Part shown: positions 1 to 64,000 of the stretch, piece by piece | Layout: every line of letters begins with the position of its first letter | How positions within the stretch are numbered: the first letter of the stretch is position 1 | NCBI GenBank assembly: GCA_026770705.1 | Contig: JANJGN010000021.1 | Location: 80,166,001-80,230,000, forward strand | Reading direction: 5' to 3' | Source of the DNA: Isurus oxyrinchus | Taxonomy: Eukaryota | Length of the DNA: 64,000 nucleotides | Position numbers and translations under genes: made by a program | Notes under the pieces: generated by a model | Database searches by the model: none | Told to the model about the DNA's origin: nothing | Seen by the model: only the letters and a program-made list of their open reading frames with translations

Positions 1-3000
1 AGCATTGCCAGTGTTAGGGAGCCTCTGTTCCAGCACTGTCGGTGTTAGGCAGCCTCTGTTCCAGCACTGTCAATATTAGGGTGCCTCTGATCCAATACTG
101 TCAGTGTTAGGGAGCCTCTGATCCATCACTGTCAGTGTTAGGGAGCCTTTGTTCCAGCACTGAGTGTTGGACAGCCTCTGTTCCAGCACTGTCAGTGTTA
201 GGGAGCGTCTTTTCGAGCACTGTCAGTGTTAGGGAGCCTGTGTTCCAGCACTGTCAATATTAGGGAGCCTCTGATCCAACACTGTCAATGTCAGGGAGTC
301 TCTGATCCAGCACTGTCAATGTTAGGGAGCCTCTGTTCCAGCACTGTCAGTGTTAGGCAGCCTCTGTTCCAGCACTGTCAATATTAGGGAGCCTCTGTTC
401 CAGCACTGTCAATATTAGGGAGCCTCTGATCCAGCACTGTCAATGTTAGGGAGTCTCTGTTCCAGCACTGTCAGTGTTAAGGAGCCTCTGTTCCAGCACT
501 GTCAATGTTAGGGAGCCTCTGTTCCAGCACTGTCAGTGTTATGGAGCCTCTGTTCCAGCACTGTCAATGTTAGGGAGCCTCTGTTCCAGCAGTGTCAGTG
601 TTAAGGAGCCTCTGTTCCAGCACTGTGAGTGTTAGGATTCCCAGTTTCAGCACGGTGAATGTTAGGGATCCCCTGTTCCAGCACTGTCAGTGTTATGGAG
701 CCGCTGTTCCAGCACTGTCAGTATTAGGGAAATCTGTTCCAGAACCGTCAGTGTTGGGGATCCCCTGTTCCTGCTCTGTCAGTGTTAGGGATACTCTGTC
801 CAAGCACTGTCAGTGTTAGGGAGCCTCTGTTCCAGCACTGTCAGTGTTAGGGAGCCTCAGTCCCGGCACTGTGAGTGTTAGTGAGCCTCTAATCCAGCAC
901 TATCAATATTAGGGAGCCTCTATTCCAGCACTGTCAATGTTAGGGAGCTTCTGTTCCAGAACTGTCAAAATTAGGGAGCCTCTGTGCCAGTACTGTCAAT
1001 GTTAGGGAGCCTCTGTTCCAACACTGTCAGTGTTATGGAGCCTCTGTTCCAGCACTGTCAATGTTAGGGAGCCTCTGTTCCAGCACTGTCAGTGTTAAGG
1101 AGCCTCTGTTCCAGCACTGTGAGTGTTAGGGATCTCCTGTTTCAGCATGGTGAATGTTAGGGATCCCATGTTCCAGCATTGTCACTGTTATGAAGCCTCT
1201 GTTCCAGCACTGTCAGTATTAGGGCACCTCTGTTCCAGCACTGTCAGTGTTACGGAAATCTGTTCCAGCACCGTCAGTGTTGGGGATCCCCTGTTCCAGC
1301 TCTGTCAGTGTTAGGGAGCCTCTGTCCCAGCACTGTCAGTGTTAGGGAGCCTCTGTTCCAGCACTATCAGTGTTAGGGAGCCTCTGTCCCAGCACTATCA
1401 GTGTTAGGGAGCCTCTGTTCCAGCACTGTCAATATTAGTGAGCCTCTGTCCCAGCACTGTCAATGTTAGGGAGCTTCTGTTCCAGCACTGTCAATGTTAG
1501 GGAGCCTCTGTGCCAGTACTGTCAATGTTCGGGAGCCTCTGTTCCAGCACTGTCAATGTTAGGGAGCTTCTGTTGCAGCACTGTGAGTGTTAGGGATCCC
1601 CTGTTCCAGCATTGTCAATATTAGGAAGCCTCTGATCTAGCACTGTCAGTTTTAGGGATCTTCTGTTCCAGCACTGTCAATGTTAGGGAGCCTCTGTTCC
1701 AGCACTGTGAGTGTTAGGGATCCCCAGTTTCAGCACGGTGAATGTCAGTGATCCCCTGTTCCAGCACTGTCAGTGTTATGGAGCCGCTGTTCCAGCACTG
1801 TCAGTATTAGGGAGCCTCTGTTCCAGCACTGTCAGTGTTAGGGAAATCTGTTCCAGAACCGTCAGTGTTGGGGATCCCCTGTTCCAGCTCTGTCAGTGTT
1901 AGGGATACTCTGTCCAAGCACTGTCAGATTTAGGGAGCCTCTGTTCCAGCACTGTCAGTGTTAGGGTGCCTCTGTCCCAGCACTATCAGTGTTAGGGAGC
2001 CTCTGTTCCAGCACTGTCAGTGTTAGGGAGCCTCAGTGCCGGCACTGTGAGTGTTAGTGAGCCTCTGATCCAGCGCTATCAATATTAGGGAGCCTCTATT
2101 CCAGCACTGTCAATGTGAGGGAGCTTCTGTTCCAGAACTGTCAAAATTAGGGAGCCTCTGTTCCAGCACTGTCAATGTTAGGGAGCCTCTGTTCCAGCAC
2201 TGTCAGTGTTAAGGAGCCTCTGTTCCAGCACTGTGAGTGTTAGGGATCTCCTGTTGCAGCACGGTGAATGTTAGGGATCCCCTGTTCCAGCACTGTCACT
2301 GTTATGGAGCCTCTGTTCCAGCACTGTCAGTATTAGGACACCTCTGTTCCAGCAGTGTCAGTGTTACGGAAATCTGTTCCAGCACCGTCAGTGTTGGGGA
2401 TCCCCTGTTCCAGCTCTGTCAGTGTTAGGGAGCCTCTGTCCCAGCACTGTCAGTGTTAGGGAGCCTCTGTTCCAGCACTATCAGTGTTAGGGAGCCTCTG
2501 TCCCAGCACTATCAGTGTTAGGGAGCCTCTGATCCAGCACTGTCAATATTAGTGAGCCTCCGTCCCAGCACTGTCAGTGTTAGTGAGCCTCTGTTCCAGC
2601 ACTGTCAGTGTTAGGGAGCCTCTGTCCCAGCACTGTGAGTGTTAGGGAGCCTCTGATCCAGCACTGTCAATATTAGGGAGCCTCTATTCCAGCACTGTCA
2701 ATGTTAGGGAGCTTCTGTTCCAGCACTGTCAATGTTAGGGAGCCTCTGTGCCAGTACTGTCAATGTTCGGGAGCCTCTGTTGCAGCACTGTCAATGTTAG
2801 GGAGCTTCTGTTGCAGCACTGTGAGTGTTAGGGATCCCCTGTTCCAGCATTGTCAATATTAGGAAGCCTCTGATCTAGCACTGTCAGTTTTAGGGATCTT
2901 CTGTTCCAGCACTGTCAATGTTAGGGAGCCTCTGTTCCAGCACTGTGAGTGTTAGGGAGCCTCTGATCCAGCTCTGTCAGTGTTAGGAAGCCTCTGTTCT

Positions 3001-6000
3001 GGCATTGTCAGTGTTAGGGAGATACTGTTCCTGCACAGTCAGTGTTAGGGAGCCTCTCTTCCAGCACTGTGAGTGCTAGGGAACCCCTGTTCCAACACTG
3101 TCAGTGTTAGGGAGCCTCTGATCTTGCACTGTCAGTGTTAGGGAGCCTGTGTTCCAGCACTGTCAATATTAGGAAGCCTTTGATCCAGCACTGTCAGTGT
3201 TAGGGAGCTTTAGTTCCAGCATTGCCAGTGTTAGGGAGCCTCTGTTCCAGCACTGTCGGTGTTAGGCAGAATCTGTTCCAGCACTGTCAGTGTTAGGGAG
3301 CCTCTGTTCCAGTACTGTCAGTGTTAGGGAGCCTCTGTTCCAGTACTGTGAGTGTTAGGGAGCCTCTGATCCAGTTCTGTCAGTGTTAGGAATCCTCTGT
3401 TCTGGCATTGTCAGTGTTAGGGAGATTCTGTCTCAGCACTGTCAGTGTTAGGGAGCCTCTGTTCCAGCACTGCGAGTGCTAGGGCACCCCTGTTCTAGCA
3501 CTATCAGTGTTAGGGAGCCTCTGATCCAGTTCTGTCAGTGTTAGGGAGCCTCTGTTCCAGCACTGTCAATATTAGGAAGCCTTTGATCCAGCACTGTCAG
3601 TGTTAGGGAGCTTCAGTTCCAGCATTGCCAGTGTTAGGGAGCCTCTGTTCCAGCACTGTCGGTGTTAGGCAGCCTCTGTTCCAGCACTGTCAATATTAGG
3701 GTGCCTCTGATCCAATACTGTCAGTGTTAGGGAGCCTCTGATCCATCACTGTCAGTGTTAGGGAGCCTTTGTTCCAGCACTGAGTGTTGGACAGCCTCTG
3801 TTCCAGCACTGTCAGTGTTAGGGAGCGTCTTTTCGAGCGCTGTCAGTGTTAGGGAGCCTGTGTTCCAGCACTGTCAATATTAGGGAGCCTCTGATCCAAC
3901 ACTGTCAATGTCAGGGAGTCTCTGATCCAGCACTGTCAATGTTAGGGAGTCTCTGTTCCAGCACTGTCAGTGTTAAGGAGCCTCTGTTCCAGCACTGTCA
4001 ATGTTAGGGAGCCTCTGTTCCAGCACTGTCAGTGTTATGGAGCCTCTGTTCCAGCACTGTCAATGTTAGGGAGCCTCTGTTCCAGCAGTGTCAGTGTTAA
4101 GGAGCCTCTGTTCCAGCACTGTGAGTGTTAGGATTCCCAGTTTCAGCACGGTGAATGTTAGGGATCCCCTGTTCCAGCACTGTCAGTGTTATGGAGCCGC
4201 TGTTCCAGCACTGTCAGTATTAGGGAAATCTGTTCCAGAACCGTCAGTGTTGGGGATCCCCTGTTCCTGCTCTGTCAGTGTTAGGGATACTCTGTCCAAG
4301 CACTGTCAGTGTTAGGGAGCCTCTGTTCCAGCACTGTCAGTGTTAGGGAGCCTCAGTCCCGGCACTGTGAGTGTTAGTGAGCCTCTAATCCAGCACTATC
4401 AATATTAGGGAGCCTCTATTCCAGCACTGTCAATGTTAGGGAGCTTCTGTTCCAGAACTGTCAAAATTAGGGAGCCTCTGTGCCAGTACTGTCAATGTTA
4501 GGGAGCCTCTGTTCCAACACTGTCAGTGTTATGGAGCCTCTGTTCCAGCACTGTCAATGTTAGGGAGCCTCTGTTCCAGCACTGTCAGTGTTAAGGAGCC
4601 TCTGTTCCAGCACTGTGAGTGTTAGGGATCTCCTGTTTCAGCATGGTGAATGTTAGGGATCCCATGTTCCAGCATTGTCACTGTTATGGAGCCTCTGTTC
4701 CAGCACTGTCAGTATTAGGGCACCTCTGTTCCAGCACTGTCAGTGTTACGGAAATCTGTTCCAGCACCGTCAGTGTTGGGGATCCCCTGTTCCAGCTCTG
4801 TCAGTGTTAGGGAGCCTCTGTCCCAGCACTGTCAGTGTTAGGGAGCCTCTGTTCCAGCACTATCAGTGTTAGGGAGCCTCTGTCCCAGCACTATCAGTGT
4901 TAGGGAGCCTCTGTTCCAGCACTGTCAATATTAGTGAGCCTCTGTCCCAGCACTGTCAATGTTAGGGAGCTTCTGTTCCAGCACTGTCAATGTTAGGGAG
5001 CCTCTGTGCCAGTACTGTCAATGTTCGGGAGCCTCTGTTCCAGCACTGTCAATGTTAGGGAGCTTCTGTTGCAGCACTGTGAGTGTTAGGGATCCCCTGT
5101 TCCAGCATTGTCAATATTAGGAAGCCTCTGATCTAGCACTGTCAGTTTTAGGGATCTTCTGTTCCAGCACTGTCAATGTTAGGGAGCCTCTGTTCCAGCA
5201 CTGTGAGTGTTAGGGAGCCTCTGATCCAGCTCTGTCAGTGTTAGGAAGCCTCTGTTCTGGCATTGTCAGTGTTAGGGAGATTCTGTTCCTGCACTGTCAG
5301 TGTAAGGGAGTCTCTCTTCCAGCACTGTGAGTGCTAGGGAACCCCTGTTCCAACACTGTCAGTGTTAGGGAGCCTCTGATCTTGCACTGTCAGTGTTAGG
5401 GAGCCTGTGTTCCAGCACTGTCAATATAAGGAAGCCTTTGATCCAGCACTGTCAGTGTTAGGGAGCTTTAGTTCCAGCATTGCCAGTGTTAGGGAGCCTC
5501 TGTTCCAGCACTGTCGGTGTTAGGCAGAATCTGTTCCAGCACTGTCAGTGTTAGGGAGCCTCTGTTCCAGTACTGTCAGAGTTAGGGAGCCTCTGTTCCA
5601 GCACTGTGAGTGTTAGGGAGCCTCTGATCCAGTTCTGTCAGTGTTAGGAATCCTCTGTTCTGGCATTGTCAGTGTTAGGGAGATTCTGTCTCAGCACTGT
5701 CAGTGTTAGGGATCCTCTGTTCCAGCACTGCGAGTGCTAGGGCACCCCTGTTCTAGCACTGTCAGTGTTAGGGAGCCTCTGATCCAGTTCTGTCAGTGTT
5801 AGGGAGCCTCTGTTCCAGCACTGTCAATATTAGGAAGCCTTTGATCCAGCACTGTCAGTGTTAGGGAGCTTCAGTTCCAGCATCGCCAGTGTTAGGGAGT
5901 CTCTGTTCCAGCACTGTCGGTGTTAGGCAGCCTCTGTTCCAGCACTGTCAATATTAGGGTGCCTCTGATCCAATACTGTCAGTGTTAGGGAGCCTCTGAT

Positions 6001-7860
6001 CCATCACTGTCAGTGTTAGGGAGCCTTTGTTCCAGCACTGAGTGTTGGACAGCCTCTGTTCCAGCACTGTCAGTGTTAGGGAGCGTCTTTTCGAGCACTG
6101 TCAGTGTTAGGGAGCCTGTGTTCCAGCACTGTCAATATTAGGGAGCCTCTGATCCAACACTGTCAATGTCAGGGAGTCTCTGATCCAGCACTGTCAATGT
6201 TAGGGAGCCTCTGTTCCAGCACTGTCAGTGTTAGGCAGCCTCTGTTCCAGCACTGTCAATATTAGGGAGCCTCTGTTCCAGCACTGTCAATATTAGGGAG
6301 CCTCTGATCCAGCACTGTCAATGTTAGGGAGTCTCTGATCCACCACTGTCAGTGTTAGGGAGCCTCGGTTCCAGCACTGTCGGTGTTAGGCAGCCTCTGT
6401 TTCAGCACTGTCAGTGTTAGGGATACCCTGTTCCAGCACTGTTAATGTTAGGCAGCCTCTGTTCCAGCAATGTCAGTGTTAGGGAGCCTCTGTTCCAGCA
6501 CTGTCAGTGTTAGGGAGCCTCTGTTCCAGCACTGTCAATGTTAGGGAGCCTCTGTTCCAGCACTGTCAGTGTTATGGAGCCTCTGTTCCAGCACTGTCAA
6601 TGTTAGGGAGCCTCTGTTCCAGCACTGTCAGTGTTAAGGAGCCTCTGTTCCAGCACTGTGAGTGTTAGGGATCCCCAGTTTCAGCACGGTGAATGTTAGG
6701 GATCCCCTGTTCCAGCACTGTCAGTGTTATGGAGCCGCTGTTCCAGCACTGTCAGTATTAGGGAGCCTCTCTTCCAGCACTGTCAGTGTTAGGGAAATCT
6801 GTTCCAGAACCGTCAGTGTTCGGGATCCCCTGTTCCAGCTCTGTCAGTGTTAGGGATACTCTGTCCCAGCACTGTCAGTTTCAGGGAGCCTCTGTTCCAG
6901 CACTGTCAGTGTTAGGTTGCCTCTGTCCCAGCACTATCAGTGTTAGGGAGCCTCTGTTCCAGCACTGTCAGTGTTAGGGAGCCTCTGTCCCGGCACTGTG
7001 AATGTTAGGGAGCCTCTGATCCAGCACTATCAATATTAGGGAGCCTCTATTCCAGCACTGTCAATGTTAGGGAGCTTCTGTTCCAGAACTGTCAATGTTA
7101 GGAAGCCTCTGTGCCAGTACTGTCAATGTTAGGTAGCCTCTGTTGCAGCACTGTCAATGTTAGGGAGCCTCTGATCCAGTACTGTAAGTGTTAGGGAGCC
7201 TCTGTTCCAGCACTGTAAATGTTAGGGAGCTTCTGTTCCAGAACTGTAAGTGTTAGGGAGCCTCTGTTCCAGCACTGTGACGATAAGGGTCCCCATGTTA
7301 CAGCACTTGTCACTATATGGGATCCCCTGTTCCAGCACAGTCATGATAAGTGTCCCCATATTGAAGCACTGTCGGTGTTGGGAACCCTTTGCTCCAGCAC
7401 TGTCACTCTGAGGGACTCCCTGCTATGTGAGATACCCCCTGTTATAACTCTCTCTGTGTAACAGACCCTGTGTTATTGCACAGTCAGTTTAAGAGGGCTG
7501 CCGTTGCAGCACAGCAGTGTAAACGCCCCGTCCTGCCGCACTGTCGGTGTAAACACCCCCTGTTACAGCACTGTCGATGTCATGGACTCCGTGTGTTAGT
7601 GCAAGCAGTGTAAGGGATCCCATGTTACAGCACTGTCCAAGGTTCCCCTTCTTCCAGTACTTTCAGTGCAAGGGACCCTCCGTTAGATCACTGTCAATGA
7701 TAGGTACACCACCCCCCCGCCCCTCCATCCCCCCAATTACAGCACTGTCAGTGTAAGGAACCCTGTGGTACAGTACAAACAGTAAGGAATCAAATGTTGC
7801 AGCATTGCCAGTGTAAAGGACAGTGTTGAAGCACTGTCAGTGTATGGTATCTTCTGTTAC
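1..7860. repeat. Satellite A: 31-bp tandem array, consensus GTTAGGGAGCCTCTGTTCCAGCACTGTCAGT; runs off the left edge, degenerate from ~7270
   Basis: The motif GTGTTAGG recurs at 11, 42 and onward with a 31-bp period. Homogeneous to ~7270, then divergent units to ~7860. The short ORFs here are translations of the repeat. Confidence 0.97.
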
Positions 7861-8742
7861 TTTTAATGTTACAGAGCCACTATTACAGAGAGAACAGTAT
7901 CCACACACACACAGAGAAACACACTGAGAATGAGAGAGACTGAGGAGAGGAACATGCTTGGTAGTGCATTGTGTACCCAATAGTGCCGCTCAATTTTTCT
8001 CTAATGCCTTAAACAGAAACGAATTGAGTACATCTTTAATGGGAGAATGAGGCAATGCTATCTGTTTAATCTTCTCCTGAGATACAGGGACATAAGCAAT
8101 GAGGGGACAACAGCCAGAATGAAATAAACAAGAAACAACAGACCTCGGCAATTAAAAGAATAAAACAAGAAAATCAGTTGGAGAGAACCAGAAAATAGGA
8201 AACTATTTTAAAAAGAGGTAAAGTTGGTAGAAGGAATGAGACAATAAAAAGGGAAAAGCAAGAAAAACACTATTAAAAAATGGAGAAAGAGAAGGGGAGT
8301 GAATGAAGGGGATTGACTCTGGTAAACAGGGACTGTTAGACTGGAAATCCCCCTCAGTGTTGTCCCATTCACATCAGCATGACTCACTCATATCTGAACT
8401 CTTTCACTTTCAGTTGGAACAGGGTGTGGTAGCAGAGGTTCCAACCCATCAATACATGTTCACTAGAAGCAGCCACTTGCCACACATTCCAGACTATATA
8501 CACTCAACTATATTTTTCACAGTCAGTCTCTAGCATCTCTGCTGGGTCATAGTTCTGAGGTTGTGCTATTCCTTTAATTTTAGGCTGGGCACAACTTACA
8601 GGAAAAGAAGTCAGACAAAGCTGGAGAATAGAGGGTGCTTCCTCTGTTCCAAGTGCAAATCCTGGACTGGACTGGATTCTGGACAGATTTATAATGAAAC
8701 AGTCCCAGGCAACATCAGTTTAAACGAACAAACTCACACCAC

Positions 8743-8838
8743 CTGATCCCTGGCCCAAACCAACCGATCCCACTGACGATCCCCGGCCCAGACCACCCGA
8801 TTCCACTGACCGTCCCTGATCCAAACCAACTGATCTCA
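8743..8838. repeat. Short ~33-bp tandem repeat, ~3 copies
   Basis: Units resembling CTGACGATCCCCGGCCCAGACCACCCGATTCCA occur three times with mismatches. Confidence 0.6.
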
Positions 8839-8959
8839 GGATGGGGTTAAGGATAGATCTTTGAGGCACATAGGTAACAGTGTGGGAGCAGGAAGAGAAT
8901 CTGTTCCAAATGATACTGTGACTATGATTGGATAGATAAGAATGGATAAGGCAAGTGCA

Positions 8960-9160
8960 GTCCCACCCAGATGGATGACAATGAGAAGGCGTTGGAGGAG
9001 GATGGTGTGGTCAACTGTGTCAAAGGCTGCAGACAGGTCAAGAAAGATGAGGAAAGAAAATTTACCTTTGCCACAATCACTTGAATCTTATTTGCGATTT
9101 TGATAAAGAGCCTTACCAGTACTTTGGCAGAGGCGAAAACCTGATTTGAACATGGAATTC
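8960..9160 (-). mobile_element. L2-clade LINE reverse-transcriptase fragment
   Basis: The reverse complement of ~8985-9055 translates to LIFLDLSAAFDTVDHTILLQRL, an L2/CR1-type RT motif. Confidence 0.7.
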
Positions 9161-10254
9161 CGGCAAAGTTCTTCCCTCCGGCTACCCCAGCTTCTATTCA
9201 TAACCCCCAACTCTGCCCCCCCGGCTCACCTGACTCTTCCCCTGCAACTTCCCTGACTCCTCTGGTTTATCTCCCTCCCGGCCCCTCTTCCCTGCCCTAC
9301 CCCAGCTTCTCTGTCTCCTTTTTCCCAGCAAAGTCAGAAACATCAACTGCTGTTATGGACGGAGTTGTGGAGGATGCCAGATGGAAACTGAGAGATTTGG
9401 GGAGCTGTGGGAGTTGGAGAGACAGAAAGCACGAGAAGATAGGGCAGTTGGAGGAAACCAGGGGGATTTAGGGAACTTGGGGGAGGATGAGCATGCTGTG
9501 GGGATCAAGGGAGCTGGGAGAATTAGTGAGGGGTGAGAGGTGCTGCTGTTAGGGAAGTGGGTGTTCCTGGTGAGTCAGGGAGCAAAGGGGTTGGGGAGAC
9601 AGGAACGCAAATGGAGTTGGAGCAGTTGGGGAGACAGGTAGGATTTGGGAGATCACGGTAAGCTGGGATAAAACAGGGCAGCAAAGGGGTTGGAGAGCTT
9701 TAGGAGTCAGGGGAGCTGGGGGGAGTCAAAGGAGTCAGTCAGAGGAGTCAGGGTGTAAGGGAGTGGTGGGGAAGAGGAGCCCAGTAGCTTTAATACCAGA
9801 GTGACAGTCTCCAGCAGATTTTTAAACATGTTATAATAGAGTTAAAAGTATTTAAAAGTGTATAATCGTTTTAAAAAGTGACACAAATGTATTAAAATAT
9901 TTAAAATCATTAAAAATTGCCATTGAGCTGAAGACTGACCTTTGCTTGTGACATCACTAGAAGCTGTGACTTCAGGCTGATAGAGCTCACTGTGTATCCC
10001 TATGCTGGGCCCTGCTCCATCAAGAAAAGGAAGTCCACACTGCAGACTATGGACAAGTTCAGATTTTTTTGTGCAGTCAGCTATGAACTCTGATATTTCC
10101 CCACTGACAAGAACATCCAGGCCATTACCTCACACTTCTCTTCATTGAAGTTCATTTGAAATTACACAGCCATTCTGAGAGTTTTTTTTTTTAAATGTCT
10201 CCTTGTATTTTGGTACAGTCCTTCTCTGGATTAATTACACTGCCCCATTTGGCA

Positions 10255-10515
10255 TGATCTTCAAATTTTGAAATCGTATTTTTGATTTCTGAGTCCAAAT
10301 CATTAGTATGAATGGTGATTATATAGGGATCCAGCGCTGATCTTTGAGGAATACAAATTCCCATCATTTGCCAGTCTAACTACCTTTAACCTCTGTTTCC
10401 TGTTTTATAGACAGCTTTGCTATCAATATGACTTGTCCCTTGACTCCAAATGCTTGGACCTTAGTCATAAATCTGCTAAGCGGTACCTAACTGAAGGCTT
10501 TTTGGGAATCCAGAT
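10255..10515 (-). mobile_element. Old CR1 RT fragment; a similar fragment lies at ~12695-12885
   Basis: The minus strand resembles the degenerate GVPQGS.LGPL.F.IY.NDLD region. Both fragments start TCAAATTTTGAAATC...TGATTTCTGAGTCCAAATCATT. Confidence 0.55.
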
Positions 10516-10829
10516 GGAAAAAACACTGTCATTGACTGTAGTGGGAACTTCATCTTCTTGTTGCAGCAGGGCTTAGCGTCATTAGAAACAGTGAGGTCTT
10601 CCATTGTAGTGTGTTGCTAGCAAAACCACACCCTCCAGGGATGTGAGGAGCAGAAGGCACGCTTTGAGGTCAGTCTTAAGCTGCATTTTTTATGATGCTT
10701 TTAAATATTTTAAAATGGTTCTGACAATTTTTAAACCATTGTAAACTTTATACATACTTTATAAACTTTTAAAAACTTATAGACGGTGAGGAGGGGGGAA
10801 GTAAATAGGTGATTAAAGAGTAAATAAAG

Positions 10830-12692
10830 TATCTTGACTCCATTCTCTCTCCCCTTGTCCAGTCTCTTCCCACCTCTATCCACGATTCCTATGATGCCTT
10901 ACATCATATCAACAATTTCCAGTTCCCTGGCCCCAACCTTGGATGTCCAATCCCTCTACACCTCCATCCTCCACCAGGATGGTCTGAGGGCTCTTCGCTT
11001 CTCCCTTGAACAGTGGCCCGAACAATCCCCATCCACCACCACTTTCCTCCGCCTGGCTGAACTTGTTCTCTCACTTGTTTCACTTCCTCCAAATAGAAGA
11101 TGTGGCTATGGGTACCCGCATGGGCCCCAGTTATGCCTGTCCCTTTATGGGGTATGTGGAACGTTCCTGTTCCAGTCCTACTCAGGCCCCTTCCCATAAC
11201 TCTTTTTCCAGTACATCAATGACTGTTTCATGCTCTCGTCTGGACCTAGAAAAAATTATCAATTTTGCTTGCAATTTCCATCCCTCTCCCATTACAACCC
11301 CACCAACTCCCACAGCTACCTCAACTACAGCTCCTGCTTCCTATAAGGACTCCACCACAGTCTCTCAATTCCTTCACTTCTGTCGCATCTGTTCCGATGA
11401 TGTCACTTCCCAAAATGGTGCTTCTGACATGTCTTCCTTTTTCCTTAACCAAGGTTTCCCCCTCACTATGGTTGACAGGGTCCTCAATCATGTCTGACCC
11501 ATCTCCCGCACCTCTGCCCTCACCCCTTCCCCTCCCTCTCAGAACCATCACTTATCACCCCACCAGCCTCTGCATTCAAAGGATCATCCTCCACCATTTC
11601 CGCCAACTCCAGCATGATGCCACCACCAAACACATCTTCCCCTCATCCCCATGCCAGCATTTTGTTGGGACTGTTCAGTCCGTGACACTCTGGTCCACTC
11701 CTCCATCCCCAACTCCCCATCCCCTTCCCACAGCACCTTTCTATGCAATCACAGAAAGTGCAGCTCCTGCCCCTTTACTTCCTCCCTCCTGACCATCCAA
11801 GGGCCCAAAAATCCCTTTTAGGTGAAGCAGCACTTCACTTGCATCTCCTTCAATTTGGTCTATTTTTTTGCTGCTCCCAATGTGGTCTACTCTACATTGA
11901 GGAGACCAAACGTAGATGAGGTGACCACTTTGTGGAACACCTTCACTCTGTCCGCAAGCATGATCCAGACCTTCTTGTTGCCTGCTATTTCAACACCCCA
12001 CCCTGCTCTCATATCCGTCCTTGGTCTGCTGCATTGTTCCAGTGAAGCCCAGTGCAAACTGGAGGAACAGCACCTCATCTTCCGATTAGGCACTTTACAG
12101 CCTTCCAGACTTAACATTGAGTTCAACAACTTCAAACCATGAACTCTCTCGTCTATCTTCACACCTTTTAAAAAATGTATTTCTATTTTTTACTTACTTA
12201 TTGTATTATTATTCATCTATCCCTTTTTTAATCCCTTTATCTCCAATGCCCACCCCTTCCCCCAACCCCCACCCCAATCCCCCCTCACAAAGGGCCATCT
12301 GTTACTTGATCCATGTTGTTCTTTCACAGAGTGCTGACCCTTGTTTTGCTATTCACACATTCTGCTTCCTTACCTTTATGTTGCTATCAGCACCTTCTTT
12401 AGCCATTACCACTACCATTAACACTCCCTTTGTCTTGTGTCCATGACATCTTTGTCAATCTCTCCTTAACCCCACCTGTTGCTGACCTTCTATCCAGCTT
12501 CACCTGCTCCAACCCCCCTTAAATAGTATAAATTCCAACACATTTCTATTTCTCTTTAACTCTGAAGAAGAGTCATACGGACTCGAAATGTCAACTCTGT
12601 TTCTCTCTCCACAGACGCTGTCAGATCTGCTGAGTTTTTCCAGCATTTTCTGTTTTCATTTCAGATTTCTAGCATCCGCTGTATTTTGCTTC
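10830..12692 (+). mobile_element. Decayed, 5'-truncated Penelope-like element (RT, GIY-YIG remnant, 3' tail)
   Basis: Frameshifted ORF pieces (DVQSLYTSI, VAMGTRMGPSYAC, EEQHLIFRLGTLQPSRLNIEFNNF) are colinear with the intact ORF at 27844-30600. The 3' tail is homologous to 30940-31121. Confidence 0.93.
12557..12598 (+). ncRNA. Minimal type-I hammerhead ribozyme motif in the decayed Penelope tail
   Basis: CTGAAGA (12562-12568), A, stem II GAGTC/GACTC with loop ATACG, GAAA (12585-12588), then TG-TC-AACT. The core is canonical but stems I and III are mutated. Confidence 0.6.
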
Positions 12693-13116
12693 CACCTCAA
12701 ATTTTGAAATCTGATTTCTGAGTCCAAATCATTTGTGTAAATGGTGATATACAGTGGTCCAGTGCTTATCTATGAGGAGTACCGCTTCCCAATATTTGCC
12801 AATCTCAGTAATTACCTTTAACATCAGTTCTGTGGCTAGCTTGCTATCAATACTATCTGTCTCTTGACTTCACATATTCTGGTAAATCCATACTGCTAGA
12901 CAGACGTTGAAAAGGGTTTTGACCCCAGTTGGGGAAAAGGGACACAGAGTGTGGCTCCAGGCAGCTGGGATAGTCGGCCATCACGTGAGTGGGACACTGT
13001 TGAATTTCATTATCAGGCAGAAAGTTAGGAGAAAGGGCCTTACTCCAGCTTCAACATATTATTCTTGCCAATGCAATTGTCTCCATTGAATGTTGTGATT
13101 CGATCATTTAGTTGCA

Positions 13117-13220
13117 GAAATAAAAATAGAAAATGCTGGAAAAGTTCAGCAGGTCCGACAGCATCTGTGGAGAGAGAAACAGAGTTAACATTTCATGTCT
13201 GTATGATCCTTCTTCAGAGC
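13117..13220 (-). mobile_element. Solo Penelope-tail module, inverted; its other arm appears at 14658-14689 beyond the CR1 insertion
   Basis: The reverse complement matches the tail at 12560-12665, including a degenerate CTGAAGA...GAAA motif. CATTTTCTGTTTTTATTTC at 14658 is nearly complementary (one G-T mismatch) to GAAATAAAAATAGAAAATG at 13117. Confidence 0.7.
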
Positions 13221-13224
13221 ATTC

Positions 13225-14657
13225 AGAGGTGCCAGAGGACAGCCAATGTGGTACTGTTATTCAAGGAGGGAGGAAGGGATAAACCAGCGAACTACAGGCC
13301 AGTCAGTCTAACCTCAGTGGTGGAGCGACTATTGGAAGCAATTCTGAGGGACAGAATTAATCTACACTTGGACAGCCAGGGATTAATCAAGGACAATCAG
13401 CATGGTTTTGTTAAGGGGAGATCATGTCTGACCAATTTGATTGAATTTTTCGAAGAGATGACCAGGTGTGTAGATGAGGGCAATGCATTTGAAGTAATCT
13501 ACTTGGACTTCAGCAAGGATTTTGATAAGGTCCAGCATGGGAGACTGATAACGAAGGTAAGAGCCCATGGGATCCAAGGCAATTTAGCAAATTGGATCCA
13601 GAATTGGCTGAGTGGCAGGAAGCAGAGGGTGATGGTCGAGGGGTGTGTTTGTGACTGGATGCCTGTATCCAGTGGGGTTCCACAAGGATTGGTGTTGGGT
13701 CCCTTGCTGTTTGTGGTATATATAAACGATTTAGACTTCAATGTAGGAGGGTTGATCCGCAAGTTCGCGAAAATTGATGGGGTGGTAAATAGTGAGGAGG
13801 ATAGCCTTAGATTACAGGAGGATATAGACGGGTTGGTCAGATGCGCTGATCAGTGGCAAATTTAATTTAATCCAGATAAGTATGAGGCGCTGCGCTTGGG
13901 TAGGACAAACAAGGCATGGGAATACACGATGAATGGTAGGAGCCCGGGAAGTACCAAGGATCAGAGGGTCCTTGGTGTGCATGTCCTCTGGTTCCTTAAG
14001 GTAGCGGAACAGGTAGATAAGGTGGTTAAGAAGGCTTATGGAATACTTGCCTTTATTAGCTGAGGCATAGAATAAATGAGCAGGGAGTCTATGCTGGAAG
14101 TGTATAAAATGCTGGTTAGGCCACAACACTTGCTGTTCTGGAATCCGCATTATAGGAAAGATGTGATTTCACTGGAGAGAGTGCAGAGGAGATTTACTAG
14201 GATGTTGCCTGGACTGGAGAGTTTTAGTTATGAGGAGAAATTGGATAGACAGGGGTTATTTTCCTTGGAGCAGAGGAGATTGAGGGGGGACTTGAGGAGT
14301 ATAAAATTATGAGGGGCATAGATAGGGTAGACAGGTAGGAACTTTTCCCCTTGATGGAGGGATCAATAACCAGGGGGCATAGATTTAAGGTAAGGGGCAG
14401 GAGGTTTAGAGGGGATGAGAAAAAGAATTTTTTCACCCAGAGGGTGGTGGGAATCTGGAACTCACTTCCTGAAAGAGTGGTAGAGACAGAAACCTTATAA
14501 CATTTAAGAAGTATTTGGATGTGCACTTGCGATGCCATGGCATACAAGGCAATGGGCCTAGTTCTGGAAAATGGGATTAGAATAGTTAGGTACTTGTTTG
14601 ACCGGCGCATACTCGATGGGCCGAAGGGCCTTTCTCGTGCTGTAGACCTCTATGATT
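13225..14657 (+). mobile_element. 5'-truncated CR1 LINE (ORF2 RT and 3' UTR), inactivated
   Basis: NYRPVSLTSVV, QHGFVKGRSCLTNL, YLDFSKDFDKV, SGVPQGLVLGPLLF and LERVQRRFTRM motifs with stops and frameshifts. 3' stem-loop GGGCCGAAGGGCC and a CTCTATGATTC tail. Confidence 0.95.
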
Positions 14658-14704
14658 CATTTTCTGTTTTTATTTCTAATTTCCAGCAGGACTAGTTGAG
14701 AAAA

Positions 14705-15185
14705 TGTCTAATAATACATTGGGGATCCTGGGCTTTATAAATAGAGAATTGGAGTACAAAAACAACGAAGTTATGGTTCCGGGAATGGGAGACTTCAATT
14801 CAGAGGATAGATTGGCTAAGTTTAGCAGAGAATGTTCAGGGGAGATTTGATAAAGGTGTTCCAAATCATGGGGGTCTGCAGTGGGTAAATAGAGAGTAAC
14901 TGTGGCAGTGGAATCAGGAAACAGAGGGTACCGATTTAAAGTGACTGGCAAAAGAAGCAACGGTGACATGAGGAAATCTTTTTCACACAGCGAGTGTTTC
15001 AGATTTGGAATGGTCTGCCTGAGAGTGTGGAGGCAGATTGAGTCGTGTCTTTCAAAGGAAAATTGTATAATTACCTGAAGGGAGAAAAAAACGCAGGTCT
15101 GTAGGAAATGGGACCAGCCGAGTTGTTTCTACAGAGAGCCGGCACTGACAAGACGGGCCGAACGGCCTCCTTCTGTAGTGTTATT
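14705..15185 (+). mobile_element. Older CR1 3'-end fragment directly upstream of the B2M promoter
   Basis: LGILGFINRELEYKNNEVM-like ORF2 C-terminal remnant, TTTTCACACAGCGAGTG, and the terminal GGGCCGAACGGCCTCCTTCTGT motif. Confidence 0.75.
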
Positions 15186-15314
15186 ATTTTGAGTGCATGT
15201 TCCTATGTGTTCCTACATTTATGTTTATGTTCATGTTCACTAACTGTATATGTACCCGAACTCTGAACATGGCTATGGCTACGTGAGAACAGCCTATTGT
15301 TGCCGGTCGACAGG

Positions 15315-15326
15315 AGTTTCGTTTTC
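15315..15326 (+). promoter_or_regulatory. ISRE (interferon-stimulated response element) of the B2M promoter
   Basis: AGTTTCGTTTTC is an exact match to AGTTTCNNTTTC, ~330 bp upstream of the B2M ATG. B2M and MHC-I promoters are known to carry ISREs. Confidence 0.75.
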
Positions 15327-15368
15327 ACGGCCCTTGCGGAGCCGCCCTCTCAGACTTGCCTGTTTCAC

Positions 15369-15434
15369 AAACTCTACAGCAGTCTTTTACCCGGAGACCG
15401 GTGACCCTGTAGGATAGAATATTACGATTGGCTG
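15369..15434 (+). promoter_or_regulatory. SXY (S-X1-X2-Y) module of the B2M promoter
   Basis: S-like AAACTCT at 15369-15375, X1/X2 GGAGACCGGTGAC at 15393-15405, a 20-nt spacer, and Y box GATTGGCTG at 15426-15434. Confidence 0.7.
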
Positions 15435-15447
15435 AAATGGGGACGGT

Positions 15448-15514
15448 GGGCGGTGCCGAACGTGGTTGCTTATTTTCTGATTGGTGCCGGGCCGCTTGTT
15501 TGTTACAGTTTAAT
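15448..15514 (+). promoter_or_regulatory. Proximal B2M promoter: GC box, second inverted CCAAT, TATA-like element
   Basis: GGGCGG at 15448-15453, CTGATTGG at 15477-15484 and GTTTAAT at 15508-15514, within a locally CpG-rich stretch (~15290-15800). Confidence 0.55.
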
Positions 15515-15649
15515 CGTGAGTCCAGGATGCGAAGAACAGAAGCTGCGGGAGAAGAGCCAGAGTTCGGAGGGAGTTGGAGTGAGTCCGGACCCGAGCTCGG
15601 ACTGAACCTTTTTACCTGAACTTGAGATCTCCCTAGGGAACCTACAACT

Positions 15650-15701
15650 ATGATGCTGAAACTTGTGGTCCTGTCCGTGGTCTCGGCCCTGTGCCTGGCT
15701 G
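15650..15701 (+). CDS. B2M: B2M exon 1 coding part (signal peptide)
   Basis: ACAACTATGATG start context, hydrophobic MMLKLVVLSVVSALCLA, donor G|GTAAGT at 15701/15702. Missed by the ORF track because it is short. Confidence 0.9.
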
Positions 15702-18651
15702 GTAAGTGAGCTCGGTGTTTGAGGAGCTCCCGGGGTGAGTGCGCTACCGCTTCGCAGAGTTTAGAAAATAATTTAAACCTCAAGCGGACCATTCGGCCCC
15801 TCTCTCTGCAGGAACTCTCTCCTCAGCCCCGTTTCTTTTACAAAATACCCGCTAGATTGAGTCTTCTGTAGGAGCAGTGAATGGCCTAGCTTCCAGTTCA
15901 CAGCCGTGATGAGGAAGTCATTACCTTCTGAAGGGGAGCACTCCTGGAGGGCGGCCTTCTGAAGGGGAGCACTCCTGGAGGGCGGAATCTTGAACAATAT
16001 TTCATAGATCTTTATTGCTTCACCGCCCAGATAATATTCTGAATTTATGCAACTCACTTCCACGTGACTGCTTATGTTAGTGATAGTGTAAACGTGTTTG
16101 TGAAGTTGATGTGCGAGTTTGTGCTGTTATGACTCTGACCAGAAGTCCCATGAAAAATGCACATTTTGTTCATTAGGACTCAACTACTTTCAAACCCATC
16201 CTCAGTTTTCTCTATATATTGTATCAAAAAATGCTGGAAACACAACCGTCTGGCAGTATTGGTGGAGAGAGAAACAGAGTTAATGTTTCAGATCATTGAT
16301 CTTTTGTCAAGCTGAAATATAAACTGTTTCTCTTTCCGTAGATGTGCTGAATATTTCCAGCATTTTCTGTTCCTATTCGAAATGTTCAGCATCCGGAGCA
16401 TTTTTCTTTTTTCCAGATATCAGTTCAAACTTTTACTTTCATTTTTTCATCTCTCGCTGTCTTCTGTTTTCAGTGTCTTCTATTTCTCACCACTTTGCTT
16501 TTTCAATATTCTGTCCCATATGGATGTGTCCCATCCACTGGGAGAAGAAATTCTAGTCAATTTATGGATATTTCCCAGAGACTAGGAGTGAGAGACCCCA
16601 GCCAGTGTATTTGTATCTCCCAGAGACTGAGACCGAGACACCCCAGTCAGTGTATGGAGATCTTGCAAAGACTGGGACTGAGAGATCCACTTAGTGTATA
16701 GATTTCTTCCAGCCTCAATATCTAGGAGATAGACCCCAGTCAGTGATGGTGAAGAATATGAATGCAGTTTCTGTTAGTTTGCTCTGTCTCTGAACCTCTG
16801 CTCTGTCCCTAGGTCCTCCAAATGTACAGGTGTATACGTACAGACCCATAAGGGAAGGTGAAAGCAATGTGCTGTTCTGTCATGCCAAAGATTTCAGCCC
16901 CCCCAACATCAAGCTGGAGCTGTTGGAGAATGAAAATGTCATACCCAATGCCAACCAGTCTGACCTCTCCTTCGAGGCAGATTGGAGCTTCAAGCTCACT
17001 AAATTTGTTGAAATCACCCCCAAGAACGGAGTCAAGTACGTCTGTAGGGTGGAACACAATGGTGCTTCAAAAGTCATTCAGCTTGGTAAGTAATCTGTCT
17101 GTTCGTCATGACTAATGTGCATCTACACAAACGCTCCCACACATACTCTGCCCTCTGTGATATCAGCTCATCAACTGCAAGCTTCATCTGACACACAACT
17201 TCCGCAAAGTGGCAAGCAGAGTTGGATAGCCACTCTGTGCCTACTTCTTAAAATTTTTTCAATCCTGTCTCACCCAACAGTCTGACTGAGGCCAGGCAAC
17301 ACTGCAGGGTAGTGCGCTCCTAAAGCCTTCAGTTGAATGCTGCTGCATCGGAGAGGAGGAGGCCACACCCCTTTTTTACAGCAGCAGTTGCCATAAATCC
17401 TTAGTGCCTGTTGTTGTAGATCAGGTGAGTTTAAAGGTCCAGCCTCTTTCAAGTCAGGGAGAAGGTAGGTTTGACAAATAACACTTAAGAATTTGGGGTG
17501 GTCGGCCAGTCTGGGATGGGTGGATGTGGGGGTTCAGCCACTTGTGCAGGGGGCTGGGTGGGGTATAAGAAAGCCCTATGTTGTGGGTGGAGAACAGTCC
17601 CATGGAAGGAGGGAGGCTCCTGGGGTTTCAGGAATTAGGAGTTTTCCGGGGGGGTTTGGGAGTCTTGTGTTTTAGGGGTTGCTGTAGATCAGTACAATAG
17701 TTACTCAGAAACTGGAAATGGTTATCATTATTCAGCCTTTTTCTGAGTGGCCATTGATGTAAGACAGCCAGAACCATCAGAGATTTGCAATTTAAATTGC
17801 ATTTTCAGATGGTTCTCAGTGCAGGGGAATTGCCCATCGGAAGTTTGCACTTCTTGGGCAATTGCCGGGCAAATCTTGCCTGGAAACCTCAGTGGTGGGG
17901 GGGGGGGGTTGTGTGTGTGTATGTGTGTGTGTGAGACAGTGATGGGAGATTGAGGGGGAGGTGGGAGAGTGAGATGAGGGTGGTGTGTCGGTGGTGGGAG
18001 ATTGGGGGGGGTGACATTGGTGGGGGAGCAGGGGGTGGTGGGGGGGGGCGTGTGGTTCCCCAGCATATCTTTGGTGTTACCCCCCCCCCCCCCCCTCCTT
18101 TTACACTGACCTGGAGCTCAGAAGTTAAGGCCAATAATCCTGTAAACATAGGCTCCTCTTCCACTGACATCAACAGTTGATTAGACTCCATGCGAGATAT
18201 CAGTCAGTCAAAGCAAACACTCCAGTTCATCCTGTCAAAACAGACCCCTGTTGAGATAACCCATATGTGAGACTTGGACCTAAGCCAAGCTCATCTGGAA
18301 ACTGTGTTGGCAGAAACAGATGCCCAGACACCTATTTCTCCAGCTGGGCTGATTATGAACGCTTGCACCTGTGGGTTCCAAAGCTTGCCACCGCTGCGAG
18401 TTTCCTCAACTCGTGTCTGGGTCTCTTGAAGATTCATTTTTAGAGATTGATTGCTGACTAGTTAACAGTTCCTTATCATTTTATCATATGACAAGGATGG
18501 TGGAGGGCCAACTAGATGGACCTTGGTCTTCCAGCTGGTGATTCCCATGTTCCTTTTATGTGAATTGAAGCCTGATTGACTGGTGGGCAGCTGTAAATTT
18601 TGATTACGGACTAATGATTTTTCTGTGCTTCCACCCACAGACAGCTACTAG
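15650..18651 (+). CDS. B2M: Beta-2-microglobulin, spliced CDS join(15650..15701,16813..17085,18641..18651), 111 aa
   Basis: Translation: MMLKLVVLSVVSALCLA-GPPNVQVYTYRPIREGESNVLFCHAKDFSPPNIKLELLENENVIPNANQSDLSFEADWSFKLTKFVEITPKNGVKYVCRVEHNGASKVIQL-DSY*. Signal peptide plus an Ig C1 domain with B2M hallmarks (P.VQVY, C...F.P..I, SDLSF..DWSF, Y.CRV.H). Both introns are GT-AG and phase 1, as in other vertebrate B2M genes. 52+273+11=336 nt, in frame. Confidence 0.96.
15924..15985. repeat. Exact 31-bp tandem duplication in B2M intron 1
   Basis: CCTTCTGAAGGGGAGCACTCCTGGAGGGCGG at 15924-15954 and 15955-15985. Confidence 0.95.
16226..16416. mobile_element. Palindromic module built from two opposed Penelope-tail sequences, in B2M intron 1
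   Basis: AAAATGCTGGAAA (~16228-16240) pairs with TTTCCAGCATTTT (16354-16366). GGAGAGAGAAACAG (16264) pairs with CTGTTTCTCTTTCC (~16324-16337). Both arms resemble the tail at 12590-12690. Confidence 0.7.
16535..16745. repeat. Degenerate 45-bp minisatellite (~4 units) in B2M intron 1
   Basis: CA(G/A)AGACT recurs at 16576, 16621 and 16666, each followed by ...AGTGTAT.... Confidence 0.7.
16813..17085 (+). CDS. B2M: B2M exon 2 (Ig C1 domain)
   Basis: Acceptor CTCTGTCCCTAG|G and donor G|GTAAGT. Overlaps the track ORF 16830..17093. Confidence 0.97.
17190..18132 (-). mobile_element. Non-autonomous DNA-transposon-like (MITE-like) repeat in B2M intron 2; second copy at ~31655-32823
   Basis: Blocks align in reverse complement with the downstream copy, e.g. 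17421-17475 vs ~32570-32625 and 17730-17865 vs ~31750-31860. Ends resemble AACTTC.../...GAAGTTAAGGCC. Confidence 0.7.
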
Positions 18652-18666
18652 CCTGTCACAGCAGAG
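18641..18666 (+). CDS. B2M: B2M exon 3 (last residues DSY, stop 18649-18651, then short UTR)
   Basis: Branch-like CTAAT, pyrimidine tract and CCCACAG|AC AGC TAC TAG, followed by donor GAG|GTAAGC at 18666/18667. This 26-nt exon fits the typical tiny B2M exon 3. Confidence 0.88.
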
Positions 18667-18762
18667 GTAAGCACTGTCTTACAATCGAGCTGCCATGGTT
18701 ACTGAGGGGACCTGATCAGCACAAAATTCAATTCGACGCCCTGTGTTTTTCTTCTTTGCCAG

Positions 18763-19965
18763 TGGACAGTGTGGTGACACTAGTCAATGAAGCAATCTCT
18801 TTGGGGGATAAAATCAGCTTTATTTCAACCTATTTTCAAATGTAAAATTTTAAAACAAAACAATAACTTGATAGTGTAGATCAGACATCTACAGTTTGTG
18901 TGGTGGGAAGTAAGTTTGCATTTAATTCTGTAATCTCTGTAATTTACGTCCCAGACTGTGTCTGTTTCTGAGAGAGTTTTAGCTTCTCGCCTGTATCAGT
19001 CGGTGCAATTGTGAAGTGTTGATTTGGCTGGTTTGAAATTGCTACAAGGCTACAATTTGCATTACATTGCAAATTGAAACAAAAACTGGATGTAAGTGCA
19101 AGAAAAAAGCCCAGTCAAAATCTGATCTGAAAAATTCATTTGTCACCTCATTACAAAACCCAATTCTGTTTGAGTGTTAGAGAACTCGATACCTGAGCAG
19201 AAGGATATTCAAAGCTCTCGGACAATTGGCTCAATCACTTGAAGAATCTATGTAGATTTGTTTTTAGATTCAAAGTTTTTGTTTCCCTTGCTGTGAACAG
19301 CAGTTGCACAAATTATTCCCTGTTTTATACTCCACAGAGCAATAGTCACACCAAGTTCTATTTTTAAAAAATTACTTATGGGATGTGAGCCAGTGTTGAC
19401 TCACCATCCCTAATTGCTCTTGTGAAGATGGTGCTGAGCTGTACACCCACAGTGCTGTTAGGGAGGGAGTTCCAGGATTTGGACCCAGTGACAGTGAATG
19501 AACAGCGATATATTTCCAAGTCAGGATGGTAAGTGTGGTGATGGTGTTCCCATCCATCTGCTGCCCTTTTCTTTCTAGATAGTCTGTGCTTCTAGATAGT
19601 CTGGACATTGGGTCCATTTTGAACACCTTAAGCCAGCCCCCACCTGCCTTTTTCCCACCTGGCTTCTCATTCCACCCTGATGATTCATCCTGGGAAACCC
19701 CGCAATCTGTGAGGAAATCTCAGCATCACGTATTTTAAGCAGTTGGAACATCACTGTTTTAATACTTGGACTTGGCGTAATACAGAGATTATCACCACCA
19801 CATAGATTAACTTTTAGAAGCATCTTCTGTAAATCATTGGCACCCTGCTAATTATTATGTACTTTTGCAATTGGGAATTTGAATTTGGAGGGTATATTGT
19901 TGTTGACAATCTGCTATGTTCTCTATGCTTATTGGTTTGAATAAAATGATTTCTCCTTATCTCAT
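18763..19965 (+). other. B2M: Probable B2M exon 4 (3' UTR), candidate polyA signal AATAAA at 19940-19945
   Basis: Strong acceptor TGTTTTTCTTCTTTGCCAG ending at 18762 (96-nt intron). The first canonical AATAAA I found downstream is at 19940. The 3' end is uncertain. Confidence 0.5.
19375..19580 (-). mobile_element. LINE 3'-end fragment sharing its tail with the SINE at 38026-38378
   Basis: The reverse complement contains TWKYIAVHSLSLGPNPGTPSLTALW-like LINE C-terminal coding and ends GCAATTAGGGATGG...CTGGC...CACATCCCAT. Confidence 0.6.
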
Positions 19966-20394
19966 TCACACTAGCATTATTGTGTGTAATCCCAGTCAAG
20001 ATTAAAGATGGTAGACTAGAAAGAACTAGCTGATAATTCATTGAGGAAGCTTCCGCTCATTGAAGCATTGATCCTTCTGCTTGTAGTGATGTTTTTAGGA
20101 GTGTTCAGGTGTCAATTTGTATGTCAAACAAAAATAATTCACAGTGAAACAATCTTTGAAAGATATGCACAAACCCAGTTACTTCTTGCCGTTTTATTCT
20201 GACCTTTCAATAAGAAGTGGTGTTGATAGCAAAAGGTGGGGCAAGGCAGATGCCCATTGAAAGAAGCTTCCAATAAGGAGAGATACTGGGCTGTGTTGGA
20301 CCACAAGCAATACCTGGACAGCAACTAATTGTTAAGAATCATATCCAGGATCATACTCCAAACACCTGGCTTCAGGCCCAACGGGTAGAATCAT

Positions 20395-20900
20395 TACAAC
20401 AATGTGTTTTTCCTATAATGCCTATAAAACATCCAAAGGCAACTTGCAAGGCATATCAATCAATATTTAATCCCAAGCCAAATAAGGACACTTCTCAGAA
20501 GGCTGTAAGGCAGGAGAAAATTATAGGGATAAAAAGGGGCGAGGCCCTGGAGAGATTTAAATACAATGATGAGAATTGTAAAACTGAAGTTGCTCAACAT
20601 TGGGCCAATGCAGGTCAACGAACATCCATGTAACTTGGTACAAGTTAGGATAGTGCAACAAAGATTTGGGTGAGCTGAAGTACAGGGAGAGCCGAAGATG
20701 GGAGTCTGTCCAGGATTACGTTGGAATAGTTGAGATTATAAGTAACATGGATTATATAAACATTAGGATTTGTCTGATCAGCAGTAGTTCTGCACTGGTG
20801 AACACAGCTGAATGGCAGTGAGCTGATGGGAACTGGGTTCAAAGGAAACCCAGGTGTGGTGGAAAGAAATGGTCTCTGGGTGTATGTGAGATGGGTTTGG
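20395..20900 (-). mobile_element. Degenerate L2-like 3' fragment
   Basis: The reverse complement of ~20395-20500 resembles the L2-type tail at 59230-59395. The upstream extent is approximate. Confidence 0.35.
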
Positions 20901-21184
20901 CCAATTTTAGCTTAGTACCTAGTAGGCTAAGGTCTACAATGGAAGCTGGTGTGACACAGGAGCTGTCAAGATGCTGTCCTAGAATATTTTTTTCTAACAG
21001 TGAGGGGGTGGAGTCACATATTTACAAATGACACAAAAGACTTTCTATGACCAGCACTATGTGCCTACATAGGAGTCACATGAAACAAAAATATAAATTA
21101 AAGGATTAATTTTGTGCAGGAAATGAAATCTAATTGTGCGATAGCACACATCGAGCATAAAGTTCTATCATGGACGAGTGGTTT

Positions 21185-24100
21185 ACCTCGGACAGTGACG
21201 GTCTGTGTCACTGCTCGAACACTACTGGGAGACAGAGTATATTGACGGTCAGTATCACAGATCACGCATTACTGGGAGAGACTGGACAGTGACGGTCAAT
21301 GAACACACATTACTGGGAGAGAGTGGTTAGTGAGGATGTATATCATGGATCACAAATTGCTGGGAGAGAGTGAACTGTGACAGTCAGTGTCACTGATCAC
21401 GTTACTGGGAGAGGCTGGTTAGTGATGGTCAGTGTCACATTACTGGGAGAGACTGGACAGTGATGGTCAGTGTCAATGGTCACATTACTGGGAGAGTGGA
21501 CAGTGTTGGTCAGGGTCACTGATCACACATTACTGGGAGAGAGTGAACTGTGACGGTCAATAGCACGGATCACAAGTTACTGGGAGAGGCTGGACAGTGA
21601 TGGTCAATGTCACTAATCGCATATTACTGGGAGAGTGAACAATGATGGTCAGTATCACAGATCCCACATTTCTGGGAGAGGCTGGACAGTGAGGGTCAGT
21701 GTCACTGATCACATCTTACTGGGAGAGAGTGGATACTGACGATCAGTGTTACTGATCACATGTTACTGAGAAAGAGTGGATAATGAGGAAGTATATCGCT
21801 GATCACATGTTACTGGGAGAGGCTGGACAGTGACGATCAGTGTCACTGATCATAAATTACTTGGAGAGACTGGATGGTGAACATCAGTGTAACTGATCAC
21901 ACTACTGGGACAGAGTGGTTAGTGAGGATGTATATCATGGGTCACAAATAGCTGGTAGTGACTGGACAGTGATGGTCATTGTCACTGATCACACATCACT
22001 GGGAGAAACTGGATGGTGGCGGTCAGTGTCACTGATTATACATCACTGGGAGAAACTGGATGGTGGCGGTCAGTGTCACTGATTATACATTACTGGGAGA
22101 AACTGGACAGTGGCGGTCAATGTCACTGATCACACATTACTGGGAGAAACTGGACAGTGGCAGTCAGTGTCACTGATCACATCTTACTGGGAGAGAGTGG
22201 ATACTGAGGAAGTATATCGCTGATCACGTTACTGGGAGAGGCTGGACAGTGACGATCAGTGTCACTGATCACAAATTACTTGGAGAGACTGGATGATGAA
22301 CAGTGTAACTGATCACACTACTGGAACAGAGTGGTTAGTGAGGATGTATATCATGGATCACAAATAGCTGGTAGTGACTGGACAGTGATGGTCATTGTCA
22401 CTGATCACACATCACTGGGAGAAACTGGACAGTGGCAGTCAGTGTCACTGATCACACATTACTGGGTGAGAATGGATAGTGACAATTAGTGTCACTGATC
22501 ACATGTTATTGGGAGAGCCTGGACACTGATGATCAGTATTACCGATCAGACATTGCTGGAAGAGGCTGGACAGTGACGGTGAGTGTCACATATCACACAT
22601 TACTGGGTAAGACAGGACAGTGATGGTGAGGGTCATGATCACACATTACTGGAGAGAGTGGATAGTGACGATTAGTGCCACTGATCACACTTCACTGGGA
22701 GAAACTGGACAGTGGCAGTCAGTGTCACTGATTACACATTACTGGGAGAGAATGGACGGTGGTGGTCATTGTCACTGATCACAAATTACAGGGAGGGAGT
22801 TGATAGTAAGGATGTACATTACGGATCACAAATTGCTGGGAGAGTGGATAGTGATGGTCAGGGTCACTGATCGCATATTACTGGAAGAGACTGGACAGTG
22901 ATGGTCAGTGTCAATGGTCACACATTACTGGGAGAGTGGACAGTGTTGGTCAAGGTCACTGATCACACATTTCTGGGAGAGAGTGAACTGGGACAGTCAG
23001 TATCACGGATCACACGTTACGGGGAGAGGCTGGACAGTGACGGTCAATGTCACATCACATATTGCTGGGAGAGAGTGAACAGTGATGGTCAGTATCACAG
23101 ATCCCGCATTACTGGGAGAGGCTGGACAGTGAGGGTCAGTGTCACTGATCACATCTTACTGGGAGAGAGTGGATACTGACGATCAGTGTCACTGATCACA
23201 CATTACTGAGATAGAGTGGATAATGATGAAGTATTATCACTGATCACACATTACTGGGAGAAACTGGACAGTGGCGGTCAGTGTCACTGATCACACATCA
23301 CTGGGAGAAACTGGACAGTGGCGGTGAGTGTCACTGATCACACATTACTGGGAGAAACTGGACAGTGGCGGTCAATGTCACTGATCACACATCACTGGGA
23401 GAGAGCAGATACTGACGATCAGTGTCACTGATCACATGGTACTGAGAGAGAGTGAATAATGATGAAGTATATCGCTGATCACATGTTACTGGGAGAGGCT
23501 GGACAGTGACGATCAGTGTCACTGATCATAAATTACTTGGAGAGACTGGATGGTGAACATCAGTGTAACTGATCACACTACTGGGACAGAGTGGTTAGTG
23601 AGGATTTATATCATGGATCACAAATAGCTGGTAGTGACTGGACAGTGATGGTCATTTTCACTGATCACACATCACTGGGAGAAACTGGACAGTGGCAGTC
23701 AGTGTCACTGATCACACATTACTGGGTGAGAATGGATAGTGACAATTAGTGTCACTGATCACATGTTATTGGGAGAGCCTGGACACTGATGATCAGTATT
23801 ACCGATCAGACATTGCTGGAAGAGGCTGGACAGTGACGGTGAGTGTCACATATCACACATTACTGGGAGAGACTGGACAGTGATGGTCAGTGTCAATGGT
23901 CACACATTACTGGGAGAGAGTGGATAGTGAAGATTAGTGCCACTGATCACACTTCACTGGGAGAAACTAGACAGTAGTGGTCAGTGTCACTGATTACACA
24001 TTACTGGGAGAGAATGGACGGTGGTGGTCATTGTCACTGATCACAAATTACAGGGAGGGAGTTGATAGTAAGGATGTACATTACGGATCACAAATTGCTG

Positions 24101-27100
24101 GGAGAATGGATAGTGATGGTCAGGGTCACTGATCGCATATTACTGGGAGAGACTGGACAGTGATGGTCAGTGTCAATGGTCACACATTACTGGGAGAGTG
24201 GACAGTGTTGGTCAAGGTCACTGATTACACATTTCTGGGAGACAGTGAACTGTGACGGTCAGTATCATGGATCACACGTTACTGGGAGAGACTGGACAGT
24301 GACGGTCAGTGTCAATGGTCACACATTACTGGGAAAGTGGACAGTGTTGGTCAGGGTCACTGATCACACATTACTGGGAGAGAGTGAACTGTGAGGGTCA
24401 GTATCACGGATCACACGTTACTGGGAGAGGCTGGACAGTGACGGTCAATGTCACTTATCACATATTGCTGGGAGAGAGTGAACAGTGATGGTTGGTGTCA
24501 CAGATCACACGTTGCTGGGAGAGGCTGGACTGTGATGGTCAGTGTTACTGATCACACCTTACTGGCAGAGGCTGGATAGTGATAGTCAGTGTCACTGATC
24601 ACACATTACTGGGAGAGTCTGGACAGTGATGGTCAGTGTTACAGATCACATGTTAATTGGAGTGACTGGACAGTGATGGTCAGTGTCACTGATCGCACAT
24701 TACTGGGTGAGGGTGGATAGTGAGGATGTATATCACGGACCACAAATTGCTGAGAGAGACTGGACAGTGATGTCAGTGTAACTGATCATACATTACTGGG
24801 AGAAGCTGGACAGTGACGGTCAGTGTCACTGATCACAAGTTACTGGGACAGAGTGGAAAGTGAGGATGTACAGCATGCATCACATATTGCTGCAAGAGAG
24901 AGGATGGTGACAGTCAGTGTCGCTGATCACACAATACTGGAAGAGACTGGACAGTGACGGTCAGTGTCACTGATCACACATCACTGGACAAGACTGGATA
25001 GTGAGGATGTATATCACCTATCACAAATTGCAGGGAGAGACTGGACTGTGACGGTCAGTGAAACTGATCACACGTTACTGGGAGAGGGAACAATGACGGT
25101 CAGTATCACGGATCACACATTACTGGGAAAGGTTGGACAGTGACGGTCAGTGTCACTGATCAGACATTACTGGGAAAGTGGATAGTGATGGGGTCAGGGT
25201 TACTGATCACATGTTACTGGGTGAGACTGGATTGTGAACATCAGTGTCACTGATCACAAATTACTGGGAGAGAGTGGTTAGTGAGGATGTATATCACACC
25301 ACAAATTGCTGGAGGAGACTGGGTAGTGATGTTCAGTGTCAATGATCACAAATTACTGGGAGAAAATAGATAGTGACGATGTATATCACAGATCACAAAT
25401 TGCTGAGTGAGAGTGGATAAGAGACAGTCAGTGTCACTGATCACACATGACTGGGAGAGGCTGGACAGTGATGGTCAGTGTCATTGATAACACATTACTG
25501 GGAGAGAGTGGATAGTGAGGATGTGTATCACTGATCACACATTACAGGGAGAGAGTGGATAGTGAGGACGTATATCACACATCACAAATTGCTGGAAGAG
25601 AGTGAACAGTGACAGTCAGTGTCACTTAACACCCATTACTGGGAGAGGATGGATAGTGAGGATATATATCACAGATCACAAATTGCTGGGAAATAGTGGA
25701 TAAGTGACAGTCAGTGTTACTAATCAAACATTACTGGGTGAGACTGGATAGTGACGGTCAGTGTCACGGATCACACATTACTGAGAGAGAGTGGATAGTG
25801 AGGATGTATATCGCTGATCACAAATTGCTGGGAGAGAGTGGACAATGACGGTCAGTGCAACTGATCACACATTACTGAGAGTGGGTAGTGAGGATGTATA
25901 TCGCTGATCACAAATTGCTGGGAGAGAGTGGACAGTGACGGTCAGTATCACTGATCACACAATACTGGGAGAGGCTGGACAGTGACGGCCAGTGTCACTG
26001 CTTCACACATTACTGGGAGACAGTGAATAGTAAGGATGTATATCACGCATCACAAATTGCTGGAAGAGGCTGGATAGTGATGTTCAGTATCACTGATCAC
26101 AGATTACTGCGAAAGACTGGATAGTGATGGTCAACGTCACTGATCACACATTACTGGGAGAGAGTGGATCGTGAGGATGTATCTCACGCATCACAAATTG
26201 CTGGGAGAGTGGTTAACTGACGGTCAGTGTCACTGATCAAGCATTACTCTGAGAGGCTGGATAGTGATGGTCTGTTTCACTGGTCACACATTCCTGGGAG
26301 AGAGTGACGGTCAAAATCACTGATCACACATTACTGGGAGAGTGGATAGTGACGGGGTCAGGGTTATTGATCACATGTTATTGGGTGAGATTGGATGGTG
26401 AACATCAGTGTAACTGATCACACATTACTGGGAGAGACTGGATAGTGATATTCAGTGTCACTGATCACAAATTACTGCGAGAGAATGGATATTGAGGATG
26501 TATGTCACAGATCACAAATTCTGGGAGAGAGTGGATAAGTGACGGTTAGTGTTACTGATCACACATTACTCGGGGAGGCTGGACAGCGACGATCAGAGTC
26601 ACTGTTCACATATTACGGGGAGAGACAGGACAGTGATGGTCAGTGTTCCTTATCACACGTTACTGAGAGAGACTGGATAGTGATGTTCAGTGTCACTGAT
26701 AATACATTACTGGGAGAGGGTAGACAGTGAAGGCCAGTGTTACTGATCGCATATCACTGGGAGCAAGTAGACACTGACTGCCAGTGTAACTGCTCGCACG
26801 TTACTGGGAGAGGCTGGACAGTGACGGTCAGTGTCACTGATCACACATTACGGGGAGAGACAGGACAGTGATGTTCAGTGTCGCTGATCACACATTACTG
26901 GGAGAGAATGGATAGTGACGATGTACATCACAGATTGCTGGGAGAGAGTGGATAAATGACGGTCAGTGTCACTGATAACACATTACTGGGCGAAGGTAGA
27001 CAGTGACGGCCAGTGTTACTGATCGCATATCACTGGGAGCAAGTAGACACTAACTGTCAGTGTAACTGCTCACACGTTACTGGAGGATTCTGGACAGTGA

Positions 27101-27180
27101 CGATCAGTGTCACTGTTCACACATTACGGGGAGAGACAGGACAGTGATGGTCAGTGTTACTGATCACACATTACTGGAAC
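21185..27180. repeat. Satellite B: 47-bp tandem array, consensus ACTGATCACACATTACTGGGAGAGACTGGACAGTGACGGTCAGTGTC
   Basis: GTGTCACTGA at 23281 and 23328 gives a period of 47. An internal ~1260-bp block duplication is marked by GATGATCAGTATTACCGATCAGAC at 22528 and 23788. Confidence 0.96.
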
Positions 27181-27199
27181 AGAGAGTAGAATGTCCGTT

Positions 27200-27600
27200 A
27201 GGTGGAGGTACTGGTGATTTTGACTAGAGGGTGAAACAATGTTGAGTATAACTAGAGTCTGCGAGTGTTACTACACGGTGAAGAAGTGTTCGGGATAACA
27301 TCAGTCTCTGAGTGACATCACAGGTTAAACAGTGTGCAGAATAGCAGTCTGTGATGTGATCACGGAATAAAGAATGTTCAGGTATAACTAAGGCCTGGGA
27401 TTGAGATCACAGGATGAAATGCTGTGTAACTACAGCATAACCAACCGTCTGGGAAAGGCGTCGCAGTCTAAAAAGTGCCCAGTATAACTACTGTCTAACA
27501 GTTGGGATTACAGGTTAAGCAGTGCCCACAGTGTAACTACGGTCTAGGAGTAGGATCATGCAGTGAAAAGGTGTATCTATGGGCTACAGCCTGCGAGTTA
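27200..27600. repeat. Ancient, highly diverged ~45-bp minisatellite
   Basis: Recurrent (TA)TAACTA...GTCTG...ATCACAGG.T.AA..GTG units. Confidence 0.45.
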
Positions 27601-27843
27601 GTTCCTGTTGATAACGTTTCTGTTTCTGGAGATGAGGGTCAGAGTTGAAGTTTGTCAGGGTGTTGTCTTTAGTCGATCTGAGATGGAGACACTATATTGT
27701 AGACAGGATGGTGATGGTCAGTGTTACTGACCACATTACTGGGACAGAGAGTAGAATGTCCGTTAGGTGGAGGTACTGGTGATTTTGACTAGAGGGTGAA
27801 ACAATGTTGAGTATAACTAGAGTCTGCCACTGCTCTTCAAGAA

Positions 27844-30600
27844 ATGCCTACTTCCTTGAAGAAGTTCTGTTCCTCTCTGCGACAAGATTTCCGTATCTCT
27901 CTGTTGCCTTGTTCACCTTCTTTGCTTTCCATTTCCCTCCTGGTGTTTGACAAGGTGTTTACTAAAACCCGCTTTCACAGCCATATCTCCTTTCTCAGTG
28001 ACTGTCTCCGTCTCCGACTTACCCCACGTGGATTTCAACTGAAATTCCACCCCTCATCTTTCGAACCCACCCAGGATTACTGGTACCTCCGCGACATAAA
28101 ACGTTTCTCGGACTGCTGTTCCCGTCACATTCTGAAATCCACACTCAGTGCCATGCGCCGCCATATGAACACACTCGACCTCTCCCTCCAGCAGCACCGC
28201 CATACCCTTTTTCAAAGCTGCGCGTGCCCCCAGTTTCATTTTATCCTTCGGCTCATCCGACGCCTCAACAAGAAACTTTTTCTCTTTCTCTCAAGTGCTA
28301 AGGAACGCAAGCTCCAACAACTCATCGACACCAACACCCATCTAGGACCCTCCACCCTGGCCTGTCCCTCCGTCCCCACCCCATCTTCCAATCCCAGCCC
28401 CAGCCGTGTATTCACTATACCCCCTGACCTTCCCCTCTCCGATGCTGAACGTTCAGTGCTCAGCAAAGGATTAAGTTTCATACCCTTACGCCCTCACCTG
28501 AATGAATTTTGGGCTCGGCATGATACTGAACTCTTCTTCCGCCGTCTTCGTCTCCGGGCTCACTTCTTTGGGCAGGAGTCCTCTCCCAGTTCAACGGATC
28601 CTTTTACCCATCTCCAATATTCTCCCTCCACCTGGACCCCTCCCTCTGGATTCTTACCTTCTCTCGATCTTTTCATTGAGAACTGTCGGCGCGACATTAG
28701 TCGTCTCAATTTCTCTGCTCCTCTCACCCATTCTAACCTGTCTCTCTCTGAACTTACTGCACTCCATTCTCTCAGGTCCAACCCTGACATTGTCATCAAA
28801 CCCGCTGACAAGGGTGGTGCTGTTGTTGTCTGGCGCACTGACCTCTACCTCGCGGAGGCTGAGCGTCAACTCGCAGACACTTCCTCCTACCTCTCCCTGG
28901 ACCATGACCCCACCACTGAACATCAAGCCATTGTTTCCAGGACTGTCACTGACCTCATCTCCTCTGGGGATCTCCCTCCCACAGCTTCCAACCTGATAGT
29001 CGCCCAACCTCGGACGGCCCGCTTCTATCTCCTACCCAAAATCCACAAACAGAACTGTCCTGGTAGACCGATCGTCTCAGCTTGCTCCTGCCCCACAGAA
29101 CTCATTTCTCGTTATCTTGACTCCCTTCTCTCTCCCCTTGTCCAGTCCCTTCCCACCTACATCCGTGATTCCTCTGACACCTTACGTCACATCAACAATT
29201 TCCAGTTCCCTGGCCCCAACCGCTTCCTCTTCACCATGGACGTCCAATCCCTCTACACCTCCATCCCCCACCAGGATGGTCTGAGGGCCCTTAGCTTCTT
29301 CCTCAAACAGAGGCCCGAACAATCCCCATCCACCACTACTCTCCTCCATCTGGCTGAACTTGTTCTCACGTTGAACAATTTCTCCTTCAACTCCTCTCAC
29401 TTCCTCCAAATAAAAGGTGTGGCTATGGGTACCCGCATGGGCCCCAGCTATGCCTGTCTCTTTATGGGGTATGTGGAACATTCCTTGTTGCAGTCCTACT
29501 CCGGCCCCCTTCCACAACTTTTTCTCCGGTACATCGATGATTACTTTGGTGCCGCTTCATGCTCTCGACGGGACTTGGAAAAATTTATTAATTTTGCTTC
29601 CAATCTCCACCCCTCCATCATTTTCACGTGGTCCATCTCTGACACTTCCCTTCCCTTCCTTGACCTCTCTGTCTCAATCTCTGGTGATAGACTGTCCACC
29701 AATATCCATTACAAACCCACCGACTCCCACAGCTACCTAGACTACAGCTCCTCACACCCCGCTTCCTGTAAGGACTCCATCCCATTCTCCCAGTTCCTTC
29801 GCCTTCGTCGCATCTGTTCCGATGATGCTACCTTCAAAAACGGTTCCTCTGACATGTCCTCCTTCTTCCTTAACCGAGGTTTTCCATCTACGGTCGTTGA
29901 CAGGGCCCTCAACCGTGTCCAGCCCATCTCCCGCGCATCCGCCCTCACGCCTTCTCCTCCCTCCCAGAAACATGATAGGGTCCCCCTTGTCCTCACTTAT
30001 CACCCCACCAGCCTCCGCATTCAAAGGATCATCCTCCGCCATTTCCGCCAACTCCAGCATGATGCCACCACCAAACACATCTTCCCTTCACCCTCCTTAT
30101 CGGCATTCCGTAGGGATCGCTCCCTCCGGGACACCCTGGTCCACTCCTCCATCACCCCCTACTCCTCAACCCCCTCCTATGGCACCACCCCATGCCCACG
30201 CAAAAGATGTAACACCTGCCCCTTCACTTCCTCTCTCCTCACCATCCAAGGGCCCAAACACTCCTTTCAAGTGAAGCAGCATTTCACTTGCATTTCCCCC
30301 AACTTAGTCTACTGCATTCGTTGCTCCCAATGTGGTCTCCTCTACATTGGAGAGACCAAACGTAAACTGGGCGACCGCTTTGCAGAACACCTGCGGTCTG
30401 TCCGCAAGAATGACCCAAACCTCCCTGTCGCTTGCCATTTTAACACTCCACCCTGCTCTCTTGCCCACATGTCTGTCCTTAGCTTGCTGCATTGTTCCAG
30501 TGAAGCCCAACGCAAACTGGAGGAACAACACCTCATCTTCCGACTAGGCACCTTACAGCCTTCCGGACTGAATATTGAATTCAACAACTTTAGGTCGTGA
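27844..30600 (+). CDS. Penelope-like element polyprotein: reverse transcriptase + GIY-YIG endonuclease (918 aa)
   Basis: IKPADKGGAVVV, FYLLPKIHK, GRPIVS, MDVQSLYTSIP, GVAMGTRMGPSYA, RYIDD and LPFLD are PLE RT motifs. A Cys-rich linker PCPRKRCNTC precedes LVYCIRCSQCGLLYIGETKRKLGDRFAEH (GIY-YIG). Confidence 0.95.
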   Translation: MPTSLKKFCSSLRQDFRISLLPCSPSLLSISLLVFDKVFTKTRFHSHISFLSDCLRLRLTPRGFQLKFHPSSFEPTQDYWYLRDIKRFSDCCSRHILKSTLSAMRRHMNTLDLSLQQHRHTLFQSCACPQFHFILRLIRRLNKKLFLFLSSAKERKLQQLIDTNTHLGPSTLACPSVPTPSSNPSPSRVFTIPPDLPLSDAERSVLSKGLSFIPLRPHLNEFWARHDTELFFRRLRLRAHFFGQESSPSSTDPFTHLQYSPSTWTPPSGFLPSLDLFIENCRRDISRLNFSAPLTHSNLSLSELTALHSLRSNPDIVIKPADKGGAVVVWRTDLYLAEAERQLADTSSYLSLDHDPTTEHQAIVSRTVTDLISSGDLPPTASNLIVAQPRTARFYLLPKIHKQNCPGRPIVSACSCPTELISRYLDSLLSPLVQSLPTYIRDSSDTLRHINNFQFPGPNRFLFTMDVQSLYTSIPHQDGLRALSFFLKQRPEQSPSTTTLLHLAELVLTLNNFSFNSSHFLQIKGVAMGTRMGPSYACLFMGYVEHSLLQSYSGPLPQLFLRYIDDYFGAASCSRRDLEKFINFASNLHPSIIFTWSISDTSLPFLDLSVSISGDRLSTNIHYKPTDSHSYLDYSSSHPASCKDSIPFSQFLRLRRICSDDATFKNGSSDMSSFFLNRGFPSTVVDRALNRVQPISRASALTPSPPSQKHDRVPLVLTYHPTSLRIQRIILRHFRQLQHDATTKHIFPSPSLSAFRRDRSLRDTLVHSSITPYSSTPSYGTTPCPRKRCNTCPFTSSLLTIQGPKHSFQVKQHFTCISPNLVYCIRCSQCGLLYIGETKRKLGDRFAEHLRSVRKNDPNLPVACHFNTPPCSLAHMSVLSLLHCSSEAQRKLEEQHLIFRLGTLQPSGLNIEFNNFRS

Positions 30601-30985
30601 GCTCCCCCCCCAATCCCCACCCCCTTTCTGTTTCCCCCCTTTTTTCTCCCCAATAAATTATATAGATTTTTCTTTTCCCACCTATTTCCATTATTTTTAA
30701 ATATTTTAAAATCTTTTATGCTCCCTCCACCCCCACTAGAGCTGTACCTTGAGTGCCCTACCATCCATTCTTAATTAGCACATTCGTTTAGATAATATCA
30801 CCAACTTTAACTTTAACACCTATGTGTTCTTTTGTACCATTGTCGCTGACATCTTTTGATGATCTGCTTCTATCACTGCTTGTTTGTCCCTACAACCACA
30901 CCCCCCCCCTCTCTCTCTAACTCTCCGCCCCCCACACACACCTTAAACCAGCTTATATTTCAACTCTTTCTTGGACTCGAGATCA

Positions 30986-31024
30986 AGTTCTGTCGAAGGG
31001 TCATGAGGACTCGAAACGTCAACT
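30986..31024 (+). ncRNA. Minimal type-I hammerhead ribozyme motif (variant core) in the Penelope 3' tail
   Basis: Stem I AGTT/AACT; core CTGTCGA (30990-30996); A; stem II GGGTC/GACTC with loop ATGAG; GAAA (31013-31016); palindromic ACGT in place of stem III; GTC cleavage triplet. Confidence 0.65.
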
Positions 31025-31654
31025 CTTTTCTTCTCCGCCGATGCTGCCAGACCTGCTGAGTTTTTCCAGGTAATTCTGTTTTTGTTTTGGATTTCCAGCA
31101 TCCGCAGTTTTTTGTTTTTATATTTATTAGGAAAGTGTGTGGGTCTGTCATGCCTGCTGACAGCCTGATGTTTTCAGTTGCTGCTTGTGTTTAACTGTCC
31201 GCTCTGCTCCTGCGCTGTCTCGGTGACATTGAACAACTCAGTGTTCTGTCGATTTGTTTCCTGCTTTGTTCGCAGCCACGGAGAATACCGGGGACTTTCC
31301 GCAGTCACACGACCTGTGCTTGAAAGAAGCTGCATTCACCAGCGGGGGGGATTTGCTCCATCTGGGAATCCCCGGCGCGCCCCGATCACCAGGACCTGAG
31401 ACACGTCCATAGCTGCCAGACCTGCCCCCTGTCAGATCGGCAGTCATCCCTACACCGCCCCCCAGAAAAAAACATCCCTGATCTCTCTGCTGTTGCAGAC
31501 TATTACTAGCCTACAACGCCCTGTCCTCTCCAAACACGGGTTTTATTTCCCTTCCCATATACAACTGAGATTTGCCCAACTCAATAGTTGAATTCTTCTG
31601 GTCAGATTTCCACTCCTGCCACAGTCCCGACAGAACTAGAATCAAAGTAGCATT

Positions 31655-32823
31655 GGTCCGAGCTCCGGGGCAGTGTACCTAGGGGGTACCCCAAACATGA
31701 GCTGGGGAACACCCCCATCCCACCCCGAGGTTCCCAGGTAAAGAGTGTAGGACAATGGTTCGGGAAGTTCAAACTTCCCCACCATCCGATAATGTGATTT
31801 AAACTGCAAGCTTCCGATAGTTCCGACTGCCTTACATCAATAGTTGCCCAGAAAGAGTTAGATGATGGGAAGCCACTATTGCAACGACTGAGATAAAAAC
31901 AAAAAACTGCGGATGCTGGAAATCCAAAACAAAAACAGAATTACCTGGAAAAACTCAGCAGGTCTGGCAGCATCGGCGGAGAAGAAAAGAGTTGACGTTT
32001 CGAGTCCTCATGACCCTTCGACAGAACTAGGTGAATAAGGAAGGGGTGAAATATAAGCTGGTTTAAGGTGGGTGGAGGGTACACTGACCATCACCGTCCC
32101 AACCCACCCAAAGGGATACCCAACCCCCACAGGACTCTCCCCACACCCCTGCACCCACACTCCCCCCACCCCCAACTTTATCACCCACGGAACTCCCCTG
32201 AACACCCAAGGGGCACCCCACCCCCTCAACTACCACCCACCCCTCACCAAGTAACTTCCCGACCCAACCACCCCCACCAACAACCCCCCCCACCCCGCCC
32301 CCCGTGCCTGACAGTCCAAGCATCCCCACACTGATTGGCCAATTCCCTCCTGCTGACTGCCCAGCCCCCCTCCTGTTGACTGCCCGAAAGCCCCCCACAC
32401 CCCTGAGTGCCCTATACAAGACCCCTCCCCCGAGTGTCCAAACCCCCTCCAGCCGACTGCCTGACCTCCTTCCCCCGCCGAATGTCCGACTCCCCTCAAC
32501 TGGCCAAGTTCCCACCCCTCATGACTGCACGACTTCCCCCCCTCCCACCCCCATTTCTAACCACTCACCTGACAAACCTACCTATTCCCTGGCTTGAAAG
32601 TGACTGGACTTTTAAACTGACCTGATTACAGAAGGGGGCACGGCCTCCTTGCATCCAGTTCTGAAGCCCCCATCAGAAGACCCCAGGAGCGTGGTGCCCT
32701 ATACGGTTCTTGCCTGGCCTGAGTTGGAAAGTTGGACAAGAAAGGATTGGAAAAATTCCAAAGTAAAAAGATAAGAGCGAATTGGCAACCTGACTCTGAT
32801 TGCCACTCCAAGGAAGTTCAGGA
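31655..32823 (+). mobile_element. Second copy of the MITE-like repeat, interrupted by an inverted Penelope tail
   Basis: Homologous to 17190-18132 (opposite orientation) on both sides of the 31893-32075 insertion, with a C-rich low-complexity middle. Confidence 0.65.
31893..32075 (-). mobile_element. Solo inverted Penelope 3' tail with hammerhead motif
   Basis: 31893-32028 is the exact reverse complement of 30986-31121. Weaker similarity continues to ~32070 (GAAATATAAGCTGGTTTAAGGTG). Confidence 0.92.
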
Positions 32824-32944
32824 TCAAAATGATTGCACGTGACTGTGACTGGAGAAAAGGATCATTCCTCACCCTTCAGAACCTGGCTGCAGCCTTTGAC
32901 ACCAATATCCTCTGACATTAGGACCCTTTCTTCCAATATCGCAG

Positions 32945-35900
32945 GGCTGAGGGTCCCAGTCTCTTTGAGTGAGAGTCCGGGTCTCTCCAACTAAGGTTCC
33001 GGGTCTTTACTCTCTTGGACTGAGGGTCCGGGTCTTCACTCCATTGAACTGAGGGTCCGAGTCTTTATTCTGTTGAACCGAGGGTCCGGATCTTTACTCT
33101 GTCGGACTGAGGGTCCGGGTCTTCACTCCCTAGGGCTGAGGGTCTGGGTCTTTACTCTGTTGAACTGAGGGTCTTGGTCTCTAATCTGTTGGACTGAGGG
33201 TCTGGGCCTTTACTCTCTTGGACTGAGGGTTTGGATCTTTACTGTCTCTTACTCAGGGCCCAGGTCTTTACTATCTCTTATTGAGAGTCTGGGTCTTTAC
33301 TATCTTCTTACTGAGGGCCCGGGACTTTATTCCCTCGGGCTGAGGGCCAGAGTCTTTACTCTCTTGGACTGAGGGTTCAGGTCTTTAACATCTCAGGCTG
33401 AATGTCTGGAACTTTACTCTTTCGGACTGAGGGTCCAGGTCTTTACTCTCTCTTACTGAGGGTTCGGGATTTACTCTCTCGAACTCAGGTCCCGGGCCTT
33501 TACTCTCTCAGACAGACGGCCAGGGTGTTTACTCCCTCAGACTGAGGGCCTGGGTCTTTACTCTCTCGGACTGAGGATCTGGGGTTTACTCTCTTCAACT
33601 GAGGTTCCAGGCCTCTACTCTCTCTTACTGACGTTCCGGGTCTTTATTCCCTTGGACTGAGGGTCTGGGTCTTTACTCTCTCTTACTGAGGGTCCGGGTT
33701 ATTCCTCTATCGGACTGAGGGCCCAGGTCTTTGCTCTATTGGACTGAGGGTCTGGGTTTTACTCTCTTCAACTGAGGGTCCGGGTCTTTACTCCCTCTCA
33801 CTGAGGTTCCGGGTCTTTATTCCTTCGGACTGAGGGTCTGGGTCTTTACTCTCTCTTACTGAGGGTTTGGGTTTTTGCTGTTCCTTACTGAGGGTCCAGG
33901 TCTTTACTCTCTCTCACTGAGGTTCCGAGTCTTTATTCCCTCGGACTGAGAGTCTGGGTCTTTACTGTCTCTTACTAAGGGTCTGGGCCGTTACTCTATC
34001 TTACTGAGGCCCCAGGTCTTTACTCTCTCTTACTGAGGGTCTGGGTCTTTACACTCTCAGGCTGAGGGTCTGGGTTTTACTCTCTTCAACTGAGAGTCCG
34101 GGTCTTTACTCTCTCTTACTGAAGTTCCGAGTCTTTACTCCCTCGGACTGAGGGTTCGGGTTTTTATTCCTTTGGACTGTGGGTCCATGTCTTTACTTTC
34201 TCAGACTGAGGGTCCGGGTCTTTATTCCCTCGGACTGTGGGTCTGGGTCTTTACTTTCTCTGTCTGAGAGTCTGGTTCTTTACACTCTTGGACTGAGGTT
34301 CTGGGTCTTTACCCTCTCGGACTGAGGGTCCAAGTCTTTAATCTCTCTGGCTGAGTGTCCGAGACTTTACTCTCTCAGACTGAGGGTCTGGGTCTTTACT
34401 CTCTCGAACTGAGAATCGGGGTCTTTACTCTGTCGGACTGAGGGTCCAGGTCTTTACTCTGTCAGACTGAGTGTCCAGGTCTCTAATTTGTCGGACTGAG
34501 GTACAGGTCTTAACTTTTCGCACTGAGGGTCCGGGTCTTTACTCTCTCGGACTGAGGGTCTGAGTCTTCACTCTGTTGACATGAGGGTTTGGGCCTTTAC
34601 TCTCTCTGACTGACGGTGCGAGTCTTTACTCTCAGGCTGAAGGTCCATATCATTACCCTGTCAGACTGAGGGTCCAGGTCTTTACTCTCTTGGACTGAGG
34701 GTCCGGGTCTTCAGTCTTTACTCTCTCGGACAGAGGGTCTGGGTTTTACTCTCTTCAGCTGAGGGTCTGGATCTTTAATCTCTCTTACTGAGGGTCCGGG
34801 CCTTTATTCCCTTGGACTGAGGGTCTGGGTCTTTACTCTCTCGGGCTGAGGGTCCGGGTCTTTAATCTCTCTTACTGAGGGTCTGGGTCTTTATTCCCTC
34901 GGACTGAGGGCCCAGGACTTTACGCTCTCAGACTGAGGATCTGGGTTTTACGCTCTTCAACTGAGGGTCCATCTCTTTACCTTCTCTTACTGAGGGTCCG
35001 AGTCATTATTCTCTTGGACTGAGAGTCCGGGTCTTTACTCTCTCTTACTGATGGCCCGAGTCTTTAATCCCTCAGACTGAGGGCCTGGGTCTTTACGCTC
35101 TTGGACTGAGGGTCTGGGTCTCCACTCTTTTGGAATGAGGAACCGGGTCTTTACTCTCTCAGACTGAGGGTCTGGGTTTTACTATCACTTATTGAGGGTC
35201 CGGGCCTTTATTCCCTCGGGCTGACGGTCTGGGTCTTTACTCTCTTGGACTGAGGGTCCGGGCCTTTACCCTCTCTGACTGAGAGTCCGAGTCTTTAATC
35301 TCTCGGGCTGAGTGTCCGAGACTGTACTCTCTGACTGAGGGTCTGGGTCTTTACTCTCTCGAACTGAGGGTCCAGGTTTTTACTCTGTTGGACTGAGGGT
35401 CCGGGTCTTTACTTTGTCGGACTGAGGTACAGGTCTTAACTTTTCGCACTGAGGGTCCGGGTCTTTACTCTCTAGGATTGAGGGTCCGAGTCTTCACTCT
35501 GTTGACATGAGGGTCCGGGTCTTTACTCTGTTGGACTGAGGGTCTGGGCCTTTACTCTCTCGGACTGACGGTGCGAGTCTTTACTCTCAGGCTGAAGGTT
35601 CATATCATTACCCTGTCAGACTGAGGGTCCAGGTCTTTACTCTCTTGGACTGAGGGTCTGGATCTTTACTCTCTCAGGTTGCGGGTCCAGGTCTTTAAGC
35701 TCTTGGATTGAGAGTACGGGTCTTCAGTCTCTCTTTTTGAGGGCTGGGTCTTTACTCTCTCGGACAGAGGAACTGAGTCTTTACTCTCTCAGACTGAGGG
35801 TCTGGGTTTTACTCTCTTCAACTGAGGGTCCGGGTTTTTAATCTCTCTTACTGAGGGTCCGAGTCTTTATTCTCTTGGACTGAGGGTCCGGGTCTTTACT

Positions 35901-36455
35901 GTCTCTTACTGACGGCCCGAGTCTTTAATCCCTCGGACTGAGGGCCTGGATCTTTACTCTCTCAGACTGAAGGTCTGGGTTTTACTATCACTTATTGAGG
36001 GTCTGGGCCTTTATTCCCTCGGGCTGACGGTCTGGGTCTTTACTCTCTTGGACTGAGGGTCCGGGTCTTCACTCTCTCAGGCTGAGGGTCCAGGCCTTTA
36101 GTCTCTCGGACTGAGGATCTGGGTCTTTACCCTCTTGGACTGAGGGTCCGAGTCTTTACTCTCTCGGGCTGAGTGTCCGGGAATTTACTCTCTCGGACTT
36201 GAGGGTCCGGGTTTTTACTCTCTTGGACTGAGGGCCCAGGCCTTCACTCTCTCGGACTGAGGGCCCGAGTCTTTACTCCCTCGGACTGAGGGTCCAGGCC
36301 TTTGCTCTATCTTACTGAGGGCCAGGGTCTTTACTCAGTTGGACTGAGGGCCCGGGTCTTTACTCTCTCTTATTGAGGGCCCAGGTCTTTACTCTCTCGG
36401 ACTGAGGGGCCAGGCCTTTACTCTCTCCATATGAGGGCTCGGGTCTTTACTCTCT
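32945..36455. repeat. Satellite C: 29-bp tandem array, consensus ACTGAGGGTCCGGGTCTTTACTCTCTCGG
   Basis: Period of 29 (TGAG at 34381 and 34410). An internal block duplication is marked by GTACAGGTCTTAACTTTTCGCAC at 34501 and 35427. Confidence 0.96.
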
Positions 36456-36565
36456 GTGTTATGTTATGCATTTAAGTACTAGTGTACCCGAGTGAAATTG
36501 TTTGCGTGTATTCATGTGAATGTGTAATTGTGTCTGCTTCAATGTGAAGTTGTGACCGAGACTAA

Positions 36566-37389
36566 TGGTGGAATCCTCCCAGATTTGCCTAAATATTTGC
36601 TCCCAGCTGCAATGGCGGCTTCTCACACCGTTTCATCCCAAACCTGGCACATTAATTTTGCATTCCCGGGAAACATGCCGTTTCGATGGCAGGCAGCTCT
36701 GATTCGCCCGTCACACCATTAGCTCGCCGTTTCATCATGCTGGGCTCCACATTTAAATAAAGCTGCGTGCACACCTCTCAGAGCTTCCAGGCCACAACTG
36801 CTTCACATAAGGGATGGCCCCGAATGGCAAGAAGGCTGCAGCCCCCAGGTTTAGTGTTCATCTCTCAAGCACCTTTTGAATGTTGTGGAGGCCCACTGTG
36901 ATGTTTTGTACTCCCGCTCTGGCCGCAGGAGGGGCAGCAACATTATCAGTCCGGTTCGGTAGGCAATGGCAGTGGTGATCAATGCCAGTACTGCACAGAA
37001 GAGGTTAGCCATCCGATGCGGATAGAGGATGAATGATGTCATCCATGCTGCTAGCATAAGGCGACCATCTCATCACTCTAAACTCACACACTCAAGCCCA
37101 TCACACATTCACTCGCATCACACTCACTGCCAGCTCAAGGGACATCATCACTCACTCTTTCACAGTTTGGGGGGTGATTCTGACAGGCTAGCCGTATAAT
37201 GATATGCAGATGCAAGATGTGAAGCCCCCGATGTCCAATGGCAGGAAATGTGGACCATCATCAATGGGCTGAGCGGACGATCACAAATTGGTTTCACGAC
37301 AAGTGAAACTGATTTTTGGTCTTCTTGTCATATTGTCCTTTCATGCTGCCGAACACGCCTGACACCAGTGGGCACAGAAAATACCACTC
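36566..37389 (+). mobile_element. Deleted PIF/Harbinger DNA transposon with a Myb/SANT-like pseudo-exon (~36814-37055)
   Basis: TAA on both sides (36563-36565 and 37390-37392) and degenerate TIRs (TGGTGGAATCCTC vs reverse complement GAGTGGTATTTTC). The frameshifted peptide MAPNGKKAAAPRFS...LLNVVEAHCDVLYSRSGRR...AVVINA...KR.AI.C..RMND resembles Harbinger Myb-like proteins. Confidence 0.7.
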
Positions 37390-37399
37390 TAAGTGTATG

Positions 37400-37709
37400 A
37401 CAGCAGGTGTGAGAATAATTGTGTATGAATGTGTTCTAGTGTGTATGTCTGATTGAGTGTGGTCTTACATGTTTGAGTGTGTGATTTATTCTGCACGATA
37501 AAGTGTTTTTGTGTGTGCGCCTGCACGTTACAGTTTGTAAGATCGTGTTCAGTCTGAATGATTGGGTGTGAGAATGTCTGAGTCAGTTTGAGTGTGAGAT
37601 GTGAGTGTGTATGTGCACAGTGTGTGTGTGTGTGTAAGAATTAATGTATGTTTGTGTAATTACGAAATTACATGCTTGTGTATGTGTGCGTCCAGTGGTT
37701 GTGTGAGAA

Positions 37710-37752
<43 letters not shown>
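37400..37752. repeat. TG-rich low-complexity region with a (TG)n microsatellite at ~37713-37747
   Basis: Seen directly in the sequence. Confidence 0.85.
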
Positions 37753-37753
<1 letters not shown>

Positions 37754-38025
37754 CAGTGGTGTTTAACATGCTGCAATTGTCACCCAAGTAAGGGGTAGTT
37801 GTGAGTTATCGCTAGGGCTGTCACATGATTGATTCTCTCTGACAGCTATTTCTGGGCTGTTGTGTACCAGAAAGTTCCTGAGTCCGAGAGATTTCAGTTT
37901 TGGGTAAACAATACAGGGTACAGTGCCACATCTTACAGTCCCACCAACCAATAGAAAATAGGCAGTCCACTCCATAAGCAGTTACTGGGCAAACCCTGCA
38001 AACTACCATCTGATCTGTCCTATAT

Positions 38026-38378
38026 GGGGAAGGTGGTGGCATAGTGGTATTGTCACTGGACTAGTATTCTAGAAACACTGGGTAATGCACTGGGGACCTG
38101 GGTTTGAATCCCACCATGGCAGACGGTGAAATTTGAATTTAATAAAAAAAATCTGGAATTAAAAGTCTATGATGACCACAAAACCATTGTTGATTGTCAT
38201 AAAAAAACATCTGGTTCATTAATGTCCTTTAGGGAAGGAAATCTTCTTTCCTTACCTGATTTGGCCGATATGTGACTCCAGACCCACAGCAATGCGGTTG
38301 ACTCTTAAATGCCCTCTGAACAAGCACAATTAGGGGTGGGCAATAAATGCTGGCCTAGCCAGCGATGCCCATGTTCCA
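38026..38378 (+). mobile_element. tRNA-derived SINE
   Basis: Pol III A box TGGCATAGTGG (38037-38047) and B box GGTTTGAATCC (38101-38111), ~350 bp long, with LINE-like tail CAATTAGGGGTGGGCAATAAATGCTGGCC...GCCCATGTTCCAT. Confidence 0.8.
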
Positions 38379-38393
38379 TAGAACCATAGAACA

Positions 38394-41245
38394 CTACATT
38401 ACAGAAAACAGGCCATTCGGCCCTTCTAGTCTGTGCCGAAAATTATTCCGCTGATCCCATTGACCTGCACCCAGTCCATAACCCACCAGACCTCTCCCAT
38501 CCATGTATCTATCCAATTTATTCTTAAAACTTAAGAGTGAGCCCGCATTTACCACGTCAAATGGCAGCTCGTTCCACACTCTCACCACTCTCTGAGTGAA
38601 GAAGTTCGCCCTAATGTTCCCGCTAAACCTTTCCTCTTTCACCCTAAAGCCATGTCCTCTCGTGTTTATCTCTCTAATCTAAGTGGAAAGAGCCTACTCG
38701 CATTTACTCTGTCTATACCCCTCATAATTTTGTAAACTTCTATCAAATCTCTCCTCATCCTTCTACGCTCCAAGGAATAAGTTACTAACCTGTTTAATCT
38801 TTCCCTGTAACTCAACTCCTTAAGACCCGGCAACATCCTAGTAAATCTTCTCTGCACTCTTTCAATCTTACTGATATCCTTCCTGTAGTTAGGCGACCAG
38901 AACTGCACACAATACTCCAAAGTTGGTCTCACCAATGTCTTATACAACCTCAACATAACATCCCAACTCCTATACTTAATACTTTGATTAATGAAAGCCA
39001 GTATGCCAAAAGCTTTCTTTACAACCCTGTCTATTTGTGATGCCACTTTCAAGGAATTATGTATCTGAACTCCCAGATCCCTTTGTTCCTCCGCACTCCT
39101 CAGTGCCCTACCATTTACTGTGAATGTCCTACCTTGGTTTGTCCATCCAAAATGTAACACCTCACACTTTTCTGCATTAAATTCCATCTGCCATTTTCTG
39201 GCCCATTTTTCCAGTTGGTCCAGATCCCTCTGCAAGCTTTGAAAGCCTTCCTCACTGTCCACAACGCCTCCAATCTTAATGTCATCAGCAAACTTGCTGA
39301 TCCAATTTACCACATTATTATCCAAATCATTGATATAGACAACAAACAACAATGGTCCCAGCACAGATCCCTGAGGTACACCACTAGTCACAGACCTCCA
39401 GTCTGAGAAGCAATCATCCACTACCACTCTCTGTCTTCTCCCATACAGCCAATTTCGAATCCAGTTTACAACCTCTCCATGGATACCAAGTGTCTGAACA
39501 TTCTGAACTAACCTCCCATGTGGGACCTTGTCAAAGGCCTCACTAAAGTCCATATAGACAACATCCACAGCCTTTCCTTCATCTTCTTTCTTGGTAACCT
39601 CCTCGAAGAACTCTACAAGGTTCGTTAAACGTGACCTACCATGAACAAAGCCATGCCCTTGGCTGTCCAAATAATTGTATATCCGATCTCTCAGAACACC
39701 TTCCAATAATTTACCTACTACTGACGTCAGGCTCACTGGCCTGTAATTACCTGGTTTATTTTTGGAGCCTTTTTTAAACAACGGAACAACATGAGCTACC
39801 CTCCAATCCTCCGGCATCTCACCCGTGGCTAAATCCATTTTAAATATTTCTGCCAGGACCCCTGCAATTTCTACACTAGTCTCCCTCAAGGTCCAAGGGA
39901 ATATCATGTCAGGCCTGGGGGATTTATCTACCTTTATTCGCTGTAAGGCAGCAAACACCTCCACTTCTTTCATCTCTATATGTTCCATGACACTACTGCT
40001 TGTTTCCCTTCCTTCCTTATACACTATGCCAGTTTCCTGAGTAAATACTGATGCAAAAAAACTGTTTAAGATCTCCCCCATCTCGTGAGGCTCCACACAT
40101 AGACGACCACTCTGATCTTCAAGGGGACCAATTGTGTCCCTTACTATCTTTTTACTTGTAGAAATCCTTCGGGTTTACCTTCACATTATCTGCCAAAGCA
40201 ACCTCATGTCTTCTTTTTGCCTTCCTGATTTCCTTTAGTATTTTCTTACATTTTCTATACTCTACAAGTACCTCATTTGCTCCTTGTTGCCTATACCTGC
40301 TATACACCTCTCTCTTCTTCTTAACCAGATCGCCAATATCCCTTGAAAACCAAGGTTCCCTATGCCTGTTAACTTTGCCTTTAATCCTGACAGGAACATG
40401 CAAACTCTGCACTCTCAAAATTTCGCCTTTGAATATCTTCCACTTACCGAACACATCCTTGCCAGAAAACAACTTATCCCAATTCACTCTTCCTAGATCC
40501 TTTCTCATTTCCACGAAATTGGCCTTTCTCCAATTTAGAATCTGAACTCGAGGACCAGACCTATCCTTATCCATAATTAACTTAAAACTAATGACATTGT
40601 GGTCACTGGACCCAAAATGTTCACCTACACATACTTCTGTCACCTGACCTGTCTGGTTCCCTAATAGGAGATCAAGTATTGCATCCTCTCTCGTTGGTAC
40701 CTCTATATATTGATTTAGAAAACTTTCCTGAACACATTTGCCAAATTCCAAGCCATCCAGCCCTTTTACAGTATGGGAGTCCCAGTCAATATGTGGAAAG
40801 TTAAAATCTCCTACTATTACAACTTTCTGTTTCTTACATTGGTCTGCTATCTCTCTACAGATTTGCTCCTCCAATTTTCTCTGACTATTGGGTGGTCTAT
40901 AATACAACCCTATTAGTGTGGTCACACCTTTCCCGTTCCTCAGCTCCACCCATATGGCCTCTGTAGATGAGCCCTCCGGGCTGTCCTGTATATGCACAGC
41001 TGTGATATTTTCCCTGACTTGTAATGCCACTCCTCCCCCTTTCACCCCTCCCCCTCTATCACGTCTGAAACAAATGAACCCCGGAACATTGAGCTGCTAG
41101 TCCTGCCCCTCCTGCAACCAAGTCTCACTAATAGCAATAATGTCATAATCCCATGTGCCAATCCACGCCCTAAGCTCATCTGCCTTTCCGACAATCCTCC
41201 TTGCATTGAAATAGATGCACCTGAGAACACTTCTATCACATACAA
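38394..41245 (-). pseudogene. CR1 ORF2 (endonuclease + reverse transcriptase), split into several ORFs
   Basis: Track ORFs 41097..41342, 40152..41045, 38666..40096 and 38394..38642 are consecutive pieces of one ORF2. Confidence 0.9.
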
Positions 41246-41428
41246 ACCTTTGATTTCTGTCTATACATGCATTCCTCGCTTGAACTTTATCCTCCTCCAT
41301 CTCCTCTATCTGCTCTAACACGCTGGTTCCCCTCCCCCGCATATCTAGTTTAAAACCCCCAGAGCAGCACTAGCAAACCTACCTGCAAGGATGTTAGTCC
41401 CCCTCTAGTTCAGGTGCAAACCGTCCCA

Positions 41429-42274
41429 TCAGAACAGGTCCCACCTTCCCTGGAACAGAGCCCAATTGTCCAGAAACATGAAGCCCTCCCTCCTGCACCA
41501 TCTCCTTAGCCACATATTTAGCTGCATTTTCCTCCTATTTCTAGCCTCACTAGCACGTGGCATGGGAATCACTCCTGAGATCGCAACCCTGGAGGTCCTG
41601 TCCTTCAGCTTTGCACCTAACTCCTTAAATTCTCTTTGCAGCACGTCCTCCTCCTTCCTATCCACCTCATTGGTCCCTACATGGACCACGACATCTGGCT
41701 GCTCACCCTCCCTCCTGAGAATACTGAGAACTCGATCCGAGATATCGCGGACCCCGGCACCAGGGAGGCAACAGACCATCCAGGATTCGTGATCTCTCCC
41801 ACAGAACCTCTTAACTGTCCCCCTAACTATCGAATCCCCCATCACTACCACTCTCCTCTTTTCCCTCACTTCTTTCTGAGCTGAGGGTCCAGCCTCGGTG
41901 CCAGCGACACGACCACTACAACTTGTCCCTGGTAGGTTGTCCCCATCAACAGTATCCAAAACGGTGGACCTATTGTTGATGGAAATGGCCACAGAGGTGC
42001 TCTGCTCTTTCTGTCTATTCCCCTTCCCTCTCCTGACAGTTACCCAGCTGCCTGCCTCCTGACTTTTAGGGGTGACTGTCTCCCTTAAACTCCAGTCTAT
42101 TACTGCCTCTGCCTCCCAAATGATCCGAAGTTCATCCAGTTCCCTAACTCGGTTTGTCAGGAGCTGCAGCTGGATGCATCTGTTGCAGGTGTAGTCACCA
42201 GGGACAATTGTGCTGTCCCTGACTTCCCACATGCTGCATTCGGAGCACTCGACTGCCCAAACTACTGCCTCCAT
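41429..42274 (-). pseudogene. CR1 ORF1 (zinc finger + SGNH/GDSL esterase), truncated at the 3' end
   Basis: 281-aa track ORF with VECSECSMWE...CNRC, VVMGDSIVRG, CLPGAGV and VVVHVGTN. It stops before the final esterase block. Confidence 0.85.
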
Positions 42275-42424
42275 TACCTACTCCTAATTTAATTAAAGGA
42301 ACTTACCCGGTCTTACCCCATTGAGAGCAAGCTCGTCTTCAGCCTCTGGAGACAAAGCCTCAAAGCTCCACTCCTTCACTGGGCCAATCTCTTCAGCTTC
42401 CCCTCCTTTTATTTTCAATCTCCG

Positions 42425-45400
42425 TGCTTTTTTTAAAACGAACTCCCCTCACTCTATTTAAAATGAACACCCCTCGTTCACCGGGCCCTTTTTAAATGAA
42501 CTCTCCTCGCTCACCGCGCTCTATTTAAAATGAACTCCCCTCACTCACCGCGCTCTGTTTAAAATGAACTCCCCTCACTCACTACTCCCTTTCTAAAATG
42601 ATTTCCCCCCGCTCACCGCGCTCTTTTTAAAATGAACTCCCCTCACTCACCGCGCTCTTTTTAAAATGAACTCCCCTCGCTCACTGCGCTCTGTTTAAAA
42701 TGAACTTTCCTCGCTCTGTTTAAAATGGACTCCCCTCAATCACTGCGCTCGATTTAAAATGAACTCCCCTCGCTCACTGCGCTCTGTTTAAAATGAACTT
42801 TCCTCGCTCTGTTTAAAATGGACTCCCCTCAATCACTGCGCTCGATTTAAAATGAACTCCCCTCGCTCACTGCGCTCTGTTTAAAATGAACTTTCCTCGC
42901 TCTGTTTAAAATGGACTCCCCTCAATCACTGCGCTCGATTTAAAATGAACTCCCTCGCTCACCGCGCCTTTTTTAAAATGAACTCCCCTCGCTCACCGTG
43001 CTCTATTTAAAATGAACTCCTCTCGCTCACCGCGCCCTTTTTAAAATGAACTCCCCTCGCTCACCGCGCTCGATTTAAAATGAACTCCCCTCGCTCACCG
43101 CGCTCTTTTTAAAATGAACTCCCCTCGCTCTGTTTAAAATGAACTCCCCTCACTCACTGTGCCCTTTTTAAAATGAACTCCTCTCGCTCACTGCGCTCTT
43201 TTTAAAATGAACTCCCCTCGCTCACTGCGCTCTGTTTAAAATGAACTTTCCTCGCTCTGTTTAAAATGAACTCCCCTCACTCACTGCGCCCTTTTTAAAA
43301 TGAACTCCTCTCGCTCACTGCGCTCTTTTTAAAATGAACTCCCCTCGCTCACTGCGCTCTGTTTAAAATGAACTTTCCTCGCTCTGTTTAAAATGAACTC
43401 CCCTCGCTCACCGTGCCTTTTTTAAAATGAACTCCCCTCGCGCACCGTGCTCTATTTAAAATGAACTCCTCTCGCTCACCACGCCCTTTTTAAAATGAAC
43501 TCCCCTCGCTCTGTTTAAAATGAACACCCCTCACTCACTGCGCCCTTTTTAAAATGAACTCCTCTCGCTCACCGCGCTCTATTTAAAATGAACTCCCCTC
43601 GCTCACTGCGCTCTGTTTAAAATGAACTTTCCTCGCTCTATTTAAAATGAACTCCCCTCACTCACTGCGCCCTTTTTAAAATGAACTCCTCTCGCTCACT
43701 GCGCTCTTTTTAAAATGAACTCCCCTCGCTCACTGCGCTCTGTTTAAAATGAACTTTCCTCGCTCTGTTTAAAATGAACTCCCCTCGCTCACCGTGCCTT
43801 TTTTAAAATGAACTCCCCTCGCGCACCGTGCTCTATTTAAAATGAACTCCTCTCGCTCACCACGCCCTTTTTAAAATGAACTCCCCTCGCTCTGTTTAAA
43901 ATGAACACCCCTCACTCACTGCGCCCTTTTTAAAATGAACTCCTCTCGCTCACCGCGCTCTATTTAAAATGAACTCCCCTCGCTCACCGCGCCCTTTTTA
44001 AAATGAACTCCCCTTGCTCACCGCGCCCTTTTTAAAATGAACTCCCCTCACTCACGCGCTCTTTTTAAAATGAACTCCCCTCACTCACGCGATCTTTTTA
44101 AAATGAACTCCCCTCACTCACTGCGCCCTTTTTAAAATGAACTCCCCTCAATCACTGCGCTCGATTTAAAATGAACTCCTCTCGCTCACTGCGCTCTGTT
44201 TAAAATGAACTTTCCTCGCTCTGTTTAAAATGGACTCCCCTCAATCACTGCGCTCGATTTAAAATGAACTCCCCTCGCTCACCGCGCCTTTTTTAAAATG
44301 AACTCCCCTCGCTCACCGTGCTCTATTTAAAATGAACTCCTCTCGCTCACCGCGCCCTTTTTAAAATGAACTCCCCTCGCTCACCGCGCTCGATTTAAAA
44401 TGAACTCCTCTCGCTCACCACGCCCTTTTTAAAATGAACTCCCCTCGCTCTGTTTAAAATGAACTCCCCTCGCTCACCGCGCCTTTTTTAAAATGAACTC
44501 CCCTCGCGCACCGTGCTCTATTTAAAATGAACTCCTCTCGCTCACCACGCCCTTTTTAAAATGAACTCCCCTCGCTCTGTTTAAAATGAACACCCCTCAC
44601 TCACTGCGCCCTTTTTAAAATGAACTCCTCTCGCTCACCGCGCTCTATTTAAAATGAACTCCCCTCGCTCACTGCGCTCTGTTTAAAATGAACTTTCCTC
44701 GCTCTGTTTAAAATGAACTCCCCTCACTCACTGCGCCCTTTTTAAAATGAACTCCTCTCGCTCACTGCGCTCTTTTTAAAATGAACTCCCCTCGCTCACT
44801 GCGCTCTGTTTAAAATGAACTTTCCTCGCTCTGTTTAAAATGAACTCCCCTCGCTCACCGCGCCTTTTTTAAAATGAACTCCCCTCGCGCACCGTGCTCT
44901 ATTTAAAATGAACTCCTCTCGCTCACCACGCCCTTTTTAAAATGAACTCCCCTCTCTCTGTTTAAAATGAACACCCCTCACTCACTGCGCCCTTTTTAAA
45001 ATGAACTCCTCTCGCTCACCGCGCTCTATTTAAAATGAACTCCCCTCGCTCACCGCGCCCTTTTTAAAATGAACTCCCCTTGCTCACCGCGCCCTTTTTA
45101 AAATGAACTCCCCTCACTCACGCGCTCTTTTTAAAATGAACTCCCCTCACTCACGCGATCTTTTTAAAATGAACTCCCCTCACTCACTGCGCCCTTTTTA
45201 AAATGAACTCCCCTCAATCACTGCGCTCGATTTAAAATGAACTCCTCTCGCTCACCGCGCTCTATTTAAAATGAACTCCCCTCGCTCACCGAGCCCTTTT
45301 TAAAATGAACTCCCCTCGCTCACCACGCTCTTTTTAAAATGAACTCCCCTCGCCCACTGCACCCTTTTTGAAATGAACTCCCCTCACTCACTGCGCCCTT

Positions 45401-48400
45401 TTTAAAATGAACTCCCCTCAATCACTGCGCTGGATTTAAAATGAACTCCTCTCGCTCACCGCGCTCTATTTAAAATGAACTCCCCTCGCTCACCGCGCCC
45501 TTTTTAAAATGAACTCCCCTCGCTCACAGCGCCCTTTTTAAAATGAACTCCCCTCACTCACGCGCTCTTTTTAAAATGAACTCCCCTCGCTCTTTTTAAA
45601 ATGAACTCCCCTCAATCACTGCGCTCGATTTAAAATGAACTCCCCTCACTCACCGCGCCCTTTTAAACATGAACTCCACTCGCTCTGTTTAAAATGAACT
45701 CCCCTCTCTCACCACGCTCTTTTTAAAATGAACTCCCCTCACTCACTGCGCCCTTTTTAAAATGGACTCCACTCACTCACCGCGCTCTATTTAAAATGGA
45801 CTCCCCACGCTCACCGTGCGCTTTTTAAAATGAACTCCCCTCGTCCACCACACCCTTTTTAAAATGAACTCCCCTCGCTCACTGCGCCCTTTTTAAAATG
45901 GACTCCCATCAATCACTGCGCTCGATTTAAAATGAACTCCTCTCGCTCACCGCGCTCTATTTAAAATGAACTCTCCTGCTCACCGCGCCCTTTTTAAAAT
46001 AAACTCCCCTCACTCACCACGCCCTTTTTAAAATAAACTCCCCTCACTCACTGCGCCCTTTTTAAAATGAACACCCCTCGTTAACAGCGCCCTTTTTAAA
46101 ATGGACTCCCCTCAATCACTGCGCTCGATTTAAAATTAACTCACCACGCTGTTTTTAAAATGGACTCCCCTCAATCACCGCGCTCTTTTTAAAATGAACT
46201 CCCCTCGTTCACCGCGCCCTTTTTAAAATGGACTCCCCTCAATCACTGCGCTCGATTTAAAATGAACTCCCCTCGCTCACCGCGCCCTTTTTAAAATGAA
46301 CGCTCCTCGCTCACCGCGCCCTTTTTAAAATGAACTCTCCTCACTCTTTTTAAAATGAACTCCCCTCACTCACTGCGCCCTTTTTAAAATGAACTCCCCT
46401 CGCTCATCGTGCCCTTTTTAAAATGAACTCTCCTCACTCACTGCGCCCTTTTTAAAATGAACTCCCCTCGCTCACCGTGCCCTTTTTAAAATGAACTCTC
46501 CTCACTCACTGCGCCCTTTTTAAAATGAACTCCCCTCGCTCACCGCACCCTTTTTAAAATGAACTCCCCTCACCCACCGCGCTATTTTTAAAATGAACTC
46601 TCCTCGCTCACCGCACCCTTTTTAAAATGAACTCCCCTCACTCACCGCGCTCTTTTTGAAATGGACTCCCTTCAATCACTGCGCTCGATTTAAAATAAAC
46701 TCCCCTAGCTCACCGTGGCCTTTTTAAAATGAACTCCCCTCGCTCACCGTGCCCTTTTTAAAATGAACTCCCCCCCCCCTCACCACGCTCTTTTTAAAAT
46801 TAACTCCCCTCAGTACCCGTGCCCTTTTTAAAATGAACTCCCCTCGCTCACCGCGCTCTTTTTAAAATGAAATTCCCTTACTCACCCCGCTCTGCTTAAA
46901 ATGAACTCCCTTCGCTCACTGCGCCCTTTTTAAATTGAACTCCCCTAACTCACCGCGTTCTGTTTAAAATGAACTCCCCTCGCTCACCGCGCCCTTTTTA
47001 AAATGAACTCCCCTCACTCACCGCACCCTTTTTAAAATAAACTCCCCTCACTCTGTTTAAAATGAACTCCCCTCGCTCACCGCGTTCTGTTTGAAATGAA
47101 CTCCCCGCTCACCACGCTCTTTTTAAAATGTACTCCCCTCACTCACTGCGCCCTTTTAAAAATGAACTGCCCACGCTCTGTTTAAAATGAACTCCCTTCG
47201 CTCACTGCGCCCTTTTTAAAATGAACTCCTCTCACTCACTGCGCCCTTTTTAAAATGAACTCCCCTCGCTCACCGCGCTCTTTTTAAAATGGACTCCCCT
47301 CAATCACCGCGCTCTATTTAAAATGAACTCCCCTCGTTCACCACGCCCTTTTTAAAATGAACACCCCTCGCTCACCGCACCCTTTTAAACATGAACTCCC
47401 CTCGCGCTGTTTAAAATGAACTCCCCTCGCTCACCGCGCCCTTTTTAAAATGAACTCCCCTCGCTCACCGCGCCTTTTTAAAATGAACTCCCCTCGCTCA
47501 CCGTGCCCTTTTTAAAATGAACTGCCCTCGCTCACCGCGCGAAATTCCCTTACTCACCGTGCTCTGCTTAAAATGAACTCCCTTCGCTCACTGCGCCCTT
47601 TTTAAAATGAACTCCCCTCACTCACCGCATTCTGTTTGAAATGAACTCCCGCTCACCGTGCTCTTTTTAAAATGTACTCCCCTCACTCACCGCACCCTTT
47701 TTAAAATGAACTCCCCTCGCTGTTTAAAATGAACTCCCCTCGCTCACCGCGCCCTTTTTAAAATGAACTCCCCTCGCTCACCGCGCCCTTTTTAAAATGA
47801 ACTCCCCTCGCTCACCGCGCCCTTTTTAAAATGAACTCCCCTCGCTCACCGCACCCTTTTTAAAATGAACTCCCCTCGGTAACCGCACTCTTTTTAAAAT
47901 GTACTCCCCTCACTCACCGTACCCTTTTTAAAATGAACTCCCCTCGCTCACCGCGCGAAATTCCCTTACTCACCGCGCTCTGCTTAAAATGAACTCTCTT
48001 CGCTCACTGCGCCCTTTTTAAAATGAACTCCCCTCACTCACCGCATTCTGTTTGAAATGAACTCCCGCTCACCGTGCTCTTTTTAAAATGTACTCCCCTC
48101 ACTCACCGCACCCTTTTTAAAATGAACTCCCCTCGCTGTTTAAAATGAACTCCCCTCGATCACCGTGCCCTTTTTAAAATGAAATCCCCACTCTTACCGC
48201 GCCCTTTTTAAAATTAACTCCACTCGCTCACCGCGCTCTTTTTAAATGAACTCTCCTCGTTCACCGCGACCTTTTTAAAATGAACTCTCCTCGCTCACTG
48301 CGCCCTTTTTAAAATGAACTCCCCTCGCTCACCGTATCCATTTTCAGTTGAACTCCCCTCGCTCACTGCATCCATTTTCAAATGAATTCTCATCGCTCAC

Positions 48401-51400
48401 CGCGCCCTTTTTAAAATGAACTCCCCTCACTCTGTTTAAAATGAACTCCCCTCGCTCACCGCGCCCTTTTTAAAATGAATTCCCCTCGCTCACCGCGCTC
48501 TTTTTAAAATGAACTCCCCTCACTGACCGCGTTCTTCTTGAAATGAACTCTCCTCGCTCACCGCGCCCTTTGTAAAATGAACTCTCCTCGCTCTGTTTAA
48601 AATGAACACCCCTCACTCACTGCGCCCTTTTTCAAATGAACTCCGCTCGCTCACCGCGCCCTTTTTAAAATGAACTCCCCTCGCTCACCGCGCCCTTTTT
48701 AAAATGAACTCCGCTCGCTCACCGCGCCCTTTTTAAAATGAACTCCCCTCACTCACTGCGCCCTTTTTAAAATGAACTCCCCTCACTCACTGCGCCCTTT
48801 TTCAAATGAACTCCGCTCGCTCACCGCGCCCTTTTTAAAATGAACTCCCCTCACTGACCGCGTTCTTCTTGAAATGAACTCTCCTCGCTCACCGCGCCCT
48901 TTGTAAAATGAACTCCCCTCGCTCTGTTTAAAATGAACACCCCTCACTCACTGCGCCCTTTTTCAAATGAACTCCGCTCGCTCACCGCGCCCTTTTTAAA
49001 ATGAACTCCCCTCGCTCACCGCGCCCTTTTTAAAATGAACTCCGCTCGCTCACCGCGCCCTTTTTAAAATGAACTCCCCTCACTCACTGCGCCCTTTTTA
49101 AAATGAACACCCCTCACTCACTGCGCCCTTTTTCAAATGAACTCCGCTCGCTCACCGCGCCCTTTTTAAAATGAACTCCCCTCGCTCACCGCGCCCTTTT
49201 TAAAATGAACTCCGCTCGCTCACCGCGCCCTTTTTAAAATGAACTCCCCTCACTCACTGCGCCCTTTTTAAAATGAACTCCCCTCACTCACTGCGCCCTT
49301 TTTAAAATGAACTCCCCTCGCGCACCGTACCCATTTTCAAATGAACTCACCTCGCTCACCGCGCTCTTTTTAAATGAACTCTCCTCGTTCACCGCGCCCT
49401 TTGTAAAATGAACTCCCCTCGCTCACCACGCCCTTTGTAAAATGAACTCCCCTCACTCACTGCGCCCTTTTGAAAATGAACTCTCCTCGCTGTTTAAAAT
49501 GAACACCCCTCGCTCACCACGCTCTTTTTAAAATGAACTTCTCTCACTTTCCGCACCCTTTTTAAAATGAACTCCCCTTGCTCTGTTTAAAATTAACTCC
49601 CCTCACTCACTGCGCCCTTTTTAAAATGAACTCCCCTCGCTCACCGCGCTCTATTTAAAATGAACGCTCCTCGCTCACCGTGCGCTTTATAAAATGAACT
49701 CCTCTCGCTCACCGCGGCATTTTTAAAATGAACTCCCTTCGCTCATCGCGCCCTTTTTAAAATGAACTCCGCTCACTCACTGTACCCTTTTTAAAATGAA
49801 ATCCCCTCGCTATGTTTAAAATTAACTCCCCTCGCTCTGTTTAAAATGAACTCCCCTCACTCACCGCGCTCTTTTTAAAATGAAATCCCCTCGCTATGTT
49901 TAAAATGAACTCCCCTCGCTCTGCTTAAAATGAACTCCCTTCGCTCACTGCGCCCTTTTTAAAATGAACTCCCCTCACTCACCGCATTCTGTTTGAAATG
50001 AACTCCCGCTCACCGTGCTCTTTTTAAAATGTACTCCCCTCACTCACCGCACCTTTTTTAAAATGAACTCCCCTCGCTGTTTAAAATGAACTCCCCTCGA
50101 TCACCGTGCCCTTTTTAAAATGAACTCCCTTCGCTCACCGCGCCCTTTGTAAAATGAAATCCCCACTCTTACCGCGCCCTTTTTAAAATGAACTCCACTC
50201 GCTCACCGCGCTCTTTTTAAATGAACTCTCCTTGTTCACCGCAACCTTTTTAAAATGAACTCTCCTCGCTCACTGCGCCCTTTTAAAAATGAACTCCCCT
50301 CACTCACTGCTTTCTGTCTAAAATGAACTCCCCTCGCTCACTGTGCCCTTTTTCAAATGAACTCCGATCGCTCACCGCGCCCTTTTTAAAATGAACTCCC
50401 CTCACTCACTGCGCCTTTTTAAAAATGAATTCCCCTCACTCACGGCGCCCTTTTTAAAATGAACTCCTCTCGCTCACCGTATCCATTTTCAGTTGAACTC
50501 CCCTCGCTCACCGCACCCATTTTCAAATGAATTCTCCTCACTCACCGCGCCCTTTTTAAAATGAACTCTCCTCGCTCTGTTTAAAATGAACACCCCTCAC
50601 TCACTGCGCACTGTTTAAAATGAATTCCCCTTGCTCACCGCGCTCTATTTAAAATGAACTCCCCTCGCTCACTGCGCCCTTTATAAAATGAACGCCCCTC
50701 GCTCACTGCGCCCTTTATAAAATGAACTCCCCTCGCTCACTGCGCCCTTTTTAAAATGAACTCCCCTCACTCACCACGCCCTTTTTAAAATGAACTCCCC
50801 TCACTCACCGCGCTCTGTTTAAAATGAACTCCCCTCGCTCATCGTGCTCTTTTTAAAATGAACTCCCCTCGTCCACCGCACCCTTTTTAAAATGAACTCC
50901 CCTCACTCACCGCGCTCTACTTAAAATGAACTCCCATGACTCACCGTGCCCTTTTTAAAATGATCTCTCCTCACTCACGGCGCACTTTTTAAAATGAACT
51001 CCCCTCACTTACTGCGCCCTTTTTAAAATGAACTCCCCTCGCTCACCGTACCCATTTTCAAATGAACTCACCTCGCTCACCGCGCCCGTTTTAAAATGAA
51101 CTCCACTCACTCTGTTTAAAATGAACTCCCCTCGCTCACCGCGCTCTTTTTAAAATGAACTCTCCTCGCTCACCGTGCCATTTTTAAAATGAACTCACCT
51201 CACTCACTGCGCCCTTTTGAAAATGAACTCTCCTCACTGGTTAAAATGAACACCCCTCGCTCACCACGCCCTTTTTAAAATGAATTTCCCTCGCTCACCG
51301 CGCTCTTTTTAAAATGAACTCCCCTCACTGACCGCGCTCTTCTTGAAATGAACTCTCCTCGCTCACCGTGCCCTTTTTAAAATGAACTCCCCTCGCTCTT

Positions 51401-54400
51401 TTTAAAATGAACTCCCCTCACTCACCGCGCCCTTTTTAAAATGAACTCTCCTCGCTCTGTTTAAAATGAACTCCCCTCACTCACTGCGCCCATTTTAAAA
51501 TGAACTCACCTCGCTCTGTTTAAAATGAACTCCCCTCACTCACCGCGACCTTTTTAAAATGAATTCCCCTCGCTCACCGCGCTCTATTTAAAATGAACGC
51601 CCCTCGCTCACTGCGCCCTTTATAAAATGAACTCCTCTCGCTCACTGCGCCCTTTTAAAATGAACTCCCCTCGCTCACTGCGCCCTTTTTAAAATGAACT
51701 CCCCTCACTCACCGCGCCCTTTCTAAAATGAACTCTCCTCACTCACCGCGCTCTATTTAAAATGAACTCCCCTCGCTCATCGTGCCCTTTTTAAAATGAA
51801 CTCCTCTCACTCACTGCGCTCTGTTTAAAATGAACTGCCATCGCTCACCGCGCTCTACTTAAAATGAACTCCCATGACTCACCGCGCCCTTTTTAAAATG
51901 ATCTCTCCTTGCTCACCGTGCTCTGTTTAAAATGAACTCACCTCACTCACCGCGCCCTTTTTCAAATGAACTCCGCTCGCTCACCGCGCCCTTTTTAAAA
52001 TGAACTCCCCTCAATCACCGCGCTCTATTTAAAATGAACTCCCCTCGTTCACCGCGCCCTTTTTAAAATGAACTCCCCTCGCTCACCGTGCCGTTTTAAA
52101 CATGAACTCCCCTCGCTCTGTTTAAAATGAACTCTCCTCTCTCACCACGCTCTTTTTAAAATGAACTCCCCTCGCTCACCGCGCTCTGTATAAAATGAAC
52201 TCCCCTCGCTCATCGCACCCTTTTTAAAAGAAACTCCCCTCGCTCTGTTTAAAATGAACTCCCCTCGCTCACCGCGCCCTTTTTAAAATGTACTCCCCTC
52301 CCTCACCGCACCCTTTTTAAAATGAACTGCCCTCGCTCTGTTTAAAATGAACTCCCCACGCTCACCGCACCCTTTTTAAAATGAACTCCCCTCGCTCACC
52401 GCGCCCTTTTTAAAATGAACTCCCCTCGCTCACCGCGCCCTTTTTAAAATGAACTCCTCTCGCTCACCGCGCCCTTTTTAAAATGAACTCCCCTCGCTCA
52501 CCGCGCGAAATTCCCTTACTCACCGTGCTCTGCTTAAAATGAACTCCCTTCGCTCACTGCGCCCTTTTTAAATTGAACTCCCCTCACTCACCGCATTCTG
52601 TTTGAAATGAACTCCCGCTCACCGTGCTCTTTTTAAAATGTACTCCCCTCACTCACCGCACCCTTTTTAAAATGAACTCCCCTCGCTGTTTAAAATGAAC
52701 TCCCCTCGCTGTTTAAAATGAACTCCCCTCGATCACCGTGCCCTTTTTAAAATGAACTCCCTTCGCTCACCGCGCCCTTTTTAAAATGAAATCCCCACTC
52801 TTACCGCGTCCTTTTTAAAATGAACTCCACTCGCTCACTGCGCTCTTTTTAAATGAACTCTCCTCGTTCACCGCGACCTTTTTAAAATGAACTCTCCTCG
52901 TTCACTGCGCCCTTTTAAAAATGAACGCCCCTCACTCACTGCTTTCTGTCTAAAATGAACTCCCCTCACTCACCGTGCCCTTTTTAAATGAACTCTCCTC
53001 GCTCACCGCGCCCTTTTTAAAATGAACTCCTCACTCACTGCGCCCTTTTTAAAATGAACTCCCCTCACTCACCGCGCTCTGTTTAAAATGAACTGCCATC
53101 GCTCACCGCGCTCTACTTAAAATGAACTCCCATGACTCACCGTGCCCTTTTTAAAATGATCTCTCCTCGCTCACCGTGCTCTGTTTAAAATGAACTCACC
53201 TCACTCACTGCGCCCTTTTTCAAATGAACTCCCCTCGCTCACCTCGCTCTTTTTAAAATGGACTCCCCTCAATCACCGCGCTCTATTTAAAATGAACTCC
53301 CCTCGCTCACCGCGCCCTTTTTAAAATAAACTCCCCTCACTGTTTAAAATGAACTCCCCTCGCTCACCGCGCCCTTTTTAAATGAACTCTCCTCGCTCAC
53401 CGCGCCCTTTTTAAAATGAACTCCCCTCACTCACCGCGCCCTTTTTAAATGAACTCTCCTCGCTCACCGCAGTCTTTTTAAAATAAACTCCCCTCACTGT
53501 TTAAAATGAACTCCCCTCGCTCACCGCGCCCTTTTTAAATGAACTCCCCTCACTCACCACGCTCTTTTTAAAATGAACTCCCCACGCTCACCGCGCCCTT
53601 TTTAAAATGAACTCCCCACGCTCATCGCGCCCTTTTTAAAATGAACTCCTCTCGCTCACCGCGTCCTTTTTAAAATGAACTCCCCTCACTCACCGCGCTC
53701 TGTTTAAAATGAACTGCCATCGCTCACCGCGCTCTACTTAAAATGAACTCCCATGACTCACCGTGCCCTTTTTAAAATGATCTCTCCTCGCTCACCGTGC
53801 TCTGTTTAAAATGAACTCACTTCACTCACCGCGCCCTTTTTCAAATGAACTCCCCTCGCTCTGTTTCAAATGAACTCCCCTCTCTCACCACGCTCTTTTT
53901 AAAATGAATTCCCCTCGCTCACCGCGCCCTTTTTAAAATAAACTCCCCTCGCTCTGTTTAAAATGAACTCCCCACGCTCACCGCGCCCTTTTTAAAATGA
54001 ACTCCCCACGCTCACCGCGCCCTTTTTAAAATGAACTCCTCTCGCTCACCGCGCCCTTTTTAAAATGAACTCCCCTCGCTCACCGTATTCTGTTTGAAAT
54101 GAACTCCCGCTCACCGTGCTATTTTTAAAATGTACTCCCCTCACTCACCGCACCCTTTTTAAAATAAACTCCCCTCACTGTTTAAAATGAACTCCCCTCG
54201 ATCACCGCACCCTTTTTAAAATAAACTCCCCTCGCTGTTTAAAATGGACGCCCCTCGATCACCGTGCCCTTTTTAAAATGAACTCCCTTCGCTCACCGCG
54301 CCCTTTTTAAAATGAAATCCCCACTCTTACCGCGCCCTTTTTAAAATGAACTTCACTCGCTCACCGCGCTCTTTTTAAATGAACTCTCCTCGTTCACCGC

Positions 54401-57400
54401 GACCTTTTTAAAATGAACTCTCCTCGCTCACTGCGCCCTTTTAAAAATGAACTCCCCTCACTCACTGCTTTCTGTCTAAAATGAACTCCCCTCGCTCACC
54501 ATGCCCTTTTTCAAATGAACTCCGATCGCTCACCGCGCCCTTTTTAAAATGAACTCCCCTCACTCACTGCGCCCTTTTTAAAATGAACTCCCCTCACTCA
54601 CGGCGCCCTTTTTAAAATGAACACCCCTCGCTCACCGTATCCATTTTCAGTTGAACTCCCCTCGCTCACCGCACCCATTTTCAAATGAATTCTCCTCGCT
54701 CACCGCGCCCTTTTTAAAATGAACTCCCCTCGCTCACCGCGCCCTTTGTAAAATGAATTCCCCTCGCTCACCGCGCTCTTTTTAAAATGAACTCACCTCA
54801 CTAACCGCACCTTTTTTAAAATGAACTCCCCTCGCCCTTTTTAAAATGAACTCCCCTCACTCACCGCGCCCTTTTTAAAATGAACTCTCCTCACTCACCG
54901 GACCCTTTTTAAAATGAAATCCCCAGTCTCATCGCGCCCTTTTTAAAATGAACTCCCCTCGCTCTGTTTAAAATGAACTCCCCTCACTCACCGTGCTCTT
55001 TTTAAAATGAAATCCCCTCGCCATGTTTAAAATGTACTCCCCTCGCTCACCGCACTCTTTATAAAATGAACTCCCCTCACTCACCGCGCTCTTTATAAAA
55101 TGAACTCCCTTTGCTCACCGCGCTCTTTATAAAATGAACTCCCCTCACTCACCGCGCTCTTTTTAAAATGAAATCCCCTCGCCATGTTTAAAATGTACTC
55201 CCCTCGCTCACCGCACTCTTTATAAAATGAACTCCCCTCACTCACCGCACTCTTTATAAAATGAACTCCCCTCACTCACCGCGCTCTTTATAAAATGAAC
55301 TCCCTTTGCTCACCGCGCTCCTTTTAAAATGAAGTCCCCTCGCTCACCGCTCCCTTTATACAATGAACTCCGCTCGCTCACTGCGCCCTTTTTAAAATGA
55401 ACTCCCCTCACTCACCGTGCTCTTTTTAAAATGAAATCCCCAGTCTCATCGCGCCCTTTTTAAAATGAACTCCCCTTGCTCACCGCGCTCTGTATAAAAT
55501 GAAGTCCCCTCGGTCACCGCGCCCTATTTAAAATGATCACTCCTCACTCACCGCGCTCTTTTTAAAATGAACACCCATCGCTCACTGCGCCCTTTTTAAA
55601 ATGAACTCTCCTCGCTTATCGCGCTCCTTTTAAAATGAACGCCCCTCACTCACTGCGCCCTTTTTAAAATGAACTCCCCTCGCTCACTGCGCCCTTTTTA
55701 AAATGAACCTCCCTCGCTCACCGCGCCCTATTTAAAATGAACTCCCCTCGCTCACTGTGCCCTTTTTAAAATGAACCTCCCTCGCTCACCGCGCCCTTTT
55801 TAAAATGAACTCCCCTCGCTCACTGCGCCCTTTTTAAAATGAACTCCCCTCGCTCACCGTGCTCTATTTAAAATGAACTCCCCTTGCTCACTGCGCCCTT
55901 TTTAAAATGAACTCCCCTCGCTCACCGCGCCCTTTTTAATATGAATTCCCCTCACTCACCGCGCCCTTTTTAAAATGAACTCCCCTCGCTCACCGCGCCC
56001 TTTTTAAAATGAACTCCCTTCGCTCACCGCGCCCTTTTTAAACTGAACTGCCCCCGCTCACCGCGCTCTGTATAAAATGATCTCCCCTCACTCACCGCGC
56101 CCTTTTTAAAATGATCTCCCCTCACTCACCGCGCCCTATTTAAAATGAACTCCCCTCACTCACCGCGCCCTATTTAAAATGAACTCTCCTCGCTCACCGC
56201 ACCCTTTTTAAAATGAACTCCCCTCGCTCTGTTTAAAATGAACTCCCCTCGCTCACCGCGTCCTTTTTAAAATGAACTTCCCTCACTCACCGCGCTCTTT
56301 TTAAAATGAACTTCCCTCTCTCACCGCACCTTTTTTAAAATGAACTCTCCTCGCTCACCGCGCCCTATTTAAAATGAACTCCCCTCTCTCACCACGCTCT
56401 ATTTAAAATGAACTCCCCTCTCTCACCACGCTCTATTTAAAATGAACTCCCCTCTCTCACCACGCCCTTTTTAAAATGAACCACCCTCGCTCACCGCGTT
56501 CTTTTTAAAATGAACTCCCCTCGCTCACTGCGCCCATTTTAAAATGAACTGCCCCCGCTCACTGTGCTCTGTATAAAATGAACTCCCCTCGCTCACCGCA
56601 CCCTTTTTAAAATGAACTCCCCTCGTTCACCGCGCCCTATTTAAAATGAACACCCCTCACTCACCACGCACTTTTTAAAATGAACTCCCCTCGCTCACCG
56701 CGCTCTTTTTAAAATGAACACACCTCGCTCACCGCGCCTTTTTTAAAATGAACTCCTGTCGGTCAGTGCTCTATGTTTAAAATGAACTCCCCTCACTCAC
56801 CGCACCCTTTTTAACATGAACTCCCCTCACTCACCGCGCCCTTTTTAAAATGAACTCCCCTCGCTCACCACGCCCTTTTTAAAATAAATCCCCTGAATCA
56901 CCGCGCCTTTTTTAAAATGAACTCCCCTCGCTCACCGTGGCCTTTTTAAAATGAACTCCTGTCGGTCAGTGCTCTATGTTTAAAATGAACTCCCCTCACT
57001 CACCGCACCCTTTTTAACATGAACTCCCCTCGCTCACCGCACCCTTTTTAACATGAACTCCCCTCGCTCACCACGCTCTTTTTAAAATGAACTCCCCTCA
57101 CTCTGTTTAAAATGAACTCCCCTCGCTCACCGCGTCCTTTTTAAAATGAACTCCCCTCGCTCACCGCGTCCTTTTTAAAATGAACTCCCCTCGCTCACCG
57201 CGTCCTTTTTAAAATGAACTTCCCTCACTCACCACGCTATTTTTAAAATGAACTCCCCTCGCTCACCTTTCCATTTTTAAAATGAATTCCCCTCTCTCAC
57301 CGCGCCCTTTTTAAAATGAACTCCCCTCGCTCACCACGCCCTTTTTAAAATAAATCCCCTGACTCACCGCGCCTTTTTTAAAATGAACTCCCCTCGCTCA

Positions 57401-58593
57401 CCGCGCCCTTTTTAAAATGAACTCCTGTCGGTCAGTGCTCTATGTTTAAAATGAACTCCCCTCACTCACCGCACCCTTTTTAACATGAACTCCCCTCGCT
57501 CACCGCACCCTTTTTAACATGAACTCCCCTCGCTCACCACGCTCTTTTTAAAATGAACTCCCCTCACTCTGTTTAAAATGAACTCCCCTCGCTCACCGCG
57601 TCCTTTTTAAAATGAACTCCCCTCGCTCACCGCGTCCTTTTTAAAATGAACTCCCCTCGCTCACCGCGTCCTTTTTAAAATGAACTTCCCTCACTCACCA
57701 CGCTATTTTTAAAATGAACTCCCCTCGCTCACCTTTCCATTTTTAAAATGAATTCCCCTCGTTCACCGCGCCCTTTTTAAAATGAACTCCCCTCGCTCAC
57801 CACGCCCTTTTTAAAATAAATCCCCTGACTCACCGCGCCTTTTTTAAAATGAACTCCCCTCGCTCACCGCGCCCTTTTTAAAATGAACTCCTGTCGGTCA
57901 GTGCTCTATGTTTAAAATGAACTCCCCTCACTCACCGCACCCTTTTTAACATGAACTCCCCTCACTCACCACGCCCTTTTTAAAATGAACTCCCCTGACT
58001 CACCGTGCCCTTTTTAAAATGAACTCCCCTCGCTCTGTTTAAAATGAACTCCCCTCGCTCACCGCGTCCTTTTTAAAATGAACTTCCCTAACTCACCGCG
58101 CTATTTTTAAAATGAACTCCCCTCTCTCACTGCACCTTTTTTAAAATGAACTCCCCTCGCTCACCGTGCTCTGTTTAAAATGAAGTCCCCTCACTCACTG
58201 TACTCTGTTTCAAATGAACTCCCCTCGTTCACCGCGCCCTTTTTTAAATGAACTCCCCTCGCTCACCGTGCCCTATTTAAAATCAACTCCCCTCTCTCAC
58301 CGCGCCCTTTTTAAAATGAACTCCCCTCACTCACTGCGCCCTATTTAAAATGAACTCCCCTTGCTCACCGCAGTCTTTTTAAAATGAACTCCCCTCGCTC
58401 ACCGCGCTCTGTATAAAATGAACTCCCCTCGCTCACCGCGCCCTTTTTAAAATGAACTCCCCTCGCTCACCACGCTCTATTTAAAATGAACTCCCCTCGC
58501 TCACCACGCTCTATTTAAAATGAACTCCCTTCGCTCACCGCGCTCTTTTTAAAATGAACTCCCCTCACTCACCGCGCCCTTTTTAAAATGAAC
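42425..58593. repeat. Satellite D: ~16-kb CpG-rich array of 34-bp units (TTTTTAAAATGAACTCCCCTCGCTCACCGCGCCC) mixed with 25-bp deletion units
   Basis: AAATGAACTC at 47761 and 47795 gives a period of 34. The short unit AAAATGAACTCCCCTCGCTCTGTTT is 25 bp. Confidence 0.98.
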
Positions 58594-58674
58594 GATTATT
58601 ATAATTTTAAACATTATTCGATTTGCTATCCCAGTTAGGATTACTCCGTTCACCACTCCCGCTCGGGCGAAGAC

Positions 58675-59240
58675 CTCTTACTCTCTCTTGTCCTCTTCCT
58701 CATTCAGACTATCACCCCTCTCTTTCCCACCCAGTCCCTCCCTGTCACTCTCTCAACGATTCTTTTTATCTCCCCCTTTCTCACCTCCCTCCTGCTCACT
58801 CGCTCTCAGCCATTCCCACGCTCTCACTTGCCCTCTCCCTTTCCCTCCATCTCACTTTCTCTCACCCACTCTATTCCTCTTCTTCACCTTCACTTTGCCC
58901 TCTTCTTTGGACCTCCTCTCTCTCGCTTTCCATTTTTCTTTCCTTCTCCCTCTCATTCTTTCCCCCTCTGTTGCACTCTCCCTCATTATCTTCCTTGCCC
59001 CCTCCCCCTCACTTTCTTACTTTCCCACTTTCTATTTCCCTCACATTCATGTTCTCTCTCCCACTTACCTTCCACTGCCTCCCTCCCATTCTCCTTCGCC
59101 CTGCACTTCTAATACTCCCATGTCTTCTCCCTCTTCTCTTCCTCACCATCTCCTCACCCTCTTCATCCTTCTCCCACTCTTTTTCACTCTCTACAATTCC
59201 CTCCTAAGCCTCTCCTCCTTTCCAGCTCTCTTTCACCCTT
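58675..59240. repeat. Polypyrimidine low-complexity tract
   Basis: About 550 bp almost entirely C/T on the + strand. Confidence 0.9.
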
Positions 59241-59395
59241 TAAGAAACACCTTAAAACCTACCTCCATGACCAAGCTATTGGTCATTTACCAAAAAATCA
59301 CATGGCTCAGTGTCAAATTTTGCCATATAAAACTCCTGTGAATCGCCTGGTGCCACTTTATTACATTTAAAACACTATATAAATAAAAGCAGCTG
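59230..59395 (+). mobile_element. L2-type LINE/SINE 3' end
   Basis: CTTAAAACCTACCTC...GACCAAGCT.TTGGTCA...CTCCTGTGAATCGCCT...CACTATATAAAT resembles L2 3' termini. Confidence 0.55.
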
Positions 59396-59399
59396 TAAT

Positions 59400-62300
59400 T
59401 ACTATACTGTCTGTTGTTTAGCGACTGGGTCAACACTGGTGTGTGTTATATTTACTGTCGTTTAAAAACTGAATTCTCACTGGTGGGTGGTATATTTACT
59501 GCAGTTTAGAGATTGGATCCTCACTGGTGGGTGTTATATTTAATGTGGATCCTCACTGGTGTGTGTTATATTTAGGTAGTTTAGAGACCATAGTTAGTGA
59601 GAGTTAACTGGTGCGTGCTATATTTACTATAATTAAGTGACTGGGTCCTCACTGGTGAGTGTTATATTTAATGTAGTTTAGAGACTGAATACAAACAGGT
59701 GTTTGTTATGTTTAAGGTAGTTTAGAGACTGAATCCCCACTGGTGTGTGTTATATTTACTGTAGCTTAGAGACTGGATGCACACTGGTGTGTATTGTATT
59801 TAAGGTAGTTTAGAAACTGGATCCCCACTGGTGTGTGCCGTATTCTCTGTATTTTATAGACTGGATCCTCTCTTGTGTGTGTTATATTTACTGTGGTTCA
59901 GAGGCTGGGTCCTCACTGGTGATTGTTTTTGTTTTGTGTTATAATTAAGGTAGTTTAGAGACCATAGTTAGTGAGAGTAGGTTGACTGGTGTGTGCTATA
60001 TTTACTAAATTGAGTGACTGGGTCCTAACTGGTGTGTGTTATATTTACTGTAGTTTAGTGAATAGATCCTCACTGGTGAGTGTTATATTTAACGTGGTTT
60101 AGTGGCTGAATACACACTGGTTATATTTACTGTAATTTAGTAACTGAATCATCACTGGTGTGTGTTATATTTAATGTGTTTTAGAGACTGAATACAAACT
60201 GGTGAGTATTATATTTACTTTAGTTTAGAGACTGGGTCAACACTGGTGAGTGTTATATTTAGTGTAGTTTAGTGATTGGGTCCTCACTGGTGAGTGTTAT
60301 ATTTAACGTGGTTTAGAGACTGAATATACACTGGTGAGTGTTATATTTACTGTAATTTACTGAATGAGTCCTCACTGGTGAGTGTTATATTTCCTGTAGT
60401 TTAGAGACTGGGTCCTCACTGGTGATTGTTATATATATTCACTTTAGTTTAGAGACTGGGTCAACACTGGTGAGTGTTATATTTAGTGTAGTTTAGTGAC
60501 TGGATCCTCACTGGTGTGTGTTATATTTAACGTGGTTTAGAGACTGAATATACACTGGTGAGTGTTATATTTACTGTAATTTACTGAATGAGTCCTCACT
60601 GGTGAGTGTTATATTTCCTGTAGTTTAGAGACTGGGTCCTCACTGGTGATTGTTATATTTAATGTAGTTTCGAAACTGGGTCAACACTGGTGTGTGTTAT
60701 ATTTACTGTAGTTTAGAGACCATAGTTAGTGAGAGTGGGTTGACTAATGTGTGCTATATTTACTATAATTAATTGACTGCGTCCTCACTGGTGTGTGTTA
60801 TATACACTGTAGTTTAGAGATTAGATCCTCACTGGTGAGTGTTACATTTACTGTAGTTTAGTGACTGGATCCTCAGTGGTGTGTGCTATATTCACTGTAG
60901 TTTAAAGACTCAATCCTTATTGTTGTGTGTTATATTCACTGTAATTCAGTGACTGGATCCTCACTGGTGTGTGTTATACTTAACGTGGTTTAGAGACTGA
61001 ATACAAACTGGTGTGTTAAATTTACTGTAATTTAGTGACTGGATCATCACTGGTGTGTGTTACATTTAATGTGTTTTAGAGACTGAATACACACTGGTGA
61101 GTGTTATATTTACTTTAGTTTGAAGACTGGGTCTACACTGGTGTGTGTTATATTCACTGCAGTTTAGAGAATGGGTCAACACTGGTGAGTGTTATATTTA
61201 CTGTAGTTCAGTGACTAGATCCTCCCTGGTGAGTGTTATATTTACTTTAATTTAGTGACTGGGTCCTCACTGGTGTGTGTTATATACACTGTAGTTTAGA
61301 GATTAGATCCTCACTGGTGAGTGTTACATTTACTGTAGTTTAGTGACTGGATCCTCAGTGGTGTATGCTATATTCACTGTACTTTAGAGACTCAATCCTC
61401 ACTGTTGTGTGTTATATTCACTGTAATTTAGTGACTGGATCCTCACAGGTGTGTGTTATATTTAACTTGGTTTAGAGACTGAATACACACTGGTAAGTGT
61501 TATATTTACTATAACTTAGTGACTGGATCATCACTGGTATGTGTTACATTTAATGTGTTTTAGAGACTGAATACACACATGAGTGTTATATTTACTTTAG
61601 TTTAGAGACTGGGTCTACACTAGTGTGTGTTATATTCACTGTAGTTTAGAGAATGGGTCAACACTGGTGAGTGTTATATTTACTTTAGTTTAGTGACTGG
61701 GTCAGCACTGGTGAGTGTTATATTTACTGTCATTTAAAGACTGGATCCTCACTGGTGTTATATTTACAGTAGTTTAGAGAAAGGATCCTCACTGGTGATT
61801 GTTATATTTAATGTAGTTTAGAGACTAAATACACACTAGAGTGTGTTATATTTTCTGTAGCTTAAAGACTGGATCCCCACTGGTGTGTGTTATATTTACT
61901 GTAGTTCAGAGACTGGGTCTTCACTGGTGAGTGTTATATTTACTGTAGTTTGGAGACTTGGCCCTCACTGGTGTGAGTTATATTCACTATAGGTTGGGGA
62001 CTACATCATCACTGGTGTGTGTGTTATATACACTGTAGTTTAGAGAATGGGTCCTCACTGGTGTGCGTTACATTTACTGTAGTTTAGAGACTGTGTCTAC
62101 ATTGGTGTGTATTATATTTAAGGTAGTTTAGAGACCATAGGTAGTGAGGCTAGGCTGACTGGTGTGTGCTATATTTACTGTAATTAAGTCATTGGGTTCT
62201 CACTGGTGTGTGTTATATTTACTGTAGTTCAGAGGTTTGATCCTCATTGGTGTCTTATATTTACTGGAGTTTAGAGACTGGGTCTACACTGGTGTGTGTT

Positions 62301-62805
62301 ACATTTACTATAGTTTATAGACTGGGCCAACACTGGTGAGTGTTATATTTACTGTTGATTAAAGACTGGATCCTCACTGGGGATTATTATATTTACTGTA
62401 GAAAAGTGACTGGATCCTCCCTGGTGAGTGTTATATTCACTGTAGTTTAGTGACTGGGTCCTCACTGGTGTGTGTTATATTTTCTGTAGTTCAGAGACTG
62501 GATCCTCACTGGTGAGTGTTATACTTACTGTAGTTTGGAGGCGGGGTCGTAACTGGTGTGTGTTATATTCACTGTAGTTTGGGGATTGGATTATCAGTGG
62601 TGTGTGTTGTATAAACTGTAGTTTAGAGACTGGATCCTCACTGGTGTGTGTTATAAACTCTGTAGTTTAGAGACTGGATCCTTACTGGTGAGTATTACAT
62701 TTACTGTAGTTTAGAGACTGGGTCTACACTGGTGTGTGTTATATTTAAGGTAGTTTAGAGACCATAGGTAGTGTGACTAGGTTGACTGGTGTGTGCTATA
62801 TTTAG
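59400..62805. repeat. Satellite E: 44-bp tandem array, consensus ACTGGTGTGTGTTATATTTACTGTAGTTTAGAGACTGGATCCTC
   Basis: Recurring 44-bp unit, a ~482-bp block duplication (60798 vs 61280), and a periodic variant unit GAGACCATAG(T/G)TAGTG. Confidence 0.95.
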
Positions 62806-64000
62806 ATCATAAGGTCATAAGACATAGGAGCAGAAATTAGGCCATTCAGCCCATCGAGTCTGCTTCGCCATTCAATCATGGCTGATAAGTTTTTTAACCC
62901 CATTCTCCTGCCTTCTCCCCTAACCTTTGATCTGCTTACCAATCAAGAACCTGTCTATATCGGTCTTAAATACACTCAGTGACCTGGACTCCACAGCCTT
63001 CTGTGGCAATGAATTCCATAGATTCACCACTCTCTGGCTAAAGAAGTTACTCCTCATCTCTGTTCTAAAAGGTCTTCCCTTTACTCTGAGGCTGTGCCCT
63101 CGGGTTCTAGTCTCTCCTATTAATGGAAACATCTTCCCCATGTCCACTCGATCCAGGCCTTTCAGTATTCTGTAAGTTTCAATCAGATCCCCCTCATCCT
63201 TCTAAACTCCATCGAGTATAGACCCAGAGTCCTCAAACGTACCTCATACGTTAAGCCTTTCATTCCTGGGATCATTCTCGTGAACCTCCTCTGGACCCTC
63301 TCCAGGGCCAGCACATCCTTCCTGAGATACGGGGCCCAAAATTGCTCACAATATTCTAAATGTGGTCTGACCAGAGCCTTATAAGGCCTCAGCAGCACAT
63401 CCCTGCTTTTATATTCTGGTCCTTTTAAAATAAATGCCAACATTGCATTTGCCTTCCTAACTACCGACTCAACCTGCAAGTTAATCTTAAGAGAATCCTG
63501 GACTAGGCCTCCCAAGTTCCTTTACACTCCAGATTTCTGAATTCTCTCCCCATTTAGAAAATAGCCTATGCCTCTATTCTTCCTACCAAAGTGCATGACC
63601 TCACACTTCCCCACGTTGTATTCCAGCTGCCACTTCTTTGCCCATTCTCCTAACCTGTCCAAATCCTTCTGCAGCCTTCCCACCTCCTCAATACCACCTG
63701 TCTCTCCACCTATCTTTGTATCATCTGCAAACTTAGCCAGGATGCCCTCAGTTCCTTCATCTAGTTCATTAATGTATAAAGTGAAAAGTTGTGGTCCCAA
63801 TACTGACCCCTGTGGAACTCTACTAGTCACCGGCCGCCATCCTGAAAAGGACCCCAAAATTCCCACTCTCTGCCTCCTGCCAGACAGCCAATCTTCTATC
63901 CATGCTAGTACCTTGCCTCTAACACCATGGGCTCTTATCTTACTGAGCAGCCTCCTGTAGGCACCTTGTCAAAGGCCTTCTGGAAGTCCAAGTAGATAAA
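62806..64000 (-). mobile_element. CR1 LINE 3' portion (RT C-terminal half and 3' UTR), inserted at the end of satellite E; runs off the window
   Basis: VPQGSVLGPQLFTLYINELD, KFADDTK, RPHLEYCEQFW and LERVQRRFTRM motifs with frameshifts. The tail CATAAGGTCATAAGACATAGG sits at the junction. Confidence 0.93.

Follow-up and report, generated by a model that had tools for sequence, protein, structure and literature searches.

The proximal promoter of the shark beta-2-microglobulin gene (B2M) is likely to hold a working, inherited MHC enhanceosome site. In the 64-kb stretch of DNA analysed here (the window), an ISRE, a weak S box, an X box and a Y box stand upstream of B2M in the order and with the spacing of the corresponding mammalian elements. 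This reading comes from the sequence, and the evidence for it falls into four parts: the match to human and mouse promoters, the conservation of the boxes in two related organisms, the recurrence of the module in the shark MHC, and the position of an S box that was held out of the search.

Elements of the B2M promoter

The first-pass annotation of this DNA described an SXY-like module in the B2M promoter. X and Y are indeed present upstream of B2M, within the MHC, and the positions claimed for the motifs are exact: AAACTCT begins at 15369, GGAGACCGGTGAC occupies 15393-15405 and, after 20 nt of spacer, GATTGGCTG occupies 15426-15434. Neither the X 13-mer nor the Y 9-mer has a second copy on the + strand of the 64-kb window. 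X starts 257 nt upstream of the B2M ATG, the module being sense-oriented and lying in the proximal promoter.

All of the elements described here are on the + strand. The X1/X2 core (15393-15405) consists of a predicted RFX site and a CREB/ATF half-site, TGAC (15402-15405). It is followed by the X-Y spacer (15406-15425) and by the Y box (15426-15434), which is an inverted CCAAT and a predicted NF-Y site. The S box, which is weak and of class I type, is best placed at 15368-15374, with 18 nt between it and the X core, or 16 nt if the X motif is counted from its opening CC. The earlier list of elements was right for X and Y but overlooked an ISRE-type element, AGTTTCNNTTTC, at 15315-15326. This is a predicted IRF site and the sole match, on both strands of the window, to what we take to be the ISRE consensus.

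Downstream of the module there are a GC box (15448-15453, a possible Sp1 site) and a second inverted CCAAT (15479-15484), both of which are sequence matches only, and an AT-rich hexamer (15509-15514) with a putative role in the promoter, some 29 nt upstream of the point where the retrocopy match described below begins. Searches of 15000-15650 gave no match to a canonical TATA box, and none to kappaB or GAS elements. The promoter region is CpG-rich, with an observed/expected ratio of 0.84 at 15001-15500 (range of values 0.78-0.84).

The B2M gene and its surroundings

The gene is identified as B2M by its second exon (16813-17085, + strand), which encodes a C1-set domain (Pfam C1-set), has its splice sites present and matches beta-2-microglobulin chains with an E value of 1.7e-44; the best-matching chains are, we assume, from a shark. 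The signal-peptide exon opens with the ATG at 15650, encodes 17 residues and is followed by a donor GT at 15702. Together with its 5' UTR, exon 1 reaches from a start at or upstream of 15538 to 15701 on the + strand, as indicated by a processed copy of the gene and by a contig of run X20 in which exon 1 continues into exon 2; that X20 is RNA is a guess.

The processed copy is found on contig C17 (L002:1502-1749 in G000:C17, from 45,828,770) and is about 96% identical. It runs from the 5' UTR through exon 1, which is joined to exon 2, and after 86 nt of exon 2 it is cut off on the 3' side. Because its match to the window begins at 15538, the B2M transcript should start at or upstream of this position, no more than about 104 nt away from the Y box.

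B2M lies at 80.18 Mb on contig C21, with one class II alpha exon on either side of it (79.72 and 80.75 Mb), and 31 of the 33 class I matches are on this same contig. That B2M is linked to the MHC in sharks had been established earlier (PMC8713811).

Elsewhere, the window contains large minisatellite arrays at 1-7405, 21190-27177, 32982-36455, 42457-58593 and 59411-62762 (periods 31, 47, 29, 34 and 44, respectively), and the 34-nt-period array, which extends over 16 kb, is unusually CpG-rich (o/e about 1.4-1.6). On the + strand, 27817-30600 is a stop-free frame of 927 codons, probably a retroelement.

Match to human and mouse promoters

Transcription-factor sites seldom stay recognisable between sharks and mammals. 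The shark X core is identical at 12 of 13 positions to the X core of human B2M, and the shark Y 9-mer is identical at all nine positions to a mouse B2m promoter primer. The published sequences and statements used in this and the following sections are those in the available excerpts of the papers cited. The human X core is contained in B2M exon-1 forward primers from two papers (PMC9369391, 10.1101/533869), and the mouse B2m promoter ChIP primer includes the reverse complement of GATTGGCTG (PMC4374748). The first-pass annotation gave identities to human B2M of 12/13 for X and 9/9 for Y: the former is borne out by the human primers, while the latter is seen for mouse B2m, the human B2M Y box and the 21-nt spacer proposed for it not having been found in print. 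One literature match for the X 13-mer was to an unrelated simulated sequence and was discarded.

A naive estimate for the chance occurrence of a 12/13 X together with an exact Y 9-mer, at one of three gaps and within 300 nt, is about 2e-9 for equal base frequencies, although this figure combines the human X with the mouse Y, and that for the X match alone is 2e-4.

The spacing also agrees. In mouse H2-K, there are 18 nt between the end of the S 7-mer and the GG of the X core, and Y starts 20 nt after the X core; for NLRC5 targets the distances given are 16 bp for S-X and 20-22 bp for X-Y, and the S box determines NLRC5 specificity (PMC4374748). The shark B2M X-Y gap, at 20 nt, equals that of H2-K and is inside the 20-22 bp range. 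Compared with the same excerpted mouse sequences, the shark B2M X core is 10/13 identical to H2-K and 7/13 to H2-Eb, and the S box is 4/7 identical to the S of H2-K and 3/7 to that of H2-Eb.

Conservation in related organisms

Four of 24 listed runs were compared, and the promoter was covered in organism B (one run) and organism C (two runs from two samples). The promoter contigs have 95-99% identity (1-5% diverged), and X, Y and the ISRE are unchanged in both organisms. It had been suggested that the motif should be compared with its spacer for conservation. In these two close relatives the boxes do fare better than the spacer, with variable sites at 0 of 22 positions in X and Y versus 4 of 20 in the spacer (one-sided p=0.043), but they do not stand out from the promoter as a whole, since the comparison of ISRE, X and Y with the rest of 15300-15537 (0/34 versus 11/204) is not significant (p=0.18).

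The spacing, which had been proposed to be constrained, is not a rigid one. In B2M the gap of 20 nt is that of the published H2-K sequence, but across shark promoters the gap ranges from 17 to 21 nt, and it is 24 nt in one contig of organism C. The X-Y spacing is described as looser at NLRC5 sites in the available text of one paper (PMC7922096), which would tolerate part of the observed variation. The longer gap is due to a 4-nt duplication within the X-Y spacer, at window position 15412, in run X10 of organism C; it is absent from X12, and is possibly a natural spacing allele, as judged from a single contig.

Recurrence of the module in the shark MHC

X-Y modules with gaps of 17-21 nt precede the leader exons in eight genes, half of them class I and half class II, corresponding to four of ten class I regions, two of two class II alpha regions and both class II beta candidates. 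The paralogue scan took in 279,900 bases, made up of the 20 kb preceding each of ten class I alpha-1 exons and the 40 kb preceding each of two class II alpha exons, and gave seven sense matches, no antisense matches and one match in the reversed sequence. At no more than one mismatch, six matches were observed where a Markov background predicts 0.19; at up to two mismatches, the same background predicts 1.9. The test is slightly post hoc, because the last X position of the pattern had been widened to C/T after an earlier scan. Six of the seven sense matches lie 173-314 nt before a signal-peptide ATG, four of these being in class I and two in class II alpha genes. The remaining six class I regions have no module within 20 kb upstream, and their leader exons were not located.

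The class II beta candidates were taken from the C1-set search, the MHC_II_beta family search having given no match among 29 scored candidates, which is uninformative. Both candidates have a proximal module, with gaps of 19 and 17 nt. In both (L091-L095, at 79.66 and 80.88 Mb of C21) there is a second X-Y module some 0.4-0.5 kb farther up, and further copies of ATTGG occur in a run before the ATG. A second module also exists for the class I gene at 100.10 Mb; it lies 2.1 kb upstream, and its X box is class II-like.

A tighter pattern, built from the shark modules, was then applied to the whole genome, and gave 28 matches compared to 2 in the control; 22 of the 28 are on C21 at 65.4-100.1 Mb. 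Seven of these 22 were in the training set and 15 were not used in building the pattern. The 15 held-out matches amount to about five independent groups: eight near-copies (65.4, 66.6 and 69.35-69.47 Mb), three matches at 79.21-79.22 Mb, two that adjoin class I-type leaders, and single matches at 70.20 Mb and upstream of a class II beta candidate. For 13 of the 15 there is no leader exon downstream, and no first exons could be tied to these orphan modules. Several modules are in an antigen-processing region, as judged by the proteasome and ABC-transporter exons at 65.45, 69.58, 70.17 and 70.56 Mb.

Some of these sites are worth describing individually. At 69.35-69.47 Mb of C21 (L057-L062, L096) a full S-X-Y recurs in tandem as at least seven near-copies, with S boxes of class I type (5-6/7 to the excerpted mouse sequence), and related copies are found at 65.37 and 66.60 Mb (L054, L056). 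The tandem modules are at least 107 kb upstream of a TAP-like gene (69.58 Mb), whose first coding exon follows a splice acceptor and has no X-Y module in the 700 nt upstream of it. They are possibly the duplicated promoter of an untranslated first exon, or else a distal enhancer cluster. The module at C21:70,201,377 (L063) is flanked by exons for a proteasome subunit-type gene at 70.17 Mb and an ABC transporter at 70.56 Mb, and its S 7-mer is identical (7/7) to the published mouse H2-K S; no leader exon was found for it.

On another contig (L076-L090 in G000:C102, 150 kb scanned) there are four C1-set exons, and one of these matches B2M better than anything but B2M itself. These probably represent W-category genes. 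No X-Y module is present within 450 nt of the four leader candidates, and three weak two-mismatch matches elsewhere on the contig are copies of one repeated element, without a leader.

The S box

The S box served as a held-out test, being excluded from the search pattern and scored against the mouse H2-K 7-mer printed in the available excerpt. Across the 22 MHC matches, the mean identity is 4.45/7 at a gap of 18 nt and no more than 2.36 at any other gap between 14 and 22. At 18 nt, 13 of the 22 reach at least 5/7 (6 of 13 after an imperfect collapse of near-copies), in contrast to none of the 22 at the other gaps, and none of the six matches outside the MHC does so at 18 nt. The earlier claim had placed an S-like element, AAACTCT, 17 nt upstream of X: that register has a mean of 1.95/7 and is rejected in favour of CAAACTC (15368-15374) at 18 nt.

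Scored against the same 7-mer, three of the four class I promoters have S boxes at 5-6/7 and one is at 1/7, and three of the four class II promoters are at 1/7 and one is at 4/7. For B2M the score of 4/7 has a chance probability of 7%, and S is the weakest part of the module. It is, however, identical at six of seven positions to the S of the shark class I promoter at C21:100.10 Mb, at an equal register. The S box of organisms B and C ends in G, unlike that of the source species; with this G their B2M S box becomes identical (7/7) to that class I S, and is 5/7 identical to the mouse H2-K S. The B2M S sequence leans to the class I type, with 4 as against 3 of 7 positions, and in being common to a shark class I promoter.

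It is here that a different reading has to be weighed, namely that X and Y are real RFX/CREB/NF-Y sites but that the S box of B2M is decayed or unused, leaving a promoter that is constitutive or CIITA-responsive rather than NLRC5-specific. The low identity to both mouse S boxes fits this, as does the departure of the source species from both relatives at the last S base, and one shark class I promoter (the one at 1/7) does without an S match. Yet a decayed element sits poorly with 6/7 identity (7/7 in the relatives) to a class I S at equal register, and with a register that is so sharply defined across the MHC matches. We regard the reading as unlikely, while giving it real weight.

Other possible origins of the pattern

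The B2M promoter might instead be of the common CpG-island housekeeping kind, its resemblance to SXY arising by chance or convergence from a CRE half-site, CCAAT boxes and a GC box. The CpG ratio is in keeping with this, as are the GC box and the second CCAAT. Moreover, a loose X-Y pattern gave 14 matches genome-wide versus 15 in the control, which is chance level, so that the bare pattern proves nothing. It also matched an unrelated CpG-rich promoter with several CCAAT boxes (L010, at 151.5 Mb of G000:C7), the first exon of which we take to resemble mevalonate diphosphate decarboxylase. What such a promoter does not explain is the 12/13 identity to the orthologous human site in the published primers, the concentration of the tighter pattern in the MHC (22 of 28 matches), where the DNA around the matches is mostly CpG-poor, or the appearance of the held-out S box at the 18-nt register. 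We therefore consider it very improbable.

Slighter still is the chance that the motif is common to shark MHC loci through local duplication or conversion of one segment rather than through common regulation: this may hold for the tandem copies, given the eight near-identical ones (65.4, 66.6 and 69.35-69.47 Mb) and the three at 79.21-79.22 Mb, but the B2M, class I and class II promoters have unrelated spacers while their boxes and distances are kept, and for B2M the idea is already largely refuted by the match to human and mouse, for which duplication within sharks cannot account.

A model for regulation

For an inherited enhanceosome site at B2M, trans factors would be needed, and domains above the cut-off were found in the genome for RFX5_N (two), RFXAP (two exons) and an NLRC5-type CARD (one). 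These matches, from searches for factors of the RFX5, RFXAP and NLRC5 types, are to single domains rather than full genes, and the RFX5_N profile may, we presume, also match RFX7.

In the mammalian model, as the available parts of two papers describe it, a complex of RFX, CREB/ATF1 and NF-Y recruits NLRC5 (PMC7922096, PMC7281430). By analogy with the mammalian work, RFX5/RFXAP/RFXANK would bind X1 of the shark promoter, CREB/ATF1 would bind the TGAC half-site (X2), and NF-Y would bind the inverted CCAAT about two helical turns away. The platform so formed on X and Y would bring in NLRC5, probably in preference to CIITA, given the class I type of the S box. With IRF factors on the ISRE the promoter would also respond to interferon, and B2M would be raised along with the class I heavy chains. 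A salmon study counsels caution for fish, the enhanceosome being suggested, in the available text, not to drive IFN-gamma induction in its cell line (PMC7573153).

Evolutionary meaning

The first-pass annotation had proposed that the layout dates back to the ancestor of jawed vertebrates. This is supported by the X and Y match to the mammalian sequences available, by the shark MHC paralogues and by the two relatives, and the SXY gene switch is likely to be as old as the jawed vertebrates themselves. If the S-X-Y geometry is conserved, antigen presentation would have been under coordinated control since the MHC arose.

The result was to be expected in kind, since such motifs have been reported in teleosts, and it extends known biology while overturning none. 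From the available parts of the papers, SXY is established for mammalian B2M (PMC8192903), has been reported in opossum (PMC1351924), and is called highly conserved across vertebrates in a review (PMC7281430), and teleost class I promoters have W/S, X2 and Y motifs (PMC7573153, PMC6523485). No report of SXY in cartilaginous fish was found in the literature searched, though an earlier one is possible.

It is more speculative to suppose, and on balance we doubt, that sharks have retained an entire SXY regulon limited to the MHC and that an S-box code, with NLRC5 on the class I side and CIITA on the class II side, already existed in the ancestor of jawed vertebrates. What suggests it is that B2M, class I and the distal modules of the TAP/PSMB region have an S of the type published for mouse class I (7/7 in one case), that the class II promoters are mostly without it, and that the W-category-like genes have no module. 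With the exact shark sites one can ask at what point the targets of NLRC5 and CIITA diverged, and if the B2M promoter came from a class II alpha-like ancestor.

Comparison with known systems

The closest parallel is the NLRC5-bound SXY of mouse H2-K, B2m and further class I genes (PMC4374748), with which the shark promoter shares the S-X-Y order, an S-X distance of 16 nt (18 to the GG core), an X-Y distance of 20 nt and an ISRE upstream of the module. It differs from the H2-K construct, as described in the available excerpt, in that the shark ISRE is 41 nt upstream of S whereas in H2-K it is adjacent; in addition, the shark B2M S is only 4/7 identical (5/7 in the relatives). The human B2M promoter, so far as the excerpt describes it (PMC8192903), has a similar layout of ISRE and SXY upstream of exon 1, but the shark sequence at 15000-15650 is without a kappaB-type match.

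The CIITA-bound class II SXY of H2-Eb (PMC4374748) is similar in its X-Y layout, and several shark modules have a class II-like X box, with up to 11/13 identity to the excerpted sequence. Shark B2M, by contrast, is at 7/13 for X and 3/7 for S, and so is not of class II type in either box, and in the proximal promoters of shark class II genes the best identity to the H2-Eb S, at positions up to 4 nt from the register, is 4/7.

Finally, the teleost and opossum modules (PMC7573153, PMC6523485, PMC1351924) are, from the parts of these reports available, alike in being modules of this kind outside placental mammals. The promoters described here differ in belonging to a cartilaginous fish, and the shark case would move the origin of the module from the bony-vertebrate to the jawed-vertebrate ancestor.
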